A DNA stretch of 63,618 nt, counting the filler, from Asterionella formosa (lineage: Eukaryota): assembly GCA_002256025.1 (NCBI GenBank). It is 17 parts of 17 records of this genome, joined end to end, with 100 filler letters (N's around TTAATTAATTAA, not from the genome) between each part and the next. Parts side by side here need not be neighbours in the genome. Positions count along the whole stretch, not along the records: positions 1 to 3,658 come from NKIB01013988.1; 16 more parts are not named here. One strand, 5' to 3'. Below the pieces are notes generated by a model. The model was not told the origin of the DNA and ran no database searches. It saw only the letters and a list, made by a program, of their open reading frames with translations. Both the position numbers and the translations under genes were made by a program. Numbering within the stretch: the stretch's first letter is position 1; every line of letters starts with the position of its first letter. Below are positions 1 through 63,618 of the stretch, piece by piece.

Positions 1-312
1 ATTTTCGCAATTTCACGTCGACAGCAACCTTTGGGCGATAATACCTAATTAAGAATGTACACAATGCAACAATACAAGTACGAAAGTATTTACTCGCAAT
101 ATAAATCTGAACAACTCGTTCTTGACAATAAATAGCGTATCTTGTAAACTAAGTTCAAACCGTGCGTTTACTCCGTTTAGCGGTGGCTTACAGTTTTTAA
201 GTGGTACCTGTTACCAGGTATTGTGCAAGACGAAAAGAATTACAACCAGCTAAGCTGTGCAGCACGATCATAACGCACCACGAAAAAAAAGGAGTCCTTT
301 CATAAATCAGCT

Positions 313-2755
313 ATGGCGATGAATTTCCCTCCTGCTTCATACGCCCGTACCCACCGTGATGCTCCAATTTTGAATGACCACGGCGTACAAGTTGAGCTCA
401 TAAAGAATGGACTCTGTCCTTATCATCCAGACATTCAGCTTCGCAAAAAGAAGAGATTTGGAGGTTGGAAGACTGTGCGAGACAGCTGCCCTAAATGCAA
501 TCGTCTGAATAGTACCCAAGGTCCTACTGCTCCAGAGACTCCAATGCCTCAGCAGTATCTTTCTTTGACAGAAACCCGAATTCAAACCGCTTCAATTCCG
601 TCTCCGATTGCTGCAATTCTTTCAAAGATGCAAATGAATGAACGGAATGCTGACATTCAAATAAAATGTTGTTCAGAACTTTGTGACTTGGCTGCAAATA
701 ATGACAAAAACAAGGTAACGATTGCTGAAGCAGGAGGTATCATTACGATTCTGTCTGCAATGAAGACTCATTCCTCAAATGCTAATGTGAAACACCATGG
801 TTGTGAAGGACTTATGAACTTGGCTGTTAATGACAAGAACAAGGAGACGATTGATGAAGCAGGAGGTATCATTACGATTCTGTCTGCAATGAAGACTCAT
901 TCCTCAAATGCTACTGTGCAAGAGAATGGTTGTGGAGCACTTAGGAACTTGGCTAGTAATAATGACAACAACCAGGTGACGATTGCTGAAACAGGAGGTA
1001 TCACTACAATTCTGGCCGCAATGAAGACTCATTCCTCAAATGCTAATGTACAAGAGTATGGTTGTGGAGCACTTGATAACTTGGCTGATAGTAATGAAAA
1101 CAACAAGGTGGCAATTGCTGATGCAGCAGGTATCCCTATGATTCTGTCAGCTATGAATAATTATTCAACCAATGCTAATGTACAATATCAAGGTTGTTCA
1201 GCATTATGGAAATTGGCTGACAATAATGAATACAACAAGGTGACGATTGCCGAAGCAGGAGGTATTCCTACAATTCTATCTGCGATGTATAACCATTTCT
1301 CTAATCTTAACGTGCAATACTGTGGTTGTGCAGCACTTATGAAGTTGGCTACTAATAATGAAAGCATCAAGCTGATAATTGCCAATGCTGGTGGAGAAGA
1401 TGCAATTAAATCTGCTATTCGAAATCACTCATCCAATGCTGGTGTCTGGGAAAAAGGTCATGAAGCACTTCATATGATTCAACCAATTTCAACAACATCC
1501 AAGAGAGCGCATGTTACTTCCTTAACCACTCCAACACCAAGCAGTAGTAATTCAACTGATCTCATTTCTGAAGATCTCATTTCCATAGGTCGATCGAAAA
1601 TGAAGGCAGCTGTGGACAATGTGGATTCAAGGCCAATCGAGCTTCCTGTTGAATTCATTACTTATTGTACAAACAATTTTGCTGAAGACAGAAAACTTGG
1701 TCAAGGAGCTTTTGGTGCTGTCTACAAAGGCATGGATGACAATCGGTATTTTGCTGTTAAATGTATTCTATTCAATATTGCTGTTGAGAAAAATAAGGTG
1801 GAGGAAGTTACCAAGGGTTTTAAAAGAGAATTGCAGGTGAGCTCATTTGTGGTATCAAATATTGCATTTCGTTTCAAGTCTTTATGTTTCTCATTCTACT
1901 GTCATACTGTTTCAGGTCTTGAAGAGGTTCCGACACCCCAATATTGTAACTTTGTATGGCTATCATTTGTCCCCTAATTCGCCTAATCAATACCTTGTGT
2001 TTGAGTATGCATCCAATGGTTCTCTTGATACATTCTATAGGAGTGAACAAAAAAGAGCAAGTCTCTCAAGTAAGATCCGACTTCGAATCATGTTCGAAAT
2101 CTTTTGTGCCATCCACTACCTTCATACTGGTACAAAGGACAACCTTGGTCTGTTTCATCGTGATATCAAGTCATCTAATAGCTGCCTTGATCAGAACTAT
2201 ACTGCCAAGCTGATTGATTGTGGTCTAGCCAAATTTGTTCTTGTGGATGACTCCATTGAAACCAGTGCAAATTCTTTTTCAGTTCAGATCACATCAACTG
2301 ATGAAATCTTTGGGTCACGTGGCTACATGTGTCCATGGTATTCTAGGGGAGATAATAAATTTGAAGCATCATGTGATGTTTACTCATTTGGCATTGTCAT
2401 GATTGAGCTTGTGACAGGCTGCATCCAAAATGATAAGAGAAAGTTGGGTAATTTCTCTGAACGCTACTTCCCAAGTGATTTTGAAGGAAACGCTAATGAG
2501 GCATTGGAATTGGCAATTCCAAAACTGGTGAAGGATGTTGATCCTCTAGCATGGGAATGGGACGATGGAATTCTGGCCTCTGTGTGCTCATTAGCCATTC
2601 GTTGCATTCAGATCAATCGCATGAGGAGGCCAACAACTTTTGAATTGGTTGTTAAGTTGGGTCAACTTGTAAGGCCAACAGATCATAATGGGTTATGTGA
2701 ATCACCACAAATGATAATTGCCTTTGACAATCATAACCTGAATGATAGCACCTAA
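313..2755 (+). CDS. Cytoplasmic ARM-repeat + IRAK/Pelle-like protein kinase (exons 313-1836 and 1916-2755, 787 aa; possible further intron 2669-2748 and exon 2749-2820)
   Basis: A phase-0 GTGAG...TTCAG intron (1837-1915, 79 nt) joins RELQ to VLKRFRHPNIV. Kinase motifs GQGAFGAVYKG, FAVK, HRDIKSSN, IDCGLAK, GSRGYMCP and DVYSFG are present, with about 7 ARM-like 43-44-aa repeats upstream. No signal peptide or TM segment is apparent. Confidence 0.9.
607..1479 (+). repeat. Coding tandem ARM-like repeats, about 132-nt unit, about 7 copies including N- and C-caps
   Basis: Recurrent TIAEAGGIxTILSAMKTHSSNANVQxxGCxALxxLA. DNA units are nearly identical (e.g. gaagcaggaggtatcattacgattctgtctgcaatgaagactcattcctcaaatgcta twice). 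Confidence 0.9.
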
Positions 2756-2816
2756 CTATGTGTCTTGTATGCCAAGATTCTACTTTGTGGGAATTGCAAT
2801 GCAAAGCTGATATAAG

Positions 2817-2835
2817 TTAGGGTTAAGGGTTAGGG
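2817..2835 (+). repeat. Short interstitial telomere-like repeat (TTAGGG TTAAGGG TTAGGG)
   Basis: Read directly. Lies at essentially the same position after the kinase cassette as the long array at 29870. Confidence 0.7.
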
Positions 2836-3027
2836 CAAAGGGACGCCTCTAGGCGCCATCCCTATAGAGCATCCAGCCCCACTAGGGCTGGGCATGTATC
2901 TGTAGCACACAGTATGATTAATTCTATAGATAGAAACTGGTATGAGAATGAATGTGTTAGTATCGGTCTTTTTTGTTGGATATGAAGATAATGTAGAAGT
3001 GCACTGTGTTATACTTACCAGAGTGAT

Positions 3028-3299
3028 GGCTATGTGAAAATGTTATACATTATTTTTATTTTGTTATGCATGTCTTGTATAAAATCTCCACCATCGTTGA
3101 ATTCTACATGCAAGCTACAAATTCATTCAGTCATCAAAAACATGCCGGAACTTTGGCATATATAACATACCATAAAGCATAAAAGTAACAACAAATATTG
3201 GCACTTCACCATGTCAATCGCGACGCAAGCGCACATGCGAAATTTTATACAAGACATGCATAACAAAATGAAAATAATGTATAACATTTTCACATAGCC
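3028..3299. mobile_element. MITE-like element with 58-bp TIRs (GGC...GCC), flanked by AT/AT
   Basis: 3026-3085 and 3242-3301 are reverse complements with one mismatch; no coding capacity. The AT flanks would fit an ISL2EU/Harbinger-related TSD (inference). Confidence 0.7.
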
Positions 3300-3658
3300 A
3301 TATAGGAAAAATCATTATAGTATACGGATCATCATTTCAAATCATTACTGATCACCAGTACAAATCTACAAAGAAACAAAATTAAAGAGTTAGCATTGTC
3401 GTACAACGATTAAAAATTGACATCAAAAACAAACACACCATGACAAACACACCATCCATTGTTTCTCAATCAATTCTTCTCCAATTCGAACAGTCTTTAA
3501 TGAATTCAATGAATTGATTGAGAAACAATGTATTTTCTCATTACTTTACGTTTTACACTTTTGCAGGGCAGCATCATTGTCGGAGAATTCTTCTGATGCA
3601 TTACATAAATCTCGAGCTTCTTTGCATCCAATTACTTGCTTGCGGAGTCTCAAACTTC

Positions 3659-3758
3659 NNNNNNNNNNNNNNNNNNNNNNNNNNNNNNNNNNNNNNNNNN
3701 NNTTAATTAATTAANNNNNNNNNNNNNNNNNNNNNNNNNNNNNNNNNNNNNNNNNNNN
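3659..3758. other. Artificial contig-joining spacer N44-TTAATTAATTAA-N44 (one of 16)
   Basis: Identical 100-nt spacer with stops in all six frames at 3659, 7414, 11170, 14926, 18681, 22435, 26189, 29940, 33690, 37437, 41177, 44920, 48663, 52404, 56144 and 59882. The intervening contigs are all about 3.65 kb and roughly size-ordered. Confidence 0.99.
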
Positions 3759-6584
3759 TTTGGATAGGAGGACTGTCCTCATCAGGTTCTTCAATCACTT
3801 CTGGAGGTTCTGGCTCCTCCAAAATCAACTCAGGGTCATAAATTTCACTCATAGTCAATCTGATATCGTTGGTAGCATTCGTTATGTCTGCCCAAGCATA
3901 AATATCTCTTGTTTCAACCACTTTACTGGTTACTGGATTGTACATACGATACACATCCCTGGCATGGTTCTCACCATAGTAGCCAATCACTACCATGGGA
4001 TTTGCTTTCTCTTTGAACTTCCCTTTCATTGTGGACCTGTTTGTAACATAACCAACTCTTCCAAACTCAATCAAGTGTGTGTAGATGTCACTTGGTTTTC
4101 CATAAAATAACTCATCAGGTGGTACTGCACTTCGGGTGTTTGGAAGGGAATTTCCTAGTATTGCTGCTGTTTTTGTCGCTTCAGCCCATAATTTAGCTTG
4201 CATCTCTTTGGTCCATGCAGCAGATATCATCATTGCCAGTGCACGCTTTGCATCACGTGAAAACATCCTTTCCACCACTCCATTGTGCTGTGGTGTGTGA
4301 GGTGCTGTGTACTCCAACTGAACTCCATATTCTCCTTCACATATTTTTCGTAATTCAAACATATGCTCGCCCGCATTGTCACACCGTAGATATTTTACTG
4401 GCTTCCCAGCAGCCTTCAACTTGTCCAAAATTTCCTTCAGTACTTTTGTTATGCCATTCTTTCTTGCTCCATAAAAATCCCATGACTTCCTTGTTTTGTC
4501 ATCAACAAATTATACCAATAACGTGACCCCATCACTGTCTCTGAATATGGGCCACTTGTATCCATGTAGATTCTCTCGCCAGGTTTTTCTGCTACCTCTG
4601 TAGTCACCTTGTTTGTTCGTTTCTGGGTAGCTTTTGCTCGTGCACAGCCATCACACACCAACATTTTTCCAACTGGTATAATCTTAAGTGCTTGCAGCAT
4701 TTTTCGCACCACTTTTTCTGTTGCATGCCCGAATTTTCTGTGTGCCTCATTAATGTTTATTAGTTCTCTTTTCTGTTTCTTGATCATTCCATCATCATTT
4801 TTAATTTCTTCAATATTGTAGACCTCTTTTGCTCCAGCAACAAGCTGTGCAATCAGATAAGCCATACCATCGGTTCCTGTCTCAAAACTCATGATGCCAC
4901 CAGAATCATTTAATATCTTGGATCCTTCTTTTCCAGCCACAAATTCGTTTCCTTTCTCTGTCAACCTGCCAACACTTATCAAATTTCGAGCAAAACCGGG
5001 AACAACCATCACTTTTTCCAATTTCAGTGTTTTCTTTGTGTCCTTCTGCTCCAGAGTTAAATCACCAATCGCTGTTGCCTTAAGGGTTTCATTGTTTCCA
5101 ACCCTCACATGCTCACCTTCAGTTGCTGTCTGCAAATTACTCATTTTTATAGTGTTGATGGACACATGGGTTGTTGCCCCTGAGTCAACAAGCCAGCTTT
5201 CATGTCCACTCTCTGTGACAGGGCTCATGGTTTTCAATGAATTTGTAGCAAAAACTTCCTCATCCCACATCCATTCTGCTCCATGGCTTGTTTTCTCCAT
5301 CTGGTAAATAATTCCTTTCTCATCAACAATTCCTCTGATCTCATTTTCGTCGACATCGTCATATTCCTCCTCATCACTTGTCTCACACATATCAGCCCAG
5401 CTCATGGTCTTTTTCTCTACTTTCTTCTTTTGGCTTTTCACTTGTTGGAACTTGTTGTATTTTCTTGGTTTCCACTTAAATTCTCTTATGTCTTTCAAGA
5501 CACTTCTCTTCTTCCTGTTATAGTCTGCAATTTCTTGCAAAAGTTCAATTGCGAATTTATTTGTGTCAAAATACTCTGTTTTAGCTTCTTGATTCTTCTT
5601 GACATCATCCTCCCGGATATCAGGTCCATGGATTGTCATACCAACAAACATACCAGACTCTTCCTTCTTTGGACAATCTCTTGCACTGTGTCCAAATCCA
5701 CCGCAGCTGTAGCACTTCACCTTCGGTCTTTCAATGTCTTTCTCTCCACTGTTGTTGCTGTTGCCAGTGCTTCTGCAGTCTCTTGCTCTGTGGCCTTGTC
5801 TTCCACACTTGTTGCATTTACCTTTAAAGGTTCTCCAGGCACCTTTTCCACTTGTAGTATTCAGAGCCAGATGCTTTCCTCTTTCCTTGTTCTCTCTTTG
5901 ATCTTGATTTTCGCGATTTTGACGATTTTTGAATGGCTCCACAAACATCTCATAGTGGCCAATGATCTCAGCAATGAAGTCCTTATTGTCAAATCCTTTT
6001 GTACCAATCTTTCCATTTAGAGATGTAATTACTGATTCATATCTTCGTTTTGGTAGTCTTGCTAATATAGTTGCTTGCATTTGCTCTTCACTGCGTCTTG
6101 ATCCATTTTCGCACTTTTCCACTTCTCTGTTCAATCGTTCCATTTCGACAATCCAAAGGTAGGGATCATCTATGTCTAATTTCATGTAACACTTTTCAAG
6201 CTTGGTTGTTGCTTTTACCAAATCTTTTGTCTTCTTTGAGTCGTACCGGTTCTTGAGAGCTTGAAACATTTGGTATGCTGTTTCATATGATTCAATGATT
6301 GCAAAAGCATCACCTCTGCATGACATAATAAGAAAATGCTTTGCTTCATCATCTTGTCTCACCAACTCCATCTCTTCTTTTGTCAAATCTTCTTTCTCTG
6401 CCCAACTTGGAAGAACTACTTCTTCGAGTAACACCTTCTTGAAACCCTTTGTTGCAGCAAATACCTCAGCCTTCTTGAAAAATTCTCGGGGTTCAACTCC
6501 CCCCTTTGTAGTGTCAGTTCCATAAAAAGGAATGACCTTGACCGACTCCAGGACTGTTCCAGCCTTCTTTGCTTCACTCATCAT
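3759..6584 (-). mobile_element. Ty1/copia LTR retrotransposon gag-protease-integrase region (frameshifted, 3' truncated by contig end)
   Basis: Two CX2CX4HX4C knuckles (CNKCGRQGHRARDC, CYSCGGFGHSARDC), protease WLVDSGAT, HRKFGH..CDGC pre-integrase zinc finger, and integrase core YMDTSGP / LRCDNAGE / PQHNGVVER in copia order. Frameshift near 4500. Confidence 0.93.
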
Positions 6585-9027
6585 TTGCACAATCACTTCT
6601 TGACTTCCTGACCTTAACTTCCACAAGTAATCGTTTTTAAAAACGTGTTGAGATGTTCCAGATCTCCTTGATTGTACTTACACGTCTAGTGTCCAGTACT
6701 ACTAGTTCTCCACTAGCTAGTTTTCGACAACACTTTAATCTACTTTTAGATTAACCTCTTTCAATGTTGTGATTACTTCAGATTACTTTTTCTATCAATC
6801 TTACCAAATTCTATCAATCCTGCCAAATTACTTGGTCTTACCAAATTGATCTTGTTTCACAAATCTTACTTTCTTGGATTTGTTCTTCACCTCAATCCAC
6901 TCTTTCTCATTGGTCGACTTCATACGATTTGCAATTCCAATCGTCTCAGTCTTATCATTTAATCTTGCATGTTGGACTTGCTCTGTAGGAATTGCTATTC
7001 CATTTACGAATCCCGCATATATTTTCCTGAACTGACCTTCTTGTTCCATGGAATTCCTCACCATGACTGTCGGTTGTGCAGACTGTGCAGACTGTGCAGT
7101 CATTGCAGTACTAGATATACTACTGTCTGCTAACAGTAGTCGTTTATCCTCAACAGATACAATTGTACTTGTACCCGTTCATGCTCATTACCGGTACATA
7201 CGAACAACGTGCCGATTGTAAATATCGTTTTACTGTTCGTGACCGTCATCTACCGTTACTCGTTACACGTATCATACATTTCGGCATTCCGGTATATTAC
7301 CGGTACTTTGGTTTTTAAAATCCTCCCCGCTTGCATGATGGCTGGATCATTTTCCAAATACCGGTATAAGTACCGGTAGGCAGAACAAGATACTATTTTT
7401 TAATTCTATATGCNNNNNNNNNNNNNNNNNNNNNNNNNNNNNNNNNNNNNNNNNNNNTTAATTAATTAANNNNNNNNNNNNNNNNNNNNNNNNNNNNNNN
7501 NNNNNNNNNNNNNATATATACAATCGAAACAAGACGACAGTGCGGAACGACAAACAATGGCGGAACAAGGGATCAAAACAAACCACGGAAGCAATCAAAT
7601 CGGAAAGTCGATAAATACGATCTACAATCCACAATCAGTGTTTCACTGTTGTACTCACCGATCCGCTTCAACTAGCATAACAAGCAGCAGACGATGGGAT
7701 CAAAGAAAGACGAACGATGCCTATTGCAAGCCCGAAAAAAGCAAAGGCAGGCAAGATAGAGTGAGAACTATAATTGTGAGGACGAAATCGGGCATACGGT
7801 ACGTAAAATCAATGAATATGATGTGAGCGATATAATTTAACATTCTGGTCTCGTAAAATTTAATACTAAGTCTACAGAGATAATATTATATCGTGTTCAA
7901 AGTAAGCGTTAAAGAATAGCTTAAACCATGCATGGCTGCTTGTTTTTAGTACCATGTACGTAAGTAGACTAGATAAACAAGAGCTTGTCTGGTCGTATCA
8001 GGTCGTATTTTGTATCTAACCCAAACTTCATTTGCATGTTCAAGAATTAATCCTTCCTTGCTGAGCGAGCTTGCCTTTTGTAATTGCCTTCATGGCAATA
8101 ACTCCCTCACCATCTCTTCATAAACTTCATTGCACATGGTTTCGAAATTCCGGAAAATGCACCTATTGGCTCTCTTGGATTCAAATTTCACTGCACTCTT
8201 GCTCGTCACAAGGTGTTTGTTTCTCCTTATGAATACCTACCAATATCCCACTCCGAGTTGACAGTTTTCATGTATTCGATAATGTATGTTGTGCTTCTCT
8301 TTCCATGCTCTTAATTTGTCCGAGGCGGGGTCCCTTCAATAATTGAGTTGGAAAGTTATTGAAGGCCCTTGGCAACAGTGATTGGAATGCGCGTTTTAGA
8401 AAGTTGGATAATCAGTTGCACCAACTAGTAAGGTTCAATTTCGAGCATGGGCGACGGGTTCCCTTGTTTCAAGGAGGTGGCAGCATAATTATTTCTCTTA
8501 GCACGTGTACGGACTATGAAGGAACTGCTATAGGCGGAAAGAAAAACTTGGTTCTTCTGTTTGTAAATTTGAATTATTTTGGTAAGTTCACCTCTTGCAA
8601 CATGGGTATTGTTATGGCAAGGTTTTTAACAACCTTGTATTGCTAGGAGGAGGTCTCGGCGATGGCACGTGCAATGTGTTGTTCATTATCTCGTGACATG
8701 GCTTTGGTGCTGCCTTTGGACGACCATCATGGGTGGCATCATCGTCATTAGTTTGACGAACATTCCCCACATCTTCACTATTTGCTTCTTGTTCTCTATC
8801 TTCATTATTTCTCACCGTTGCACCAATTTCCCGCCTGATTTAGCTTCTGCAAATGGTAATGGACCATAGCTTTTGTTAGCCAAGTCAGTGTAGCCGCCTT
8901 AGACGCAACATTATATGGCACCAGATCGCCTTTCACGTTTCTATTTCCAAGACTATGTTATTTAAAATAAGTGACACTCCAGTCTTATTCAAAGAATTAG
9001 TTATCACCTTGTACTTTTTGGATGGTT

Positions 9028-9140
9028 GAGGCTGTGTCCTTGCTGAATGCAATACACGCCCGAGGTGGTCTCGTGCCTGCGAGTATTCACGTGTTCGAGG
9101 CTGGGTGGCGTGAGTAGGTTGACCATACGAGTGGCGCCCC
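9028..9140 (+). repeat. Diverged partial copy (5' arm) of the CGAG-periodic hairpin element at 59710-59881
   Basis: cgagtattcacgtgttcgaggctgggtggcgtgagtaggttgaccatacgagtggcgccc aligns to the reverse complement of 59820-59881. Confidence 0.8.
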
Positions 9141-9914
9141 AATGATGAATGTTGCCTCTGCACGGTCAGTTTGATGTGATTGTTACTCTTTCTTATATTT
9201 TACTTCTCACACCTCTTTCTCTTTTCTTAATTACAGCTTCTCATGAAAGAAAATTCAAGATTCAATGAAGAATTGTGGTTTTTTTCAAGGTCATGTTGCT
9301 GGCGCTTTTCTTGGATGATATTCTTTGTTGTTTCATGTTTGTCTTGCCTTTTGTTCATTGCAAACAATCACAAAAGTTGTCTAGCTTGTTCATCAGAAAC
9401 TTAAGTGCTTTATGACAGCTCAGATATAAAATAAGGTATGAACAAAGGCGATTGGTCTGTGCGCTTTGCCATTGCTATGGCATATTAATCTGCCTCTCTC
9501 CTCTTTGCAGGAATCATTGGTTCTCATCCAACAATAAATATCCATGTCCACCAGATGGTAGTGACACAGCAGCTAATGCTGTGATTCAAGACAAGGCTGC
9601 TGTAGTATAACGATTGTTTCTAGAAAATTTTGTTTTTGATCGAAGGTTTCCAACACAAGCAAGCAGAGCAGTGGTTCTATACCAGCATGCTGCTCAGCAA
9701 TTTTTGCAACTACTAGTATTTGGTAGCACTAGCAGCTAGTCATGATATAATGTAAATATAGTATTGGCATTCTCCTTCTTTCTCTTCATGGAAATTATAG
9801 TTGATTGCTGCAAACAATAATTGTGGTCATACGCGGTCTGCCCTACCTGTCAGGGCATTAGCCCATGGTCGCTCCACTTGCTTGCATATTATTCTGCTAT
9901 AAAAATACTGTCTA

Positions 9915-10969
9915 CCGTATAATTCATTGTCCTGCCCCCACGTCCATTTTTTCGAGGTGGCACCAAACACCCGATATTTTTCTAGACATAGACAAAGTAA
10001 AATGCTATAATTCTGTTGGTCCTCGTAGGCATTGGCATATAACTATTAAGCTACTATGATGTGGTTGCGTTTCCTTTGTACATATTAAACACTAGAGTAG
10101 ACAGTGGTTGTGAGCAACCGGAGAATCCTGCATTATGTTGTCGCAACCTTAACCATGATGAAAGTACTTCACCGCGAAAATTGAGAACGACTTTTTGCTA
10201 CTTGCTATGTATATAAAGCACGACATAGAAAATACAATCGTAGTTGAAGTAAAGTAATAACACTAATAATCACAACGAAAATTGAGATCGCTGATAGCAA
10301 CATGAAGTCGCGTTTTTCTTGCAAGATGAAGAACTTTCTCATTTTTTACTTTAAGGAGATAATGATGATATTAATATTTATTGGAAAAATGTGCGCCATC
10401 CTAGTATAGAATCGATAAAATTTACGTGGGTCCATTATAAGGAAATCTCTTTCCTTGCCTAACAGACACATTCTGACACCCTCCCCTGTTGATGCTCGAC
10501 ATACAACATCATCCTAATAATGTGTACCGGCGGTATGCTCGACACATCCTTTCCTACAGGAATTCTCGTAGTGCCTTCTCGTTTTCTACGTCTCTGTTTT
10601 TCTTTTTCTCTTCTCTTTTTTTTCCTGTTCTTGCTGATGGACTCGAACTGTCGACCTCTGGTTTTCACGTCCTTCCTCGTACCACTAGTACTAACGAGCC
10701 CGCTACCATGTTGAAATATATGGCGCTACTCTAGCGCGCTCCAGTACTGCCCTGGAATGACCGGTCAAGATCTTTCTCACGCCGCTCGTCTGCAAATTCT
10801 TCTGCTATATAAATCCTGTCTATTTCCGTTTAGACATTCCTCAGACTACCTAGTCTTCGGATACCTGTCGACATCAACAGCCTAACAGACACATTCTGAT
10901 ACCCCCCCCCGAAGGAAATTCAGTCAAGGCAGTGGACATTGGGGGGGGGCAGAACAATGAATTATACGG
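9915..10969. mobile_element. Tc1/mariner(pogo)-type MITE copy interrupted by a solo-LTR-like insertion
   Basis: TA|CCGTATAATTCATTGTCCTG at the left end and CAGAACAATGAATTATACGG at the right end. The interior is homologous (reverse orientation) to 51253-51908. Confidence 0.8.
10487..10879. mobile_element. Solo-LTR-like element (TGTTGATG...CATCAACA)
   Basis: TG...CA termini with a ~14-bp imperfect inverted repeat, bracketed by the direct repeat gcctaacagacacattctga plus a C-run. A second copy of its right end lies at about 11000-11103. Confidence 0.55.
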
Positions 10970-12053
10970 TTCCATATTATTCTGCCATAGACTACCTGTA
11001 GCTATGAAAGAAATACTGTCTATTTTCATTTAGACATTCCACAGACTACATCTAGGCTTCGGACACCAGTCGACATCAACAGCCTAACAGACACATTCTG
11101 ACAATAATGGTACGTGTATTAGAGCTATTCCACGTGTAGAGGGTTAACGCATATCCCGGTACATACATTNNNNNNNNNNNNNNNNNNNNNNNNNNNNNNN
11201 NNNNNNNNNNNNNTTAATTAATTAANNNNNNNNNNNNNNNNNNNNNNNNNNNNNNNNNNNNNNNNNNNNCTCCTTTTCTTGTCGTTGTGGTGATTGAAAA
11301 GTAATTCTTGTTGTGCCCTTCTGCCAAAGTAGTGTTTCTACCACTTGTCGTAGAATTCTACGCAACTGATTGAATTACGGGGAGTGATAGAAGGGCATAC
11401 TTATATATAAACCTGTTCGCATATGTAAAAATAACATTCATTTGCGTGTGTGTCGTATGATGTCGCTCGTGTTTGTAATTCTTGACACTTGTCCATTACA
11501 GTACTAACATAGTCTACCTGAAATAATTTCTCTACCTCCTGACGTCGTTGAGTTCTACATGAAATCATGACCATGATGATGCCGGAACTTTTGTCCATCA
11601 TGAAATATGTTTGTACATATGCCCTTCGTGATAGTAAACCGGTATCAGTACAATAGGTACATTTATTGGAAAAATACCGGTGGTACCACTCCACATGGTT
11701 CGTTATAATCGTCATGTAGAAGAAGGTTGAAGTTTAGCCCAATGTATGTTTGATACCAGTATTTAACATAGATTAATGACCCCGAGGGTCATTTTAGCTT
11801 ACCCGGTATTCAGCTAAGCAAAATTCCGGAAATGATTGAGAATTTTTCCCTTTCCACCTACTGACAAAATGTTGGTACAAAAGCCTCCAAGACAAAGTGA
11901 AAGTGAGAAAACTTGCTTACCGGTACCATGTTTCTGTCTCACGATCAACCAGCTGTCATGCATGCATGCAATATTCTTTTTTAATTGGAAGAGACGAGAG
12001 AAGTGACACAGTAGAGCGTGTGATAGACCTACCACAGCTATGACAGGTACAAT

Positions 12054-14925
12054 TTATTTCACCCCCTGCCTGGGTACCTTGATAGTAATTCTGGTTTCTT
12101 TAACAACTGTAAATGAATGCTGACAAACAAAGTATATCTCCACTTCCAATTTTACCAGGTTGCTTAGACAAGTCGTGAGGTTGCTTGAGGCCCCTGCTTG
12201 TTTACTGAGTTGTTTAATATAAACAATTCTGGGACAGCTCTCCTTTAATTCAGCATCGATAGTACGAAGAGTCTTCATTATTTGTGGTATTTTAGCTTTC
12301 AAATAAGAGAACATGGCCTGGCCTTGTTGATTTAGTTGTGTCACTTCACTTTTTAAATCTTGCACTCCAAGATTTATTTGTTTCACTTCAGTTGGCAAAC
12401 CTTGCAAACCCTGAACTCCATGATTTATTTGTTTCACTTCAGTTGACAGACCTTGCAGTCCACGATTTATTTGTTTCACTTCAGTTGCAATCACTTGCAT
12501 TGAGGTGAAATTTTTTTTATTAATATCACCTCCACCTTTACTAAAATTATCAATTCAACAGTGATTGCCTTTTCCTGGATCTCTCTCAAGCTTACTAATA
12601 ATATCCCCCCACCAATGATAGCGCTCGTTTGGATCCCTCTTCAGCAATCCTTTATGCAGAGTTTTCAAAAAAGTCCAGTCTTTGATTTTTGGCAAAAATG
12701 TTTCGACCTTTTCTTCACAAACTTGGTCACTCCAATCTTTTATTTTCTTAAGCTCATCCAGCAATACTTCTTCACGCGTATCCACTTCAAAAAGTTGACG
12801 ACCAGTGCAGAGATTATATAGAAGGGCTCCAAAGCACCACATGTCATATTAGGGACTGGCTTTAACGACTACAGCACCCCTGCTCCTTCTTTTGCATCTG
12901 GTACTCAACAGCAGCCTGTTCGGGAAGCATGGGACTGGTTTTAACTCCCTTTGCAGCAACCTGCTCTATTCGAATATGGTACTCAACAGTAGCCTGTTCG
13001 GGAGGCATGTATCCAGAGCTTGTTCGCTTCTGACCAGCATTTTCTTTGTCAATTAATGCCGCATTATCAAGATCAATTGCAGCATATCCAACACCCTCGC
13101 TACCAGACACAAAATTTCGAGCCTTCACATCTCCGTGCATAACCTTACACTCTTCATTTAGAAACTGAAGGCACTTAGCAATTTGGATTGCAATGAAACG
13201 CACCATGAAAATGGCTTTGCCTGCAATTTTTTTATGCGATATAGCATCACTGAGGTCATTCTTGTTCCCGCACTCCATGACTAGGAGATGATTGAATTCA
13301 ATGTCTCCTTTTGCCAATTGACTGTCTGGTTAAGTTGAATCTCAATACCCAGATAACCATATTCATCCAACCCTTCCATGCTGTCAGTATATGCAGCCCT
13401 CACACTGATTACAATTTTTTTTGCACCATGAATGCTCATGATTTTGTTCCGCTTTGCCAATTCGCGCAGGAATGCAGGCCTTTCTGTAAAGAGCTTGAAT
13501 GCTACGCCGGTCAATTGCGTGGCCCCAGGTACAACGATCAATTCAGTGCCAAACATAACCATACAGGTACCTGAGAAATGCTTCTCCTCCTCAAATTGAT
13601 ATTTTCCAAGAAACCTTCCGTATTTATCACCCCACTCTTTGAGCTTGGGAAGCTTGGACAACTTTGCCCTATTGGCAACCTTTTGCCATGTCTCTTTTTT
13701 AACTGAAATGACGCTACTTCCGTTGCGCTATGATTATAAATGGAGATTTCCAGCTGATCCTATTCTTCGGACCCTCTCAGCTGTTCCTTTATCTGGAAGA
13801 ATATATTGGCCGCATCAGCTGTTCCAAGATCCACCAAGATTTCCAAAACAGTCCAGTTAGGTATTGGTTCTTGATTCAAATCGAGGCATGGGAGAGTCCT
13901 GCTTCGATCAAATTCATTGGTGGCGAGCACCCAAAAGAAAAAGCCCAGCCGCTCTGGAACAAAGAAAATTCTCCGCCTCTCTGGAACTTTCTCAGCTTGG
14001 GGTGCGTTTAGCATGCACAATTGCTCAAAAGCCGCAAAACCTTATACCAAATTACAATAGGATTTGACAGATCCTTTTGTACCTCATACTGTTTGGAAGA
14101 CCGCTGGCCATCTCCAACATCAAGGGTTGCATATTTCTTTATCGATTGAAGGAGCCTCGAAACACAATATTCAAATGGATTATAGCTCGTTTCATTATCA
14201 AGAGTGTTAGTCGCATCTGGGTGTTTCTTGATCAAAATATGGACAACATCAAAATCAGGATAATCTCCTAGTTGCAACGCGAGGAGAAGAGGTGACTGAG
14301 GTTTGGAGTGCCATAGTTTGCAACTGAATTTGGGTTGTCCTTTATGATTTGCTTGATCTCTGGAGCTTTTTCACCTCGAAAAATTGCCAAATGAAGTGGA
14401 ATAAAGGGCATTTTCATGGACTTAATGGCATAAGGACATTTGTCCACAAAAGCTTGGATGGATACAAGTGATACTGGCTTTTCCCCTCCTAGACCACAGT
14501 CAAGAGGAGCAGGCATCCAAAAGGGCATTTATAATTTCCACTGGAGCCCGGACTTTCATGCCAAGGTGCAGTGGAGTGTTGCCCTTGTTGTCTTTCATCA
14601 TCATGACATCAGGACAGGCATCCAAAAGGACCTTGATAACCACCACACTGGCCCCTCCTTCGATTCCAAGGTGCAACAGAGTGTTTCCATGGCGATCTTG
14701 CACCTTTGCAGCTTCAGGACAAGCTTTCAACAGGGGGTTCAATATCATCCACCCTGACATGGGGTGTTTCCCCCCAGATCAGGGATAATTAAAAACAATA
14801 TCATCAATGTTCTCCGGTTTGAGAAAGTTCTTGCTTCTTATCTCAACTGTTCTTTGGATTTTATTAAGTAAGCGATCATCAATTGAATTATACCGGAGAC
14901 CAAGTTCAGTCAAGACAGTATTGAC
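12054..14925 (-). pseudogene. Ankyrin-repeat + protein kinase + coiled-coil + C-terminal domain gene, disrupted
   Basis: Ankyrin-like HGNTLLHLG / KGNTPLHLG / IPLHLAI, kinase HGDVKARNF, AAIDLD, SSGYMPPE and YDMWCFGALL, and TEVKQIN heptad repeats. Split over at least 7 ORFs by frameshifts, with an in-frame TAA (ASP*YDMW) near 12850. Confidence 0.8.
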
Positions 14926-15954
14926 NNNNNNNNNNNNNNNNNNNNNNNNNNNNNNNNNNNNNNNNNNNNTTAATTAATTAANNNNNNNNNNNNNNNNNNN
15001 NNNNNNNNNNNNNNNNNNNNNNNNNAGTCTAAACTCTCGGTGTTCGCGCCGCTCTTTTATGGAGGAGAGCGTGATGCAATAAGATCCATGAGGACCATCG
15101 TCATGGTTGTCAAGTCTCTTAATGTTGCCACCAGCAACCGACGACAAAGCATTCTGGGCGCATGATTAACATACTGACAATGACGGGGTCATGGTGCAAG
15201 CGTTGTTATTACTACTGTACGAGCAAAATAAATCGCTCAAGGGATGTGTGGCTGTGGTGGTCATCAACTGGTGGAGCTTGGAGGAGACAATATGTACATA
15301 TACCTGTAGATATATATCAATTGATCTACCCTATATACAGAAAGGAGTTGATGCCATGTACGATATAAACTTACCAGTACTACCGGTATGTGACAATGTG
15401 AAGGAATACTGTTTGTACTGTACATCCATGTCATCATATGGTGGGTGACACGTCATATAGAGCAGGAGTACCGTATATACCGGTAGTAAAGTAAGAAAGC
15501 AGGCAGAAGGCCAGCAGATGGATGTGTAGATATTTAGAATTTTCACACAGATATAATTAATTAATACACTACGGTGCCTGGTACTGTACCTCGTACCTGG
15601 TCTACCTGGTAGCGATGTATGTAGATATCGGTATGCTCTATTTGGTTGCCGGGTGGTCTTGCAAACGCGTTTTGCGAGCAGCATCACAAAAGACAGGTCG
15701 TGAATATTTTGGGTGGCCCATCCATGATAGGTAGACCAGTACCAGGGTACCGGTCGTAGATCCTCTGCTGTTTGCCATCGACCGTATTCTTGCTGTCCCT
15801 CCCGCGTCCACTTGAAGGAGTGCAACGCCTAGGAGGTTATTCAAAGATTTGCCTTCCAGCAGAGTTCAACGACGAACACTTTCTTTTGGCCTACGTAATC
15901 GAGCATCTTGGCTTTTTCGATGCTACTTTGGACGCCTGACGAAATAATAACGCC

Positions 15955-16822
15955 ATGATGAAGGTTGCTATTCTTGCGTCTCTTGCCGCATCGGCTGCTG
16001 CCTTTGCCCCTGCTTCCACTGTCGGTACGTCCAGTGATTCCGTATCCTGATTCACCGTGTCATACAGGACGTTCATGCCGCGGTCATGGAGCATTAATGG
16101 AGTCTCCGGGTTGGATATCAGGGTCGTAGCTATCTTTATTGTGAAGGAAGTTATGGAATAGATTCGCTCAAGTGCAGCTGTGTGCTGTCTCTTCATCCGA
16201 AGTAGTCTCCTGTTTCGGCACCCGTCGTATGCGCCCATCTCACCAACTTGTGATCGCCGACTTCCCTCGCACAGGACGCACGGTTACATCCCTCAATTAC
16301 GAGAAGAGCCCCTCCCTTCCTTTCCTTCCATACCCTGAAAATTTAAAGGGTTATGTCGGAGACGTTGGTTTCGATCCTTTCCGCTTCTCTGACTTTGTCC
16401 CCATGGATTTTCTTCGCGAGGCAGAAATCAAGCACGGTCGTATTTGCATGTTGGCGTGGGCCGGCTTTGTTGCGGTCGACCTTGGACTAAAGATTTACCC
16501 ATTCCCTGAGGCGTATGAGGGCCTCACCTCTGCAACCGCCCACGATGCCCTTGTCAAGCAGGGTGCCATGGGACAAATTCTTCTTTGGGCTAGTCTCGCT
16601 GAAGTCATATCCACGGTCGCTGTCATGCAGATGATGGCCGGATCTGGACGCAAGGCTGGAGACTTTGGACTTGACCCTATGGGATTCTTGGCGAACAAGT
16701 CGGAGGAGGACATCAACGAGATGAAGCTTAAGGAGCTCACCAATGGACGTTTGGCGATGATGGCGTTCTCTGGTGTTGTCACTCAAGCCGTCCTCACCCA
16801 AGGACCTTTCCCTTATGTTTAA
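15955..16822 (+). CDS. LHCR: Light-harvesting fucoxanthin-chlorophyll protein, Lhcr (PSI antenna) type; exons 15955-16024 and 16275-16822, 205 aa
   Basis: MMKVAILASLAASAAAFAP bipartite presequence, GTACGT...ACAG phase-1 intron, and the motifs GFDP, REAEIKHGRICMLA and ELTNGRLAMMA. Confidence 0.93.
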
Positions 16823-17376
16823 AGCCATTCTAGAGTAGGTCTGTTAGCTACATTGCCTCAAAAATCATTATCCCTTCGGATTTTAAAATTACAAAAACAA
16901 ATAGAAATGGAGATCACTTCTATACATTATTACTTTGGAGCATAATGTTGATTCCCTAAAAGAAGTGCCGCCAAAGTTAGCACCCGTATTGCAAGCGACT
17001 TTGCATATCTTTAGGAAACAAACCTACCGGTATACTAAAACATCAATTATGCTCTGGTGAAGCAAATGTGGATCATTTCTCGACTTCCCTACAAATTTTG
17101 TATTCGTTATGGAGGGCTTGTCGAGGTTTCTATTTTTTGGCTGTACCCTGGTAGTATGACCTACTCGAGACGGGCGCATACAAGTTGAACGACAAAATAC
17201 AGAAACATGAAACCATAGATTACTATTGTGTTCTCTTGGGTTCATGAACCTGGTAAGCGAGGATATGTTGTATTCCCATGTATTTGTGAAGGCCAAACAT
17301 GACATGACAGGCCCAGCTGGATTATAAAGAGAATGGAACAATGAACTACATTTCCTCCGGAAATCTTTGTAATACT

Positions 17377-18209
17377 TTACACGTATGGGAATCCATGGCC
17401 AGTAAGAACAGCCTGGGTAGCAACACCTCCAATAGCAAACATTGCCAAACGTCCATTCTTCAATTCACGGAGCTTCCAACGTCGGACCTCCTCAGGGGAC
17501 TTGTCCTTGAGGATTTTAAGTGGATCAAGTCCGAAGTTACCAGGTTCACGTCCAGATCCCTGCAACATCTCCGAAACAGCCAAATATCCGATCATCTCGG
17601 CGATTCCGATAAAGAGGAACAGGTTGCCCATGGCACCTTGCGTGACAAGGGCGTCATGAGCTGTCGTAGAAGTAAGTCCTTCATATGCCTCAGGGAAAGG
17701 GTAGATCTTGGCCCCCATGTCGGTGGCGACGAATCCTGTCCAGGCAAGCATGGCAATGCGACAATGCTTCAATTCCGCCTCGCGGAGGTAATCCATGGGG
17801 AAGTAGTCGGAAATGCGAAGTGGGTCAAATCCAGTCTCGTCGCCAACGTAGCCTCTGACGTTTTCTGGGTATGGGAGGAACGGAAGAGCGGGTGACTTCA
17901 CCTTGGCATTGAGGGAAGTCGTCGCCTTGGCTATGCGGTGTAATAAGGATGAAAGAGTTAGAAATACATCTATACAAGTTGGAGAAGATTCCTTGCCTTT
18001 ATGCTGCTCGGCCAAGGCTTCCCAGCCTGTTTCTTGATTCAGGTAGTCCCTACTTAAGTACACATCGGACCCTCTGGCTTGTGGTATGTCTCGTTTCGCA
18101 ATCTATTTTAAAGATCCTTGTTCCCCTGTCCAAATCACGTACCTCCCTGGGAAGCAGGAGCAAAGGCGGAGGCAGAGCCAAGGAACGCGGCGAGGATAGC
18201 GAGCTTCAT
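17377..18209 (-). CDS. LHCR: Light-harvesting protein, Lhcr type; exons 18209-18143 and 17930-17377, 206 aa (alternative in-frame ATG at 18218)
   Basis: MKLAILAAFLGSASAFAP presequence, GTACGT...ATAG phase-1 intron, and the motifs GFDP, REAELKHCRIAMLA and ELKNGRLAMFA. Confidence 0.93.
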
Positions 18210-18780
18210 GGTGGACATTCAGTGTAATAGCAGAGGATGTACCAGAAGCATCAGCTAGCAACACAGAAAGGTGAACAAAAGTTGGTTGAACTGAAAGATT
18301 TGTTATATCTGTTGTGATTGTGTGTCGTTCAGTACTGCTATAGAACTATATCATGACGTCAGAGGACAATTACCGATTGGTATTGTACCTGGTACCAGGT
18401 ACCAGTTCGTGTAATGGGGTATGCCACTACCCGTAAAACCTGGTGCCTCGTATCCCCCCAGATACCTGTACCCCCCTTCGTACATCTGGCACAACACCCC
18501 CAAATATTTTATGTCTACAGAAAAAATAACAGCATATTATTGTATTCTAGCACTTTATTAATGAATTTACTATAATTGTATTCTTACCGGTCACCATCAT
18601 GAAACAACAATCAACAACAACACGAGCGATGCCAATGACATTTGCGATGGCGATATCCTTGTCCTGAGATCTATTTCAAANNNNNNNNNNNNNNNNNNNN
18701 NNNNNNNNNNNNNNNNNNNNNNNNTTAATTAATTAANNNNNNNNNNNNNNNNNNNNNNNNNNNNNNNNNNNNNNNNNNNN

Positions 18781-21700
18781 TCATGTTGTTTATATAGGTT
18801 CTGGCAGACATTGCGTATTTTATGCCAATCTTGTTCCATGCATCACTTAAATACTCAATATTCCCACCCAAGTAATACTCTGGTGCTCCTATTCCCTTTA
18901 ATGTGTAATCTTTTTGGATGTCCTTGATAACTGCTAGTGGATCCTTGGAAAACGCCAAGATATCATCCACATATGTAGCGATGTATTCATAATGATCTCC
19001 ACAGTCACCATTCATCCATTGTATATTTATTGGTACTGAGTTGTCTGTAGGGTCATGCTTCTTGGATCTGTGGTTAAGTACTTTTAAGGGTGTCCAAATG
19101 TAATCATCATACTCTTGTGTTGCCAGTTTGTCAATGATCCAGTGATATTCTTGTAATTGTTTGATATTTTTTCTGTCATGTACTTGTTTTCCTTGTTGTT
19201 TTTCATTGCATAGATGTCACCTTCATAGTTGCCAAAAATACTCATCTTGTTTATTTCTTCTTTTTCATCCTGTGGGCAACTCACAGCTGTCATTATATAA
19301 TGAGGATTAGGCATGCGTTTCCTAATTGACTTCCTAATGTTTGGTATCTTTTGTTCCACATGTGCCACCTCCCCTTTCTCCTGTTCTCTAATATCCCCTG
19401 TCTCTTGCACTGTGTGTATTGAACTCTCATGCATTACTTTTGGAATCTCTTGTTCTGCTTCTACCTCTTGTTCTGTATGTAGTACCTCCCCTGTCTCCTG
19501 TTCTCTAACCTCCCCTGTCTCTTGTGCTGTGCGTATTGGACTCTCACACGTTATTGCTCCCCTCGAAGTCGGTATTGTAACGCCAGGTGTCCTTTTGCGC
19601 TGGCGGGAAATGGTGGGTTCGACACGGGTGGGAGTGAAGTAGGTAAGGGGGCAAGAGGAGTTGTGTTGGCTACCGCAGGGTCGGTCATGGGATTAAACTG
19701 TATGCGGTGATTGGGGTGGGCCGGGTCACATGGTCGGACAACACTGCGGTGTAGCACTTGTTGTGTATGGTCAGTGAGGATTTTGTAGGCCAGGATGTCC
19801 CCCACATTGTCTGCAATTCCAACCCAGTACCCAGGCTTTTCTTTAGTATCTGGATATACCTCTTGGTAGTCTAAGTAATACACTTTCTCATAAAACTGGA
19901 AGTGTAAGAATTTTGAGATATCAGGGGTGTCACCATGGCGTAGTGTGAGGGGAATCGCCCAATTGAGGGTCTCATCAGCACTATGGTTGTGTAAAGCAGC
20001 AAGGTACTGTGATGATAGCAACCAAAGCATAGGAGGTGCTGCTCCTGTTCGATCAAGTAGCAATTGGGTGTGTTGCTTCAACCATTTAACTGCCTGTAAC
20101 TCAATCATGTTCTGCTGTGGATGGTATGGCTCCGTATATTCATCCCCAATCAGATATAAACGGTTGAGTCGTTGGAACCGGAAGCCAGATTGGACACGTG
20201 AATTATCTCGACGTAAAATGGTGGGGCAACCTTCATGCAGCAGGAAATCGTTGTAAGCATTGGGGGCACCGTTTTTGGAAGGCATACCATATACATTGAT
20301 AACATGGGACGTGATTCCATAGGAGCCCTGTGCACAAGTAGCACCAGTAATGTTGCGGCAGTTGGCAAAGAATGTATCAGTTGCTACCTTCTCTTTGAGG
20401 CGTGGCCGATTAGCTTGAGGAAAGCGGGATTTAATGTGGCGTCGAAGGGGATACCGGTATATAGCTTTAGCCAATTGTGTTGTGTTGGCCAAGGTATGGG
20501 AAATGACCTCAGTTGATTGGAATCCTAGGTATGATCTGAGGGCATCAATGTTTGGATTGACTATGAGAGTAATAAGGAGAGCATGGCACATTTTGTTAGG
20601 TTTCTCAGCTGCAAGATTTGGGTTTAATACCAAGCCCAAAGGGTTCTTGTATGTATTGAGGGTAGAGTCCAAGAGTACATATGGTGAGGTGCAGAGTTTA
20701 TCGTCTTCCATGTGTACAATGTTATGTACCTGGACTGAGATATCTTGCTGTAATGGCATCAATGATAAGCATTGGTCACTGTAGTGTGAGTTAGGATCCC
20801 AAGGGGAGTCTGCTGTGATATCGATAGGTGTTAATGATGTTAATTCTTGTTCTGTTGGTAACCGGTGTCTGAATGTCATAAGACCTCCATTAATGATAAA
20901 AGGGATGTAGACATGAGGACGGGGAAGAAAACACTGTCCTCCTTTCCTGCCTGGTACACTTGTTGGGTGCTTAGTGGAAATAGAATCAACAATGCAGTCA
21001 TGCTCTCGTAATTGAAACTCTGAGAGGAGGGTGGTAGGACTGCCTTGATTATACTCAGCTTCATGTACACGTAGAAGGTATTTGTTCCCTTGTGTCTCCA
21101 CTACTGTTACCGCACTGACAATGGGCATTCCAGTTTTACGGGAAGCTTTTGCATCAAACCCGACAAGGTTGGCTTTTCGTGACGTATATGACTCAATATG
21201 CCATCCGTCTCCAATGACACAAGTATCTGCTCCATTGTCTGCTATACTTAGAAAAGTATGCTCGTTCAGTAATGATAGTAAACATCTGTGGTTGCATATG
21301 GTGGTATTCATTGTAATGTCTCAAGTATGCACTGTATAGATGGAGCAAATACCATCATTTAGTTTTTCCTCGTGCTTTAACACCTCAGTTAGTAAGGAAA
21401 TAAGCTGTTCTGCATCCGGGTCATCTGAGGTATCTTGATGTTGCTGCGTTTCAATTTGGTGGGTTGATTGCATTGACATATTTGCTGCTCGTTCTTCAGG
21501 ATTGCGTTCTGCCAGATTGGAATATTGTTTGGAGACCATTGGGGGGTTGCTAAGCATTGAAGTAGTAGTATCATAGGTAATGGAACTTCCTGATGGTGGG
21601 ATACTGTTGGTCGAAGATGACATGATAGTATCTCTTATGTGTTGAATTTCACTTCTTGCACTTGGGGTCAACTGTTGCCATATGGTACAGGGTATCATAA

Positions 21701-22434
21701 GGTCATCTGGGTACTGGTTGGGATTACGGTTCTGTCGTCGTTGTACCATAGTGTTTAACAATTGTCTGACCGTCATATCACTTGTTGTATCAAAGGTGCG
21801 TCGATCAGATGATACCCCTGTTTGTGCCATTGATGCACTATTCATAGCTTCAAAAGCTGCAACCCTTATTCCATGGTCTTGTATATGGTTACAGGTTTCT
21901 GTGAAACTGAATCCTTTGCTTGTGCAAGTATCAATGATGGTACTAAGCTCTAGTGTCCAAAGGTTGTTAAGCAATCTATTTGTCATTTCTGCATTTGTAT
22001 AAATGCGTTGCAATCCAAAAAGTCCATTGAATGCGCCCCGGTAGTAGTTGTCGACAAAACCCACAATGCCATTATGATAACCAGGGTAATACTTAGTTTG
22101 GATAACTTGCTCATGTGCTGCAATTTGTAATTTCTTTGTTCCCCCCAACATATATGTATTTACACATTCATGCCAAGCCAGTATCCCATCTTGTGTAGTT
22201 CTATGACGTTCTAGCATCCGATGTGTTATTGCTGCGCCATTACACGAAGTCATTATTGCTCCAAATATGTATGCACTGTCTGATTTTAGTTGTTGAAGGT
22301 GTATTCCTATCTTGGGGAAGTCATCTAAACATGATTCTTTTTATGACACATATGCTTGAACAAAGGATGGTGATATTGCATACCCGCATTGTGACATATA
22401 CAGTTGGTCTTCAAAGGCAACTTGAAAACTTGCA
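18781..22434 (-). mobile_element. Degenerate diatom-type Ty1/copia element (gag remnant, protease, integrase, RT fragment)
   Basis: Protease ADNGADTC, integrase VATDTFF / LRRDNS / TEPYHPQQN / TPDIS, and RT YIATYVDD at 18782-19015. Most of the integrase-RT linker is missing or replaced. Confidence 0.85.
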
Positions 22435-22590
22435 NNNNNNNNNNNNNNNNNNNNNNNNNNNNNNNNNNNNNNNNNNNNTTAATTAATTAANNNNNNNNNN
22501 NNNNNNNNNNNNNNNNNNNNNNNNNNNNNNNNNNTATAGAATTATGTGAACAAAAATTTAAGGCAATGTGAACTGAATAACAGAATTAAT

Positions 22591-22683
22591 TGAAGTATTT
22601 CAAATAATTATGTGAAGTATTTCAAATAATTATGTGAAGTATTTCAAATAATTATGTGAAGTATTTCAAATAATTATGTGAAG
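22591..22683 (+). repeat. Perfect 22-bp tandem repeat x4 (TGAAGTATTTCAAATAATTATG)
   Basis: Read directly. There are no spacers between units, so it is not a CRISPR array. Confidence 0.95.
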
Positions 22684-23412
22684 GTGATCACGTAATATAG
22701 TGATGATCAGGAATGCATGCATGATACTCTGATTAAATAATTAACGTGATGTATTCAGATAATATATAGATATATTCAAGTAAGCATTTTGATGTATTCA
22801 ACTAATTCATGTGATCCATTCAAAATCAACTAGGCTTATTTACGTGATGGTCACTTCACGTAATACGCGGCTTAGATGTCAACAAGAAGAGAAAAGTAAG
22901 AATGGATGAGTAACAACATGGTGATGGGCATTTAGCACGACAAATATGTTGATAGGGTAAGTATAGCTAGTTAAGGTCTCTGCATTGGCCTTTGAACCCT
23001 TGGACAAAAATTATAAGATTGCTTAGAGCTGCCGAAATTCCCTGGCGGAACTACAAATTTTGATGATATAATTTTGAATGACAAGATTCGATTTGAAATA
23101 TTTAAATCAGTGGAAATTTGCGCATATTTACATAATCCTTTTCGAATTCGCTAAATATGTATATAAACAGTCTTAATTGCTCTATGTACATACTATGCCT
23201 TACACTACTACGAACAGATCAACATACTATATGTGTCATATGACTCGACGCATTCTAGTACTGGTGTGTGTACAATCACTGGGTGCGCTTCGAAATTAAA
23301 AAAATATCATGTGTTTTATAACATAAATTACTGTACTCATAACCCCAAAATTTGTGTTTATGTTTTCCAAATTTGCTAACTCTGGTTTGCACCTCCTCTA
23401 GTTTCAACACAA

Positions 23413-23757
23413 TTGCTTCAAAAAGCGGACAAGAATGATAATATTCCAATGCAGATGCAAATGCAACAACAACAGCAACAGAAGATGATGAACATGATGA
23501 TAATGTCAATCATGTCATCCATGTTGAACCATGGGACATCACAAACAACCACCTCAACTACCATTGTCGAAATCATTCAGGCAATGATGAATTCAATGAT
23601 AGCTTCTAATATGCTATCAATGAAGCAATCATTGCAATCTCCAAGCGCAACAACGCCGAGTAAAAATGCACAACCATCTTCATCTGCATCCATAAAATTT
23701 CAAACCCCAGATGATAATGATGGTGACAAAGAAAGCAGTAGTAGTGATGATGAATGA
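23413..23757 (+). pseudogene. Gln/Met-rich C-terminal fragment, probable second (accessory) gene of the adjacent PIF/Harbinger element
   Basis: MQMQMQQQQQQKMMNMMIMSIM, convergent with and abutting the transposase 3' end. The two-gene convergent layout is typical of PIF/Harbinger elements. Confidence 0.4.
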
Positions 23758-23759
23758 GT

Positions 23760-25412
23760 AAAATGAATATAGTAAATCCAAGTCTTTGAAACATCTCAGC
23801 ACGACTTTTAGTATGCAAATAGGTCATGTAAACCGAAGCAATTTGATTCTGACCGACTTTACTTGCGCGAAAATTGTATAGTAAAACAATCATTTGGAGT
23901 ATTAGTTTCCTTTCACCATTCTCTTCATAACGAAATTTATCTTTCATCCTGAAAAAAAAACCTGTAGACACCTCATTCCTCATTCAGACAACTGCCTGAC
24001 TGAAGTTGCTTGACGATTTATGCCAAATCTTTGTCAAGAATAACCATTTGCATCCACATTATATTTTATTGGGATTTTAGCATTGTTGCATTTGATTTCT
24101 TAGATGCAAATGCTGAATCCGCAACTACTTTTTTACATGTATCCCTGTAAACCATTTCAATTTGATCATAGATCGGAGACCAAATTGCCATGGTGGAGTT
24201 GTGGAGAACACCAGGTGCATTAAAGTAAGAGGAACGAATTTTCATCAGGAGAAAAAAGTTTGTCACATAGTGTTCATGTGTTAAATTATCCAGTTTACGT
24301 TAATAGCTGCAAGCTTACTCATCCAACTATTCGTATTGCTAACTTCGGCGATAGCTTAAATTGTCTTACGTGTTTTAAGACTCTAAACTAAAAAAAGTTG
24401 AAAACAGATTTCACACTTTACTTCTTATGAGCGAGCTAAAACTAAAACTCCAAAGATGAAATTTTCTCAGATTGTTGTCCATCGCAACAACTTTTCATTC
24501 CCAAACACAATCTGTTTCCCCACCATGATTACTCCAATGTCTTAATTGTTCACACTTTACAATAAGTGAATTGACATCTCATCTCAAGCCCAAGATTCAT
24601 TCCATGGAATTATTACGCGCCATCGTTCATTCAAATATAATCATATTGTCATTTGATCGAATTGATCAAATCACATGAAATCGAATCTACGATTCGATAT
24701 TTTATCATTGTTCATGAGTCCATGACCCATTGTAGAAATCATTTTGCAGCCTTTCATTTCCAGGTGGTTGCAGGGTGAGTTTCATACCATCCATTGCTCC
24801 CCAACAATCATTTATCAAAGGGTAAATTCTTATGAATCATGGATGGAAACAAAGTGGTTTTGGCTGCAGTGGGTAGTTGAACAATAGCATCTTCATTAGT
24901 CTGAAGCACTTTGACAATCATCTGCCTTGAGAACCGCAACCAAATGCTCAACAAACCATGAGTTAAGCCGAAAATGATCTGAAAAATCATATAGCATCCA
25001 AGAGTTAAAAATTCCATGCCAGCCCAAGTGCCAGGCAACAGACAATGGAACACAGCAGTCTGGGTCAACCGGATTTTGTTGTTGAATTCTTGACAATGAA
25101 TTCCGTTTTTTTACAGGGAGTAAAGGAATAAAAAAATAAGGCTTGAAAAGCTGGTGCAGGAGCTCGAAGGAAGCATGATTGAACCCACACAATGTGATGA
25201 GGGCATCATCGTGCTTGCTATTGAACAAAGTCCAGAATGGACTTTGACAAAGGGAAGATGCTGTAGTGCACGGCACTGGATTTCGCCACTTCTCTTCTGA
25301 TCTCATCAACAGTCAAACTTTCATGAAATGATGCCGTCTTGTTTATTGCTAGATCAGATGCTGCTAGCAGTAGTAATGTGATGATCATATCATCATCGCT
25401 CATTCTTGTCAT
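23760..25412 (-). mobile_element. PIF/Harbinger (DDE_Tnp_4-like) transposase pseudogene
   Basis: Fragments in order: DDALITLCGFNHASF, IFGLT..LSIWLRF, WGAMDG, FYNG..THEHYV, NAPG..HNS, VVADSAF, VRQLSE.GMR, LLYNFR..VGQNQI. Frameshifts and a 430-bp insertion disrupt it. Confidence 0.8.
24279..24708. mobile_element. 430-bp solo-LTR-like insertion in the Harbinger transposase
   Basis: Flanked by duplicated TGTTCATG (24271-24278 and 24709-24716). Ends TGTTAAA...TTTATCA. Removing it restores ..THEHYVTN.. Confidence 0.6.
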
Positions 25413-25745
25413 CAGGAGATGAGAGGTCAGCCAACATGGTCAGTGACCAACACTCTGTCAGATAAGTTATCTAAAATAATTCGAGTATTAGAACACAATG
25501 GCAATATTATTTATTATGTATATCAGCAAAGGATATTTGTGATGTAATGATTTTGGCACAAATTATTTTGGTATTTCGAAGTGCGCCCAGCGCCCACTGA
25601 TGATCAGCTACCAGGTACTCCGAGTACCAGGTACCTCCAATTGTGGACATTGTACCGGCAAACATGTGCATCCAGTGTGGCCATGATGGATTAGCAAGAC
25701 CGCGCAAGAAAGCGCTACCACTACGGACTAGGACTTACCTACAGC

Positions 25746-25832
25746 AAGTTGCGGTAATTTGGTTTTAACTAACAATTTAATATGGGATAAAGATAGCTAA
25801 ACATTTAGTTTTAAGCAAAATTACCGCAACTT
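25746..25832. repeat. Short imperfect inverted repeat / mini-MITE
   Basis: aagttgcggtaattt ... aaattaccgcaactt (15-bp perfect arms, extending imperfectly inward). Confidence 0.6.
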
Positions 25833-28269
25833 CCAGGAAGAAATGGCTGAATTATTTTGTCCTGTAGTGATGTGAAGCAAGCTTCACCACTGTGACCTCA
25901 CCCATTCGAACCATATCAGGTGGCTTACCAGTACCAGGTACCCTCGTACCTGGTACCATAGTATAACGGAGTTCCCATCCAATGGTCTATAGACTTCGAA
26001 AGTGTCAGGAATGCGAATCCTGCTGTCCTCGTCTCACAAGCACAAGTCACGGTATACTGTATTTCTGTAGGAGTTGGATCATTAGTAACAGCAGGCCACC
26101 AGGAACAAAACGAAAGCTCACAAAATTTCAAACATCAAACATATAAATTTCCTCTACGAACACAGAACAAAACTACAATCATCATGAANNNNNNNNNNNN
26201 NNNNNNNNNNNNNNNNNNNNNNNNNNNNNNNNTTAATTAATTAANNNNNNNNNNNNNNNNNNNNNNNNNNNNNNNNNNNNNNNNNNNNTTTTTACGTGAA
26301 GAGTGGCATTAATGCATGTGAAGTACCACATAATTAACACTCGTACGTAGACGAAATTTCGAAAAGTCAAATGAATTATTTGAAACATCAACTAATTCAG
26401 TCTCGCGTTCAAAATTCATTGTGAAAACTTCACATGAAACAGTTAAAACTTCACATGAAACCGTTAAAAGTAATCTTTTTTACGTGAAGAGTGGCATTAA
26501 TGCATGTTCGCGGCTTAGATGATGGTGAGCAATGCTCGTTTTGTAAACTCGTTCATTTTGCATATGGAAGGATCCATCAACATGGACATGGACATGGAGA
26601 TGAATTGCACACCGTCACCATCTGGGGGTTGGCGGCATTAAACAAGTCCACATATATAATGTAAGCGCAACAGCAACAAATCAGACATGATTCCTCGCAG
26701 ACAGTGCCGAATTTGACATCATGGTCGATTTCAAGCAATCATGAGGCAGCAAGCAAAATATTCAGAAATTAGGTCAACAATGTTGCTTGTTGGAAAGGGT
26801 TCTGGGACAAGGGTTTCCTCTGCATCATGGTGGAAGAGAAGGTCGTAAATGTGGAGGAGAACTGTCCCATGCAGTCGTGTTGGTCTGGCAGCTGAAATCC
26901 AACAATCAACCGAAATTCCCATTTTCTAGAGGGACAAACACAAAAGCTCGTCAATGAAGAAGTGTAGTAGATAAACTAGCTATGGTAGCTAGTTTCTATA
27001 AATATAGTGTTTCTACAATTCTCCTCCTAGTAGCACAGCATAGCTGTTTCTAGACAAGTAGCAAAAACAACATCATAATAATTAGCTACCAGTATCATTC
27101 TGGATGTTATTTTGCTCTTGGTGTAAAAAACACTACCAGTAGCAATTCACATGGTGATAATTTCCCATGCTGAGTCATCAGGAGGAGGTCGTTCAGGGCA
27201 TATAAAAGCAAGGGACACGGAAATTTGCTAAATTAGTCGACTATGATAAAAAAGTAGAGAAATTAAAATAATCGCTACAGTGCTGTAACCAAAAAGCTAC
27301 ATGACATTGCCGTAGTAGGCAACATAAGGGATCAAAAATCCTATGTATCCATAAAACGAAAAATGGTCCATGTGAATCTATCATTGTTTTCATCCTGCTC
27401 CAACGTAAACGTATTGGAGAGCAGGCAAGGGGTTTTCAGTACATGAATTTGGAAGAACTGAAAAAGGAAGAAGCAAGTCTCACTCTCGCAACTTTGTCTG
27501 TACTGTACAGTAATAGCCTTGTACTAGTCTAGTACCTGGTACAATTTAAAAATGGCTTTGAGCCACTTCGAATGGCTTTGAGTCACTTAACGATGTAATA
27601 TTAAAAATGTATACATAGATTTTTTCCAATTTTCCAGTTATGACTATATTTATTACGGCAAAGTTGTAATTTAGGTCTTGTGTTTTAGATAATCAGATAA
27701 ATGTGTCGGAAAGCAGCGATCGGCCCAAAAGTGGCAAAAAAAATATTATACCATTGAGCCGGCATCTCCGGGAAATACATGTATACATTTCTCATGAAAA
27801 TTTAATATTTAATATATATTTAGTTGTATTTAACCGCCATCGACCATGCACTATAGCATTAAATGAGTAAATTCCTCACTCTCAGTAGATGAATGCAATA
27901 TTTCTTGAAGGCCAAAAAATGGAGTCTTATTTTCATGTCAGAGACCGTAATTCACAGCAGAAATTGCTTCCGACATACCAAAAATTGAGGCAAATCGCAG
28001 TCATCTCATTAACAACGATGAAACCTACATTGGTACCGATTCATGAGGATCGACAAAATTTTCGGCATTTTCCATCTATCATGCAGGAGCAGTGATGAGT
28101 TGCATCGTAGAATTCTACGACAAGTCATATAGACACTACGACGACGACGACAAGTCATATACCTAGACACTACGACGACGACGACGACGAGACACGAACA
28201 AGAACCAAAAAAAGAAGTCGATCGAATAAACAATAGACAACTCTCATTACATTCAAGACGACATTGAAA

Positions 28270-29794
28270 ATGCTAAAAGCTTTTCGTCGAAAGAAGACAG
28301 AAACAGAATTGGAGAAATATGTCAAACGGTTGAAAGCGAATGATCCAAATTTGACTGAACTTAATCTCTCTTTTAATTCAATTGGTGATGACGGAGCCAA
28401 GGCCATTGCAGAGGCTCTCAAGATCAATACTGTCTTGACTACACTTTCTCTCTATAATAATTCAATTGGTGATGACGGAGCCAAGGCCATTGCAGAGGCT
28501 CTCAAGGTCAATACTGTCTTGACTAAACTTGAACTCAAAGATAATTCAATTGATAGTTATTTACTAAATGATATTCAAAAACTGGTTCAAAACAAGAACC
28601 GCAAACCAACAGCAGCCAATACAACTGAACTCATTTCTGAAGGTCGGTCGAAAATGAAGGAAGTTATGGACAATGTGGATTCAAGACCAATCGAGCTTCC
28701 TAAGGAATTCATTATTAGTTGTACAAACAACTTTGCTGAAAAGAGAAAACTTGGTGAAGGTTCTTTTGGTGCTGTCTACAAAGGCATGGATGACAATCAG
28801 TATTTTGCTGTGAAATGTATTCATTTCCATTTAGGTTTTTTGGACGATCAGAAAAAAGGAATTAGTAAGAGTTTTATAAAAGAATTGGAGGTAAGCTCAT
28901 CCGTAGTATCATCTATTACAGGTTGTCTAAGTCTTTTATGTTTCTGATTCTTCCATCATACTGTTTCAGGTATTAAAGAGGTTCCAACACCCTCATATTG
29001 TAACTTTGTATGGCTATCATTTGTCCCCTGTTTCATCTGATCAACACGTGGTATCTGATCAATACCTGGTGTATGAGTTATTATCCGAGGGGTCACTTGA
29101 ATCATTCTATAAGAGTGAACAAAAAAGATCAAGTCTTACAAGTACGATCCGACTTCGAATCATGAACGAAATTATTTCTGCCATCCACTTCCTTCATACC
29201 ATAGAAATGGACGGCCACACTCTGTTTCATCGTGACATCAAGTCAGCTAATATCTGCCTTGATCAGAACTATACTGCCAAGCTGATTGATTGTGGCCTAG
29301 CCAAGTTTGTGCCTAAGGGTAGCTCAGTAAAAACCAATCCAATTCCTTCCTTTATTTGTAACACAGCAGGTGATGGACAATATGGGACACGTGGCTACAT
29401 GTGTCCATATCATGCTAGGGGTAACAAATATATACCAGCATGTGACGTTTACTCATTTGGCATTGTCATGATTGAGCTTGTAACAGGCTGCCTCCAATTT
29501 GGAAGGCTGAAAGAGTTCCATGAACGCTATTTCCCGGAAAATTTTGATGGGACCCCAACTCAAGCATTGGAGGTGGCAATTCCAAAATTGGTAAAAGATG
29601 TTGATTCTGAAGCAGATGAATGGGAAGATGTAATTCTGTCCTCTGTTTGCTCATTAGCCATTCGTTGCATTCAGACCAATCGCGAGAAAAGGCCAACAAC
29701 TAAAGATTTGGTTAAAGAGTTGGGTGAACTTGTAAGGCCAACACCACAAATGATAATTGCATTTGACAATCTTAACCTGAATGAAAGCACTTAA
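28270..29794 (+). CDS. Cytoplasmic LRR (RI/NLRC3-like 28-aa repeats) + IRAK/Pelle-like kinase (exons 28270-28890 and 28970-29794, 481 aa)
   Basis: LxxLxLxxNSIGDDGAKAIAEALKxNTV x2.5. A phase-0 GTAAG...TTCAG intron (28891-28969, 79 nt) sits at the same site as in the ARM kinase. Motifs GEGSFGAVYKG, FAVK, HRDIKSAN, IDCGLAK, GTRGYMCP and DVYSFG are present. Confidence 0.9.
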
Positions 29795-29869
29795 CAATGT
29801 GTCTTGTGTGCCAAGATTCTACTTTGTGGGAATTGCAATGCAGAGCTGATATAGGCAATGCAACAATTG

Positions 29870-29939
29870 TTAGGGTTAGGGTTAGGGTTAGGGTTTAGGT
29901 TTAGGTTTAGGGTTAGGGTTAGGGTTAGGGTTAGGGTTA
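29870..29939 (+). repeat. Telomeric repeat array (TTAGGG)n with TTTAGG variants, running to the contig end
   Basis: About 12 units, G-rich strand oriented toward the contig end as expected for a chromosome terminus. Confidence 0.85.
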
Positions 29940-30039
29940 NNNNNNNNNNNNNNNNNNNNNNNNNNNNNNNNNNNNNNNNNNNNTTAATTAATTAANNNNN
30001 NNNNNNNNNNNNNNNNNNNNNNNNNNNNNNNNNNNNNNN

Positions 30040-31000
30040 TTCTTAGATGAAATGTGCCCTGACATTAATATGCTTTGTCTGTGCACCCACATGTTGGTTC
30101 TTTCCCAAATAGATAGCTCCTAAATTGTCTTCGTATACAAGCCCAACCAATTTCTCCTCTTTTGGAAAATTCATCACTTCTTCTAGTAGCATGGATATGA
30201 GCTTGTTCTCACATGCTCCTTTTGCCAAATTGTTATACTCGACTTCGGGTCTGTGCTTGACAATGTAAATACATGTTGTGTCATCGACTCCAAGTTCACC
30301 AATGTACCACCGATTGTTTGTAGATCAGATGAATGCTCTTCCTGTCATCAATATTCTTTGCATAGTCTGAGTCCACAAATGATACAGGCCTCAGCTCCTT
30401 TGGGTTCCGATAAGTCAACCCATCATAGTATCTTGCTTTAATGTGGTGTCCAATCAGCCTTTCAAGGGCTTTCCAGTGCTCCTTGCCTATGTTTGACAGA
30501 TGTTGCGCCAACTCTCGTGCGGGGTTTGCCAGATCTGGTGCCAAATTTGTCATCAAATACATTACTTTCCCAACCACAGAACGATATTCCGTCATTTTTC
30601 TAGCTCTCCTTGATTTTTACTGAGAAACTTGTTTTGATATCCTGGTGTCTCTGACTCCTTAACATTCTTCCCAATTATAGTTTCGAATGATTCAACAATT
30701 TTATCCTCCAACTTCGTCATTATACTAACCACAATGTAGGTGGCTTCACCGTTTTCATTAGTATTCCATTCATACGATATGCCAAGATGCTCTTCAATCT
30801 TCCCAAATCCAAAACATTGAACCTCTTCTGCAATTTCAACCGAAAATTTCAATTTTTGTCTTCTTTCCAATCAATCAATGGTCATAAACATGTATTACTT
30901 CTTCATCCACTTTACTCTTCCTGTAATATAAACATGGATCCACCAAGCCCTGAGTCATCTTCATTTCCTTCATCAAGTTTTTGCACAGTGTCTTTTCATA
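30040..31000 (-). mobile_element. Degenerate Ty1/copia reverse transcriptase-RNase H fragment
   Basis: IKLTRAMYG, EEHLGI, YRSVVGKVMYL, FVDSDYA...DRKS and YEDNLGAI..TKHINVRAHFI; many frameshifts. Confidence 0.85.
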
Positions 31001-32645
31001 AAAAGTTTTGGGACATCGACTCCACCATACATGGCTCTTGTCAGCTTGATGGCTGGTTTAGGTTTAGGGCTCTTGTTGGTCCCTCCAAAACCAAAATCTG
31101 CCTGCTGCCAAGTCCGCCCTTTCCCTCCTGAGAAAACGCATTTCTCCCAGCCACTAAACATGCTGCTCACAGGGCATTCTTCAAATGAAGGCGTGTTCCT
31201 CCGCCTTCCACAACCTTTCCCTACCTTTCTACCACTTCTAAGTCCAGAACCTTCAGAACTTAAAAAACCAAGAAATTGTTCCCTTTTGCTGTCATCCACT
31301 CATCTTGCCATCAGGCGCCAATGATAGGAACATCACTTTCGTCTGCTCCTTCTACTGCATTAGGATCTCAAGTATTTCCTTTCTCAACAACTCGGAATCT
31401 AGTACCAGCCAGCAGATTCTTCATTTCGTACCAAGACGAATTGCCTATTCATTTATTTTCTAAGCCTGTCTCCACTTTCAATGACAAGCCTCATCCTTTC
31501 GAGCAATTTTTTGCTTTCACCCTGTGTTTCTTCTATCTGTTTGATTATCAGAAAACTCGATAATCTGCCTGCCTTGCACCAGCTTCCCATTCTTCTTCAG
31601 CTATCAATTCATTAGTATGCATCTGAACATTTATATTTTCTTGATATCCTCATTTTTATCATCCAAGATATTCTTCTGTCACATTTTCTTCTGAGACCCT
31701 TGTATGCATCAAATATCTAAGATGTTGACTTCCTGATCGAGGCAGTTACAGATGCGTATTTTTTGTTCCAAGGAAATTTAATTCGGAGCTTCTAACATTA
31801 CAGAGTTGTTTGGAAGAAATGTTACAATGCCATGGTGGCAACAATTATAAGATTCCACATATGCGGAAAGAAACATTGTAGAGAGAGAGGGGTTGTTACC
31901 TATTCAATTAGAGACACCATCGGAACAGGCAATCGAATTTGCACATGCATTCATGGAGGATTTCATTGATGACAATAGTGTGATTTTAGAGATTCACAAT
32001 GAGGAATAGTTCATTGTTTTTTGTTTTCATTCTAGGAGGATGCATGCATGGAGGTGGGATTTTGGCAGCTGACGCCCTATTGGCTGCATAGTAGAAACAA
32101 TGTACCTTCCCCACCATAAAAGAATAAATGGTTTTTCTTATTCATACACATTAAGAAGCTTATACCTAGCATTGATTTACTTTTATATTATGAACAATGA
32201 AGAATGAAAACTTCAAGTCGAAAGCAAAGTATAAGTCTGTAGCATTTAGAATACTTTACTATTATATTTTTATGACCTCCTCCTCTTCGTTGCATTCCTC
32301 TTACGCTTTCTAGATGATTTTATTCACTCAACATCAATAAACTCCTGGTATTTAATGATTTCGTCGGAGAAAGAAAAATTTGCTACTCCAAATCCACGTT
32401 TGCTCTTGGCTGTGTCTCACAGAGACAACCAGCCATCCAAGGAAATTTCCAACAACTCTTGCACCTCGTCAGCATACCTCCCAATGTAAAGAAGGGGAGC
32501 CTTTTTGATCAAATTTCTGCCAAGTTACCCAACCCAATACCAAGCCTTTACATCCTCTGCTGTGCCTTCGCTGATATCTATTAACAAAATAACTGCAGTA
32601 GCAGCCTCTGGTTCATCTGTCAATTCAATAACAATGCTGACTTCA

Positions 32646-32920
32646 GGGCAATGGCTTAATTGAGTAGCAGCCACAGCACCTCGCTCATGAGGTCGTGGTG
32701 GGTTCGATTCCTGCATTCTCCACCTGTCTTTCTTTTATGTAGTCCCTATCTGTGGTTCTATCATGGGGTGAGGCTGATGAAGAGACAAGTCCCATTGTAC
32801 CATATGGACAAGTACAAATGGCACTGCTTGACTTGTGTTCATTCAAGTGGGCATGAGTGCGATTATTGGATAGCTTTAACATAGTATTAAAAATTTAATT
32901 AGCTAACATTATTATTATTC
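32646..32920 (+). mobile_element. tRNA-derived SINE-like retroposon (275 bp)
   Basis: 15-bp TSD ACAATGCTGACTTCA (32631-32645 and 32921-32935), A-box-like TGGCTTAATTGA at +7, perfect B-box GGTTCGATTCC (32701-32711) and an (ATT)n tail. Excision rejoins a minus-strand reading frame (..SFLEVSIV|IELTDEP..). Confidence 0.75.
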
Positions 32921-33789
32921 ACAATGCTGACTTCAAGAAAACTCATTATGCTACCTGGCACTACATTCCGGCTGCAGACATGGTGAATGTCACTGTTGTT
33001 GGCCTTGAGGCCGCCCCAGACTTGCCCATCCATTTTCATGTTGCCAAATTTTCGTTTCTTTGCAAGGCAGTTTTTCTCCTGTTTGTTTGTAGTCAGCCAA
33101 TTTTGATTATCATGTACCACTCCATAGTATAAAGCAAAACAACTATTCTGGCTAGAGAAGGGAGATACAAGTAAATTCAATAGCCCTAAATGATGCACAT
33201 GTTTCGCTATCTAGCGTTATTCTCTCGCCTAAATACCGGCATACTAAAAACCCAACCGACGTACCCATAGCATTCATCATATCGCGTACAGTAGAATAAT
33301 TATATTGCCTCTTACACAGAGGGCTTCTTTTAAGGACGTGGATCGAGCCGGGGTACCTGGTACCAGGGTAGTCGCTGAGTGTGTTGCATCTATCCCGGAA
33401 CACAGGGAGCACCGGTATAGCTCCCTCATTTCACTGGAGTATGTGGAATGGTGTATACTACTACAATGCACAACTTTTCCGAAGGATTGTATTTGCTGTA
33501 CTACCGGTACATTCGCACGGTTGCAAAAAGAAACAGGATTTTACGTTGGATATCATCAGCATTACTTGCTTGTTCTTCCCATTGCTACGGCCAACAACTT
33601 GACCGAGGGATTAACTTAATAATACCGGTAGCCTAGCATATACAGTGTTATATTTAGAAAATACTATATTCCAACCATGCGCTTGTCCANNNNNNNNNNN
33701 NNNNNNNNNNNNNNNNNNNNNNNNNNNNNNNNNTTAATTAATTAANNNNNNNNNNNNNNNNNNNNNNNNNNNNNNNNNNNNNNNNNNNN

Positions 33790-33913
33790 TGTCCTATCTG
33801 GCGTGCTACGCATCCTAAAAATTGACACTGCAGTCAACCCCGCCGACATTTTTACCAAAGGTCTTGTTGCTGAGAAATTTACAGCTATTCGCAAACTCGT
33901 CTGTGGTTGGTGA
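33790..33913 (+). mobile_element. 3' end of Ty1/copia pol (RNase H), followed by polypurine tract and probable LTR
   Basis: ILKIDTAVNPADIFTKGL...RKLVCGW*, then GAGAGGGAGAG at about 33937-33947. Confidence 0.85.
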
Positions 33914-34451
33914 CATTTTGCCTCCCTTGCTCAGCTGAGAGGGAGAGTTAAATACCAACTTATACCTCTCTGCCCATCGTGGATACTCCACCTACTACTA
34001 ACTTTCTGTCTCTTAACAGCCCTGCCAAGACTGTTGTTTCTCCTCTATTACTATTTTCTTGTCCCACAACAGTCCTGTCCATCATGGGTACTCCGCCCTC
34101 TATTAACAAGTTCCGGTCCCACAACAGTCATGTCCATCGTGGTAACTCCACTATTAATAATTTCCTGTCTCTCCAACTTGACTGTTGTCAACTGGCGACA
34201 ACTCCTAGCTCGTTCTACTTTTATCATTTAATATTTATCTCACTTTATTCCGAAACATAGAGTCTACAAGCCTTCATTTAAGTTACTATTCTTCAATTAT
34301 CTACAGTTTCCATAACACTTTCAAGTTCAGTTCAGGAAATGAGTTGTACATAAGGATTAATTAATAAGCTCATATATTCAACAAATACTACTACTTCTAG
34401 TTAGATACTTCACTTTGAATTCAAAAAGAGTCGAATTAGAAGACATCAAAC

Positions 34452-37436
34452 ATGGCAATGTATTCAAGGGTTCCTGTGATTCCTTTGATCAAAGACTACA
34501 ATGTATTGACTATCAAGACTATAACATTCAGAGTTGCTTTAACCGGTGGAAGGTTTGAATCGTTTGATCAAGATATGATTGATGGAAGCTCGGTGGAAGG
34601 AGTGAGTCAATTTCGTGACATGGCTAACACATGTGCCTTTAGCCCTGCAGATACCTTTTCCTACTTTAAAAGGTGTTTGACCAACATTGCCCTATCGGAT
34701 TGGTTGAATGTGGAAGTACACCCAGAAGATCAATCTTACGATAGTTTCGATGAAGCGATGGTTTTATGGTTAGATGATCGTTTACCAAACGAGAGTTTTC
34801 AACATCAACAACAATGGATGCTACGTACATTATTTATCTAAACCCATTTCTATGTTGGTAATGGAGTTTGGAGCTCGTATTAAAACTTTAAACAGGCTAC
34901 TTCAACTAATGCCTCATCCAGAAGATCAAAACAGATTGTCAAAAGAAGATATGCGGATTATCATTATCCGTTCTATGCCCGATGAGTGGCAACAAGAGTT
35001 TGAATTAAATCATGCGAAGACTTCAGACCAATCGATTCGCTCGGTTCTCGCTTACTTCGAGAGTCAACAATCGTTTAAGGACCGAAACAACAAGCATCTT
35101 CCCACGAACAGTTTTCAAACAATCACACAGAACCGTCTTCGCATTGCTGAAGGCAATCGTGTGATGCGTCAAGAAAACGAGCGTGCCAGTCGTCAATTCT
35201 ACAACGATAATTTTACTCCAAGTGGTCGTGGAAGAGCGCGTGCTATTGTCAATGCAGCCGGACGCGCATGGGATCGTCAGGCGACTGATCGTCATCAAGC
35301 TCTACAAGCCAGTCGTACGTACCATGATTATCGTGGTCCTTGCCCGGTACATCCTGAAGGTGTACATACTTGGGGCAATTGTTTCCAGAATCCTCGTACT
35401 CAAGGTGGTCAAGCAGGTCATATGGCTGGTCGTCATAATGGACATGGCCGTTCCAGTTTCGGTAGAAGAGGACATGTTGGTGGTCGTGGAGGCGGCTCAC
35501 ATAGCAATCCTACGGAAAGTTATCATACTGACACTGCTAACCCTGTGTCTGTTCCACATGCTCGTATGTTAAATGCATGGGGTCATAATACTCATCCATC
35601 CGGTTGGGGTACCGTGCCACGTGCCGATCCTACCGAGAATATATCTGCCCAGGAAATTTCAGTGGTCACGAACCCTCCTGCTAGTCAGATAGTGACTTTT
35701 GTCCCTACTACACAACAGCAGATTGCTGATCGCCATCACAGAGGTATGTGCGATAATAGCGATGCTATTTATAATGACTTGTTGAGTATATCTCACGCTG
35801 GTCATCACCTGAATAATATTGTTTACTTACAGGTTGAATACACTATGGATACCACTGTTACTGTAATGCGGGATATATATAACTGTATTGATGGACATGA
35901 TGTTCCACATACATATCAGGGCCCAATTCCGGTTTCCTGTTTTACTTCTAAGGATATATTACTAACATCAATTGATTTGATTCCGATGTCCCTTTTTAGC
36001 GCCAAGATTGGTGGATAATATACCGATACATAAAATACTACGAGTATTATTCGATAGTGGAGGATCGTTATCCTAAATACATGAACGGGTTATGCCTCAA
36101 GGTATTTCTTTGTCTGACGAGACTTCCCAATTAATACATACCATAGCTGGTACTTATTCATCTCATGCCAGTGTCATGTTACATGACCTGATTCTACCAG
36201 AATTTAATCGATCCGCTCATATTTTACAACAAAAGTGTCAAGTCTTTAATGGTCTATGCACATTTGATGTTATTTTAGGACGTGATTTCCTCCGTCAAGT
36301 TGGTTTAACCATTGATTTTGTAAATAACACCATGTCCTGTATGCATATGATTGTTCCTATGCATCCTCTCACATTCTTTGATGATAGAGAACGTTTACGA
36401 GATGTATTATTATATTACGATGCACCTATGATTGTGGAACCTTCATATGCGCTGGAAATTAAAGCTGCTGAATATAATTACGTAAATATTGATACAGTCT
36501 CCCTATGGGGGTGAAACAATCATCTGATATTGCACAAGAAACTATGGAACAGATCCTTAGTGATTTAGATGATGTGGAAATTTATGTTGATGATGTGGGT
36601 TGTTTTTCAATGAATTTTTCGGATCACCTTCATTTATTGGACACTATTTTATATCGTTTACAGACAAATGGTTTTACAATTAATCCATCTAAGTGTGAAT
36701 GGGCTGTCCAAGAGACAGATTGGTTAGGCTATTGGTTAACTCCTAATGGACTGAAACCTTGGTCTAAAGAGTTCCGAGCATTGATTAATATGTCTTCACC
36801 TACCAATCTTAAACAAGTTCGATCATTTCTCAGTGCTGTTACTTACTATCGAGACATGTTTCCTAGACGATCTCATGTTCTTGGACCACTTACGGATTTA
36901 ATTGGAACTAGTCCATTTGTCTGGTTACCTATCCATCAACAAGAAGCTTTTGAAGAAATGAAAGCATTGTTAGTTGCAGATACACTCATGCGTTATCCTG
37001 ACCATAATCTTCCTTTTCATATCTTTAGCTACTGATGCCTCTGATTATCAATTAGGGTCGGTCATTATACAAAATGATCTCCCAGTTGCTTATTATTCTC
37101 GCAAATTATCTGCTGCTCAAAAGAATTATACTACTATTGAAAAAGAATTACTTTCTGTGGTAGAAACTTTCAAAGAATTTCGTTCTATGTTATTGGGTGC
37201 AGTTCTTCATGTTCACACTGATCATCGAAATCTTCTTTATAATACTTTACATACTCAACGTGTTCTACGATGGAGACTTTATATTGAAGAATACCAGCCT
37301 ACTTTTCATTATGTGAAAGGGACTGACAATGCTATTGCAGATTCCATCTCTCGCCTCCCGAGGCTTGAGTCTTTGGTGGAGGATGATATTGATATTGGAC
37401 CGAAATCTCCAACATCAACTTCCACTTCTACTTTTT
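34452..37436 (+). mobile_element. Ty3/gypsy LTR retrotransposon (gag, protease, partial RT, RNase H), degenerate
   Basis: Gag with CPVHPEGVHTWGNC knuckle, protease VLFDSG and DVILGRDFL, RT MGVKQSSD / YVDD / NPSKCEW, and RNase [26 protein letters not shown] in gypsy order. Frameshifts are present and the RT N-terminal half is missing. Confidence 0.92.
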
Positions 37437-37536
37437 NNNNNNNNNNNNNNNNNNNNNNNNNNNNNNNNNNNNNNNNNNNNTTAATTAATTAANNNNNNNN
37501 NNNNNNNNNNNNNNNNNNNNNNNNNNNNNNNNNNNN

Positions 37537-40500
37537 ATTATCCAAAGCAACCCAATCGGCGATTGGGAGACGATGGGGACACCATCAGCTACTAGTACAA
37601 AGAATCCCGTAATTGATACTGACAGCAATGATGACGTTTCTACTTCAGTTGTTGATACAAGAAAAATGGCTCCTGTCGATGATGCCATTAATAACTCCCG
37701 GATGCAGATGGACGACATGGTACCATATCATAAATTTTCTAATCGCATGGACCAACAAGTACATGACAACCTGAGGGAAAAACATTTTGTACTTGCCAAA
37801 GGATATTATCAATTGGTAAATGAACTCAATCACTACAAAGGTCGTAATTCGGTTCAAAACTCGTCCATACAAGGTTATCAAGACTCTTCAATTTCAGCAG
37901 CCTTATCAGAACGTCGTTCCCGCTTAGCTAAAATTGAAACAAACCATCAATTGTCAAAAAGGTTTTGAGTTTTGTTTGCTTTCAAGACCAAGATGTTTTC
38001 CTGTGAACATGTAAGTTTGATGTTATAGTTTGTGAATTGCAGGTACTGTAAAACAGAATATCAATCAAATGTGCTTTTTTCTGTTCCCAAAAGAGAATCA
38101 AACATCCCGCCCTATCTGGTCCAAGTAGTATGAAAGGCATTTCCAATCACAAACAGGATTGGTTTGCCGAATATTGCCTAACTCGGCTATACACAGTGAA
38201 ACCGGAGTTAGGCAAAGAAGTGGAGAGTGACCCAGAGCTTGCCGATTTCATATGGAATGGTTCTGATGCACTAGCTACTTCCAATGAATCAGACCATTGA
38301 ACGTACCAACAAGGCACGTTTAGATTACATCAAATCAACATTTGGTGGCATGTGCATTGAAAAGTTGAGAGAATGTCAGAATGTATTGAATAATCAATTT
38401 AAAGGAATCTTAGGTAAGTTCTTGCAGGGAGATGCTCCGAAAGCATGATGTTTTGAGTCGGGGATTATATTCTTATCAAATATGTTTCAATTTAAAAATG
38501 CTAACACAATTCATGACACACCAGCTGGTCTAACAGAATATAACTTCCAGACTATGTATATTGATGACTTTATTAGGTGGGCGTTAACGCTTTATCGTTT
38601 TGCGCAGTCAAAGGACATTGACAGGGGAAGCCATGTATACCAAGTCTGGCGTGATGTTCTTGCTCTGGTGTATTTTGTTATAGGCAGGATTTTTAACAGG
38701 AGACAAATCTGGTGTGACCAAGCCAAATTTCAACTCAGTCTTCGGGCACAATGTGAATTGCAATCACGTTTTGTTGGTTCGCTGATCAATGCCAGTACAG
38801 AAGCATTTTGCTTCTTGGTGCGTGCTGAAAGAAAAATTCCGATTACAACAAAAATATTTGGGTTTCAATCCAGATACCCATGAAATTTCAGAGAATTAGT
38901 GATATTCGTCATTCTACCGATTTTGTCGACATTGGTGGGAAACCACTTATTAAAAAAAGTGTGAGCAAGGGAAGAAAGTTCAGTTTCAAATGGTCTTACG
39001 GATCAATGGACTGATGATTTACTCATTTATTATAGCTAAGGAAATCTACACTGGACTTTCACAAAAGAATCGATCTGAATATGGAAGGAATCCTAGTGGA
39101 ATTGCTACTCCCACCACAAATATCATCTACCCACACTCATACTTCTCATTTCCCAACGTAAGTAAAGAGGATATGCATGAATTTGTTGAATCACTTCAAC
39201 CAAATGTTCCTGAAAAGAATATTGATTATAATGACCGCATTAATCAACGGGACATTGATGACAATGTTGATTTTGAATGGATCTAATGGAATCCAATGCA
39301 TACTTAGTAGTTACATAATAATTATAGTTAGTGTGAGACTTCTACAAATGCAAGCCATATCATAGATGATAGGAAAACATTGATTCTGCTCTATACTACT
39401 ATTACTATTAGTGTCGCCTGTACTAGCTATATGTAGCGGTATACCTCCATTTTTACTACTATGGTGGAGTGATAATTTCACGACTCTGTATTTTCCAGCA
39501 CAGCATGTTCGAAGTGGCACTCAATTTATTATTATATATTAATTCATTTTCATTCTATCCTTTTCATATACTGACTTGTTCATCTTTTGCAATTTGCAAT
39601 GTCTTTGCGCACATTGCAATGGTGTTATCTGTGTAACTACAAATTTCGGAAGAACAGATCCCCATCTGAGTCTCACAATCGAAATTGTAGCAACCGTGTT
39701 TTTTATGCATGTGGTCACTGTCGACATTGCATACAGGAACATCGAGTTCCTGGAATACATAGTGAAACTATGTATTGCGGTAGTGCATCTAATCAATAAA
39801 GGAAAGAAGTTAATGATGGCAGTGTAACTGCTGCAGCATTTAGGGAGATTAGACAAAGAAGAGATTTTGTGTCCTATCCTTGAATCAAGTGACCACAATC
39901 ATCCACTTCATGACGACAGCGACAATTCAGTTTATAACAATATTCAGTCACAACAGGACGAACAATTGAGACTAAAAACTCTCCAAGGGTTGAATTCAGA
40001 AACCATGCAATATTCAGATTTTCAAGATCGCACCGGCTTTCTCCCTGAAAATGCAATGGAAATGCCCCTTCCTCCTCAATTTCAACTTCCAAGTAAACAT
40101 TCTCTGAACATGCATCCAATTGAATTAGAACTCATGTTATTCCTCAACGAGAATTATCTTCCACCAGTTTACTTTGATCATCTAATGAAATGGCTGTTCA
40201 AGGCAAAAGCAATGAAATATTTTGATGGAAGGTAGCTATCATCAAGCTCCATCCTACCAGACTTTGAAAAAACGCATGGATATTTCATTTCCACCAACAT
40301 TAGCTGGTGGTCAACTGTTGACCAAACAAATAAAGATTGATAACAATTCAAATATGATCATCCCACACACACTCCATTATTTGTTCATCAAATGAATGAG
40401 AATCACTGAGTTCTTCTTCATTATCAGCGATTTCGGGAGAATGAGGAGCAAAATACGACACTGGATGGTGGAACTGTGACTCTGTACAAATAGAGTCTTC

Positions 40501-41176
40501 ATCCACGAAGACCAACTGTTTGGGTTTCCTCTTGCTTTCGAAAGCAATCATTCCTTCTTTTCAATCTCAGCCACTATTTTATCGGTTGGCATACTTCATT
40601 ATTACTATTTTCTGGATTATTATGAATCTGTTCAAATTCATTTGATCTTTGAGTGTATTCAAAGGAGCAAATCTTCGATTGATTTCATAACTTTCTTCAT
40701 CTTCTTTTCCGAAAACATAAAGTCGTGTAGTGTAAACAATGGAAGTAAGTCTCGTTTCTTGTTTGACTGATCCTTTCCATGAAATCCGTGAAATGCCATT
40801 TGGAAAGTTGTCAAAGGGCCAAAAGACAATGATGTAAAACAGTGGAAGGGAAACGCGGAGCTTTTCGCGGAGCTTATTGAGGCGCCTGTGGAGGTGGAAC
40901 TGGTGTGATGGTAACCGAGTGTAGTAAATGTTGAACAGAGCACAGGAGTGTAATATGCATGTTCCGCCAGCGTAGTGTTTACACAATACACATGCTGGCA
41001 CATATATAGCTAAAACAAGGAAAGACGACACGACAATGAACGTGATAACTGGCTGGTTGTTGAGGATACCGGTATGTGATATGCATCAATCCATATCACA
41101 AATCATATTATAGTGATGTACATATCAACGCATCCGTATACTTAGATCCTATCCACAGTATAATACTATCATATTA
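37537..41176 (+). repeat. Multicopy degenerate element; whole contig is near-identical to the reverse complement of 41277-44919
   Basis: Mirror-image ORF set with only a handful of SNPs/indels. A diverged third copy of its left part is at 56244-57300. ELELMLFLNENYLPPVYFDHLMKW..APSYQTLKKRM loosely resembles the N-terminus of Plavaka/CACTA-like transposases (weak). Confidence 0.85.
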
Positions 41177-41276
41177 NNNNNNNNNNNNNNNNNNNNNNNN
41201 NNNNNNNNNNNNNNNNNNNNTTAATTAATTAANNNNNNNNNNNNNNNNNNNNNNNNNNNNNNNNNNNNNNNNNNNN

Positions 41277-44200
41277 TAATATGATAGTATTATACTGTGG
41301 ATAGGATCTAAGTATACGGATGCGTTGATATGTACATCACTATAATATGATTTGTGATATGGATTGATGCATATCACATACCGGTATCCTCAACAACCAG
41401 CCAGTTATCACGTTCATTGTCGTGTCGTCTTTCCTTGTTTTAGCTATATATGTGCCAGCATGTGTATTGTGTAAACACTACGCTGGCGGAACATGCATAT
41501 TACACTCCTGTGCTCTGTTCAACATTTACTACACTCGGTTACCATCACACCAGTTCCACCTCCACAGGCGCCTCAATAAGCTCCGCGAAAAGCTCCGCGT
41601 TTCCCTTCCACTGTTTTACATCATTGTCTTTTGGCCCTTTGACAACTTTCCAAATGGCATTTCACGGATTTCATGGAAAGGATCAGTCAAACAAGAAACG
41701 AGACTTACTTCCATTGTTTACACTACACGACTTTATGTTTTCGGAAAAGAAGATGAAGAAAGTTATGAAATCAATCGAAGATTTGCTCCTTTGAATACAC
41801 TCAAAGATCAAATGAATTTGAACAGATTCATAATAATCCAGAAAATAGTAATAATGAAGTATGCCAACCGATAAAATAGTGGCTGAGATTGAAAAGAAGG
41901 AATGATTGCTTTCGAAAGCAAGAGGAAACCCAAACAGTTGGTCTTCGTGGATGAAGACTCTATTTGTACAGAGTCACAGTTCCACCATCCAGTGTCGTAT
42001 TTTGCTCCTCATTCTCCCGAAATCGCTGATAATGAAGAAGAACTCAGTGATTCTCATTCATTTGATGAACAAATAATGGAGTGTGTGTGGGATGATCATA
42101 TTTGAATTGTTATCAATCTTTATTTGTTTGGTCAACAGTTGACCACCAGCTAATGTTGGTGGAAATGAAATATCCATGCGTTTTTTCAAAGTCTGGTAGG
42201 ATGGAGCTTGATGATAGCTACCTTCCATCAAAATATTTCATTGCTTTTGCCTTGAACAGCCATTTCATTAGATGATCAAAGTAAACTGGTGGAAGATAAT
42301 TCTCGTTGAGGAATAACATGAGTTCTAATTCAATTGGATGCATGTTCAGAGAATGTTTACTTGGAAGTTGAAATTGAGGAGGAAGGGGCATTTCCATTGC
42401 ATTTTCAGGGAGAAAGCCGGTGCGATCTTGAAAATCTGAATATTGCATGGTTTCTGAATTCAACCCTTGGAGAGTTTTTAGTCTCAATTGTTCGTCCTGT
42501 TGTGACTGAATATTGTTATAAACTGAATTGTCGCTGTCGTCATGAAGTGGATGATTGTGGTCACTTGATTCAAGGATAGGACACAAAATCTCTTCTTTGT
42601 CTAATCTCCCTAAATGCTGCAGCAGTTACACTGCCATCATTAACTTCTTTCCTTTATTGATTAGATGCACTACCGCAATACATAGTTTCACTATGTATTC
42701 CAGGAACTCGATGTTCCTGTATGCAATGTCGACAGTGACCACATGCATAAAAAACACGGTTGCTACAATTTCGATTGTGAGACTCAGATGGGGATCTGTT
42801 CTTCCGAAATTTGTAGTTACACAGATAACACCATTGCAATGTGCGCAAAGACATTGCAAATTGCAAAAGATGAACAAGTCAGTATATGAAAAGGATAGAA
42901 TGAAAATGAATTAATATATAATAATAAATTGAGTGCCACTTCGAACATGCTGTGCTGGAAAATACAGAGTCGTGAAATTATCACTCCACCATAGTAGTAA
43001 AAATGGAGGTATACCGCTACATATAGCTAGTACAGGCGACACTAATAGTAATAGTAGTATAGAGCAGAATCAATGTTTTCCTATCATCTATGATATGGCT
43101 TGCATTTGTAGAAGTCTCACACTAACTATAATTATTATGTAACTACTAAGTATGCATTGGATTCCATTAGATCCATTCAAAATCAACATTGTCATCAATG
43201 TCCCGTTGATTAATGCGGTCATTATAATCAATATTCTTTTCAGGAACATTTGGTTGAAGTGATTCAACAAATTCATGCATATCCTCTTTACTTACGTTGG
43301 GAAATGAGAAGTATGAGTGTGGGTAGATGATATTTGTGGTGGGAGTAGCAATTCCACTAGGATTCCTTCCATATTCAGATCGATTCTTTTGTGAAAGTCC
43401 AGTGTAGATTTCCTTAGCTATAATAAATGAGTAAATCATCAGTCCATTGATCCGTAAGGCCATTTGAAACTGAACTTTCTTCCCTTGCTCACACTTTTTT
43501 TAATAAGTGGTTTCCCACCAATGTCGACAAAATCGGTAGAATGACGAATATCGCTAATTCTCTGAAATTTCATGGGTATCTGGATTGAAACCCAAATATT
43601 TTTGTTGTAATCGGAATTTTTCTTTCAGCACGCACCAAGAAGCAAAATGCTTCTGTACTGGCATTGATCAGCGAACCAACAAAACGTGATTGCAATTCAC
43701 ATTGTGCCCGAAGACTGAGTTGAAATTTGGCTTGGTCACACCAGATTTGTCTCCTGTTAAAAATCCTGCCTATAACAAAATACACCAGAGCAAGAACATC
43801 ACGCCAGACTTGGTATACATGGCTTCCCCTGTCAATGTCCTTTGACTGCGCAAAACGATAAAGCGTTAACGCCCACCTAATAAAGTCATCAATATACATA
43901 GTCTGGAAGTTAGCTATATTCTGTTAGACCAGCTGGTGTGTCATGAATTATGTTAGCATTTTTAAATTGAAACATATTTGATAAGAATATAATCCCCGAC
44001 TCAAAACATCATGCTTTCGGAGCATCTCCCTGCAAGAACTTACCTAAGATTCCTTTAAATTGATTATTCAATACATTCTGACATTCTCTCAACTTTTCAA
44101 TGCACATGCCACCAAATGTTGATTTGATGTAATCTAAACGTGCCTTGTTGGTACGTTCAATGGTCTGATTCATTGGAAGTAGCTAGTGCATCAGAACCAT

Positions 44201-44919
44201 TCCATATGAAATCGGCAAGCTCTGGGTCACTCTCCACTTCTTTGCCTACCTCCGGTTTCACTGTGTGTAGCCGAGTTAGGCAACATTCGGCAAACCAATC
44301 CTGTTTGTGATTGGAAATGCCTTTCATACTACTTGGACCAGATAGGGCGGGATGTTTGATTCTCTTTTGGGAACAGAAAAAAGCACATTTGATTGATATT
44401 CTGTTTTACAGTACCTGCAATTCACAAACTATAACATCAAACTTACATGTTCACAGGAAAACATCTTGGTCTTGAAAGCAAACAAAACTCAAAACCTTTT
44501 TGACAATTGATGGTTTGTTTCAATTTTAGCTAAGCGGGAACGACGTTCTGATAAGGCTGCTGAAATTGAAGAGTCTTGATAACCTTGTATGGACGAGTTT
44601 TGAACCGAATTACGACCTTTGTAGTGATTGAGTTCATTTACCAATTGATAATATCCTTTGGAAAGTACAAAATGTTTTTCCCTCAGGTTGTTATGTACTT
44701 GTTGGTCCGTGCGATTAGAAATTTATGATATGGTACCATGTCGTCCATCTGCATCCGGGAGTTATTAATGGCATCATCGACAGGAGCCATTTTTCTTGTA
44801 TCAACAACTGAAGTAGAAACGTCATCATTGCTGTCAGTATCAATTACGGGATTCTTTGTACTAGTAGCTGATGGTGTCCCCATCGTCTCCCAATCGCCGA
44901 TTGGGTTGCTTTGGATAAT
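41277..44919 (-). repeat. Allelic or near-identical copy of contig 37537-41176
   Basis: Same start and end points. Differences include MVLRING vs MALRING, a 4-nt AGCT insertion near 43912 and a 1-nt deletion near 44720. Confidence 0.9.
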
Positions 44920-45218
44920 NNNNNNNNNNNNNNNNNNNNNNNNNNNNNNNNNNNNNNNNNNNNTTAATTAATTAANNNNNNNNNNNNNNNNNNNNNNNNN
45001 NNNNNNNNNNNNNNNNNNNAGGACTTTGTCTAATACAGATTTATAATATTACAAATATTCGTCTCAAACCGTGTGATTACCCCGTTTTGTTATGACTATC
45101 AGTACAAAACTGAAAGTTTGTATGACTCTCAGTTTTTAGGTGGTACTGATACTGCGACTGCGTCTGGACCAGTATCAGTACCGGTATCCAATGCTCCAGT
45201 ATACTTTCACCGGAACGG

Positions 45219-45448
45219 AAGAATTACGAACACGACCACAAAGAAAAAGGCGTTTCATCGATAAAACAACCAAATGCATCAACGAGAACAAAGCAAACAT
45301 GGCGACAACTATCAGTGGCTCATTCGCCCATACCCACCATGATGCTCCATTTGTGAACGTGTATGCCGTACAAGTGGAGCTCTTTAGGAATGGAATCTGT
45401 CCTTATCACGCAGACATTCAGCTTCGCAATGCGATCATGAACGAATGA
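45219..45448 (+). pseudogene. Truncated remnant of the ARM-kinase family 5' cassette (5'UTR + N-terminal CxxH motif)
   Basis: ATG at 45299 gives MATTISGSFAHTHHDAPFVNVYAVQVELFRNGICPYHADIQLR, vs ..ASYARTHRDAPILNDHGVQVELIKNGLCPYHPDIQLR in gene 313. It stops shortly after. Confidence 0.8.
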
Positions 45449-45573
45449 AACCCGATGAACCACAATGCTAATGTATCAATCGGGGAAATTTCAATAAAGA
45501 AGAACATAAATGTAAATTCCAAGTCGAAGTTAAACAATATATCAGTTTCGTAATTACAATCATAAATACTAAT

Positions 45574-48246
45574 CTAAATATACGATGACCACCATTTCCC
45601 ACGTTGGGTCATTATGCTAAGTGCTTCATTACCATTTTCTTGAACACCAGCATTGTATGAGTGCTTTCGCATAGCAGATTCGATGTCGGCTTTTCCACCA
45701 GCATTGGAAATCCTCAACTGATTGCGGTCATTATTATTTGCCAAGTTACAAAGTGCTCGACAACCATGCTTTTGCACATTGGCATTGTCTAAATGACACC
45801 TCATCGCAGACAGAATCATAATTATACCTCCTGCTTCAGCAATCGTCCCCTTGTTTCTGTCATTATTCTCAGCCAATCTCAAAAGTGCTCCACAACCATA
45901 CTCTTGCACATTAGCATTAAATGTGCAATTCCTCATTGCCGACAGAATCGTAGTTATACCTCCTGCTTCAGCAATCGTCATCTTGTTATTGTCATTATTC
46001 AAAGCCAAGTTCATAAGTGCTCCTAAACCATATTCTTGTACCTTAGCAGTTGATAAATGAGTCGCCATTGCAGACAGAATCGTAGTTATACCTCCTGCTT
46101 CAGAAATCGACACCTTGTTATTGTCATTATTATTAACCAAGTCCATAAGTGCTCCACAACAATACTCTTGCACATTAGCATTGTATAAATGAAACTTCAT
46201 TGCAGACAGAATCGTAGTTATACCTCCTGCTTCAGCAATCGTCATCTTGTTATTGTCATTATTCAAAGCCAAGTTCATAAGTACTGCACAACCATAGTGT
46301 TGCACATCCGCTATCAAGGAATGAGCCTTCATTGCAGACAGAATAATAATGATACCTCCTACTTCAGCAATCTTCACCTTGATATTGTCATTATTCAAAG
46401 CCAAGTTCATAAGTGCTCCACAACCACACTCTTGCACATTAGCATTGTCTAAATATTCATCCATCGCAGACAGAATCGTAATTATACCTCCTGCTTCAGC
46501 AATCGTCACCTTGTTTCTGTCATTATTCTCAGTCAATCTCAAAAGTGCTCCACAACCATACTCTTGCACATTAGCATTATATGAATGAATCTTCATTGCC
46601 GACAGAATCGTAGTTATACCTCCTGCTTCAGCAATTGTCACCTTGTGGTTGTCATTATTTGCAGCCAAGTTGAAAAGTGTTGCACAACCATTTTGTTGTA
46701 CATTAGCATTGGAGTAATGAGTCTTCATTGCAGACAGAATCGCAGACAGAATCGACGTGATAAGTCGTTCTCCTACAATAATCTTACCCATGTAGTCGTC
46801 ATTATAAGCCAAGTTCCCAATTATTCCACAACCATATTGTTGCACAATAGCATTGTCTAAATGAAACTTCATCGCAGACAGAATCGTAGTGATACCTCCT
46901 GCTTCAGCAATTGTCACCCTGTTATTGTAATTCATAGCCAACTTCCAAAGTGTTCTACAGTTATATTCTTGCTCATCCGCATTGGATTCATAAGTCTTCA
47001 TCCCAGACAGAATCGAAGTGATATCTTCTGCGACAAAACCAATCATGTTTTTCAAGTCGACAGAGATAAATGTGACTTGCTTTTCATAATTTGCCAAATC
47101 ACAAAGCACATGCTTTTTGAGCGCAAAACGCCAAGTTCTGGATTTCAGTACCTCCTTGTCAAACTCTTCCAAGCAATGGCGCATCATACCTTTTCTTTCC
47201 AGATCTAAAACAAATTCTTTGAAATCCTTCAGCTTGTTCAGGTCGAACCCAGACTTCTTGTATTCCTTCAGACCCTCAGCAGGTGATGATTTATTCACTT
47301 CATCAAGAAAATTCTTGACATTGAGCACAACATCACCTGGAAGCGTGGGAATAGGATACCCAAATGCTTTTGCCAATCCCCCAGCCACGATCCATAGCAT
47401 AGTTTCTTTCACTCCAACAGCAAACAACTGGGCCCCTATCTCTGCAAACTGTTCGATTTGCATCCGATATTTTGCCGTTTCTATTTTGTACGAGACAACT
47501 GGCTGGAGCGTCAATCCACACAACACCTGAAGATATACCACTTCAGTCTTACCACTGGAAAGTCGCCTGCCTTTTCTGAGAGCAATGCCTGTCTCCTTGT
47601 TCTTCAAAGAGTCAGGATAGTCGCGGAAACATTCAAATAACTTCAGAGCTCGATCAATAATTTCTACCAATTCCTTCACTCCATCGCTAGCTCGTTTTCT
47701 CAATGATTGCTCGAGCATCAATGTGCTCTTGAATGTTTTAAACTCATCAGCAGTGAGAAGGTTAAACATGTATGGGAATTCCACCTCGTCAAGTTGGTCC
47801 ATCAAATCAGGGATTTGGCCGTTGCTCAACTGTATGTATTTTAGCGTCACAGACTGGGCATGCAGAAAAGCATCGGCAAGAACCTTGGTTTCAACCATGA
47901 CATCCTTGGTTTCATCAGGGAATTGGGGCACGACATCCTTGATTTCATCCACCACGGATTCATTGTCATCAAATTGACTAATAATATCCTTCCAACCATG
48001 ATAGGTAGCTTGTACGCCATACTCATTCGTAATTGAAGCATCATGGGTAGGGGCGTATGAAACTGCAGACAATGACATGTTTGAATAGTTCTCGTTGATT
48101 GCTTTGGCTGTTTGTGATCGCAAGTGTGATAAAACTGTAACGCCGTCTTCTTTGTGGGCGTGTTTGTAATTCTTGAGTCTCCACGTTGTAGAAGCATCAT
48201 GGGTAGGGGCGTATGAAACTGCAGACAATGGCTTTGACAATGGCAT
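45574..48246 (-). CDS. Chimeric protein: family N-terminal peptide + helical/COR-like domain + about 11 C-terminal ARM repeats (890 aa from first ATG; alternative ATG 48078 gives 834 aa)
   Basis: Uninterrupted ORF (the track start at 48372 is TTG). About 11 44-aa repeats of the same family as gene 313, including the homologous C-cap NAGG..IESAMRKHSYNAGVQENGNEAL. Confidence 0.85.
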   Translation of the reverse strand: MPLSKPLSAVSYAPTHDASTTWRLKNYKHAHKEDGVTVLSHLRSQTAKAINENYSNMSLSAVSYAPTHDASITNEYGVQATYHGWKDIISQFDDNESVVDEIKDVVPQFPDETKDVMVETKVLADAFLHAQSVTLKYIQLSNGQIPDLMDQLDEVEFPYMFNLLTADEFKTFKSTLMLEQSLRKRASDGVKELVEIIDRALKLFECFRDYPDSLKNKETGIALRKGRRLSSGKTEVVYLQVLCGLTLQPVVSYKIETAKYRMQIEQFAEIGAQLFAVGVKETMLWIVAGGLAKAFGYPIPTLPGDVVLNVKNFLDEVNKSSPAEGLKEYKKSGFDLNKLKDFKEFVLDLERKGMMRHCLEEFDKEVLKSRTWRFALKKHVLCDLANYEKQVTFISVDLKNMIGFVAEDITSILSGMKTYESNADEQEYNCRTLWKLAMNYNNRVTIAEAGGITTILSAMKFHLDNAIVQQYGCGIIGNLAYNDDYMGKIIVGERLITSILSAILSAMKTHYSNANVQQNGCATLFNLAANNDNHKVTIAEAGGITTILSAMKIHSYNANVQEYGCGALLRLTENNDRNKVTIAEAGGIITILSAMDEYLDNANVQECGCGALMNLALNNDNIKVKIAEVGGIIIILSAMKAHSLIADVQHYGCAVLMNLALNNDNNKMTIAEAGGITTILSAMKFHLYNANVQEYCCGALMDLVNNNDNNKVSISEAGGITTILSAMATHLSTAKVQEYGLGALMNLALNNDNNKMTIAEAGGITTILSAMRNCTFNANVQEYGCGALLRLAENNDRNKGTIAEAGGIIMILSAMRCHLDNANVQKHGCRALCNLANNNDRNQLRISNAGGKADIESAMRKHSYNAGVQENGNEALSIMTQRGKWWSSYI

Positions 48247-48485
48247 GTTTGAATAGTTCTCGTTGATTGCTTTGGCTGTTTGTGATCGCACGTGTGATGA
48301 AACTGTAGCGCCATTCTCTTTGTGGGCGTGTTTGTAGTTCTTGAGACTCCACCATCTGTCGTTGACATGCAAGCTACAAATTCATTCAGTCATCAAAAAC
48401 ATGCCGGAATAGTTTTGTTTGTGATCGCACGTATGATGAAACTGTAGCGCGGTTTTCTTTGTGAGCGTGTTCGTCATTCTTGAGA
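48010..48485 (-). repeat. 168-bp tandem duplication (plus partial third copy) of the 5'UTR/start cassette
   Basis: LKNYKHAHKE..SQTAKAINENYSNM..SAVSYAPTHDAS occurs twice. Third partial copy at 48415-48485. Confidence 0.85.
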
Positions 48486-48567
48486 AGGGTTAGATTTAGG
48501 TTTACAGGTACGCAACAGGTATTCGGGAACCAGGTACCAGGTACTTTACTGGCACCAGGTACCAGGT

Positions 48568-48645
48568 ACAGAACACCATATGTTCAGGACTGTTGCTACT
48601 GCAGTGGGACAGTAAATCATCATAGTTTTAGGATCGTATGATCGA
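48568..48645. repeat. Dispersed short repeat, also present twice (reverse orientation) at about 57645-57715 and 57757-57810
   Basis: gatcctgaaactatgatgatttactgtccc.ctg.agtagcaacagt is shared by all three. Confidence 0.8.
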
Positions 48646-51252
48646 AAAACTAAAAACAAATANNNNNNNNNNNNNNNNNNNNNNNNNNNNNNNNNNNNNN
48701 NNNNNNTTAATTAATTAANNNNNNNNNNNNNNNNNNNNNNNNNNNNNNNNNNNNNNNNNNNNAAAATGGAAAAAACAGGGCAAGAGTCTTCATCAATCAA
48801 ATTCTTGGTTTGATTGGGTTGAAGTGAATTGGGAAAGTCGAAATGGGAAAAATTACAGTGTACCAGCAAAATTACTTTTACGGGGTAACGTGGTTGTCGT
48901 TTATTCAGATGGAACTGACTCCTTGCATCTATACGTTCTTTGAGGAGTACCACTGTCATGCCAGCCCATCATCGCATCTTTTTTGCTACAGGTGATTACA
49001 TTTGTGATGAGAAGACTGGATTAAGCGTTGTTGAGCATAACAACATTCTTTCCACAGCATTTGTTGTCCCAGCTTTAGCACCAGCTACAATCGCTCAGTG
49101 AATGTAAGAGTACATGAGAAACCGTTGAAGCCATGGAAAATATAGATTATTATCTTGCATTTCCACCTCGAAATCAATGGAAATTGATTGGTTGGGATAT
49201 TCCTTTAAGTACAGAGAAGTAGCGCTAATCGTCACAATACAAATTATTACGAATATACTTCAACATTTAATAACTGCCTCCGAATTCATAGTTTACTTAT
49301 CTTTATGATTTTTTTGAGAACCTGACGATGAAAATAAACTGTCATCATCCACTGATTCTTCCGAAGATTTCAAGAAACTCTTGAAGAATTGTATAGTATA
49401 TCATGCTGGCTGTCATTCAGGAGAACAGCATACCTGCTCACTTTCTGCATGCCCTCAGCAACAACGAAAGCACGTTCGTATTCTTTTTCAAATTTCAAGG
49501 TTTCTTTATTACCGTGCCAATGGTAAGATTCTACGGGATGATGAACCATTTTACTAAGATAGCTACGTCAGTTCAGTTGTAGTTAACATCGGAGAGAAAT
49601 CGAATTCAGGAATGAACTCCATTGCTGCAACTTTGTCACAACATGAACCCACAATGGTGTTGAGAACATATACCATAACTGCATCTTCAAAGTCATTTTC
49701 TGGATTACCAGGAAATGACCATCAATTTTGATTTTCACCCTTAAATTTCATTTTCATAAATGTTTCCCAACCATCCTTTGTTAAACGTGACTCACTTTGT
49801 TTCTCCATAAAATTAGTTTCTCCACTGTATCGTAGTTGTAGTAGTAATTCCATAAACTTCACAATTGTAAAGGGAACACAAGACCATCCACCATCCTTGG
49901 TTGGTTGGAAATCTTTGAATCTGAATGTTTTGCTATAAAACTTTTCAGAGGGCCTTTCCCCACCGCCCACCTTAAATTGAGGTTCCCCATTCCAATTTGT
50001 CGCCATATCCCGAAACAGCAGCTGCAAACTTTCCCTTTATCGATTCTTTCGATACAAGTAATTGATGTGTTTCTTCACTTCTCCTCGCTCTTTCGCATAA
50101 ATATTTATGAATTCCTTCATCAAATAATTTCAATAATGATTTATCATTACAGGATAAATCACTTATCTCCTTGAAGCTGCTCAATTACTGTCCCAGTGAC
50201 TGAAACAGTTTCGGAAATCTTTGGTAAGTAGTCATGAATTACATCCAGACTGGCGACCATGTCCTGCTTGAATATTTCCAATTCCTTACTGGATAAATGG
50301 GACAAATCACTTTCCTCGTCGACCTGTTCTTTATTTACTTTCCCAATCACTCCTACAATTTCGGAACTCTTTGGTGACAAGTCATGAACTACCTCTTCCA
50401 GATTGGCAACCATGTCTGGAGTTGCCTTTGATTTACATTTTGCTTTTTCTTTATCAAGTCTATCATGTTCGACAGACTCCATTAGACGCTCTGAGGAAGT
50501 AGAAACAAGATCTACCACGGGCATACAAGCAACACGATCTTTACTTTTTGGAATGGTATTGGGAGAAGATGAACTGGCATCAACTATTTCGTTTTCACTT
50601 GCCTCTGTCAATGCAAAAACGGAGAATGCATGATGTCGGTGATCTTTATTTGGAATAACAGGTATGACTAATTCCATCGGCTTGTCAGGGAAAAAAGTTT
50701 CCCAATTTTCCTCTTTTCTTCTGTATCAATACAAGCACCAACAATATTAATAAAAATACAGGGAACATTTGAAACGCCCCCAAAACGGAGAAGTTTATCA
50801 GTATCATTGGACTCATTTCGACAACCATTGTTGCTCTACGACATTGGAATCAGCAATTGATTGAATAATGGTTCTGGTACTACCCTCATCAATATTTTAC
50901 ACTTCTTCGGAGTGGCGAGAACATATGTGTGGGACAAGCTACACTACGTAAATATAAGCTATATAAATATAGTTATCACTTTGTGGAAACTATGTTTGTG
51001 GCAATGGGGTTAGGCTGTTCTATATAGTGCCTCTGATGTTGCCGATAAAGAGATTTCTTTAAACAATGGGATAGTACAATGTTATTAAGCCAATTTACGA
51101 TTGTTATTTCGAACCCCCTGCTATTCAAGGTTCATGTGATGCTACTATTTCCTGAATGAAATGAAGCTACTTCCTGATCAGTGATGTTGTGGCTCTAACC
51201 CTTGGTAACTAATATATACAAGTTCTCATATACGCATAACTTAACATGTGTA

Positions 51253-51908
51253 CCGTATACTTCATGGTCCTGGACCCCCCCAATGTACACTGCCATGACT
51301 GAATTTGACTGATTTTACTGTAAGGGGGGCCCAGGACAATGAAGAGATTTCCCTTATAATGGACATAAGTTAATTTCTTTAGTTCTACAGGATAGCGCAC
51401 ATTTTTCTAAGATGTATTTATATGAACATTATTTCCGTCTTGTGAAAAATGCGAGAGTTCTTCACTTCGCAAGAAAAACTCGACTTCATGTTGTTATCGG
51501 CGATCTCAATTTTCGTTGTCATTATTAGTGTTATTACTTTACTTCTTTTACGATTGTATTTTCCATGTCGTTCTTAATACAGGTAGCAAGTAGCAAAGCG
51601 TCGTTCTCTATTTTCGTGGAGATAATTCAGATAATTCGTATTTTCGTCATGGTCAAGGTTGCGACAACATCATGAAGGATTCCACCTGCTTGCATCCACT
51701 ACCTGTCGTCTCTTGTGTTTTGTATGTACAAAAGAATCGCAAAATGGGAGCTAAATAATTATATACTAGTGCCTAGGAGGACAAAAAGAATTATAGCACG
51801 TTACTTTGTCTATGACAAGAAAATTATTGGGTGTTTGCTTCCACCTCGAGAAAAATGTACAGGGGGGTCCAGCAACCATAGGGCGGTCCAGGACAATGAA
51901 GTATACGG
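51253..51908. mobile_element. Complete Tc1/mariner(pogo)-type MITE, 656 bp
   Basis: TA TSD on both sides. 24-bp TIR CCGTATACTTCATGGTCCTGGACC / GGTCCAGGACAATGAAGTATACGG with 1 mismatch. An internal copy of the TIR motif lies at about 51324-51344. Second family member at 9915-10969. Confidence 0.88.
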
Positions 51909-52503
51909 TATGCTAGTAACCTAACATACAAATTTGATTGATCATACAGACACAGCCGTTAATATATCAAAATTATCATCAAGATGTCAAAATATTTGAA
52001 TAATCAATCAGTTTTTTAACTTATGCTGAGTAAAACGTTAGATCTAACGGAAAATCTATTCACAGACGAATGTCACAATGCATACATCTCCATTGAAATT
52101 TACTTCATTTCTAACTCAAAACAATTTTTTCCATTTCTCATTTGACATACTTCGGTTGCTCCAAACATTATGTTCAATTTTCATTGATGTTGCACGTTAC
52201 AATCATTCTCATGTGTTTTATGCTTGTTGTATGATCTCTATGCATATTACCGTAATTCTGGTTGAAAAATTCGATATGCCCCATATTGCCCTTAAATAAA
52301 AATAACTTAAGAAATTACTTAGAGCCTAAAAGTTACTTAGAAGTACCCGAATGGCAAGACGAAAGCTGGAGCAGGAATCGCTGTCACTCTGTCTACTGCC
52401 CTTNNNNNNNNNNNNNNNNNNNNNNNNNNNNNNNNNNNNNNNNNNNNTTAATTAATTAANNNNNNNNNNNNNNNNNNNNNNNNNNNNNNNNNNNNNNNNN
52501 NNN

Positions 52504-52850
52504 AGAAGCTTGAATGTGAAAAAGCAAAAATATTTCATACTTTTGTTATGAAAGGAATGTTCCTATGTAAGCGAGGAAGACAGGACATTCAACCAGGAAT
52601 TGCATTTCTGGCAACCCGAACTATCGAACCAAATGAAGGTGATTGGGTAAAATTAGTCAAGATCATGAATTTCTTGAAAGCAACTCAGAACGAGGTTGCA
52701 ACTATGAGTGCTGATGACACTCAGAGCATTAAATGGTACGTTGATGCAGCGTTTGCAGTGCACAAAGATTTTAAAAGTCACACAGGAGCTACAATGTCAC
52801 TTGGAAACGGAATTATTTGTTCTATGTCCACGAAACAGAAAGCATCCAAG
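52504..52850 (+). mobile_element. Ty1/copia RT-RNase H fragment
   Basis: FHTFVMKGMFLCKRGRQDIQPGIAFLATR and WYVDAAFAVHKDFKSHTG...STKQK. Confidence 0.85.
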
Positions 52851-55800
52851 GAGCCAGGCTCTTCCCAGAACCACTCATAATAAATTTGATCATCAATTTC
52901 CATTACAACTACAAGTCTGTGTGAGTTATCATAAATATGCCGCTATGCGAAACTATGGGTCTTGTTCAAACAAAAGAAATGATATTTTATTTTGAATCTA
53001 GGTTGCTGGATGCAGATTTTATATTTTTCTACGCTCAAAGGCATCTATATAACAGTTTATCAGTGCATATTTAGAATCGGGAGACTCTGCCAATCTAGTG
53101 GAGCAGGTGAGTAAATTCAATTCAACTTAATAAACATGTTAAGTGACGCGGGAACTTACCATGGAGTCTTTTTGGACAGAAAAATCTGCAGGCAACGCAG
53201 GACTGCTATGTCTACGACAACGTTTTGGCTCATATAAATTCCAATATTTTGGCGACTGTTGAAAAAGCCGATCGGGTCGATTTTTTGGAGCAGGATTGCT
53301 CTACACCTGTGGGGTGTCATGAAGATTAAAATATATAGCCGTGATCCCTATAACGTCAGGAGGTAACTTCTAGAGAGAAGTAGCAGGTATCCTTCGTTAA
53401 TTTTTTAAGAATGCTTCGTAGCCCCTTAGTTCGACTATTTTTGGGATAGTTACGATTCCTCTCCTGGAGTGATAACTGCCACTTCTCTCCAGAAATGAGG
53501 TCCTTACTATATCTGAAAATACCGTAAGTCAACCAATGACTTTATCTAAGCATATGCAAAGTGTTGGTGTTGGTGAAAGCTAATTTTACCTTCAACTATT
53601 TTATTTAGTTGTACGTAATGTGTGGATTGATGTACATCATAAAATTATTTTGGGAAAAAAGACCTCGCAATGTGTAACTGCGGTGCGGAAAGCTTAACCC
53701 TACCAAAATCACTAATGGCAGCTGTTCCACAAGAAGGTTTTGGTTTATCAATAAAAATGACCGGTTAAGAAATACATGGAACCTCGACTTGGACTACTCT
53801 GGATGGAGGAAGGACTGATCACCCATGTATGTAAAATTCCAAAAAAACAGATTTCGGCATGCAAAATATTTTGATAGAAGGGTTAGAGATACAAGTTGTA
53901 GTGGGTCCAAACGACCCTATCCGATGTCCTCAAAAAATAACCCTCAGCCATAGACACGGAGTACCGGGATTGATGTTCCGCGACACATTCTAATGCATGG
54001 TTAAAAGTCAACAAATACGTCAAATTGAAAGCGATATTTGCGCGCCTTTGCATGCTTCCAAGAACTGTGCTATTTACTCTCCTATCTCAGGGTATTCTGT
54101 AATTTCGACGAGAACTTTCTCAGGTTGAATCCATCGGAACCCCTAAGCAAAGGGGTGCAAATACAGTTTGAAATGGGAACCATGTTGCACTTAAAATGAA
54201 AAATATAGAATTTTTCAATTGTCTAAGGATGATTCACACGCTGAACCATGACAACAAACGTTCAGATGAACCAATTCCTTCCCGACAATCCTTTAACTCA
54301 CTGGTTTGATCCATTTTACAACTTACATGAATATAGCAAATCAATCTCTATCAATGTTAGAATCTTTTCCTAACTAAATTTCCAATGACTCTTTTTACTT
54401 ATTACATTAAAAATGGAAAAATAAAAATATATTTGTGTTACTGTACATTTTGTCAAGAAATCGGATGCATAATGTATCAGATGTACTTACATTTTCGACA
54501 TGGAACACATCATACATGCAACAAAAACCTTGTATATACACTGTACATTCCGTATATAGCGTAACAGATCACCGGTATATATGTTTGGCATACATACTAC
54601 TGGGTATGTAACTGGGTATGTACTACCTGTACTTGCATTTGTGTTTGTACGCTGCCTGTCTGTGGTATAGGGTCAATGAGACATCAACTCCATCTTGACC
54701 ATGATTACAAAATTATGGAGTTGAATATCTTCACGAATATTTACAATGAGCAATTCCTATTTCGCACGAGTATGTATACTAACATAGACGAGATTATCGT
54801 TTAATAATAAAATTTTTTGTACTAGTTGTATTGACAACAAAAAGTTGAAATCGGCGCTGGAAGTTGTTTTTGGTCGTCATTTGCTCAGTTTTAAAGATAT
54901 GACCAAAGTAGCGATAGTTTTGAGTCCGCGGTAATTAGCTTGATTCTTTTGACTACATAAGATATTCTATGTTTTGTAGAAATTGATGAGAGAAATTGAG
55001 CGACAGTATTCTTGGAGAGGGTACAACATTTTAAGATGCAAGAAAATCCTTTACGTTAATTTTGTAGTGAGTTTCATGTACACACTAATTGTCGTGGTTA
55101 ATAGTTCTATGGAATCTTGATAAGGTCATTTGACAGTTTACTTTAGACATCCTTTCAGCCATTCAACATTATACTGCTTGTTCTTTATGCAAATTAAAAG
55201 TTCGCATCGCGGAAATGATCAGAAACTCCCCTGACTGACGGTTCATGCATTTCCGACACTTTTATGCAAAAATTGTATTCTTTCAGGGGGTTTCCCCTCC
55301 ATCATCCAATGTGATTTTGACCAAAAATTCCTTGGTGGGCCCCACCAACAAACTCCTCCTGGCTGTCCAAGGGTATTCGCGTCAACTCAGCTCCTCCATA
55401 TCATCAATCCCAGAAAGGCCAGGTTGAATCTCATTTGCGAGTTGCGGTTTCCATGGCTCGTTCCTTCCTGGCTTAAGCCTGCGGGGGGGGGGGCGGCCCG
55501 GCCGCTGGGTGGGGGGGGNNNNNNNNNNCCCCCCCCCAAGCGCTTCTGGTTCTGGGCTATTCATGAAGCCACGCTACATATGAATACGGTTCCTTGCCTC
55601 CAGGGCACCACCAAAACATCCTTTTGAACTTTTTTATGGGGTGAAGCCTGACCGACCTCCGCATGCTCTTCCCCTTTGGTTCGCATGGCAGGCAGGAGTG
55701 TGAATGATGTATGTTCAAGAACTGAACATTGCAACAAAGAGTGGTTTGTTGTTGTTTGCTGCTTTTGTCACTCCAGAGTACTTGCATCCATGTATTCTTC

Positions 55801-56243
55801 AAACATTGCGCGTTGTTCTCCGTTGATCAGGATGTGCATGATGTTAGTTGCCTTCTTGTGGGCTGCAGCATGATGATAAAACAACATGAATTGTTATTTG
55901 CATTTGTCAAAAGAAGAAAGTGGATATTGAAACCCTAATAGAAAATGGCTACGAAATTGAATCTTCTGTTGTTGCTGCAAACAAATGTGAGTTATATGGT
56001 TGTTTCACTGCTTTAAATGTGCCTATTATCTAGGTCTGACTTGTCAGCACAATCAGTGTGTACTACAGATATATAGAATCATATTGATGTGCACAGTCCT
56101 TCTTCATGACTGTTAAAATCATTGAAACTTACTTGCCCATCATNNNNNNNNNNNNNNNNNNNNNNNNNNNNNNNNNNNNNNNNNNNNTTAATTAATTAAN
56201 NNNNNNNNNNNNNNNNNNNNNNNNNNNNNNNNNNNNNNNNNNN

Positions 56244-57300
56244 CAACAAAACGTGTTTGCAATTCACACTGTGCCCGAAGACTTAGTTGAAATTTGGACA
56301 CACCAGATTTGTCTCCTGTTAAAAATGGTTCTCCACGGCTTGTCCTGCCTATAAAATACACTGGAGCAAGGACATCACGCCAGACTTGCTTGGTATCCTT
56401 GGCTTCCCCTGTCAATGTGCTTTGACTGCGCAAAAATGAACGCCCACCCAATAAAGTCATCAATATCCATAGTCTGGAAGTTGGCCATAATCTGTTAGAC
56501 CAGCTGGTGTGTCATGAACTATGTTAGCATTTTTAAATTCAAACATATTTGATAAGAATATAATCACCAACTCAAAACATCATGCTTTCAGAGCATCTTC
56601 CGCCCTGCACCACTTCTTTGCCTAACTCCGGTTTCACTGTGTAAGCCGAGTTAGGCAACATTGGGCACACCAATCCTCTTTGTGATTGGAAATGCCTTTT
56701 ATACTACTTGGACCTGATAGGGTGGGATGTTTGATTCTCTTTTGGGACCAGAAAAAACACATTAGACTGATATTCTTTTTTACAGTACCTGCAATTCACG
56801 AACTATAACCTCAAACTTTCATGTTCACAGCAAAACTTCTTGGTCTTGAAAATAGAAGTCACAACCTTTGTGACAATTGATGGTTCAATTTTAGCTAAGC
56901 GGGAACGACGTTTTGATAAGGCTGCTGAAATTGAAGATTCTTGATAACCTTGTATGGTCGATTTTTGAACCGAATTACGACCTTTTTAGTGATTGAGTTC
57001 ATTGACCAATTGATAATATCCTTTGGCAAGTGGAAAATATTTTTCCCTCAGTTTTTCATGTACTTGTTGGTCCGTGCAATTAGAAAATTTATGATATGGT
57101 ACCATGTCGTCCATCTGCATCCGGGAGTTTTTAATGGTATCATCGACAGGAGCCATTTTTCTTGTATCAACAACTGAAAAAGTCATCATCGCTTTCAGTA
57201 TCAATTACGGGATCCTTTGTATTAGTAGCTGTTGGTGTCCCCATCAACGATGGGGTTATACCCCCACTAACTCCCTGTTGCCAATTGGGTTCCTTTGGAT
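56244..57300 (-). repeat. Diverged copy of the 37537-38770 region
   Basis: VVDTRKMAPVDD..NSRMQMDDMVPYHKFSN and KFQLSLRAQCELQ are shared; internal deletions are present. Confidence 0.9.
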
Positions 57301-59709
57301 AATCGCCGATTCGCTTTTTCTTTGTTAACTCATTTTGGAACTTGCTTCTTTGTTCCATACCGGCATTATTTGCCACATGTCGCTTGTTTCCTCCATGAAC
57401 CTCTTTATGGTTTTTTGAAGACATTGTACTACTAGATAATTGTTGTCGTTGTCTTCCTTGAAGTTCGATGATCTTAAAATCAGGTGTTGCCAGCTACAAT
57501 GAAATGAATCATCAGCCACTACATATAATATTTTACACTGTCTAGATATGATACCATAAGACCAACAGTGCTATTTACATTATCATATACAAAATCAGAA
57601 CTGAGTTTGAGTAATAGCATATCTTGTTTTCAATTATACGATTATATGATCCTGAAACTATGATGATTTACTGTCCCACTGTAGTAGCAACAGTTCTGAA
57701 CATATTGTGTTCTGTTGCTCACTTACTACTCCGACTACCCTGTTTCAATTTTACAATCATACGATCCTGAAACTATGATGATTTACTGTCCCGCTGCAGT
57801 AGCAACAGTTGCGATCACGAGAAGTGAAAATAATATGAGAAGGTTTATGATATTGATTAGAAAAGTTGTTGATCAGTTGATGTACATTGTGTGATGATAA
57901 TGTTCTTATTATCATTATATTTCAAGGTCGGTAAAATATTAATAAATCATCATGGTTATAGGATACCTTTATCATAGTTTTCATCCAAAAGTTATCATAT
58001 ATGTACGGAAATCCTGTGCCACTTAGCGTACAATACCCTTGATCCTATATGTATGATAATTTTTTTTCAGACGCAGTGGATTCTGAATTTTAGCATCATC
58101 AAGAAGTTGAGGAGTAACATGACAAAAGCCTTGTTCATCAACATTCTTCTGAAGGGAAAGAAATGTGTTTCATAATTTTTATACTCAAACATGGTGGGAC
58201 TCAAATATGACAACAACAATCAACAAGCACATACCTGTCCTCTCTTCCTCGTTGAATACGAGTTCATGCAGAACACTGGTTCCATCATGTTTTTGCTCCT
58301 TTGCTGAGTTTGCGATAGCTCACTGAGATTGACGACTTTTCGTGTTCATTATAGAAGATTATGAAGAAGTACTAATGAAAGTAAAATTGTGATTAGAAAG
58401 CAATGAAACAATACTATTGTAGAGCAGCGGAAAAAGCCAACACATGAGCACTAAAACTTGCTGCCAAGATCTGATTTGAGATAGTGTAGGACACGTAGAA
58501 AACATACTACAAAAATATAGGTAAAATTTAACGGCTGATCATATCTGACGAAAATACCGGTTCAATGATCCATGAGCCTAACTTTGACCTACCATAACGT
58601 TTTGAGTTTTGATACCCAACGAGTCATTGAGGTCGCTTTTGAACAATCATTAATTTATTTATCACTGCATATCAAGTCTAGAGAAGAAGTTGACCGGAAA
58701 GGCTATCGGAAATCAACAGAAAAGGGAACTGAAATTTTGGCACCAATGTGATGAAGCAAGCAAGATGCGACGATATGAATCACATGAGAAGTCGAATTAT
58801 CTAACAACCAGCCAGATCCATTTGATGAAGAGTCAGTACTTGCGACATCAATGACCAGATTTTGTATACTTCGGAGCATGGTGCTGGAAGATAGCAGGGA
58901 TGTAAATAGTGAAATTGCTGTCAACACTTTACAGAAAACCATCATTTTGTGCCTTCATAAAAGCTCAAAATTTAATGTTTTGATTTGCTAGGTAATCAGG
59001 TCATCATGAAGAACTACTTGTATGGACACGGGCAAGCATGGAGAAGATCTATGGTCACAATGAAGAAGAAGAATTCATATGGTCTGGAAGTAAACAAGCG
59101 AAAACTAATTTGGGGTTACTAGCTGACAGATCATGTAAACAATCAATTCTACTTGAGTCGAGTTTTGTTTGACAAAGTATCGCAATGACAAAGAATAATA
59201 ATTCACATGGAAAGAGAATTTCAATTTGGATCCAGTGAGCATTCAATCGAAATTCTTTCAAACACACTTGAAACTCACGAAAAACTGATCCGTGTACACA
59301 ACACAGGATTCCATAAATTAATTTAGCCTTTGGTAGGACGCAACTACGATCTAGTTCCAGGCAGGTACCGGATAATCGTCCGGGAGAACGCCGTCAAGGT
59401 GATCTTCACTGTAACTTCAACCGAAATCACTAGCTTCACCGTGTTCGTCTTGATGATCAACAGTTCGATCATTTCTCAAATACCGGACGATTTTCCGGTC
59501 GAGGTACACGGAATCATGGTACCAGGTACTTTGTCCGGTAGAACTGAACTGATGGGCAATTGCAGGATTGAGTAATCCAAAAACTGTACATATTAAATAT
59601 AATATATATGTTTTATCTGAAGGGCAATTGGATATCGGTAGTTTGCATCCAACATAGAAAATATGTAAATTGAAAGGGCAATGTAGTGGCGAAAAGCGCG
59701 CCGATAGCT

Positions 59710-59881
59710 AGTATGTGACTTGCCTAGTTAAGACCATACTCGGGAGGAGTCTGGCAACTCGTAATCTTGTGTACTTGACTTGGGAGGCCCTCGCAGGTTG
59801 ACCTTCTCGCAGCGCCGGGGGCGCCACTCGTTCGGTCAACCCCTACTCGCGCCTCCCAAGCCTCGAACACAAGAATACTCG
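59710..59881 (-). ncRNA. Candidate structured RNA / element-internal rod-like hairpin with periodic tandem G.A loops
   Basis: Nested stems tcttgtgt/acacaaga, cttgggaggc/gcctcccaag, ggttgacc/ggtcaacc and gcgcc/ggcgc, separated by opposed CGAG (once CAAG) motifs. G.U pairs occur only on the minus strand. Confidence 0.5.
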
Positions 59882-59981
59882 NNNNNNNNNNNNNNNNNNN
59901 NNNNNNNNNNNNNNNNNNNNNNNNNTTAATTAATTAANNNNNNNNNNNNNNNNNNNNNNNNNNNNNNNNNNNNNNNNNNNN

Positions 59982-62188
59982 CGGATGGCGTTACCAACGA
60001 CTTTTCCATTGGTCTGGCCCACCAAAGGTAGGGTCTTGTCACACAGTACAGAAATGACTTGCGCATCTAAGAATGATTGATTACGAATGGCATGTGCTAG
60101 ATTTCCCACGCAGAAAGCTGCCATACCTTGTACTGCCACATGTTTGTCGTCAAGGGAACGGGAGACGGAGTTAGCCAGTTCCAGACACAGAGACTGTCGA
60201 TCAGAAATGTAACTTTTTTGGCAGTCCAGACTTGACGTGCAGAGTTCTGCGCAAGCCTTACATGCAACTGCCCGAACAGACTGGTTTGAGTTCTGACATT
60301 GCTCCAAAATAAAGTGAACATGAGTCCAACCCAAGTCAACTTTGAATAGAAGTTCCCAATCACATGCTACCAATGATGAATAAATACTCAATGCCGGCAA
60401 AAGTATGGCAGGAGGCACCTGTTTGTGAATGACACATCGAAGGAGCAGGTCATATGCAAAGTAACTGCGGGAGGCATCGGCACCTGATAGTTGATATTTT
60501 TCCTTTCTGGCAGCAAAAAATGTGTCCAACAACATGAATCCATCCAAACATATTCTTTGATTCTCATTCATAATATTCTGTTGTATCACTTTCTTAAACA
60601 ATTCCCATGCTTCATGATTTTCATAAACACAATCAGGATCTGCCGTCCAACGAGCAGTCATGATATCTATTGCATTCTTCCGTCGTGGTGATTGATCATC
60701 ACATTGTGTTGATCCATCCACTAGCAGGGCATTCCATAATGACTTTTGAACACTGACGGACAGTATGCTGTCCAAATACAATTTCATGGGAACAATCATT
60801 CGTGTCCGAGTTCCATTTGGTAATAGTTTCCCTCCCATGCATTGTACGATACAGGACGTAATGGAACCTTTTGTCATTGTCAACGTCGACAGTATCTCTG
60901 TATTAAAAGTACGATCCATGATAATGATTTTTGTCATCATTCTGTCCAACAACTCCATCGCTTCCATTGTCAAGGGATCCAAAGTATCAGAAACAAAGGG
61001 AATATTGGTAAGTATCACAGTACACAGTGTCAAAGGCAATGGATCCATTGGCTTGAGTAGAAGAAGGAGGTGTATGAAACTTTGAGAAAGACGCTGACCA
61101 AAATAGTGCATGGATCCTAATGTCATGGGGTCCATCCATTTGAGTAATGGCATATTACGAATCATGTCAGTACAGCACTGTATGGCCATCATAACATGAC
61201 GATTCCCATGGATCAAATCCATGAGTATTGAATGAGACAAATGTCCAAGTAGGAACAAGGATCGTAGTGATGTGGCAGCTACCTGGGTAAATGTCTGTAA
61301 CAATGCGTGCAACAGTGAAAGAGAATCTTGTATGTGGTCGTCCATGTCGTTTTGTCGAAGGGACAAGGAAAGTGATTTTTCCAGAGTACCCATGGTAGGG
61401 ACTAGTGAATTCCTCCCACCTACACGACGAATGGCATGGATCATAATTGTCAAACACTTTTGTGATTTGGGTAATTTGGCTTCGAGTAGTAGTAAAAGCC
61501 GAGTTCCGACAGGATTTGGGATTGTTTGTTCTTGACCAAGGTCATTTACATTTGTAGTCAGTGGAGCCAAAATCGCCGATGCATGTTGCGAATCTTGTAG
61601 CAGACTACTCAAGGTGCGATACATCTCGGGTGATAACGAAGAATCGTTACTCTCAATTGCGTTCAATATGACATTGGCCACAACGTCATTTGCCACTTTT
61701 TCTGCGGGTAGTTGCTTATAAAAGTGTCCGATAAAATTAGCAATGCATTGAACGAAAGTATTATTTCGTTCGGGTATACTTAATAAAGACTCCATACATG
61801 CAGCGACTCGCTGATTGGGAATTTCCGCGGAATTGTTGGTCCCAAGACAAGTAGAAATCAGTTGAAGCGCCTCATCGCGACAGGAACAGTGAGGCAGGAC
61901 AACCGCCAGTAATTGTGCTGCCTGCTCAATAGTCTCCCCCAGTATCTTGGGCCCTGGATCTTCATCCTGTTGTATCAACGCAGATAGTTCTGCTAGTGTT
62001 GCTTTGATCTCAGTGCTGTTATTACAGGGGCGTTGTTGTAATGGTAACTGGGCGAGTACTAGAAGTAGGCGCTCCCATTTTGATGTCAGAGAAGTTTGAT
62101 TCTGATTGATTTTCAGTTCACGTATTCGTCCGCTCGACCTGGTCTCCTGGTAATATGATGGCGCTATTAATGCGTCCCATCGGCTCAT
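59982..62188 (-). CDS. HEAT-repeat protein, HEATR6-like (3' end truncated by contig end)
   Basis: Long Leu-rich helical ORF from MSRWDAL. C-terminal VRAVACKACAEL, SLDDKHVAVQGMAAFCVGNLA and KVVGNAIR resemble HEATR6 HEAT repeats. Confidence 0.6.
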
Positions 62189-63011
62189 TCGGAGCACTAC
62201 CACCGAAGCAACTTAATCACAAAGATAAGTAGAGTATCCACAAGGAGTCGTTGGGAATAGTGTGGTGGCTATGTATGGCTAACACACCTATCCTCATCAC
62301 CTCTACAAGTAATGTATTTATTTATATAGCTACGATATATATACCGGTACCGGTAGATATTCATTTACTAGTATGTCATGAACAAAAAAATGACTAGACT
62401 ACCGGTAGATATAATGGCCATTTTGTCATTCTCGTCGTGGTGCTTTTCTCTGCATATATATAAAAAATACCTAGATGTACACAATGATGTAGATGCCAGC
62501 GATTCCTGATGTTGAAGGAATGATCTATATTCCGGTACATATATATTTATGATACATTTTAGTCTTTTCATGTCCAACGATCCGCAAAAGAAGACATAGT
62601 CCATATCACAATCCGTGTACTTGCCGTGTTTCTGTTATCTTGTCATCTTCTATACAGGTATATACATAACATTATAAAAGATTGGTACTCCATCAGCCAT
62701 TCATCGCTCATTATCGAGAGATCCATTTAATATTTACCGGTGCATATAATATATAATTCCCATCTCGAATCAATCATCAGCATACATACCGGTAGTCCAT
62801 ACAGCTAAATCATTAAGGTTGCTGCATTTGAACCCCTAGCTCGAGGTAGGGTTAAAAAATAATATTCAGTCAGACTAATCAAACACGTACTTTTCACAAA
62901 CAATTTAAATATGTATAACGCTCAACGGAGCTTTCACCAATACACACCCTTTCCATATGCTTAAATACAGTCTTCGGACAAAGTAGGGGTGTAGGTTCAC
63001 TCTATATATCG

Positions 63012-63166
63012 TCAGTATATAGGATCTGGTAAGAAACTGCAGAAAGGAACTTCGGTTTTTTAACTAGGCTAAAAAGACTCGAAATTTCGGGGGAAATCTG
63101 TTTATTTGGCATAGTAAGAAAACCGAAGTTCCTTTCTGCAGTTTCTCGCCAGAAGTTATATACTGA
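63012..63166. repeat. Inverted repeat / small MITE-like element (about 50-bp arms)
   Basis: Perfect 28-bp core agaaactgcagaaaggaacttcggtttt (63032-63059) / aaaaccgaagttcctttctgcagtttct (63119-63146), and outer tcagtatata/tatatactga. Confidence 0.75.
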
Positions 63167-63618
63167 TGCTATTTGAAAGTTACCTATGTATCTAAATCGT
63201 CTTCAGACCCAGCCAACGTTGAGCTATCGTTGTCCAAAAACTCGACAAAATCGGCCTTTTCTACGGTCGCCAAAATATCAGAATCAGAATTACTATGAGC
63301 CAAAACGTCATCATCGGAATAGTAGTTGTGTGCCGGAATTTTTAGTACTAAAATCTCCTGTCCAACAAATTCCATTGTAAGTGCCCGCTTCCACATATAC
63401 AATATGATTGGTCAACATGAATTACTTACGTCCATTTGATTTGCCTGATCTGGAGGGCATTGCAAACTTACACCGGCCACACTGGATGCACATGTAATAC
63501 CAGTACCGGTACTATGATTCGCTTTGCCTTGAAAGAATGGACAGAGCTTGCTGCTTTTTCTCTGATGATCATTCCGGCCGCAATGTTTGCATTGCGCATT
63601 TGCATTCTTTGTTGTGGC

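Follow-up and report, generated by a model that had tools for sequence, protein, structure and literature searches.

The two Asterionella formosa genes described here, which carry different repeat domains on one common kinase cassette, are probably paralogues in a large, fast-evolving and lineage-specific diatom family of cytosolic IRAK/RLK-type Ser/Thr kinases with interchangeable modules. The window, that is, the whole 63,618-nucleotide stretch of DNA analysed, consists of 17 unplaced scaffolds of 3637-3658 bp each (about 3.65 kb), joined by N44-TTAATTAATTAA-N44 linkers. Since the scaffolds are concatenated, the 25-kb spacing between gene 1 and gene 2 is meaningless and physical linkage of the pair is unsupported. 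The features of both genes and of two related sequences on separate scaffolds are listed in Table 1.

Table 1. Features of genes 1 and 2 and of related sequences in the window
Feature	Position	Strand	Description	Basis
Gene 1 coding region	313..2756	+	N-terminal Cys/His motif, 7 ARM (armadillo) repeats, linker, IRAK/RLK-like kinase, short tail; 787 aa	
Gene 1 exons	ATG 313; exon 1 313-1836; exon 2 1916-2753; stop 2754-2756	+		
Gene 1 N-terminal module	328..510	+	C-x2-H ... C-x2-C motif, possible small zinc-binding domain; conserved in P0001	
Gene 1 armadillo array	607..1473	+	Seven repeats of about 44 aa each, closing with a cap	Pfam, module HMM, AF2, Foldseek
Gene 1 linker	1537..1680	+	Conserved; start of shared cassette	Sequence, identity windows, module HMM
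Gene 1 kinase N-lobe, exon 1 part	1681..1836	+	G-loop GQGAFG, Lys of FAVK	
Gene 1 intron	1837..1915	+	79 nt, GT..AG, phase 0	
Gene 1 kinase, exon 2 part	1916..2677	+	HRDIKSSN, DCG for DFG, GYMCPW for APE, DVYSFG	
Gene 1 C-terminal tail and TAA stop	2702..2756	+	Tail is PQMIIAFDNHNLNDST	
Gene 1 3' tail	2757..2816	+	In-frame past the stop, LCVLYAKILLCGNCNAKLI then stop; relic of the first Cys pair of a RING-like zinc finger	
Gene 1 interstitial telomere-like repeat	2817..2835	+	TTAGGGTTAAGGGTTAGGG	
Gene 2 coding region	28270..29794	+	RI-type LRRs, linker, kinase, tail; 481 aa	
Gene 2 exons	ATG 28270; exon 1 28270-28890; exon 2 28970-29791; stop 29792-29794	+		
Gene 2 LRR_6 (ribonuclease-inhibitor type) repeats	28351..28551	+	Two full units and a partial third	Pfam, module HMM
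Gene 2 linker	28618..28722	+		Module HMM
Gene 2 intron	28891-28969	+	79 nt, phase 0	
Gene 2 zinc-finger relic past stop	29795..29854	+	In-frame, QCVLCAKILLCGNCNAELI then stop	
Gene 2 telomere array	29870..29939	+	(TTAGGG)n with TTTAGG variants, to scaffold end	
Related gene, separate scaffold	45574..48372	-	Gene-1-like N-terminus, unknown middle of about 340 aa, 11 ARM units; stops after the cap repeat, kinase absent	
Fragmentary relative, separate scaffold	11270..14925	-	LRR tail at scaffold end, ankyrin repeats, divergent kinase, coiled coil; spans several frames, likely introns or breaks	
Divergent kinase of fragmentary relative	12862-13317	-		
Start of family C-terminal domain in fragmentary relative	12060-12236	-		

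Comparison of the two proteins revealed 244 identities in 385 positions (63%; residues 409-787 of gene 1 and 113-481 of gene 2, E 5e-170, BLASTP), and the corresponding DNA was 78.4% identical (1573-2814 against 28627-29853, BLASTN). In 60-nt windows, identity jumped from 25/60 at 1501-1560 to 44-56/60 past 1561; the homology sets in at about 1560-1575 and covers the linker, kinase, intron and 3' tail. The sequence-only reading had claimed a shared cassette from about 1550 onward, with the 79-nt phase-0 intron and the 3' tail common to both genes and with unrelated repeat domains upstream. The alignments and gene models bear this out: the introns match at 63/80 positions and the 3' tails at 55/60, and Pfam assigned ARM repeats to one gene and RI-type LRRs to the other, while BLASTN found no homology between the genes upstream of the cassette. 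All five length differences between the cassettes preserve the reading frame. The gene 1 linker also carries a 15-nt tandem duplication (1558-1572/1573-1587, DLISE/DLISI), absent from gene 2 and from the public relative P0001. Exon shuffling was ruled out as the mechanism of fusion, the module junction being inside exon 1. The shared intron was likewise discarded as a sign of recent common origin, for the related loci L006 and L007, about 40% identical, have an intron at the same position, which is common to the family.

The repeat domains were assigned by profile and by fold. Pfam matched gene 1 to ARM_LRRK2 (1e-18) and Arm (8e-16) and gene 2 to LRR_6 (6.8e-16, two stretches), each along with Pkinase. 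The AF2 model of the gene 1 array has three helices per unit at a pLDDT of 77-94, and its top Foldseek matches were designed ARM proteins, APC and beta-catenin (E 1e-8 to 1e-6). Gene 1 thus has the tandem three-helix repeats of about 42 aa, coiled into a superhelix, by which armadillo repeats are recognised, and gene 2 has the 28-residue units matching LRR_6 that are typical of RI-type LRRs. The N-terminal module of gene 1 matched no Pfam family, and its pLDDT was just 57-72. Among 20 ARM repeat units, high entropy was found at unit positions 20, 23, 26, 29, 30, 36, 37, 40 and 44. Mean pN/pS, computed without a tree, was 0.46/0.38 at the variable positions as compared to 0.12/0.18 elsewhere. 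In the AF2 model, helix 3 spans unit positions 25-39, and the variable positions are predicted to be concentrated on it. Hydropathy analysis revealed no hydrophobic N-terminus in either gene; the top 19-residue Kyte-Doolittle windows scored 1.48 and 1.58 and lie within the kinase core helix. By this measure, the claim that neither gene has a signal peptide or TM segment holds, and the signal peptide, ectodomain and single transmembrane helix of a receptor-like kinase are not seen in genes 1 and 2.

The kinase had been read as IRAK/Pelle-like, and both sequence and fold rankings agree with that assignment. With P0006 as query, the best PDB matches were a lectin RLK (8.7e-29), IRAK1 (4.7e-26), a LysM RLK, CERK1 and IRAK4, and the 60 PDB matches listed named just one further TKL family, CTR1 (1.2e-20). 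Gene 1 exon 2 gave a LysM RLK (3.7e-19), PBL2 and IRAK1. CTR1 was weaker than the top match by 8 orders with P0006, but by just 2 with gene 1 exon 2. For the fold ranking, the modelled protein was P0012 (64% identity to gene 1 exon 2). Ranks 1-10 were all RLCK/IRAK/RLK chains (Z 19.4-16.4), followed by RIP3 as the next family (Z 15.7), Roco4 (13.6) and CTR1 (13.3). By these matches, which form a ranking and not a tree, the kinase domain is placed nearer to IRAK/RLK/RLCK than to other TKL families. The kinase keeps the catalytic Lys, the HRD Asp, the Asn and the DxG Asp, and 8 relatives share 50 invariant columns, grouped around the catalytic loop, DCGLAKF and CDVYSFG. Pfam scans found no death-fold family in genes 1 and 2, and no NB-ARC, NACHT or TIR domain in the two genes or the relatives scanned; nor was Roc, Ras or COR found in any of these.

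Proteins of the wider diatom family usually run from a repeat domain through a kinase and a RING-like zinc finger to a C-terminal domain that is uncharacterised; P0012 and P0176, for instance, comprise kinase, zinc finger and C-terminal domain. Among 147 more distant proteins, 53 have the C-terminal domain and 24 the zinc finger. The proteins with the C-terminal domain (n=55) include 54 with a kinase, 12 with ankyrin repeats, one with LRR_6 and one with Kelch; in 56 further representatives these numbers were 43 for kinase, 7 for ankyrin repeats and 2 for LRR_6. Only 177 representatives of the domain were found at E<=1e-3 among 1.84 billion proteins. It matched no Pfam family at E<=1, the ESM Atlas gave no usable match, and fold searches with the P0012 model returned matches to the kinase part only. 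The stop of gene 1 falls at the kinase-zinc-finger linker of the longer relatives. Past the stop, the zinc-finger profile still matched the in-frame translation, at E 0.0018 in gene 1 and at E 4e-6 in gene 2 (alignment LNLNESTxQCVLCAKI). Read from these alignments, genes 1 and 2 end at a common nonsense codon, and the 3' tail is the decayed start of the zinc finger. The same tail terminates at least five further distinct public proteins (P0136, P0138, P0146, P0149 and P0150). By the same comparison, genes 1 and 2 form a putative sub-family shortened by this common nonsense codon in the kinase-zinc-finger linker.

TTAGGG repeats had been noted beside both genes. Paired TTAGGG units occur at two places only in the window, each right after a gene tail (8 matches against 0.01 expected), so both genes do adjoin them. 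However, the terminal array belongs to gene 2 only: 75 nt separate its stop from the (TTAGGG)n repeats that end the scaffold. Gene 1 is followed by just three units, a 19-nt internal vestige, and then by about 820 nt of other sequence. Two adjacent TTAGGG units were found in 0 of 11 related loci (L001-L011), and gene 2 alone touches a telomere array among the sequences examined.

A public protein search with gene 1 exon 2 returned 73 proteins at E<=1e-30, of which 42 were 60-84% identical and the other 31 were 36-53% identical; no orthologue above 53% identity was found in named diatoms. The close relatives number at least 42 distinct public sequences, all from short environmental contigs of 0.9-3.6 kb, which may mix strains or species and in which assemblers can fuse paralogues at conserved stretches. 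P0001, from an independent public contig, has the N-terminal motif and seven ARM repeats followed by linker and kinase, the part order of gene 1, and P0007, with six LRRs, has the N-terminus and part order of gene 2. Other forms join an LRR tail to ARM repeats (P0004 and P0005) or ARM repeats to an LRR tail (P0003), begin with an unknown domain of 415 aa (P0006), or run kinase-linker-kinase in a single frame (P0002, P0009 and P0010). Genes 1 and 2 have one kinase each and are not tandem kinases themselves. Some mosaic forms represent 8-22 member sequences. The earlier proposal of one cassette on different N-terminal modules is therefore upheld as a multi-copy repertoire lacking 1:1 orthologues; rather than a low-copy family of fixed architectures, the public relatives are many and their architectures shuffled.

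Identity is mosaic along several of these sequences. P0004 and P0005 differ by 5 residues and one indel over the first 240 aa, and then at 14 of 49 positions. Across the LRR region, L002 is 80-91% identical to gene 2; across the kinase N-lobe and intron it shares 90-94% with gene 1 but just 62-81% with gene 2. L002 was rejected as a clean case of an LRR domain with a gene-1-type kinase, since it is not open in one frame; the DNA identity pattern stands. Over 1775-2200, L003 matches gene 1 at 94-99% identity, but in the linker it matches gene 2 at 94%. Domain reassortment is supported by these sequence comparisons, and the breakpoints fall within the conserved linker.

Transcription was assessed from RNA contigs. 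The intron at 1837-1915 is spliced: contigs in all three RNA runs join 1837 to 1919 with CA between, a joint absent from the DNA run. At the first codon of exon 2 these spliced contigs diverge from gene 1, and so they derive from an allele or paralogue. Gene 1 RNA appears as short unitigs, of which 1418/1440-1547 and 1544-1675 tile the ARM-to-kinase junction; no contig bridging that junction with 31 letters on both sides was present among the pieces listed. Of the RNA support that had been asked of the fusion, splicing was thus seen, but ARM and kinase in one transcript were not seen among those pieces.

The following scheme would accommodate these observations. Each family member would consist of an N-terminal part, which may be a repeat scaffold (ARM, RI-type LRR, ankyrin or Kelch), an unknown domain or a second kinase, then the conserved linker (..TD.IS.GRSKMK..DNV.SRPIELP.EF), and then a kinase with DCG for DFG, CP[WYF] for APE and a single conserved phase-0 intron, usually followed in the wider family by the RING-like zinc finger and the uncharacterised C-terminal domain. 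New combinations would arise by in-frame ectopic recombination in the conserved linker along with gene conversion within the kinase, with gene 2 placed at a chromosome end and gene 1 beside a telomere vestige. The repeat domain may bind a protein or peptide through its variable helix-3 surface and thereby control or localise a kinase predicted to be catalytically competent. Pathogens, mating cues or other signals might provide the biological input.

Genes 1 and 2 could, however, be decaying, functionless, truncated subtelomeric duplicates in neutral drift, their N-termini mere by-products of ectopic recombination. The common nonsense codon deletes the zinc finger and C-terminal domain, the scaffolds are small, unplaced and have high-copy repeat ends, and related loci contain a stop (in the ARM array of L004) or frame breaks (L002). 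Further, the Ka/Ks of the cassette is 0.69-0.98, and conservation of the intron and the 3' relic equals or exceeds that of the coding sequence. A Ka/Ks near 1 would fit relaxed constraint as well as diversifying selection. Yet the frames of the two genes are open over 787 and 481 codons despite about 22% nucleotide divergence, when only 0.96% of simulated copies remained stop-free after 10% random change over 379 codons. The frame-preserving length differences, the retained catalytic residues and invariant columns, the recurrence of the tail in other public proteins and the spliced RNA contigs also argue against decay, which we regard as improbable. That the fusions are assembly artefacts, with contigs mis-joined at a linker conserved among many paralogues, is very unlikely. 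It is true that the scaffolds are small and unplaced, that the linker is highly conserved and that the unitigs of every run break near 1547. But the same part orders recur in independent public contigs, as ARM-linker-kinase (P0001) and as LRR-linker-kinase (P0007 and L002), some mosaic forms stand for many members, and the DNA of genes 1 and 2, at 78% identity, has no long identical stretch at which the two could be mis-joined.

Among functional readings, the family might be an intracellular immune-receptor repertoire, whose variable repeat sensors would recognise molecules of pathogens and relay this through one constant IRAK-like kinase. The kinase type, the multi-copy family with mosaic architectures including tandem kinases, the clustering of ARM variability on helix 3, the apparent position of gene 2 at a chromosome end and the lack of a close orthologue in named diatoms would all suit such a role, and plant tandem kinases are described in the available excerpts as intracellular resistance proteins (PMC11153570, PMC13478195). 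On the other hand, none of the domains NB-ARC, NACHT, TIR or death was detected in the Pfam scans, pN exceeds pS only slightly at the variable ARM sites, in a calculation made without a tree, and fast evolution near telomeres is also seen in non-immune families. We hold this reading to be possible, though unlikely. Within-species recognition or signalling, such as perception of mating type or sexual cues rather than defence, would suit fast evolution and lineage restriction. In Pseudo-nitzschia multistriata, LRR receptor-like kinases shift expression in sexual reproduction and two have Ka:Ks above 1, according to the available part of PMC5485032, which may serve as a parallel. But the gene table of that source names those genes by homology only, and with neither signal peptide nor membrane segment by hydropathy, direct sensing of external cues would be excluded for genes 1 and 2; such a role is quite improbable. 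A speculative extension, to which we give little credence, is a recognition system of the diatoms' own: a hypervariable, telomere-associated, recombining repertoire that would carry repeat sensor, IRAK-like kinase, RING-like finger and novel C-terminal output domain on a single chain, with truncated and tandem-kinase forms acting as decoys or adaptors, for defence or self/non-self recognition.

Taken as members of a reassorting kinase family, our preferred reading, genes 1 and 2 may be set beside several known systems. The nearest named relatives, 36-50% identical, are Fragilaria crotonensis proteins annotated as 'serine/threonine kinase', with an ankyrin-kinase-zinc finger-C-terminal domain layout. 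They share with the family of the window genes the DCG kinase, the RING-like zinc finger and the C-terminal domain. In contrast, 19 of the 26 listed Fragilaria proteins have ankyrin repeats and none has ARM, whereas in genes 1 and 2 the repeats are ARM or LRR_6 and both the zinc finger and the C-terminal domain have been lost. Proteins similar to the Fragilaria set occur in Amphora, Epithemia, Pelagomonas and Aphanomyces. The plant tandem kinase and kinase-fusion resistance proteins (WTK1/Yr15, Sr62, RWT4 and Pm4), as far as the excerpts describe them, are likewise cytosolic RLK/Pelle-type kinases with a second kinase or varied domains, and the close relatives P0002, P0009 and P0010 are kinase-linker-kinase forms. 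Those plant proteins have demonstrated immune function in the portions available, whereas the diatom family is known here from sequence; its partners are ARM, LRR_6 and ankyrin arrays, and its kinase has the DCG/CP[WY] signature.

Sequence and fold searches with the diatom kinase ranked animal IRAK/Pelle kinase domains near the top, and the alignments start about 20 residues before the G-loop, covering an N-terminal extension (..EFITYCTNNF..LGQGAFGAVYKG). Unlike IRAK/Pelle, genes 1 and 2 have no death domain, carry DCG for DFG and have lost the Glu of APE, and their N-terminal repeat arrays have no counterpart there. The LRRK/ROCO proteins, including brown-algal ROCO candidate immune receptors, also have a TKL-group kinase joined to ARM, ankyrin and LRR arrays and reshuffle repeat modules, according to the available text of PMC11378527, and the best Pfam ARM match of gene 1 is ARM_LRRK2. 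The diatom genes, however, have no Roc-COR GTPase and, by the P0012 model, a kinase fold nearer to IRAK (Z about 19) than to Roco4, and their junctions are not at introns, whereas the same source describes exon shuffling for the brown-algal genes. Among oomycetes, Phytophthora infestans has stramenopile TKL kinases, some with ankyrin or armadillo domains as in the diatom family, and five IRAK-class kinases, four of them with a transmembrane segment and all five predicted to be inactive, in the excerpted account (PMC3019232); genes 1 and 2 are instead predicted to be soluble, with catalytic residues retained. According to the same excerpts, the diatom Thalassiosira pseudonana yielded no IRAK-like kinase in this 2010 kinome study. 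Our full-text literature search found no description of an IRAK-like multi-domain family in diatoms.

To our knowledge, little is known of how diatoms sense intracellular threats or partners, and the family supplies candidate sensors for infection or mating experiments. It also provides naturally reshuffled domain combinations whose breakpoints have been mapped, and a C-terminal domain that is uncharacterised, conserved and almost always attached to a kinase of the diatom family. If the more speculative recognition system were real, it would join in one polypeptide what animals divide between IRAK and RING E3 ligases, and it would serve in self/non-self recognition or in defence against the parasites and viruses by which diatom blooms are controlled. 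Should the immune reading fail, the family would still be a clear case of gene-family evolution at algal chromosome ends.

The sequence-only reading had described one kinase cassette (linker, kinase, intron and 3' tail) fused to two different repeat sensors, and this observation was confirmed. Pfam detected ARM repeats in gene 1 (ARM_LRRK2, 1e-18; Arm, 8e-16) and LRR_6 in gene 2 (7e-16). The two proteins are 63% identical (244/385, E 5e-170) from residue 409 of gene 1 and 113 of gene 2 to both ends, and the cassette DNA is 78.4% identical (1573-2814 versus 28627-29853). Identity per 60-nt window rises from 25/60 at 1501-1560 to 44-56/60 past 1561, and DNA comparison of the two genes revealed no similarity upstream of the cassette. 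The phase-0 introns are matched at 63/80 positions and the first 60 nt 3' of the stop at 55/60. Hydropathy analysis showed neither a signal-peptide-like N-terminus nor a membrane segment in either gene, the highest 19-residue windows (1.48 and 1.58) both lying within the kinase core helix. An N-terminal module of gene 1 (328-510, ..CPYHPDIQLRKKKRFGGWKTVRDSCPKC..) is also conserved in the related public protein P0001 and, in part, on scaffold 13. No Pfam family matches this module, a possible small zinc-binding domain.

The window consists of 17 pieces of 3637-3658 bp each, size-sorted and split by sixteen N44-TTAATTAATTAA-N44 linkers, and is thus a set of joined small unplaced scaffolds, not one locus. 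The two genes sit on different pieces (gene 1 on piece 1, 1-3658; gene 2 on piece 8, 26289-29939), which makes their 25-kb spacing uninformative, and distances between any features on different pieces are meaningless. The light-harvesting gene among these features is consistent with a photosynthetic alga. The ends of the gene 1 scaffold are repeats, as contig depth in a DNA run shows (very high over 1-244 and 3539-3658). Within the whole window, TTAGGG units are paired at just two sites, each directly 3' of one of the two genes (8 matches, 0.01 expected). The reported adjacency of both genes to such repeats stands, though only gene 2 adjoins a true terminal array (29870-29939), which would place it at a chromosome end; near gene 1 there is only a 19-nt internal vestige (2817-2835).

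Features of the window and of the related public locus L004
Feature	Position	Strand	Details
Gene 1 (ARM-kinase)	ATG 313, stop 2754-2756	+	787 aa; 79-nt GT..AG phase-0 intron 1837-1915
Gene 2 (LRR-kinase)	ATG 28270, stop 29792-29794	+	481 aa; 79-nt phase-0 intron 28891-28969
Inverted repeat, 63 nt	3026-3088 and 3239-3301		97% identical; downstream of gene 1 telomere vestige
Copia-type LTR retrotransposon pieces	3759-6626	-	gag, zinc knuckle, Pol beta-barrel, integrase
Distant family member	11270-14925	-	LRR tail at scaffold end, ankyrin repeats, divergent kinase, repeated coiled-coil segment, start of C-terminal domain; several frames
Start of family's C-terminal domain, same scaffold	12060-12236	-	by profile
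Divergent kinase ORF, same scaffold	12862-13317	-	Pkinase 1.6e-9
Light-harvesting protein gene	16172-16822	+	Chloroa_b-bind, 2.6e-36
Reverse-transcriptase fragment	36505-37035	+	different scaffold from Copia-type pieces
N-terminal Cys/His module fragment	45320-45430	+	opposite strand, just past end of the 45574-48372 frame
ARM gene without kinase (scaffold 13)	45574-48372	-	932-codon open frame: gene-1-like N-terminus, uncharacterised middle of ~340 aa, 11 ARM units
Stretch of 65 nt related to the 63-nt inverted repeat (scaffold 13)	48347-48409		
L004 zinc-finger remnant	756-875	same as kinase	
L004 ARM array	1371-2474	same as kinase	one internal stop

The IRAK/Pelle-like assignment was upheld by sequence and fold rankings, which are rankings and not a tree. 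The uninterrupted kinase of relative P0006 matched, among its best 60 PDB rows, a plant lectin RLK (8.7e-29), IRAK1 (4.7e-26), a LysM RLK, CERK1 and IRAK4, with CTR1 (1.2e-20) as the only other named TKL family; many alignments begin ~20 residues ahead of the G-loop. For exon 2 of gene 1 the hits were a LysM RLK (3.7e-19), PBL2, a lectin RLK and IRAK1; CTR1 scored 3.6e-17. When the AF2 model of P0012 (sharing 64% identity with exon 2 of gene 1) was compared with 48,161 representative chains, ranks 1-10 (Z 19.4-16.4) were held by plant RIPK, IRAK1, IRAK4, BIK1, IRAK3 and RLKs, followed lower down by RIP3 (15.7), LIMK2 (15.6), Roco4 and CRAF (both 13.6), TAK1 and CTR1 (both 13.3); Foldseek was consistent with this ranking. 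Both window genes keep the G-loop, Lys, alpha-C Glu, HRD..N and metal-binding Asp, and carry DCG in the DFG position and CPW/CPY in the APE position. Pfam found no death domain, Roc-COR or NTPase in either.

A linker plus N-lobe search yielded 10 proteins from public contigs, whose part order was determined with our own module profiles. P0001 (gene 1-type N-terminal motif, 7 ARM units, linker-kinase) is colinear with gene 1, and P0007 has six LRRs and shares its first 31 residues with gene 2. An LRR tail precedes ARM in P0004 and P0005 and follows it in P0003; P0006 has an uncharacterised 415-aa domain ahead of a kinase without intron read-through. P0002, P0009 and P0010 read kinase-linker-kinase within a single frame, the first kinase being non-RD (HCD instead of HRD). 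The P0008 kinase reads HGD. A query with gene 1 exon 2 retrieved 73 proteins at E<=1e-30, of which 42 were 60-84% identical to it and the remaining 31 were 36-53%; none was identical to gene 1, and none from a named organism exceeded 50%. Closest among named organisms were Fragilaria crotonensis "serine/threonine kinases" (26 among the 120 matches listed, 19 with ankyrin repeats by our count), followed among these matches by Amphora, Epithemia (Kelch), Pelagomonas and Aphanomyces. The family is therefore neither low-copy nor a set of 1:1 orthologues; the refuting outcome named in the sequence-only reading did not arise, and its idea of a kinase cassette recombined with different repeat domains is right. 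The two genes belong to a mosaic family wider than first seen, in which the cassette is combined with ARM, LRR, LRR plus ARM or a second kinase.

Several relatives also change affinity internally, although all are short assembled contigs and any single one may be chimeric at conserved stretches. The first 240 aa of P0004 and P0005 differ by 5 residues and one indel, whereas directly after ..KMKEAMDNV 14/49 residues differ, one N-lobe being gene-2-type and the other gene-1-type. At the DNA level, locus L002, not open in a single frame, has an LRR part 80-91% identical to gene 2, but a kinase N-lobe and intron closer to gene 1 (90-94% identity) than to gene 2 (62-81%). In L003, identity to gene 1 is 94-99% over 1775-2200, yet the linker matches gene 2 at 94%; L004 shows a similar switch. 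Two activation-segment types occur in reciprocal combinations in P0137 and P0139. Right where the cassette begins, gene 1 carries a tandem duplication of 15 nt (1558-1587) that is absent from gene 2 and P0001. Exon shuffling was rejected as the mechanism because the module junction lies inside exon 1; new combinations would arise by in-frame recombination in the conserved linker and by gene conversion. Within L004 (1-2475), a second zinc-finger remnant and an ARM array lie downstream of a kinase 3' end that has the window-gene tail and stop, all on one strand; this layout suggests that family members are arranged in tandem.

Past the kinase, the close relatives P0012, P0147, P0151, P0161 and P0176 continue into a RING-like stretch rich in Cys and His, then a long helix, then a conserved domain that opens with CP[RK]IVYI..FFVCQHSF; in P0012 the three parts occupy residues ~215-514. 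This succession follows the same kinase type in many diatom proteins, its last part being an alpha/beta domain (CP.LV...P .. F.C.HS .. WVK). Profiles detected the C-terminal domain in 53 of 147 more distant proteins, and 24 of the 147 had the zinc finger; Fragilaria ankyrin-kinases are among these hits. In 55 proteins carrying the C-terminal domain, a kinase was present in 54, ankyrin repeats in 12, and LRR_6 and Kelch in 1 each. A search of 1.84 billion proteins with P0176 retrieved only 177 representatives (E<=1e-3); the 56 scanned gave kinase (43), ankyrin repeats (7), LRR_6 (2) and, once, a C2 domain (P0241). The domain is nearly always attached to a kinase. Pfam and ESM Atlas yielded no family or lead for it, and fold searches of the whole P0012 model gave matches to the kinase and none to this domain. 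In frame past their stops, gene 1 reads ..NLNDST*LCVLYAKILLCGNCNAKLI* and gene 2 ..NLNEST*QCVLCAKILLCGNCNAELI*, where long relatives read ..SVNESAELCVLCAKLSTPISICKDHFTCQQCF... The zinc-finger profile runs across the stop, keeping both the frame and the homologous position, though the match is short (E 4e-6 in gene 2, 0.0018 in gene 1). What both genes share as a tail is therefore a relic of coding sequence, and the stop is a nonsense codon that a sub-family has in common. P0136, P0138, P0146, P0149, P0150 and L004 end in that tail too. Both window genes have lost by truncation the zinc finger and C-terminal domain that the wider family usually carries.

Parts of gene 1 were found in 20 public runs, 8 recorded as RNA, labelled lake, freshwater or algae metagenomes. 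Four of these runs (one DNA, three RNA; two studies) were compared with gene 1 at 95% identity or above, all of them consisting of short contigs. A contig joining 1837 to 1919 through the letters CA, with sides of 25-36 letters, was present in 3/3 RNA runs and absent from the DNA run, the predicted intron having been spliced out of a transcript. Exon 2 of these contigs begins GCA instead of GTC, so they derive from an allele or close paralogue. RNA pieces span most of 367-2928, and none of those listed bridges the junction near 1547.

Partial decay of the two genes is a live rival to the immune-receptor reading. Cassette Ka/Ks is 0.69-0.98 (Ks 0.09-0.39), far above what is usual for kinases. 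Both frames are open, all 5 cassette length differences keep the frame, and in simulation 0.96% of copies stayed stop-free after 10% random change. Fifty columns are invariant among 8 relatives, at the catalytic loop, DCGLAKF and CDVYSFG.VMIELV.GC. This points to a conserved core inside a protein that otherwise changes freely, adaptively or not. Across 20 ARM units (5 from gene 1, 8 from scaffold 13, 7 from L004; two cap repeats dropped), scaffold residues are nearly fixed and positions 20, 23, 26, 29, 30, 36, 37, 40 and 44 highly variable, with mean pN/pS of 0.46/0.38 at variable positions versus 0.12/0.18 elsewhere in a crude pairwise count without a tree. Unit positions 25-39 form helix 3 in the AF2 model (ARM region pLDDT 77-94), whose closest structural counterparts are designed peptide-binding ARM proteins, APC and beta-catenin. 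Since helix 3 lines the ligand groove in known ARM proteins, a variable binding surface can reasonably be supposed.

Such a repeat sensor joined to a kinase would, by analogy, be an intracellular immune receptor, comparable with plant tandem-kinase and kinase-fusion resistance proteins and with brown-algal ROCOs. Mate or self recognition is a live rival role for the family (PMC5485032). A kinome study of 2010 reports that no IRAK-like kinase was detected in Thalassiosira pseudonana (PMC3019232), and full-text literature searches turned up no account of such a kinase family in diatoms. The resulting picture is wider than that of the sequence-only reading: a mosaic family with a longer usual architecture, of which the window holds two truncated members, one of them probably at a chromosome end.

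What the first reader, a model, noticed from the sequence alone, without database searches (positions are those of the whole stretch)
607..1479. ARM repeats with high internal DNA conservation but hypervariable helix-3 positions
Seen: the scaffold TIAEAGGIxTILSAM..NANVQ is almost invariant in both ARM genes. The residues after VQ/VK (HH, EN, EY, YQ, YC here; QY, QN, EY, EC, HY, KH in the 45574 gene) and in GCxALxxLAx change in nearly every unit. Established: helix 3 lines the peptide-binding groove of ARM solenoids, and homogenised repeats with hypervariable sites mark fungal HET/NLR sensors. Inference: concerted evolution plus diversifying selection on ligand-contact residues, possibly a repeat-level recognition code.
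Basis: partly seen in the sequence, partly recalled or inferred. Interest (0 to 1): 0.75.

Follow-up and report, generated by a model that had tools for sequence, protein, structure and literature searches.

The report
Variable-groove ARM arrays on algal kinases
A freshwater alga carries a fast-evolving gene family in which armadillo-repeat arrays with a fixed scaffold and a rapidly changing binding groove are fused to immune-type kinases, which looks like a candidate receptor repertoire but has no known ligand.

Summary
Window 607-1479 is an array of seven 44-residue ARM units in an intron-containing, apparently transcribed eukaryotic gene (313-2755). The gene reads Cys/His N-motif, ARM array, RLK/Pelle/IRAK-like kinase. 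A second gene (45574-48372, minus strand) carries eleven such units behind an unknown domain.

Variability peaks on one face of helix 3 (columns 32, 33, 36, 39, 40, 43; helical periodicity p=0.00025).

On 27 units from four genes:
- Site models favour a positively selected class (M1a vs M2a, 2dlnL 50.5).
- The helix-3 face has beta/alpha 2.9 (p=0.002).
- A tree-free test on 13 independent unit pairs agrees (pN 0.32 against pS 0.15).
- The loop evolves neutrally (ratio 1.0).
- Single-site tests are not significant.

Concerted evolution within a gene is not supported. Units are 62-68% identical within genes and 65% between them, and they interleave on the tree.

The same kinase also follows an LRR array in this window, and ankyrin, Kelch or LRR arrays in relatives.

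Best reading (about 0.5): a diversifying family of cytoplasmic receptor-like kinases. It is a new variant of a known kind.

The parts
313..1836 (+). Gene A, exon 1: N-terminal leader and Cys/His motif, ARM array, linker, start of the kinase domain
   Evidence: Open frame of 508 codons. Pfam Arm, ARM_LRRK2 and the N-terminal end of Pkinase.
313..498 (+). N-terminal leader plus CxxH...CxxC motif (residues 1-62). No Pfam family.
   Evidence: Read from the translation. The same motif is in L002, P0004, P0009 and P0010. No Pfam match at E<=0.01.
568..1488 (+). ARM array of gene A. A0 is an N-cap at 568-699. Core units: A1 700-828, A2 829-960, A3 961-1092, A4 1093-1224, A5 1225-1356. A6 is a C-cap at 1357-1488.
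   Evidence: Unit register. AlphaFold2 model pLDDT 94.3, three helices per unit. Foldseek top hits are engineered and designed ARM proteins.
1837..1915 (+). Intron of 79 nt (GT..AG) inside the kinase domain
   Evidence: Frame and splice sites read. One contig of the polyA RNA run joins 1837 to 1919. None of the 3 DNA runs shows this joint.
1916..2755 (+). Gene A, exon 2: kinase domain of RLK/Pelle/IRAK type, with stop codon
   Evidence: Pfam Pkinase 96.8 bits against a cut-off of 31.7. Best solved relatives are plant receptor-like kinases and IRAK1/4.
2817..2835 (+). Degenerate telomere-type repeat (about 3 units of TTAGGG) about 60 nt after the stop of gene A
45574..48372 (-). Gene B: duplicated leader, unknown domain of about 350 residues, eleven ARM units, no kinase
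   Evidence: Open frame. Pfam ARM families only. No relative of the N-domain was found.
45601..47061 (-). ARM array of gene B: B1 cap, B2-B10 core, B11 cap. B3 has a degenerate helix 1 and a 12-nt duplication at 46730-46754.
28270..29794 (+). Gene E: short RI-type LRR array, then the same linker and the same kinase paralogue. A 79-nt intron at 28891-28969 sits at the same place as in gene A.
   Evidence: Pfam LRR_6 58 bits and Pkinase. Linker plus kinase N-lobe against gene A: 66% identical, dS 0.22.
29869..29939 (+). Telomere-type repeat (TTAGGG, 11.7 units, running into a masked stretch) about 75 nt after the stop of gene E. The 3' UTR before it is homologous to that of gene A.
45309..45448 (+). 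Orphan fragment encoding only the N-terminal leader and the first half of the Cys/His motif

Best explanation
The flagged stretch is the ligand-binding module of a young, fast-diversifying family of cytoplasmic receptor-like kinases in a photosynthetic freshwater stramenopile-type alga, probably a diatom.

Shown:
- Each 44-residue unit is a three-helix ARM repeat.
- The buried residues and helix 2 are under purifying selection.
- The solvent face of helix 3, which lines the groove of an ARM solenoid, accumulates amino-acid changes about three times faster than synonymous changes.
- The array is joined through a conserved linker to an RLK/Pelle/IRAK-type kinase.
- The same linker and kinase follow an LRR array in a second gene of the window.
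- Ankyrin, Kelch or LRR arrays sit in front of related kinases elsewhere.

Inferred:
- Each unit contacts a short piece of an extended peptide or protein surface through helix 3, so a new array gives a new specificity.
- Binding is reported by the kinase.
- Diversity arises by unit duplication, point change under diversifying selection, and exchange of unit blocks between paralogues. It does not arise by homogenisation inside a gene.
- The ligands are probably variable foreign or non-self proteins. This rests only on analogy.
For: Fold:
- AlphaFold2 pLDDT 94.3, pTM 0.90. Helices at unit columns 2-10, 13-23 and 28-41.
- Foldseek TM 0.80 to the engineered ARM 4rv1, and hits to designed ARM-peptide complexes 5aei and 5mfe.

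Selection, 27 core units from genes A and B and loci L002 and L001:
- M0 omega 0.93; my lnL equals that of iqtree2, -1829.17.
- M1a -1752.87 against M2a -1727.59, p=1e-11. Posterior above 0.95 at columns 25, 26, 32, 39 and 43.
- The 14 window units alone give 2dlnL 22.5, p=1.3e-5, at columns 39 and 43.
- Class-pooled rates: helix-3 face beta/alpha 2.89 (p=0.0024); buried helix 3, 0.44; helix 2, 0.25 (p=1.6e-5).
- Tree-free test on 13 disjoint pairs: pN 0.323 on the helix-3 face against pS 0.151 overall and 0.122 locally.

One surface:
- Helical moment p=0.00025.
- Columns 33, 36 and 40 align with Glu30, Trp33 and the conserved Asn of designed ARM proteins (PMC4756613 passages; PMC10684580 passage).

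Modularity:
- Gene E has an LRR array on the same kinase, with the same intron place and length.
- Of 30 hand-picked close kinase relatives, 7 carry ankyrin, 2 Kelch and 1 LRR arrays.
- Eight LRR units vary at the x positions of xLxLxx.

Exchange: units B7-B8 match C3-C4 in the same order (95% and 87% nt against a background of about 80%). A perfect tract covers the variable half of B7/C3.

Expression: polyA RNA contigs match 1081-1297 and 1544-1675 with no differences, and there is one spliced joint at the intron.
Against: - Single-site tests that allow site-specific synonymous rates do not reach significance at the most variable columns (25, 26, 32, 39, 43: p 0.17-0.88).
- No single unit pair has dN significantly above dS, except the C-caps A6/C7 (p=0.042).
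- The helix-3 class was fixed after I had seen the entropy profile.
- Recombination among repeats can inflate M2a tests, and my fit only rescales the iqtree2 branch lengths.
- The same columns are the variable ones inside 25 ARM proteins of distant protists (Spearman 0.68). Part of the pattern is therefore a general property of this ARM type.
- The whole family evolves fast. The linker and kinase N-lobe have omega 0.70-0.95 between paralogues, which also fits weak constraint.
- L001 has two in-frame stops.
- No ligand, no localisation and no infection data exist.
Confidence: 0.5

Rival explanations
1. Ordinary ARM scaffold proteins. Each unit of an array contacts a different part of one conserved cellular partner, so groove residues differ between units as in any ARM protein. 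The family expanded recently for reasons unrelated to recognition of variable ligands.
For: The within-protein variability profile of 25 other family members, from a choanoflagellate, slime moulds and unnamed protists, correlates with this one (rho 0.68). Several of them have equally regular units (mean unit identity 0.63-0.73 in P0005, P0006, P0007 and P0018). Per-site tests are weak.
Against: This rival predicts omega below 1 between young paralogous units. Instead the helix-3 face shows 2.9, and pN is twice pS in independent pairs. The canonical groove Asn (column 40) is variable here (2.42 bits) but conserved in the other 25 proteins (0.6 bits). 50 of 54 units have distinct groove sets.
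Confidence: 0.25
2. A decaying, selfishly amplified subtelomeric or transposon-associated family under relaxed constraint. The variable sites are simply the unconstrained ones.
For: Overall omega is 0.93 and flanking domains have omega 0.54-0.95. L001 has two in-frame stops. There is an orphan 5' fragment at 45309-45448. Telomere repeats follow two genes and retroelements lie nearby.
Against: Relaxation gives omega near 1 everywhere. Here helix 2 has 0.25 and buried helix 3 has 0.44, while the exposed helix-3 face has 2.9. M1a, which allows a neutral class, is rejected against M2a. Genes A, B and E have intact frames. Exact gene A sequence and a spliced joint occur in a polyA RNA run.
Confidence: 0.1
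3. Repeats inside each gene are kept alike by ongoing gene conversion or unequal crossing-over (concerted evolution), as in the fungal HET/NWD WD40 repeats, with selection keeping a few sites different.
For: dS among units is low (0.23-0.33). Scaffold codons are identical at synonymous sites in most units. A1 and A2 share a long identical stretch over helices 1-2 while helix 3 differs. One block, B7-B8 with C3-C4, is shared between genes.
Against: Units are no more alike within a gene than between genes: amino-acid identity is 0.62-0.68 against 0.65, and dS is 0.23-0.33 against 0.30. Sister units on the tree often come from different genes: B7/C3, B8/C4, A5/C6. Identity is far below the 85% criterion of fungal highly conserved repeats. 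Terminal units A5/C6 and caps A6/C7 keep their position in the array, as expected from whole-gene duplication.
Confidence: 0.1

Closest known systems
Highly internally conserved WD40/ANK/TPR repeats of fungal NLRs (HET-E/D, NWD family; Dyrka et al. 2014, PMC4986451, passages read)
   Same: A solenoid or propeller array with a fixed scaffold. A few positions per unit are under positive selection and map to the binding surface. Repeats are shared between paralogues with different other domains.
   Different: The repeat type here is ARM. Unit identity is 62-68%, not about 85%. There is no NACHT or NB-ARC domain; the output is a kinase or an unknown domain. Units are not homogenised within a gene.
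Brown-algal LRR-ROCO and NB-ARC-TPR candidate receptors (Zambounis et al. 2012, PMC3341825; Front Plant Sci 2024, PMC11378527; listing and start of abstract only)
   Same: A stramenopile alga with an expanded family of repeat-array proteins proposed as fast-evolving receptors. Repeats are shuffled among members.
   Different: By their titles, those families shuffle exons. Here the whole ARM array lies in one exon, the repeats are ARM, and the partner is an IRAK/RLK-type kinase rather than a ROC-COR GTPase or NB-ARC.
Designed armadillo repeat proteins and importin-alpha (PMC4756613; PMC10684580; PDB 5aei, 5mfe, 4rv1)
   Same: Same fold (TM 0.71-0.80). The peptide is bound along the helix-3 groove, each repeat binding two adjacent residues. 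The window's variable columns 33, 36 and 40 align with the groove residues Glu30, Trp33 and the backbone-binding Asn.
   Different: In those proteins the groove Trp and Asn are kept in every repeat to bind one repetitive ligand. Here they are the sites that change. The unit has two extra residues in the helix 2-3 loop (44 against 42).
Plant RLK/RLCK and animal IRAK (Pelle) kinases
   Same: The kinase domain is closest to LysM-RLK, PBL2, IRAK1, FERONIA, SYMRK, CERK1, BIK1 and IRAK4 (E 4e-19 to 1e-15). A repeat array sits N-terminal of the kinase.
   Different: No signal peptide or membrane span is evident and the array is cytoplasmic ARM. DFG reads DCG and APE reads CPW in the sequence. Placement inside the family by phylogeny was not done.
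Oomycete TKL kinases with ankyrin, Armadillo or TPR domains (Phytophthora infestans kinome, PMC3019232, passages)
   Same: A stramenopile TKL-group kinase fused to ARM or ankyrin arrays.
   Different: Only single genes are reported there (one with 10 C-terminal Armadillo domains), with no diversifying arrays. That paper found no IRAK-like kinase in the diatom T. pseudonana.
Regular 44-residue ARM arrays of other protists (Salpingoeca rosetta DUF4062-ARM proteins, Dictyostelium Aardvark-like F-box proteins)
   Same: Same unit consensus and the same variable columns. The arrays are fused to many different domains: U-box, caspase, PARP, TAZ, SH3, kinase.
   Different: 46% identity or less. No DNA-level evidence on their evolution was obtained here.

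Membership tests
Armadillo repeat (Pfam PF00514, ARM fold) | Profile match above the curated threshold | tested here: met
   Arm 57.9 bits against 20.6. ARM_LRRK2 67.5 and 91 bits against 26.2.
Armadillo repeat (Pfam PF00514, ARM fold) | Three helices per unit of about 42 residues, stacked into a right-handed solenoid | tested here: met
   AlphaFold2 pLDDT 94.3. Helices of 9, 11 and 14-15 residues per 44-residue unit. TM 0.80 to 4rv1. Handedness was not measured.
RLK/Pelle/IRAK kinases (TKL group) | Protein kinase domain with catalytic Lys, HRD Asp and DFG Asp | tested here: met
   Pkinase 96.8 bits. The translation shows GxGxFG, a VAIK-type Lys, HRDIKSSN and DCG. APE is replaced by CPW.
RLK/Pelle/IRAK kinases (TKL group) | Groups with RLK/Pelle/IRAK rather than with other TKL subfamilies | tested here: inconclusive
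   The best solved relatives are all plant RLK/RLCK and IRAK. No tree with other TKL subfamilies was built.
Fungal-type highly internally conserved (HIC) repeats | Units over 85% identical over at least 100 residues (criterion in PMC4986451) | tested here: not met
   Mean unit identity is 0.62-0.68, with a maximum of 0.82.
Fungal-type highly internally conserved (HIC) repeats | Positive selection on a few positions that map to the binding surface | tested here: met
   Helix-3 face beta/alpha 2.89, p=0.0024. M2a against M1a p=1e-11. One helical face, p=0.00025. Caveats are given in the report.
Fungal-type highly internally conserved (HIC) repeats | Repeat exchange within and between paralogues | tested here: inconclusive
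   One two-unit block (B7-B8 with C3-C4) is shared between two gene architectures. No formal recombination test was run.
NLR / STAND receptors | Central NACHT or NB-ARC NTPase domain | tested here: not met
   No such Pfam match in gene A, B or E at E<=0.01.
ROCO / LRRK kinases | ROC-COR GTPase tandem between the repeats and the kinase | tested here: not met
   Only the ARM_LRRK2 profile matches. There is no Roc or COR match, and the linker between array and kinase is about 60 residues.
Concerted evolution of tandem repeats | Units more alike within a gene than between paralogous genes | tested here: not met
   Amino-acid identity is 0.65 (A) and 0.63 (B) within genes and 0.65 between A and B. 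dS is 0.33 and 0.23 within and 0.30 between. The tree is interleaved.

The most novel reading that the evidence does not exclude
A diatom-type alga holds a very large repertoire of intracellular receptor kinases born next to telomeres. Swappable solenoid arrays (ARM, LRR, and perhaps ankyrin and Kelch) are plugged onto one IRAK/RLK-type kinase. Each ARM unit reads about two residues of an extended peptide through its helix-3 groove. Blocks of units are exchanged between paralogues to build new specificities. This would be a natural counterpart of engineered modular ARM binders, serving as an innate recognition system against chytrids, oomycetes, viruses or bacteria in phytoplankton.
Probability: 0.2. 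Interest if true: 0.85.

Novelty: new variant of a known kind. Interest (0 to 1): 0.55.

Why it matters
Recognition systems of phytoplankton are almost unknown, although parasites and viruses control their blooms. Fixed-scaffold repeat arrays with selected contact sites are the hallmark of receptors in plants, fungi, brown algae and jawless fish.

Finding the same signature in ARM repeats fused to an immune-type kinase would add a new scaffold and a new lineage to that list. It would also give a concrete gene family to test in infection experiments.

The helix-3 residue sets are a natural library of ARM groove variants, which is of interest to those who engineer modular peptide binders.

My four literature searches found no description of such a family in diatoms. 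These were word searches of open-access texts and are not proof of absence.

Tried and rejected
- Whole-genome search: no genome is held for this window, so 'all units genome-wide' could not be done.
- The one metagenome DNA scan gave only two loci.
- My first Pfam call had a frame slip and was corrected.
- Gene B N-domain: no Atlas hit, and no relative among proteins of 512-1631 residues (shorter and longer lengths not searched). AlphaFold2 gave pLDDT 37.7, so no fold search was made.
- N-terminal motif search found only P0004. The word filter missed P0009 and P0010, which do carry the motif.
- Read laying: the 'other letters' table is dominated by paralogues and cut to the best-supported rows, so it could not test polymorphism at the variable codons. 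Summed depths are not copy numbers. Skipping joints inside the array come from short contigs at 90% likeness and were not used as evidence of repeat-number variation.
- Per-site alpha/beta tests lack power.
- Single unit pairs are not significant.
- The bacterial promoter and terminator scan is irrelevant to a eukaryote.
- The earlier-findings index returned nothing.
- Literature searches for ARM-based receptors in diatoms or ARM-NLRs returned nothing relevant.
- A small recognition alphabet is rejected: 50 of 54 helix-3 sets are distinct.
Full report
**What the window is**

The window is eukaryotic nuclear DNA of a photosynthetic alga. It holds:
- two chlorophyll a/b-binding (FCP/LHC-type) genes (Pfam);
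- copia-type and other retroelements;
- spliceosomal introns;
- TTAGGG tracts.

No whole genome is held for it. Public runs that share its 31-mers are labelled freshwater, lake-water or algae metagenomes. The best run holds 0.68 of the words. The phrase 'diatom-type' is my inference from the FCP genes, the telomere repeat and the look of the proteins. No tool named the organism.

**Anatomy**

Gene A runs 313-1836 and 1916-2755, with a 79-nt GT..AG intron between. Its parts, in order, are:
- a leader and a CxxH...CxxC motif with no Pfam family;
- seven ARM units (A0 to A6);
- a Ser/Thr-rich linker;
- a protein kinase (Pkinase 96.8 bits).

The flagged 607-1479 lies inside the array, which I place at 568-1488.

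Gene B (45574-48372, minus strand) has a duplicated leader, an unknown domain of about 350 residues and eleven units, but no kinase.

Gene E (28270-29794) has a short RI-type LRR array, then the same linker and kinase. Its intron has the same length and position as that of gene A.

One metagenome scan with a conserved 29-nt pattern returned two loci:
- L002 is a gene-A-like ARM-kinase with one more unit.
- L001 is an LRR array followed by an ARM array, with two in-frame stops.

**The observation**

Tandem Repeats Finder finds the 132-nt period in both genes.

First, several 'variable' sites keep one residue in half or more of the 14 core window units: E32 in 7, Y33 in 7, G36 in 8 and N40 in 9.

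Second, a further cluster at columns 22-26 is as variable as helix 3.

At DNA level the units are 64-91% identical and dS is 0.23-0.33. Glycine, leucine and cysteine codons of the scaffold are the same in nearly all units. The units are therefore young, not merely constrained.

**Structure**

AlphaFold2 on residues 85-400 of gene A, with a 26-sequence alignment, gives pLDDT 94.3 and pTM 0.90. There are three helices per unit, at columns 2-10, 13-23 and 28-41.

Foldseek's best matches are an engineered consensus ARM protein (4rv1, TM 0.80) and designed ARM proteins in complex with Lys/Arg peptides.

HMMER aligns the units to 4rv1 with two extra residues in the helix 2-3 loop.

I assume 4rv1 and the designed proteins share the 42-residue numbering. 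On that assumption, window columns 33 and 36 correspond to Glu30 and Trp33. PMC4756613 calls these surface-exposed and important for peptide binding. Column 40 corresponds to the conserved Asn that binds the peptide main chain on the concave side (passages; the number 37 for that Asn is recalled). Buried Ile27 and Leu32 correspond to the conserved V30 and C35, which supports the register.

PMC10684580 states that the largest shifts on peptide binding lie in helix 3 and that each repeat binds two adjacent residues (passages).

Instead I tested periodicity. Entropy along helix 3 has a helical moment reached by 0.025% of permutations. Columns 29, 32, 33, 36, 39, 40 and 43 all fall within a 120-degree arc.

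**Selection**

I aligned 27 core units codon by codon: A1-5, B2-10, six from L002 and seven from L001. Caps were left out and stop codons were treated as missing.

I wrote a GY94-F3x4 likelihood on the iqtree2 tree. Its M0 value equals iqtree2's own (-1829.17, omega 0.93). The results:

| Test | Result |
|---|---|
| M1a vs M2a, 27 units | -1752.87 vs -1727.59; omega2 3.5 on 17% of sites; 2dlnL 50.5; p=1e-11 |
| Posterior above 0.95 | columns 25, 26, 32, 39, 43 (column 23: 0.94; column 40: 0.81) |
| M1a vs M2a, 14 window units only | 2dlnL 22.5; p=1.3e-5; columns 39 and 43 |

Constant-dS models are known to misfire under recombination, so I added two checks.

The first pooled sites into structural classes, each with its own synonymous rate:

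| Class | beta/alpha | p |
|---|---|---|
| Exposed helix-3 face | 2.89 | 0.0024 |
| Buried helix 3 | 0.44 | |
| Helix 2 | 0.25 | 1.6e-5 |
| Helix 1 | 1.48 | not significant |
| Columns 22-26 | 1.00 (both rates doubled) | |

The second check used no tree, on 13 disjoint nearest-neighbour pairs:

| Sites | Value |
|---|---|
| Exposed helix-3 face, pN | 0.323 |
| All sites, pS | 0.151 (Fisher p=2.4e-6 against the helix-3 pN) |
| Helix-3 face, local pS | 0.122 |
| Buried helix 3, pN | 0.048 |
| Helices 1-2, pN | 0.091 |

Evidence against this reading:
- Single-site tests with free synonymous rates are not significant at the top sites.
- No single core pair is significant.
- I defined the helix-3 class after seeing the entropies.

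**Concerted evolution**

Units are no more alike within a gene than between genes. Amino-acid identity is 0.62-0.68 within genes against 0.65 between A and B. dS is 0.23-0.33 within against 0.30 between.

On the tree, sister units often come from different genes: B7/C3, B8/C4 and A5/C6. The last core unit and the caps keep their place between gene A and L002, as whole-gene duplication predicts.

One block points to exchange. B7-B8 match C3-C4 in order (95% and 87% against a background of about 80%). There is a perfect tract over the loop and helix 3 of B7/C3 that runs 16 nt into the next unit, although the two genes have different flanking domains. By my rough estimate this is suggestive only, once the number of pairs is counted.

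Unit numbers differ among the closest homologues: seven in gene A, eight in L002 and about six in P0004. I cannot say whether these are alleles, paralogues or orthologues.

**Context and family**

The ARM type is widespread. 108 proteins scored E<=0.001 among 7374 candidates. The best named hit is a Salpingoeca rosetta DUF4062 protein, followed by Dictyostelium Aardvark-like proteins. Fusions to U-box, caspase, PARP, TAZ, SH3 and kinase domains occur.

Inside 25 of these proteins the same columns vary between units (rho 0.68). The helix-3 pattern is therefore partly generic.

Two things set the window's family apart:
- young units with a fixed helix 1-2 surface;
- variability of column 40, the groove Asn (2.42 bits, against 0.6 bits).

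The kinase is closest to plant receptor-like kinases and IRAKs.

A full HMMER scan gave 249 representatives at E<=1e-30. From the 150 listed I picked by hand 30, mostly single-kinase hits of 39% identity or more. In Pfam they sort as follows:

| Content besides the kinase | Proteins |
|---|---|
| Ankyrin arrays | 7 |
| Kelch arrays | 2 |
| RI-type LRR array | 1 |
| Kinase only | 19 |
| No match at all | 1 |

Eight LRR units of gene E and L001 vary at the x positions of xLxLxx and keep the helix invariant (a small sample).

Paralogues also differ quickly outside the arrays. Omega is 0.54-0.95 and dS is 0.21-0.53. The C-caps A6/C7 show dS 0.017 against dN 0.145.

**Expression and abundance**

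In a polyA metatranscriptome run, contigs match 1081-1297 and 1544-1675 without a difference. One contig joins 1837 to 1919 with two other letters between. This fits a paralogue spliced at the predicted intron, because L002 begins exon 2 with those letters. None of three DNA runs shows the joint. The tool warns that DNA can be present in RNA libraries.

In run X1, 36,958 short contigs at 90% likeness or more were laid on the 2.4-kb gene. Of these, 16,711 fit two places, and they pile on the scaffold parts of the units. This suggests a very large family, but it is not a copy number.

**Verdict**

Diversifying selection on the helix-3 groove is supported at the class level, by two methods with different assumptions. 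Concerted evolution within genes is not supported.

The most likely reading is a modular, diversifying family of cytoplasmic receptor-like kinases. Its function as a recognition system is inferred by analogy with fungal NLR repeats, brown-algal candidate receptors (listing only) and plant receptor kinases.

ARM-kinase fusions are already known in oomycetes. What is new is the selected-groove ARM array in an alga of this kind.

Noticed in passing
window 2760-2835 and 29795-29939: Genes A and E have homologous 3' UTRs of about 60-75 nt, each followed directly by TTAGGG repeats. About 3 degenerate units follow A. At least 11.7 units follow E and run into a masked stretch. The pattern matches 11 times in the window against 0.14 expected. 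An ancestral copy may have sat at a chromosome end and been copied together with its telomere tract.
   Followed up: partly
window 28270-29794: Gene E is an LRR-kinase paralogue of gene A, with the same linker and a 79-nt intron at the same place. Its LRR units, and those of L001, vary at the x positions of xLxLxx while the helix GAKAIAEAL is invariant (8 units).
   Followed up: partly
window 45309-45448 (+), upstream 45060-45308: An orphan open frame encodes only the family's N-terminal leader and the first half of the Cys/His motif and then stops. The DNA upstream resembles the region upstream of gene A. It lies tail to tail with gene B.
   Followed up: no
window 48078-48372 (-): The 5' end of gene B is a tandem duplication of about 56 codons holding the leader, so there are two candidate start codons (48246 and 48078).
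   Followed up: no
window 46730-46754 and unit B3: Unit B3 carries a 12-nt duplication (ILSA twice) and a degenerate helix 1. It is the most divergent unit (64-72% nt identity to the other window units).
   Followed up: partly
L001 1-2117 (-): One reading frame holds about ten RI-type LRR units followed by at least eight ARM units. Two in-frame stops fall at ARM columns 39 and 29. This is a pseudogene, a sequencing error or a read-through, undecided.
   Followed up: partly
window 1357-1488 against L002 unit C7: The C-terminal cap units of gene A and L002 differ at 12 of 44 residues with almost no synonymous change (dS 0.017, dN 0.145; Fisher p 0.042). None of these changes is on the helix-3 six columns.
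   Followed up: partly
window 40579-41085 (-) and 41368-41874 (+): Two identical 168-codon open frames lie in inverted orientation about 280 nt apart, forming a large inverted duplication of unknown nature.
   Followed up: no
window 16145-16822 (+) and 17377-18102 (-): A convergent pair of chlorophyll a/b-binding (FCP/LHC-type) genes (Pfam 125.9 and 112.3 bits).
   Followed up: yes
window 3703-6677, 18725-22340, 34774-37968: Retroelement remains: copia-type gag with zinc knuckle and Pol beta-barrel, an integrase-like frame, and a reverse transcriptase. The ARM and LRR kinase genes sit among them.
   Followed up: partly
window 12054-13329 (-): A different kinase fragment (Pkinase 37.9 bits) sits next to a 42/93-nt tandem repeat that encodes a coiled-coil-like heptad pattern. 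A similar heptad stretch precedes the gene-B-type domain in P0099.
   Followed up: no
proteins P0134, P0166, P0167, P0176, P0177, P0193, P0203, P0218, P0244, P0259: The closest kinase relatives in public data carry ankyrin (7), Kelch (2) or LRR (1) arrays in front of the kinase. The kinase seems to be a common output for many repeat types.
   Followed up: partly
window, every ~3750 bases: Pairs of 44-N masks recur at regular spacing (1418 N in all). They are operator masks, not biology, and some cut open frames.
   Followed up: no

Follow-up and report, generated by a model that had tools for sequence, protein, structure and literature searches.

A kinase-less gene of Asterionella formosa that joins modules of two lineage-specific kinase families

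Results

The gene located at 45574..48246 (−) of the analyzed window (a stretch of 63,618 nucleotides of Asterionella formosa DNA) is, in the explanation that we favor with moderate confidence, an open and probably transcribed chimera of two lineage-specific kinase families, which would have arisen by capture of a gene fragment and might act as an inert scaffold. From its 5′ end, the open reading frame (ORF) encodes a 5′ cassette, the peptide YHGWKDIISQF, a domain of about 265 amino acids and 11 ARM repeats. An initial sequence-only reading had described it as an intact chimera; the frame is indeed open over 45574..48372 (−; 932 codons counted from the upstream stop) and includes in-frame ATG codons at 48246, the start retained in that reading, and at 48078. 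The product had also been described as devoid of kinase but still carrying the last helix of one. Pfam gives no Pkinase match in the 932-aa ORF at E ≤ 1, only this last helix being alignable, and the kinase parts of three relatives (P0004, P0015 and P0016) have no match on the contig that carries the gene. The proposed link between two kinase families is borne out by the modules themselves, the cassette and ARM repeats being of the type found in gene 313 (an ARM-kinase gene) and the kinase tail and following domain of the LRR/ANK-kinase type. GVQATYHGWK and FVAEDITSILSGMK are peptide stretches of the predicted chimeric product.

The structure of the window sets the limits of the genomic context. 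All 16 large N blocks consist of 44 N, TTAATTAATTAA and 44 N, with a block-to-block spacing going from 3756 to 3738; therefore, the stretch is a chain of about 17 separate contigs of about 3.65 kb with stop-codon spacers between them. The contig of the gene covers 45020..48662, between spacers at 44920-45019 and 48663-48762, and everything beyond belongs to other contigs. Gene 313 and the ankyrin-kinase discussed below are on other contigs, so that these "neighbouring" genes are unlinked to it, and the ORF is preceded by only 290 nt of its own contig. The argument that no kinase lies within 15 kb upstream was rejected since the stretch is made of concatenated contigs.

According to blastn self-matches (48520-48007) and DNA alignment, the 5′ cassette occurs three times in tandem at 48011..48520 (−). 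Each unit comprises a 5′UTR-like stretch, an ATG and about 24 codons, the third copy encoding MSLSAVSYAPTHDASITNEYGVQA. As had been proposed, this cassette is shared: blastn detected it at three further sites of the window (336-391, +; 3150-3086, −; 45219-45374, +). Gene 313 starts with the same ATG cassette, and its type is the only one with which the cassette is associated in the window. The start motif SY[AT].TH.DA was found only in gene 313, and GVQ directly before the kinase tail only in P0067. MSLSAV is the start of both P0067 (as called) and L001, whose ATG is in the same frame. The site on the plus strand of the contig is an orphan inverted copy that faces the 3′ end of the gene (45219..45448, +) and carries a truncated ORF of 49 codons (MATTISGSFAHTHHDAPF...CPYHADIQLRNAIMNE, ended by a stop). 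One RNA-library contig has two cassette copies, not three.

The cassette is followed by the remnant of a kinase. The stretch TYHGWKDIISQF is found at 48006-47971 (−), and the first junction spans 7 nt (48004..48010, −) from the end of the cassette homology (...GTACAAG) to the start of the kinase-tail homology (TATCAT...). Tail alignments identify the segment 47962..48003 (−), YHGWKDIISQFDDN, as the last helix of a kinase domain, located after the subdomain-XI arginine. The sequence-only reading had related this scar to the tail of an ankyrin-kinase of the window, and 48003-47969 matches 12620-12586 at 28 of 35 nt, with no other non-self position on either strand of the window scoring as high (next, 23/35). 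A Pkinase match ends in the latter segment, at profile position 253 of 263, in an ankyrin-kinase that is broken. The scar also aligns with the xxWx[DE][IV][IL]xxL tails of 15 kinase-bearing relatives, so that family alignments support its assignment. The blastp alignments with P0018 (1e-27), P0039 (2e-23) and P0004 (6e-25) all begin at the Y/QATYH border, and residues 574-868 of P0004 map by tblastn to 48003..47041. On its own, the profile of the 14-aa tail does not reach significance (E 0.48, rank 4 of 1633 ORFs); the weight of the homology comes from its position and from these contiguous alignments.

The likeness that had been proposed further downstream, between FPYMFNL...VYLQVLCGLT of the gene and CPRIVYI...IYFVCQHS of the ankyrin-kinase pseudogene, did not hold (hhalign, 13 columns, probability 0.66%). 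The ORF of the pseudogene tail (12054-12554) is not listed at E ≤ 10 by a family HMM built without the gene under study, and tblastn of P0064 on the pseudogene is gap-rich past the kinase tail. This tail was rejected as a homologue of the domain, the likeness being limited to motifs (IPxIM, CPxI, Y(F/L)xxC; blastp E 1.3).

The scar is followed by a helical linker (ESVVDEIKDVV...LHAQSVTLKY; 47827..47961, −) that is common to P0018, P0064 and P0067 and corresponds to helices 20-28 and 35-65 of the structural model, then by a mixed alpha/beta domain of about 265 aa (47035..47826, −; ORF residues 183-446) delimited by a family HMM. We refer to it as the post-kinase domain. Its motifs are IPxLM, (C/F)PY(L/M)F, VYLQLLCGxTxxPVVSYKI, FGYPxPxLP and KQ(V/I)T(F/W)IS. 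An HMM built without the target retrieves it at 3.2e-87 (hmmsearch) over profile positions 1-264 of 265. An exhaustive HMMER search of 1.84 billion proteins yielded 55 representatives of this unnamed family at E ≤ 1e-3. A word-index homologue search with the middle region was blank, as was an alignment-based "longer" search restricted to proteins of 1524-4350 aa; the word-index blanks are attributed to limits of the method because both the exhaustive search and a "near" alignment search found the family. A 25-aa HMM match at 28538-28630 (E 0.0056), antisense to an LRR-kinase ORF, was treated as due to chance.

Paralogues that retain the kinase, which the sequence-only reading suggested looking for, do exist. 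Among the 22 relatives scanned with Pfam, 10 carry a Pkinase domain, in each case directly N-terminal of the post-kinase domain. The closest kinase-bearing relative of the target is P0064 (62% identical). The kinase subdomain XI also precedes the tail in P0018, P0031, P0033, P0039, P0049, P0051, P0061 and P0064. The target departs from these 10 relatives in having the cassette where the kinase would precede the domain; none of the 10 has ARM repeats, and no kinase-bearing relative has the cassette start. P0065, P0069 and P0008 have more than one post-kinase domain in tandem. Furthermore, a CaaX-like C-terminal box ends four of the 22 relatives read (P0031, P0037, P0040 and P0047), which hints at membrane association.

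Pfam has no family for the post-kinase domain, PYRIN (0.46) being the only match of the 330-aa middle region at E ≤ 5. Modelling with AF2 and an alignment gave a pLDDT of 75.3 and a pTM of 0.72 (35.9 and useless from the single sequence). Foldseek searches of the PDB with this model found nothing at E ≤ 0.001 (best E 0.48), the beta-rich parts being barely covered, and the wide VIA-align search had a best Z of 5.9, for long helices only (4.9 in a second look). There was likewise no clear match in BFVD by structure (best E 0.18) or in the PDB by sequence and profile (best E 0.054 and 0.24, respectively), and no usable match in the ESM Atlas. Searches with the region between the scar and the ARM repeats delivered a sequence family of 55 representatives but no clear structural match. 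The tentative resemblance to the C-terminal subdomain of COR was not upheld: Roc/Ras is absent from the Pfam matches of the ORF (E ≤ 1) and of the 22 relatives (E ≤ 1e-4), COR is not among the best 25 of 38 Pfam families for 37 family members, and no LRRK2 or Roco chain appears among the structural matches listed. A two-copy complex prediction of the domain scored 0.00, a value obtained with an uncertain fold of the domain itself and without use of the alignment.

At the second junction (47023..47034, −), the post-kinase domain passes into the first ARM repeat at what is, judging from relatives, its natural C-terminus; P0004 and P0064 end 9-17 residues past ...VTFIS. P0003/L001 have this junction too, and in P0005 and P0065 the ARM repeats follow the domain from almost the same position. 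The 11 ARM repeats, of about 44 aa each, occupy 45577..47022 (−) according to Pfam, TRF and the repeat list, and are followed by the stop codon (45574-45576). Pfam identifies ARM_LRRK2 (7.8e-26, 91 bits for a cut-off of 26.2) and Arm (1.7e-09, 37.8 bits for a cut-off of 20.6), TRF a period of 132 nt × 9.7 with 76% matches, and the units are spaced by 43, 48 and then eight times 44 residues. This array shares 53-62% identity with 595-1479 (tblastn), and its two outermost repeats match those of the seven-repeat array of gene 313, first to first and last to last. The count of 11 and the opposite placement of the arrays, C-terminal here and N-terminal in gene 313, are as had been claimed; in gene 313, the kinase comes after the seven repeats. 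The number of ARM repeats varies from about three to 11 across copies.

Transcript support at the junctions, which had been suggested as a check, was found at both of them: the cassette/tail junction is bridged by RNA-library contigs of X4 (records 29 and 30), and the domain/ARM junction by contigs of X2 (record 13), X3 (record 19) and X4 (record 27) with 92-95% identity. Part of the stretch is present in 16 of the 18 RNA-library rows listed (13 studies), these contigs having neither strand nor transcript ends and possibly including DNA. Exact RNA-library pieces cover 45419-45640, 47615-47744 and 48261-48451. The gene is probably transcribed. A likely 3′ UTR extends over 45419..45573 (−), where contigs of X2 (45419-45640) and X3 (45424-45597) match with 0 differences.

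The cassette-to-tail junction is also present in P0067 and in L001, the one related locus retrieved by a locus search with a single protein, and the three junction-bearing copies are 80-91% identical. Between the target and L001, dN/dS is 0.97 over 397 codons (17 synonymous and 61 non-synonymous differences) and 1.3 within the post-kinase domain; a ratio close to 1 therefore leaves function unproven. Among the 40 listed of 193 differences with RNA contigs, 12 are synonymous and 28 non-synonymous; therefore, constraint is weak or absent. L001 has an in-frame stop, which may be a sequencing error since the coverage stated in the name of its record is 0.89.

Discussion

According to the explanation that we favor, ectopic recombination would have inserted a 3′ fragment of an LRR/ANK-kinase gene into an ARM-kinase paralogue, after the cassette and ahead of the ARM array. 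A gene-313-type ARM-kinase gene would have supplied both ends of the gene: the 5′ cassette, with its promoter-proximal stretch, and an ARM array that is complete, capping repeats included. The middle would be the 3′ module of an LRR/ANK-kinase gene, starting inside the last helix of the kinase and including the helical linker and the post-kinase domain almost to the natural stop of the donor. The "scar" would be the 5′ edge of this captured fragment, and the downstream kinase of the host would have been lost. The gene has the kinase domain of neither parent. The junction would already have existed before at least three copies diverged, and the ARM repeat count would have gone later from about three to 11. 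The order of these events is inferred.

The sequence-only reading had instead proposed that recombination deleted the kinase in frame. That the kinase is gone and its last helix kept stands, but no precursor of a deletion in place was found. Such a precursor, with cassette, repeats, kinase, post-kinase domain and ARM repeats in this order, would have left the last helix directly after the cassette and in frame, as observed, and unequal recombination is common in the family, as seen from its tandem domains and variable ARM number. However, no relative combines cassette, kinase, post-kinase domain and ARM repeats, ARM repeats are missing from the kinase-bearing relatives scanned, the cassette of the window goes with the gene-313 type, the SY[AT].TH.DA start is restricted to gene 313 and GVQ followed by the tail to the kinase-less P0067. 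Capture by an ARM-kinase-type gene is preferred because cassette and ARM array are both gene-313-like; from the sequences compared, it appears to fit as well as or better than deletion in place, which we consider rather improbable. It is somewhat less doubtful, if still unlikely, that the gene is a young transcribed relic, a chimera without function that drifts neutrally and is open because it is recent. The dN/dS values, the 12 to 28 split of the listed RNA-contig differences, the stop of L001 and the broken ankyrin-kinase of another contig would all agree with this, but 890-932 codons remain open in DNA of about 38-41% G+C, the junction is kept in three copies, polyA RNA libraries show an even depth between the domain and the cassette, and the L001 stop may be an error.

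Two further possibilities concern the sequence record. An incomplete gene model, with a kinase exon upstream beyond 48662 and cassette copies that are intronic or form an alternative promoter, would be compatible with the short upstream part of the contig, with an AG dinucleotide at 48012-48011 on the cassette/tail border and with the fall of X4 depth upstream of about 48324. It is very unlikely, since this AG has no preceding pyrimidine tract, RNA contigs run unbroken from the tail to the cassette with a similar X4 depth (864 for record 29 vs 784 for record 27), gene 313 begins with the same ATG cassette, P0067 is called from the cassette ATG and L001 has this ATG in the same frame. Joining of cassette and tail by repeat mis-assembly might be feared in a very fragmented assembly where one contig pair consists of reverse-complement duplicates and the cassette is repeated; this hardly credible possibility is largely refuted, as P0067, L001 and RNA-library contigs from further studies all have the same junction.

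Under the capture explanation, the product might act as a catalytically inert scaffold whose post-kinase domain keeps the contacts that it makes in the kinases, candidates being self-association, partner binding and membrane apposition. Clients bound by the ARM repeats could thereby be tied to kinase-bearing paralogues, or the product could compete with those paralogues. The role of decoy or adaptor given to it in the sequence-only reading is speculation. Kinase-less and pseudokinase paralogues can act as scaffolds or decoys; the target similarly keeps interaction modules after loss of catalysis but lacks the entire catalytic domain except its last helix, and an interaction or decoy role is putative.

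The KA1 domain of MARK/Kcc4-type kinases is a conserved, non-catalytic domain of about 100 aa located C-terminal of a Ser/Thr kinase and is thought to be regulatory or localising. The post-kinase domain is also conserved, non-catalytic and directly C-terminal of the kinase in relatives, but it is longer (about 265 aa) and gave no sequence match and no clear fold match to solved structures. ROCO/LRRK2-type proteins (ARM-ANK-LRR-Roc-COR-kinase) likewise unite repeat modules with a protein kinase and with one more conserved domain that is not catalytic, and the best Pfam model for the ARM repeats of the target is "LRRK2 ARM repeat". By contrast, the target and the 22 scanned relatives have no Roc GTPase, and the extra domain of this family lies after the kinase, not before it, and has no COR profile match. 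A study of brown-algal ROCO genes (PMC11378527) gives the ROC-COR tandem as the defining ROCO feature. As described there, these are also lineage-specific, fast-diversifying repeat signalling genes of a stramenopile, with recombination of modules between paralogues, but LRR exons are shuffled in them, whereas here whole modules of another family are exchanged and the catalytic domain is lost (PMC11378527). Among the papers listed by full-text literature searches, none deals with the post-kinase domain or with ARM/ANK/LRR-kinase chimeras in diatoms.

A bolder and quite improbable proposal sees in the post-kinase domain a novel module, for effector action or oligomerisation, of an immune-receptor-like system specific to diatoms. 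The system would be made of sensor repeats (LRR, ANK or ARM), kinase and post-kinase domain, and kinase-less genes would be regulators or decoys joining the same assemblies. The family includes pseudogenes and CaaX-anchored members, varies in copy number and has a dN/dS near 1. On this view, an amphipathic helix that is conserved and rich in Gly and Ala (AEIGAQLFAVGV...AGGLAKAFGYP) could serve in membrane binding or self-association.

Conclusions

Shuffling of modules between paralogues into chimeric genes is well known, and the event reported here, a clear example in a kinase family that evolves fast, is unsurprising in itself. It nevertheless exposes a conserved domain of about 265 residues after the kinase of lineage-restricted LRR- and ANK-kinases, which has no Pfam family, solved relative or clear fold match, and this kinase-less natural fusion indicates that the domain can persist as a separate module. 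Since the cassette is shared by several genes and also occurs as orphan fragments, units made of a promoter and a start codon seem to be moved from gene to gene in this alga. Should the family be a fast-evolving sensing system, its members without a kinase would be dominant-negative or adaptor variants of natural origin.

Modules of the chimeric gene

The ORF at 45574..48372 (-) is a genuine chimeric gene devoid of a kinase, as the sequence-only reading had proposed, and both its kinase-tail scar and its module composition were confirmed. Its frame is open over 932 codons (in-frame ATGs at 48246 and 48078), and the Pfam scan of this ORF detected only ARM-type families (residues ~450-930) and no kinase. 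These C-terminal repeats form an array of 11 units of ~44 residues (DNA period of 132 nt repeated 9.7 times, 76% matches), whereas gene 313, the ARM-kinase gene of the window, carries seven ARM repeats at its N-terminus, followed by the kinase. Since the first and last repeats correspond between the two arrays, the whole array is common to both genes. Gene 313 also shares its opening cassette with the chimeric gene, whose N-terminus is built of three such copies in tandem. A cassette fragment lies at 3150-3086 (-), and an orphan inverted copy with a 49-codon ORF was found at 45219-45448 (+) (cassette homology at 45219-45374). This ORF ends after a CPYHxDIQLR motif, just before the 3′ end of the chimeric gene, and a contig from a possible RNA library covers 45230-45428 exactly. 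In the N-terminal part of gene 313 (313-480, +), the cassette is followed by a Cys/His-rich, zinc-finger-like motif, ELIKNGLCPYHPDIQLRKKKRFGGWKTVRDSCPKCNRL, which has no match in Pfam and whose start is also present in the orphan copy (45390-45425). The kinase of gene 313 (1830-1930, +) is split over two frames overlapping at 1847-1977 (pattern …KRELQ / VLKRFRHPNIV…), an arrangement more suggestive of a short intron (~90 nt) than of a frameshift.

Kinase-tail scar

The segment 48003-47969 matches 12620-12586, the end of the Pkinase match in the ankyrin-kinase pseudogene (12054-14800, -), at 28 of 35 nt, which is the best non-self score in the window on both strands (runner-up 23/35). Family alignments agree: the scar YHGWKDIISQFDD pairs with the tails of the relatives P0004 (FKGWTEIIHKLED), P0018 (HRRWADIIEKLKD), P0039 (YLCWNEIISKLEN) and P0064 (YFYWKHIIKDLDD), similar tails occur in other relatives, and each aligned tail is preceded by the kinase subdomain-XI motif P..R. 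Pairwise alignments with P0018 (1e-27), P0039 (2e-23) and P0004 (6e-25) start at Y or QATYH without extension upstream, and residues 574-868 of P0004 map to 48003..47041 by tblastn. The 14-residue tail profile alone is weak (pseudogene rank 1, E 0.018; chimeric gene rank 4 of 1633 ORFs, E 0.48); the case for the scar rests on the position of the tail and its continuity with the post-kinase domain. At junction 1, the cassette/tail border (48004..48010), cassette homology extends up to ...GTACAAG (48011) and tail homology starts from TATCAT (48003).

Related copies and presence in RNA libraries

The related locus L001 is 91.4% identical to the chimeric gene over 1309 nt and has the same junction 1, but its frame contains a stop 76 codons in and its ARM array has just ~3 repeats. 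The relative P0067 (211 aa, 80% identity) reads MSLSAVSYTPTHDASITSEYGVQANYHGWKDMISKF... Junction 2, the border between the post-kinase domain and the ARM array (47023..47034), is also present in P0003/L001, and in P0005 and P0065 the ARM repeats follow the domain at almost the same position, small indels apart. Sixteen of the 18 listed sequencing runs, from 13 studies and 15 of them recorded as RNA, contain parts of this stretch; four of these runs (X1-X4) were compared in detail. Their sequences are contigs, which show presence in RNA libraries but neither strand nor transcript ends. Three pieces show zero differences (45419-45640, 47615-47744 and 48261-48451). Both junctions are bridged by such contigs, as expected for real junctions: junction 1 by records 29 and 30 of X4, the latter short of one cassette copy, and junction 2 by X2 record 13, X3 record 19, X4 record 27 and X1 record 4, at 91-95% identity, these last being probably paralogues or other strains.

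Assembly context

All 16 large N blocks (within 3659-59981, e.g., 44920-45019 and 48663-48762) consist of 44 N, TTAATTAATTAA and 44 N, this spacer having stop codons in all six frames, and the distance between successive blocks declines steadily from 3756 to 3738 bases. Therefore, the window is made of ~17 distinct contigs of ~3.65 kb in size order and not of a single locus, so that gene neighbourhood across N blocks carries no meaning. Gene 313 (1-3658), the ankyrin-kinase (11270-14925), an LRR-kinase (26289-29939, with TTAGGG telomere-type repeats at its end, 29925-29939) and the chimeric gene (45020-48662) each lie on their own contig. The segments 37537-41176 and 41277-44919 are reverse-complement duplicates, i.e., one contig present twice in the assembly, forming a palindrome (37436-45020; 3.79-kb arms, 99-100% identical) centred inside a spacer. 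Another contig carries a fucoxanthin chlorophyll a/c protein (FCP) gene (best solved relatives FCPI-6 and Lhcr12, both from a diatom; E 1.6e-92), and the window also includes Copia- and gypsy-type elements; this content suggests a diatom-like alga. Small dispersed repeats of unassigned kind were also observed: a repeat of 54-77 nt occurs both ahead of the cassette (48568-48644) and on another contig (57639-57809), at 92-96% identity, and the 3′ flank of L001 matches 26522-26706 (92%). The palindromic GTACCWGGTAC is clustered (15577-15739, 18385-18395, 25611-25949, 27532, 33353-33360, 48530-48562 and 59519), with ~30 8-mer matches against an estimated 4 or so expected; genes follow several of these clusters at a distance of a few hundred bases (FCP, LRR-kinase, chimeric gene), and this sequence may be a promoter element.

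Origin of the chimera

The gene combines modules of two kinase families, in line with the initial proposal, but the mechanism of origin was revised. Deletion of the kinase in place is possible. However, cassette and ARM array alike are of the gene-313 type, none of the 10 kinase-bearing relatives (among 22 scanned) carries ARM repeats, the SY[AT].TH.DA start motif occurs in gene 313 only, and the kinase tail is preceded by GVQ only in the kinase-less P0067; fragment capture is therefore favoured. In this scenario, an LRR/ANK-kinase gene would have donated its 3′ part, starting within the final helix of the kinase and ending shortly ahead of the stop, to a gene-313-like paralogue. This fragment would have been inserted downstream of the cassette and upstream of the ARM array, and the kinase of the host paralogue would have been lost.

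The link with the ankyrin-kinase family is real, but it is provided by the relative P0061, whose first 312 residues are 73-89% identical to the ankyrin-kinase of the window and which bears the same middle domain as the chimeric gene. The parallel previously drawn between this domain and the pseudogene tail (12054-12554) did not hold: the tail is absent from the post-kinase HMM matches at E<=10, and hhalign aligned only 13 columns (probability 0.66%). Compared with P0061, the ankyrin-kinase shows overlapping frame changes near 13710, 13310 and 12880 and an in-frame stop at 12555-12557, which mark a genuine pseudogene or else erroneous indels of a low-quality assembly.

Post-kinase domain and possible function

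The tentative resemblance of the middle domain to COR is not supported, as neither a Roc domain nor a COR profile match nor a clear structural match was found. Searched exhaustively by HMMER against 1.84 billion proteins, residues 120-449 of the ORF retrieved 55 representatives (E<=1e-3), of which 38 reach <=1e-10 and nine <=1e-30. Pkinase was found by Pfam in 10 of 22 relatives, always directly N-terminal of the matched stretch, and LRR or ankyrin repeats are present in several of them as well. When 36 relatives, without the chimeric protein, were used to build a profile, this profile matched the chimeric protein at 3.2e-87, covering 264 of its 265 positions, and no Pfam family covers this region in the 37 aligned members. 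AlphaFold2 with the alignment predicted a mixed alpha/beta domain (pLDDT 75.3, pTM 0.72) that has no clear match among PDB or BFVD structures and no usable one in the ESM Atlas; PDB sequences gave no clear match either. This domain is thus a real family occurring after kinases. In P0065, P0069 and P0008, two such domains lie in tandem, separated by a coiled-coil-like linker, and P0065 additionally carries ARM repeats after them.

Comparison of 397 codons between the chimeric gene and L001 gives a dN/dS of 0.97 (61 non-synonymous against 17 synonymous changes), and the 40 listed of the 193 differences from RNA-library contigs comprise 28 non-synonymous and 12 synonymous ones; selective constraint therefore looks weak. 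The open frame of 890-932 codons, the junction kept in three copies and the level polyA-library depth into the cassette argue for a working gene, whereas the stop in L001 and a dN/dS close to 1 speak for either drift or diversifying change. The kinase-less form could, by inference only, be a scaffold or a competitor. CaaX-like C-termini follow low-complexity tails in four of the 22 relatives (P0031, CVVL; P0037, CAIM; P0040, CAVM; P0047, CVIS), which suggests prenylation and may indicate a membrane-associated role of the family. Overall, the most useful by-product of this work is an undescribed family of post-kinase domains.
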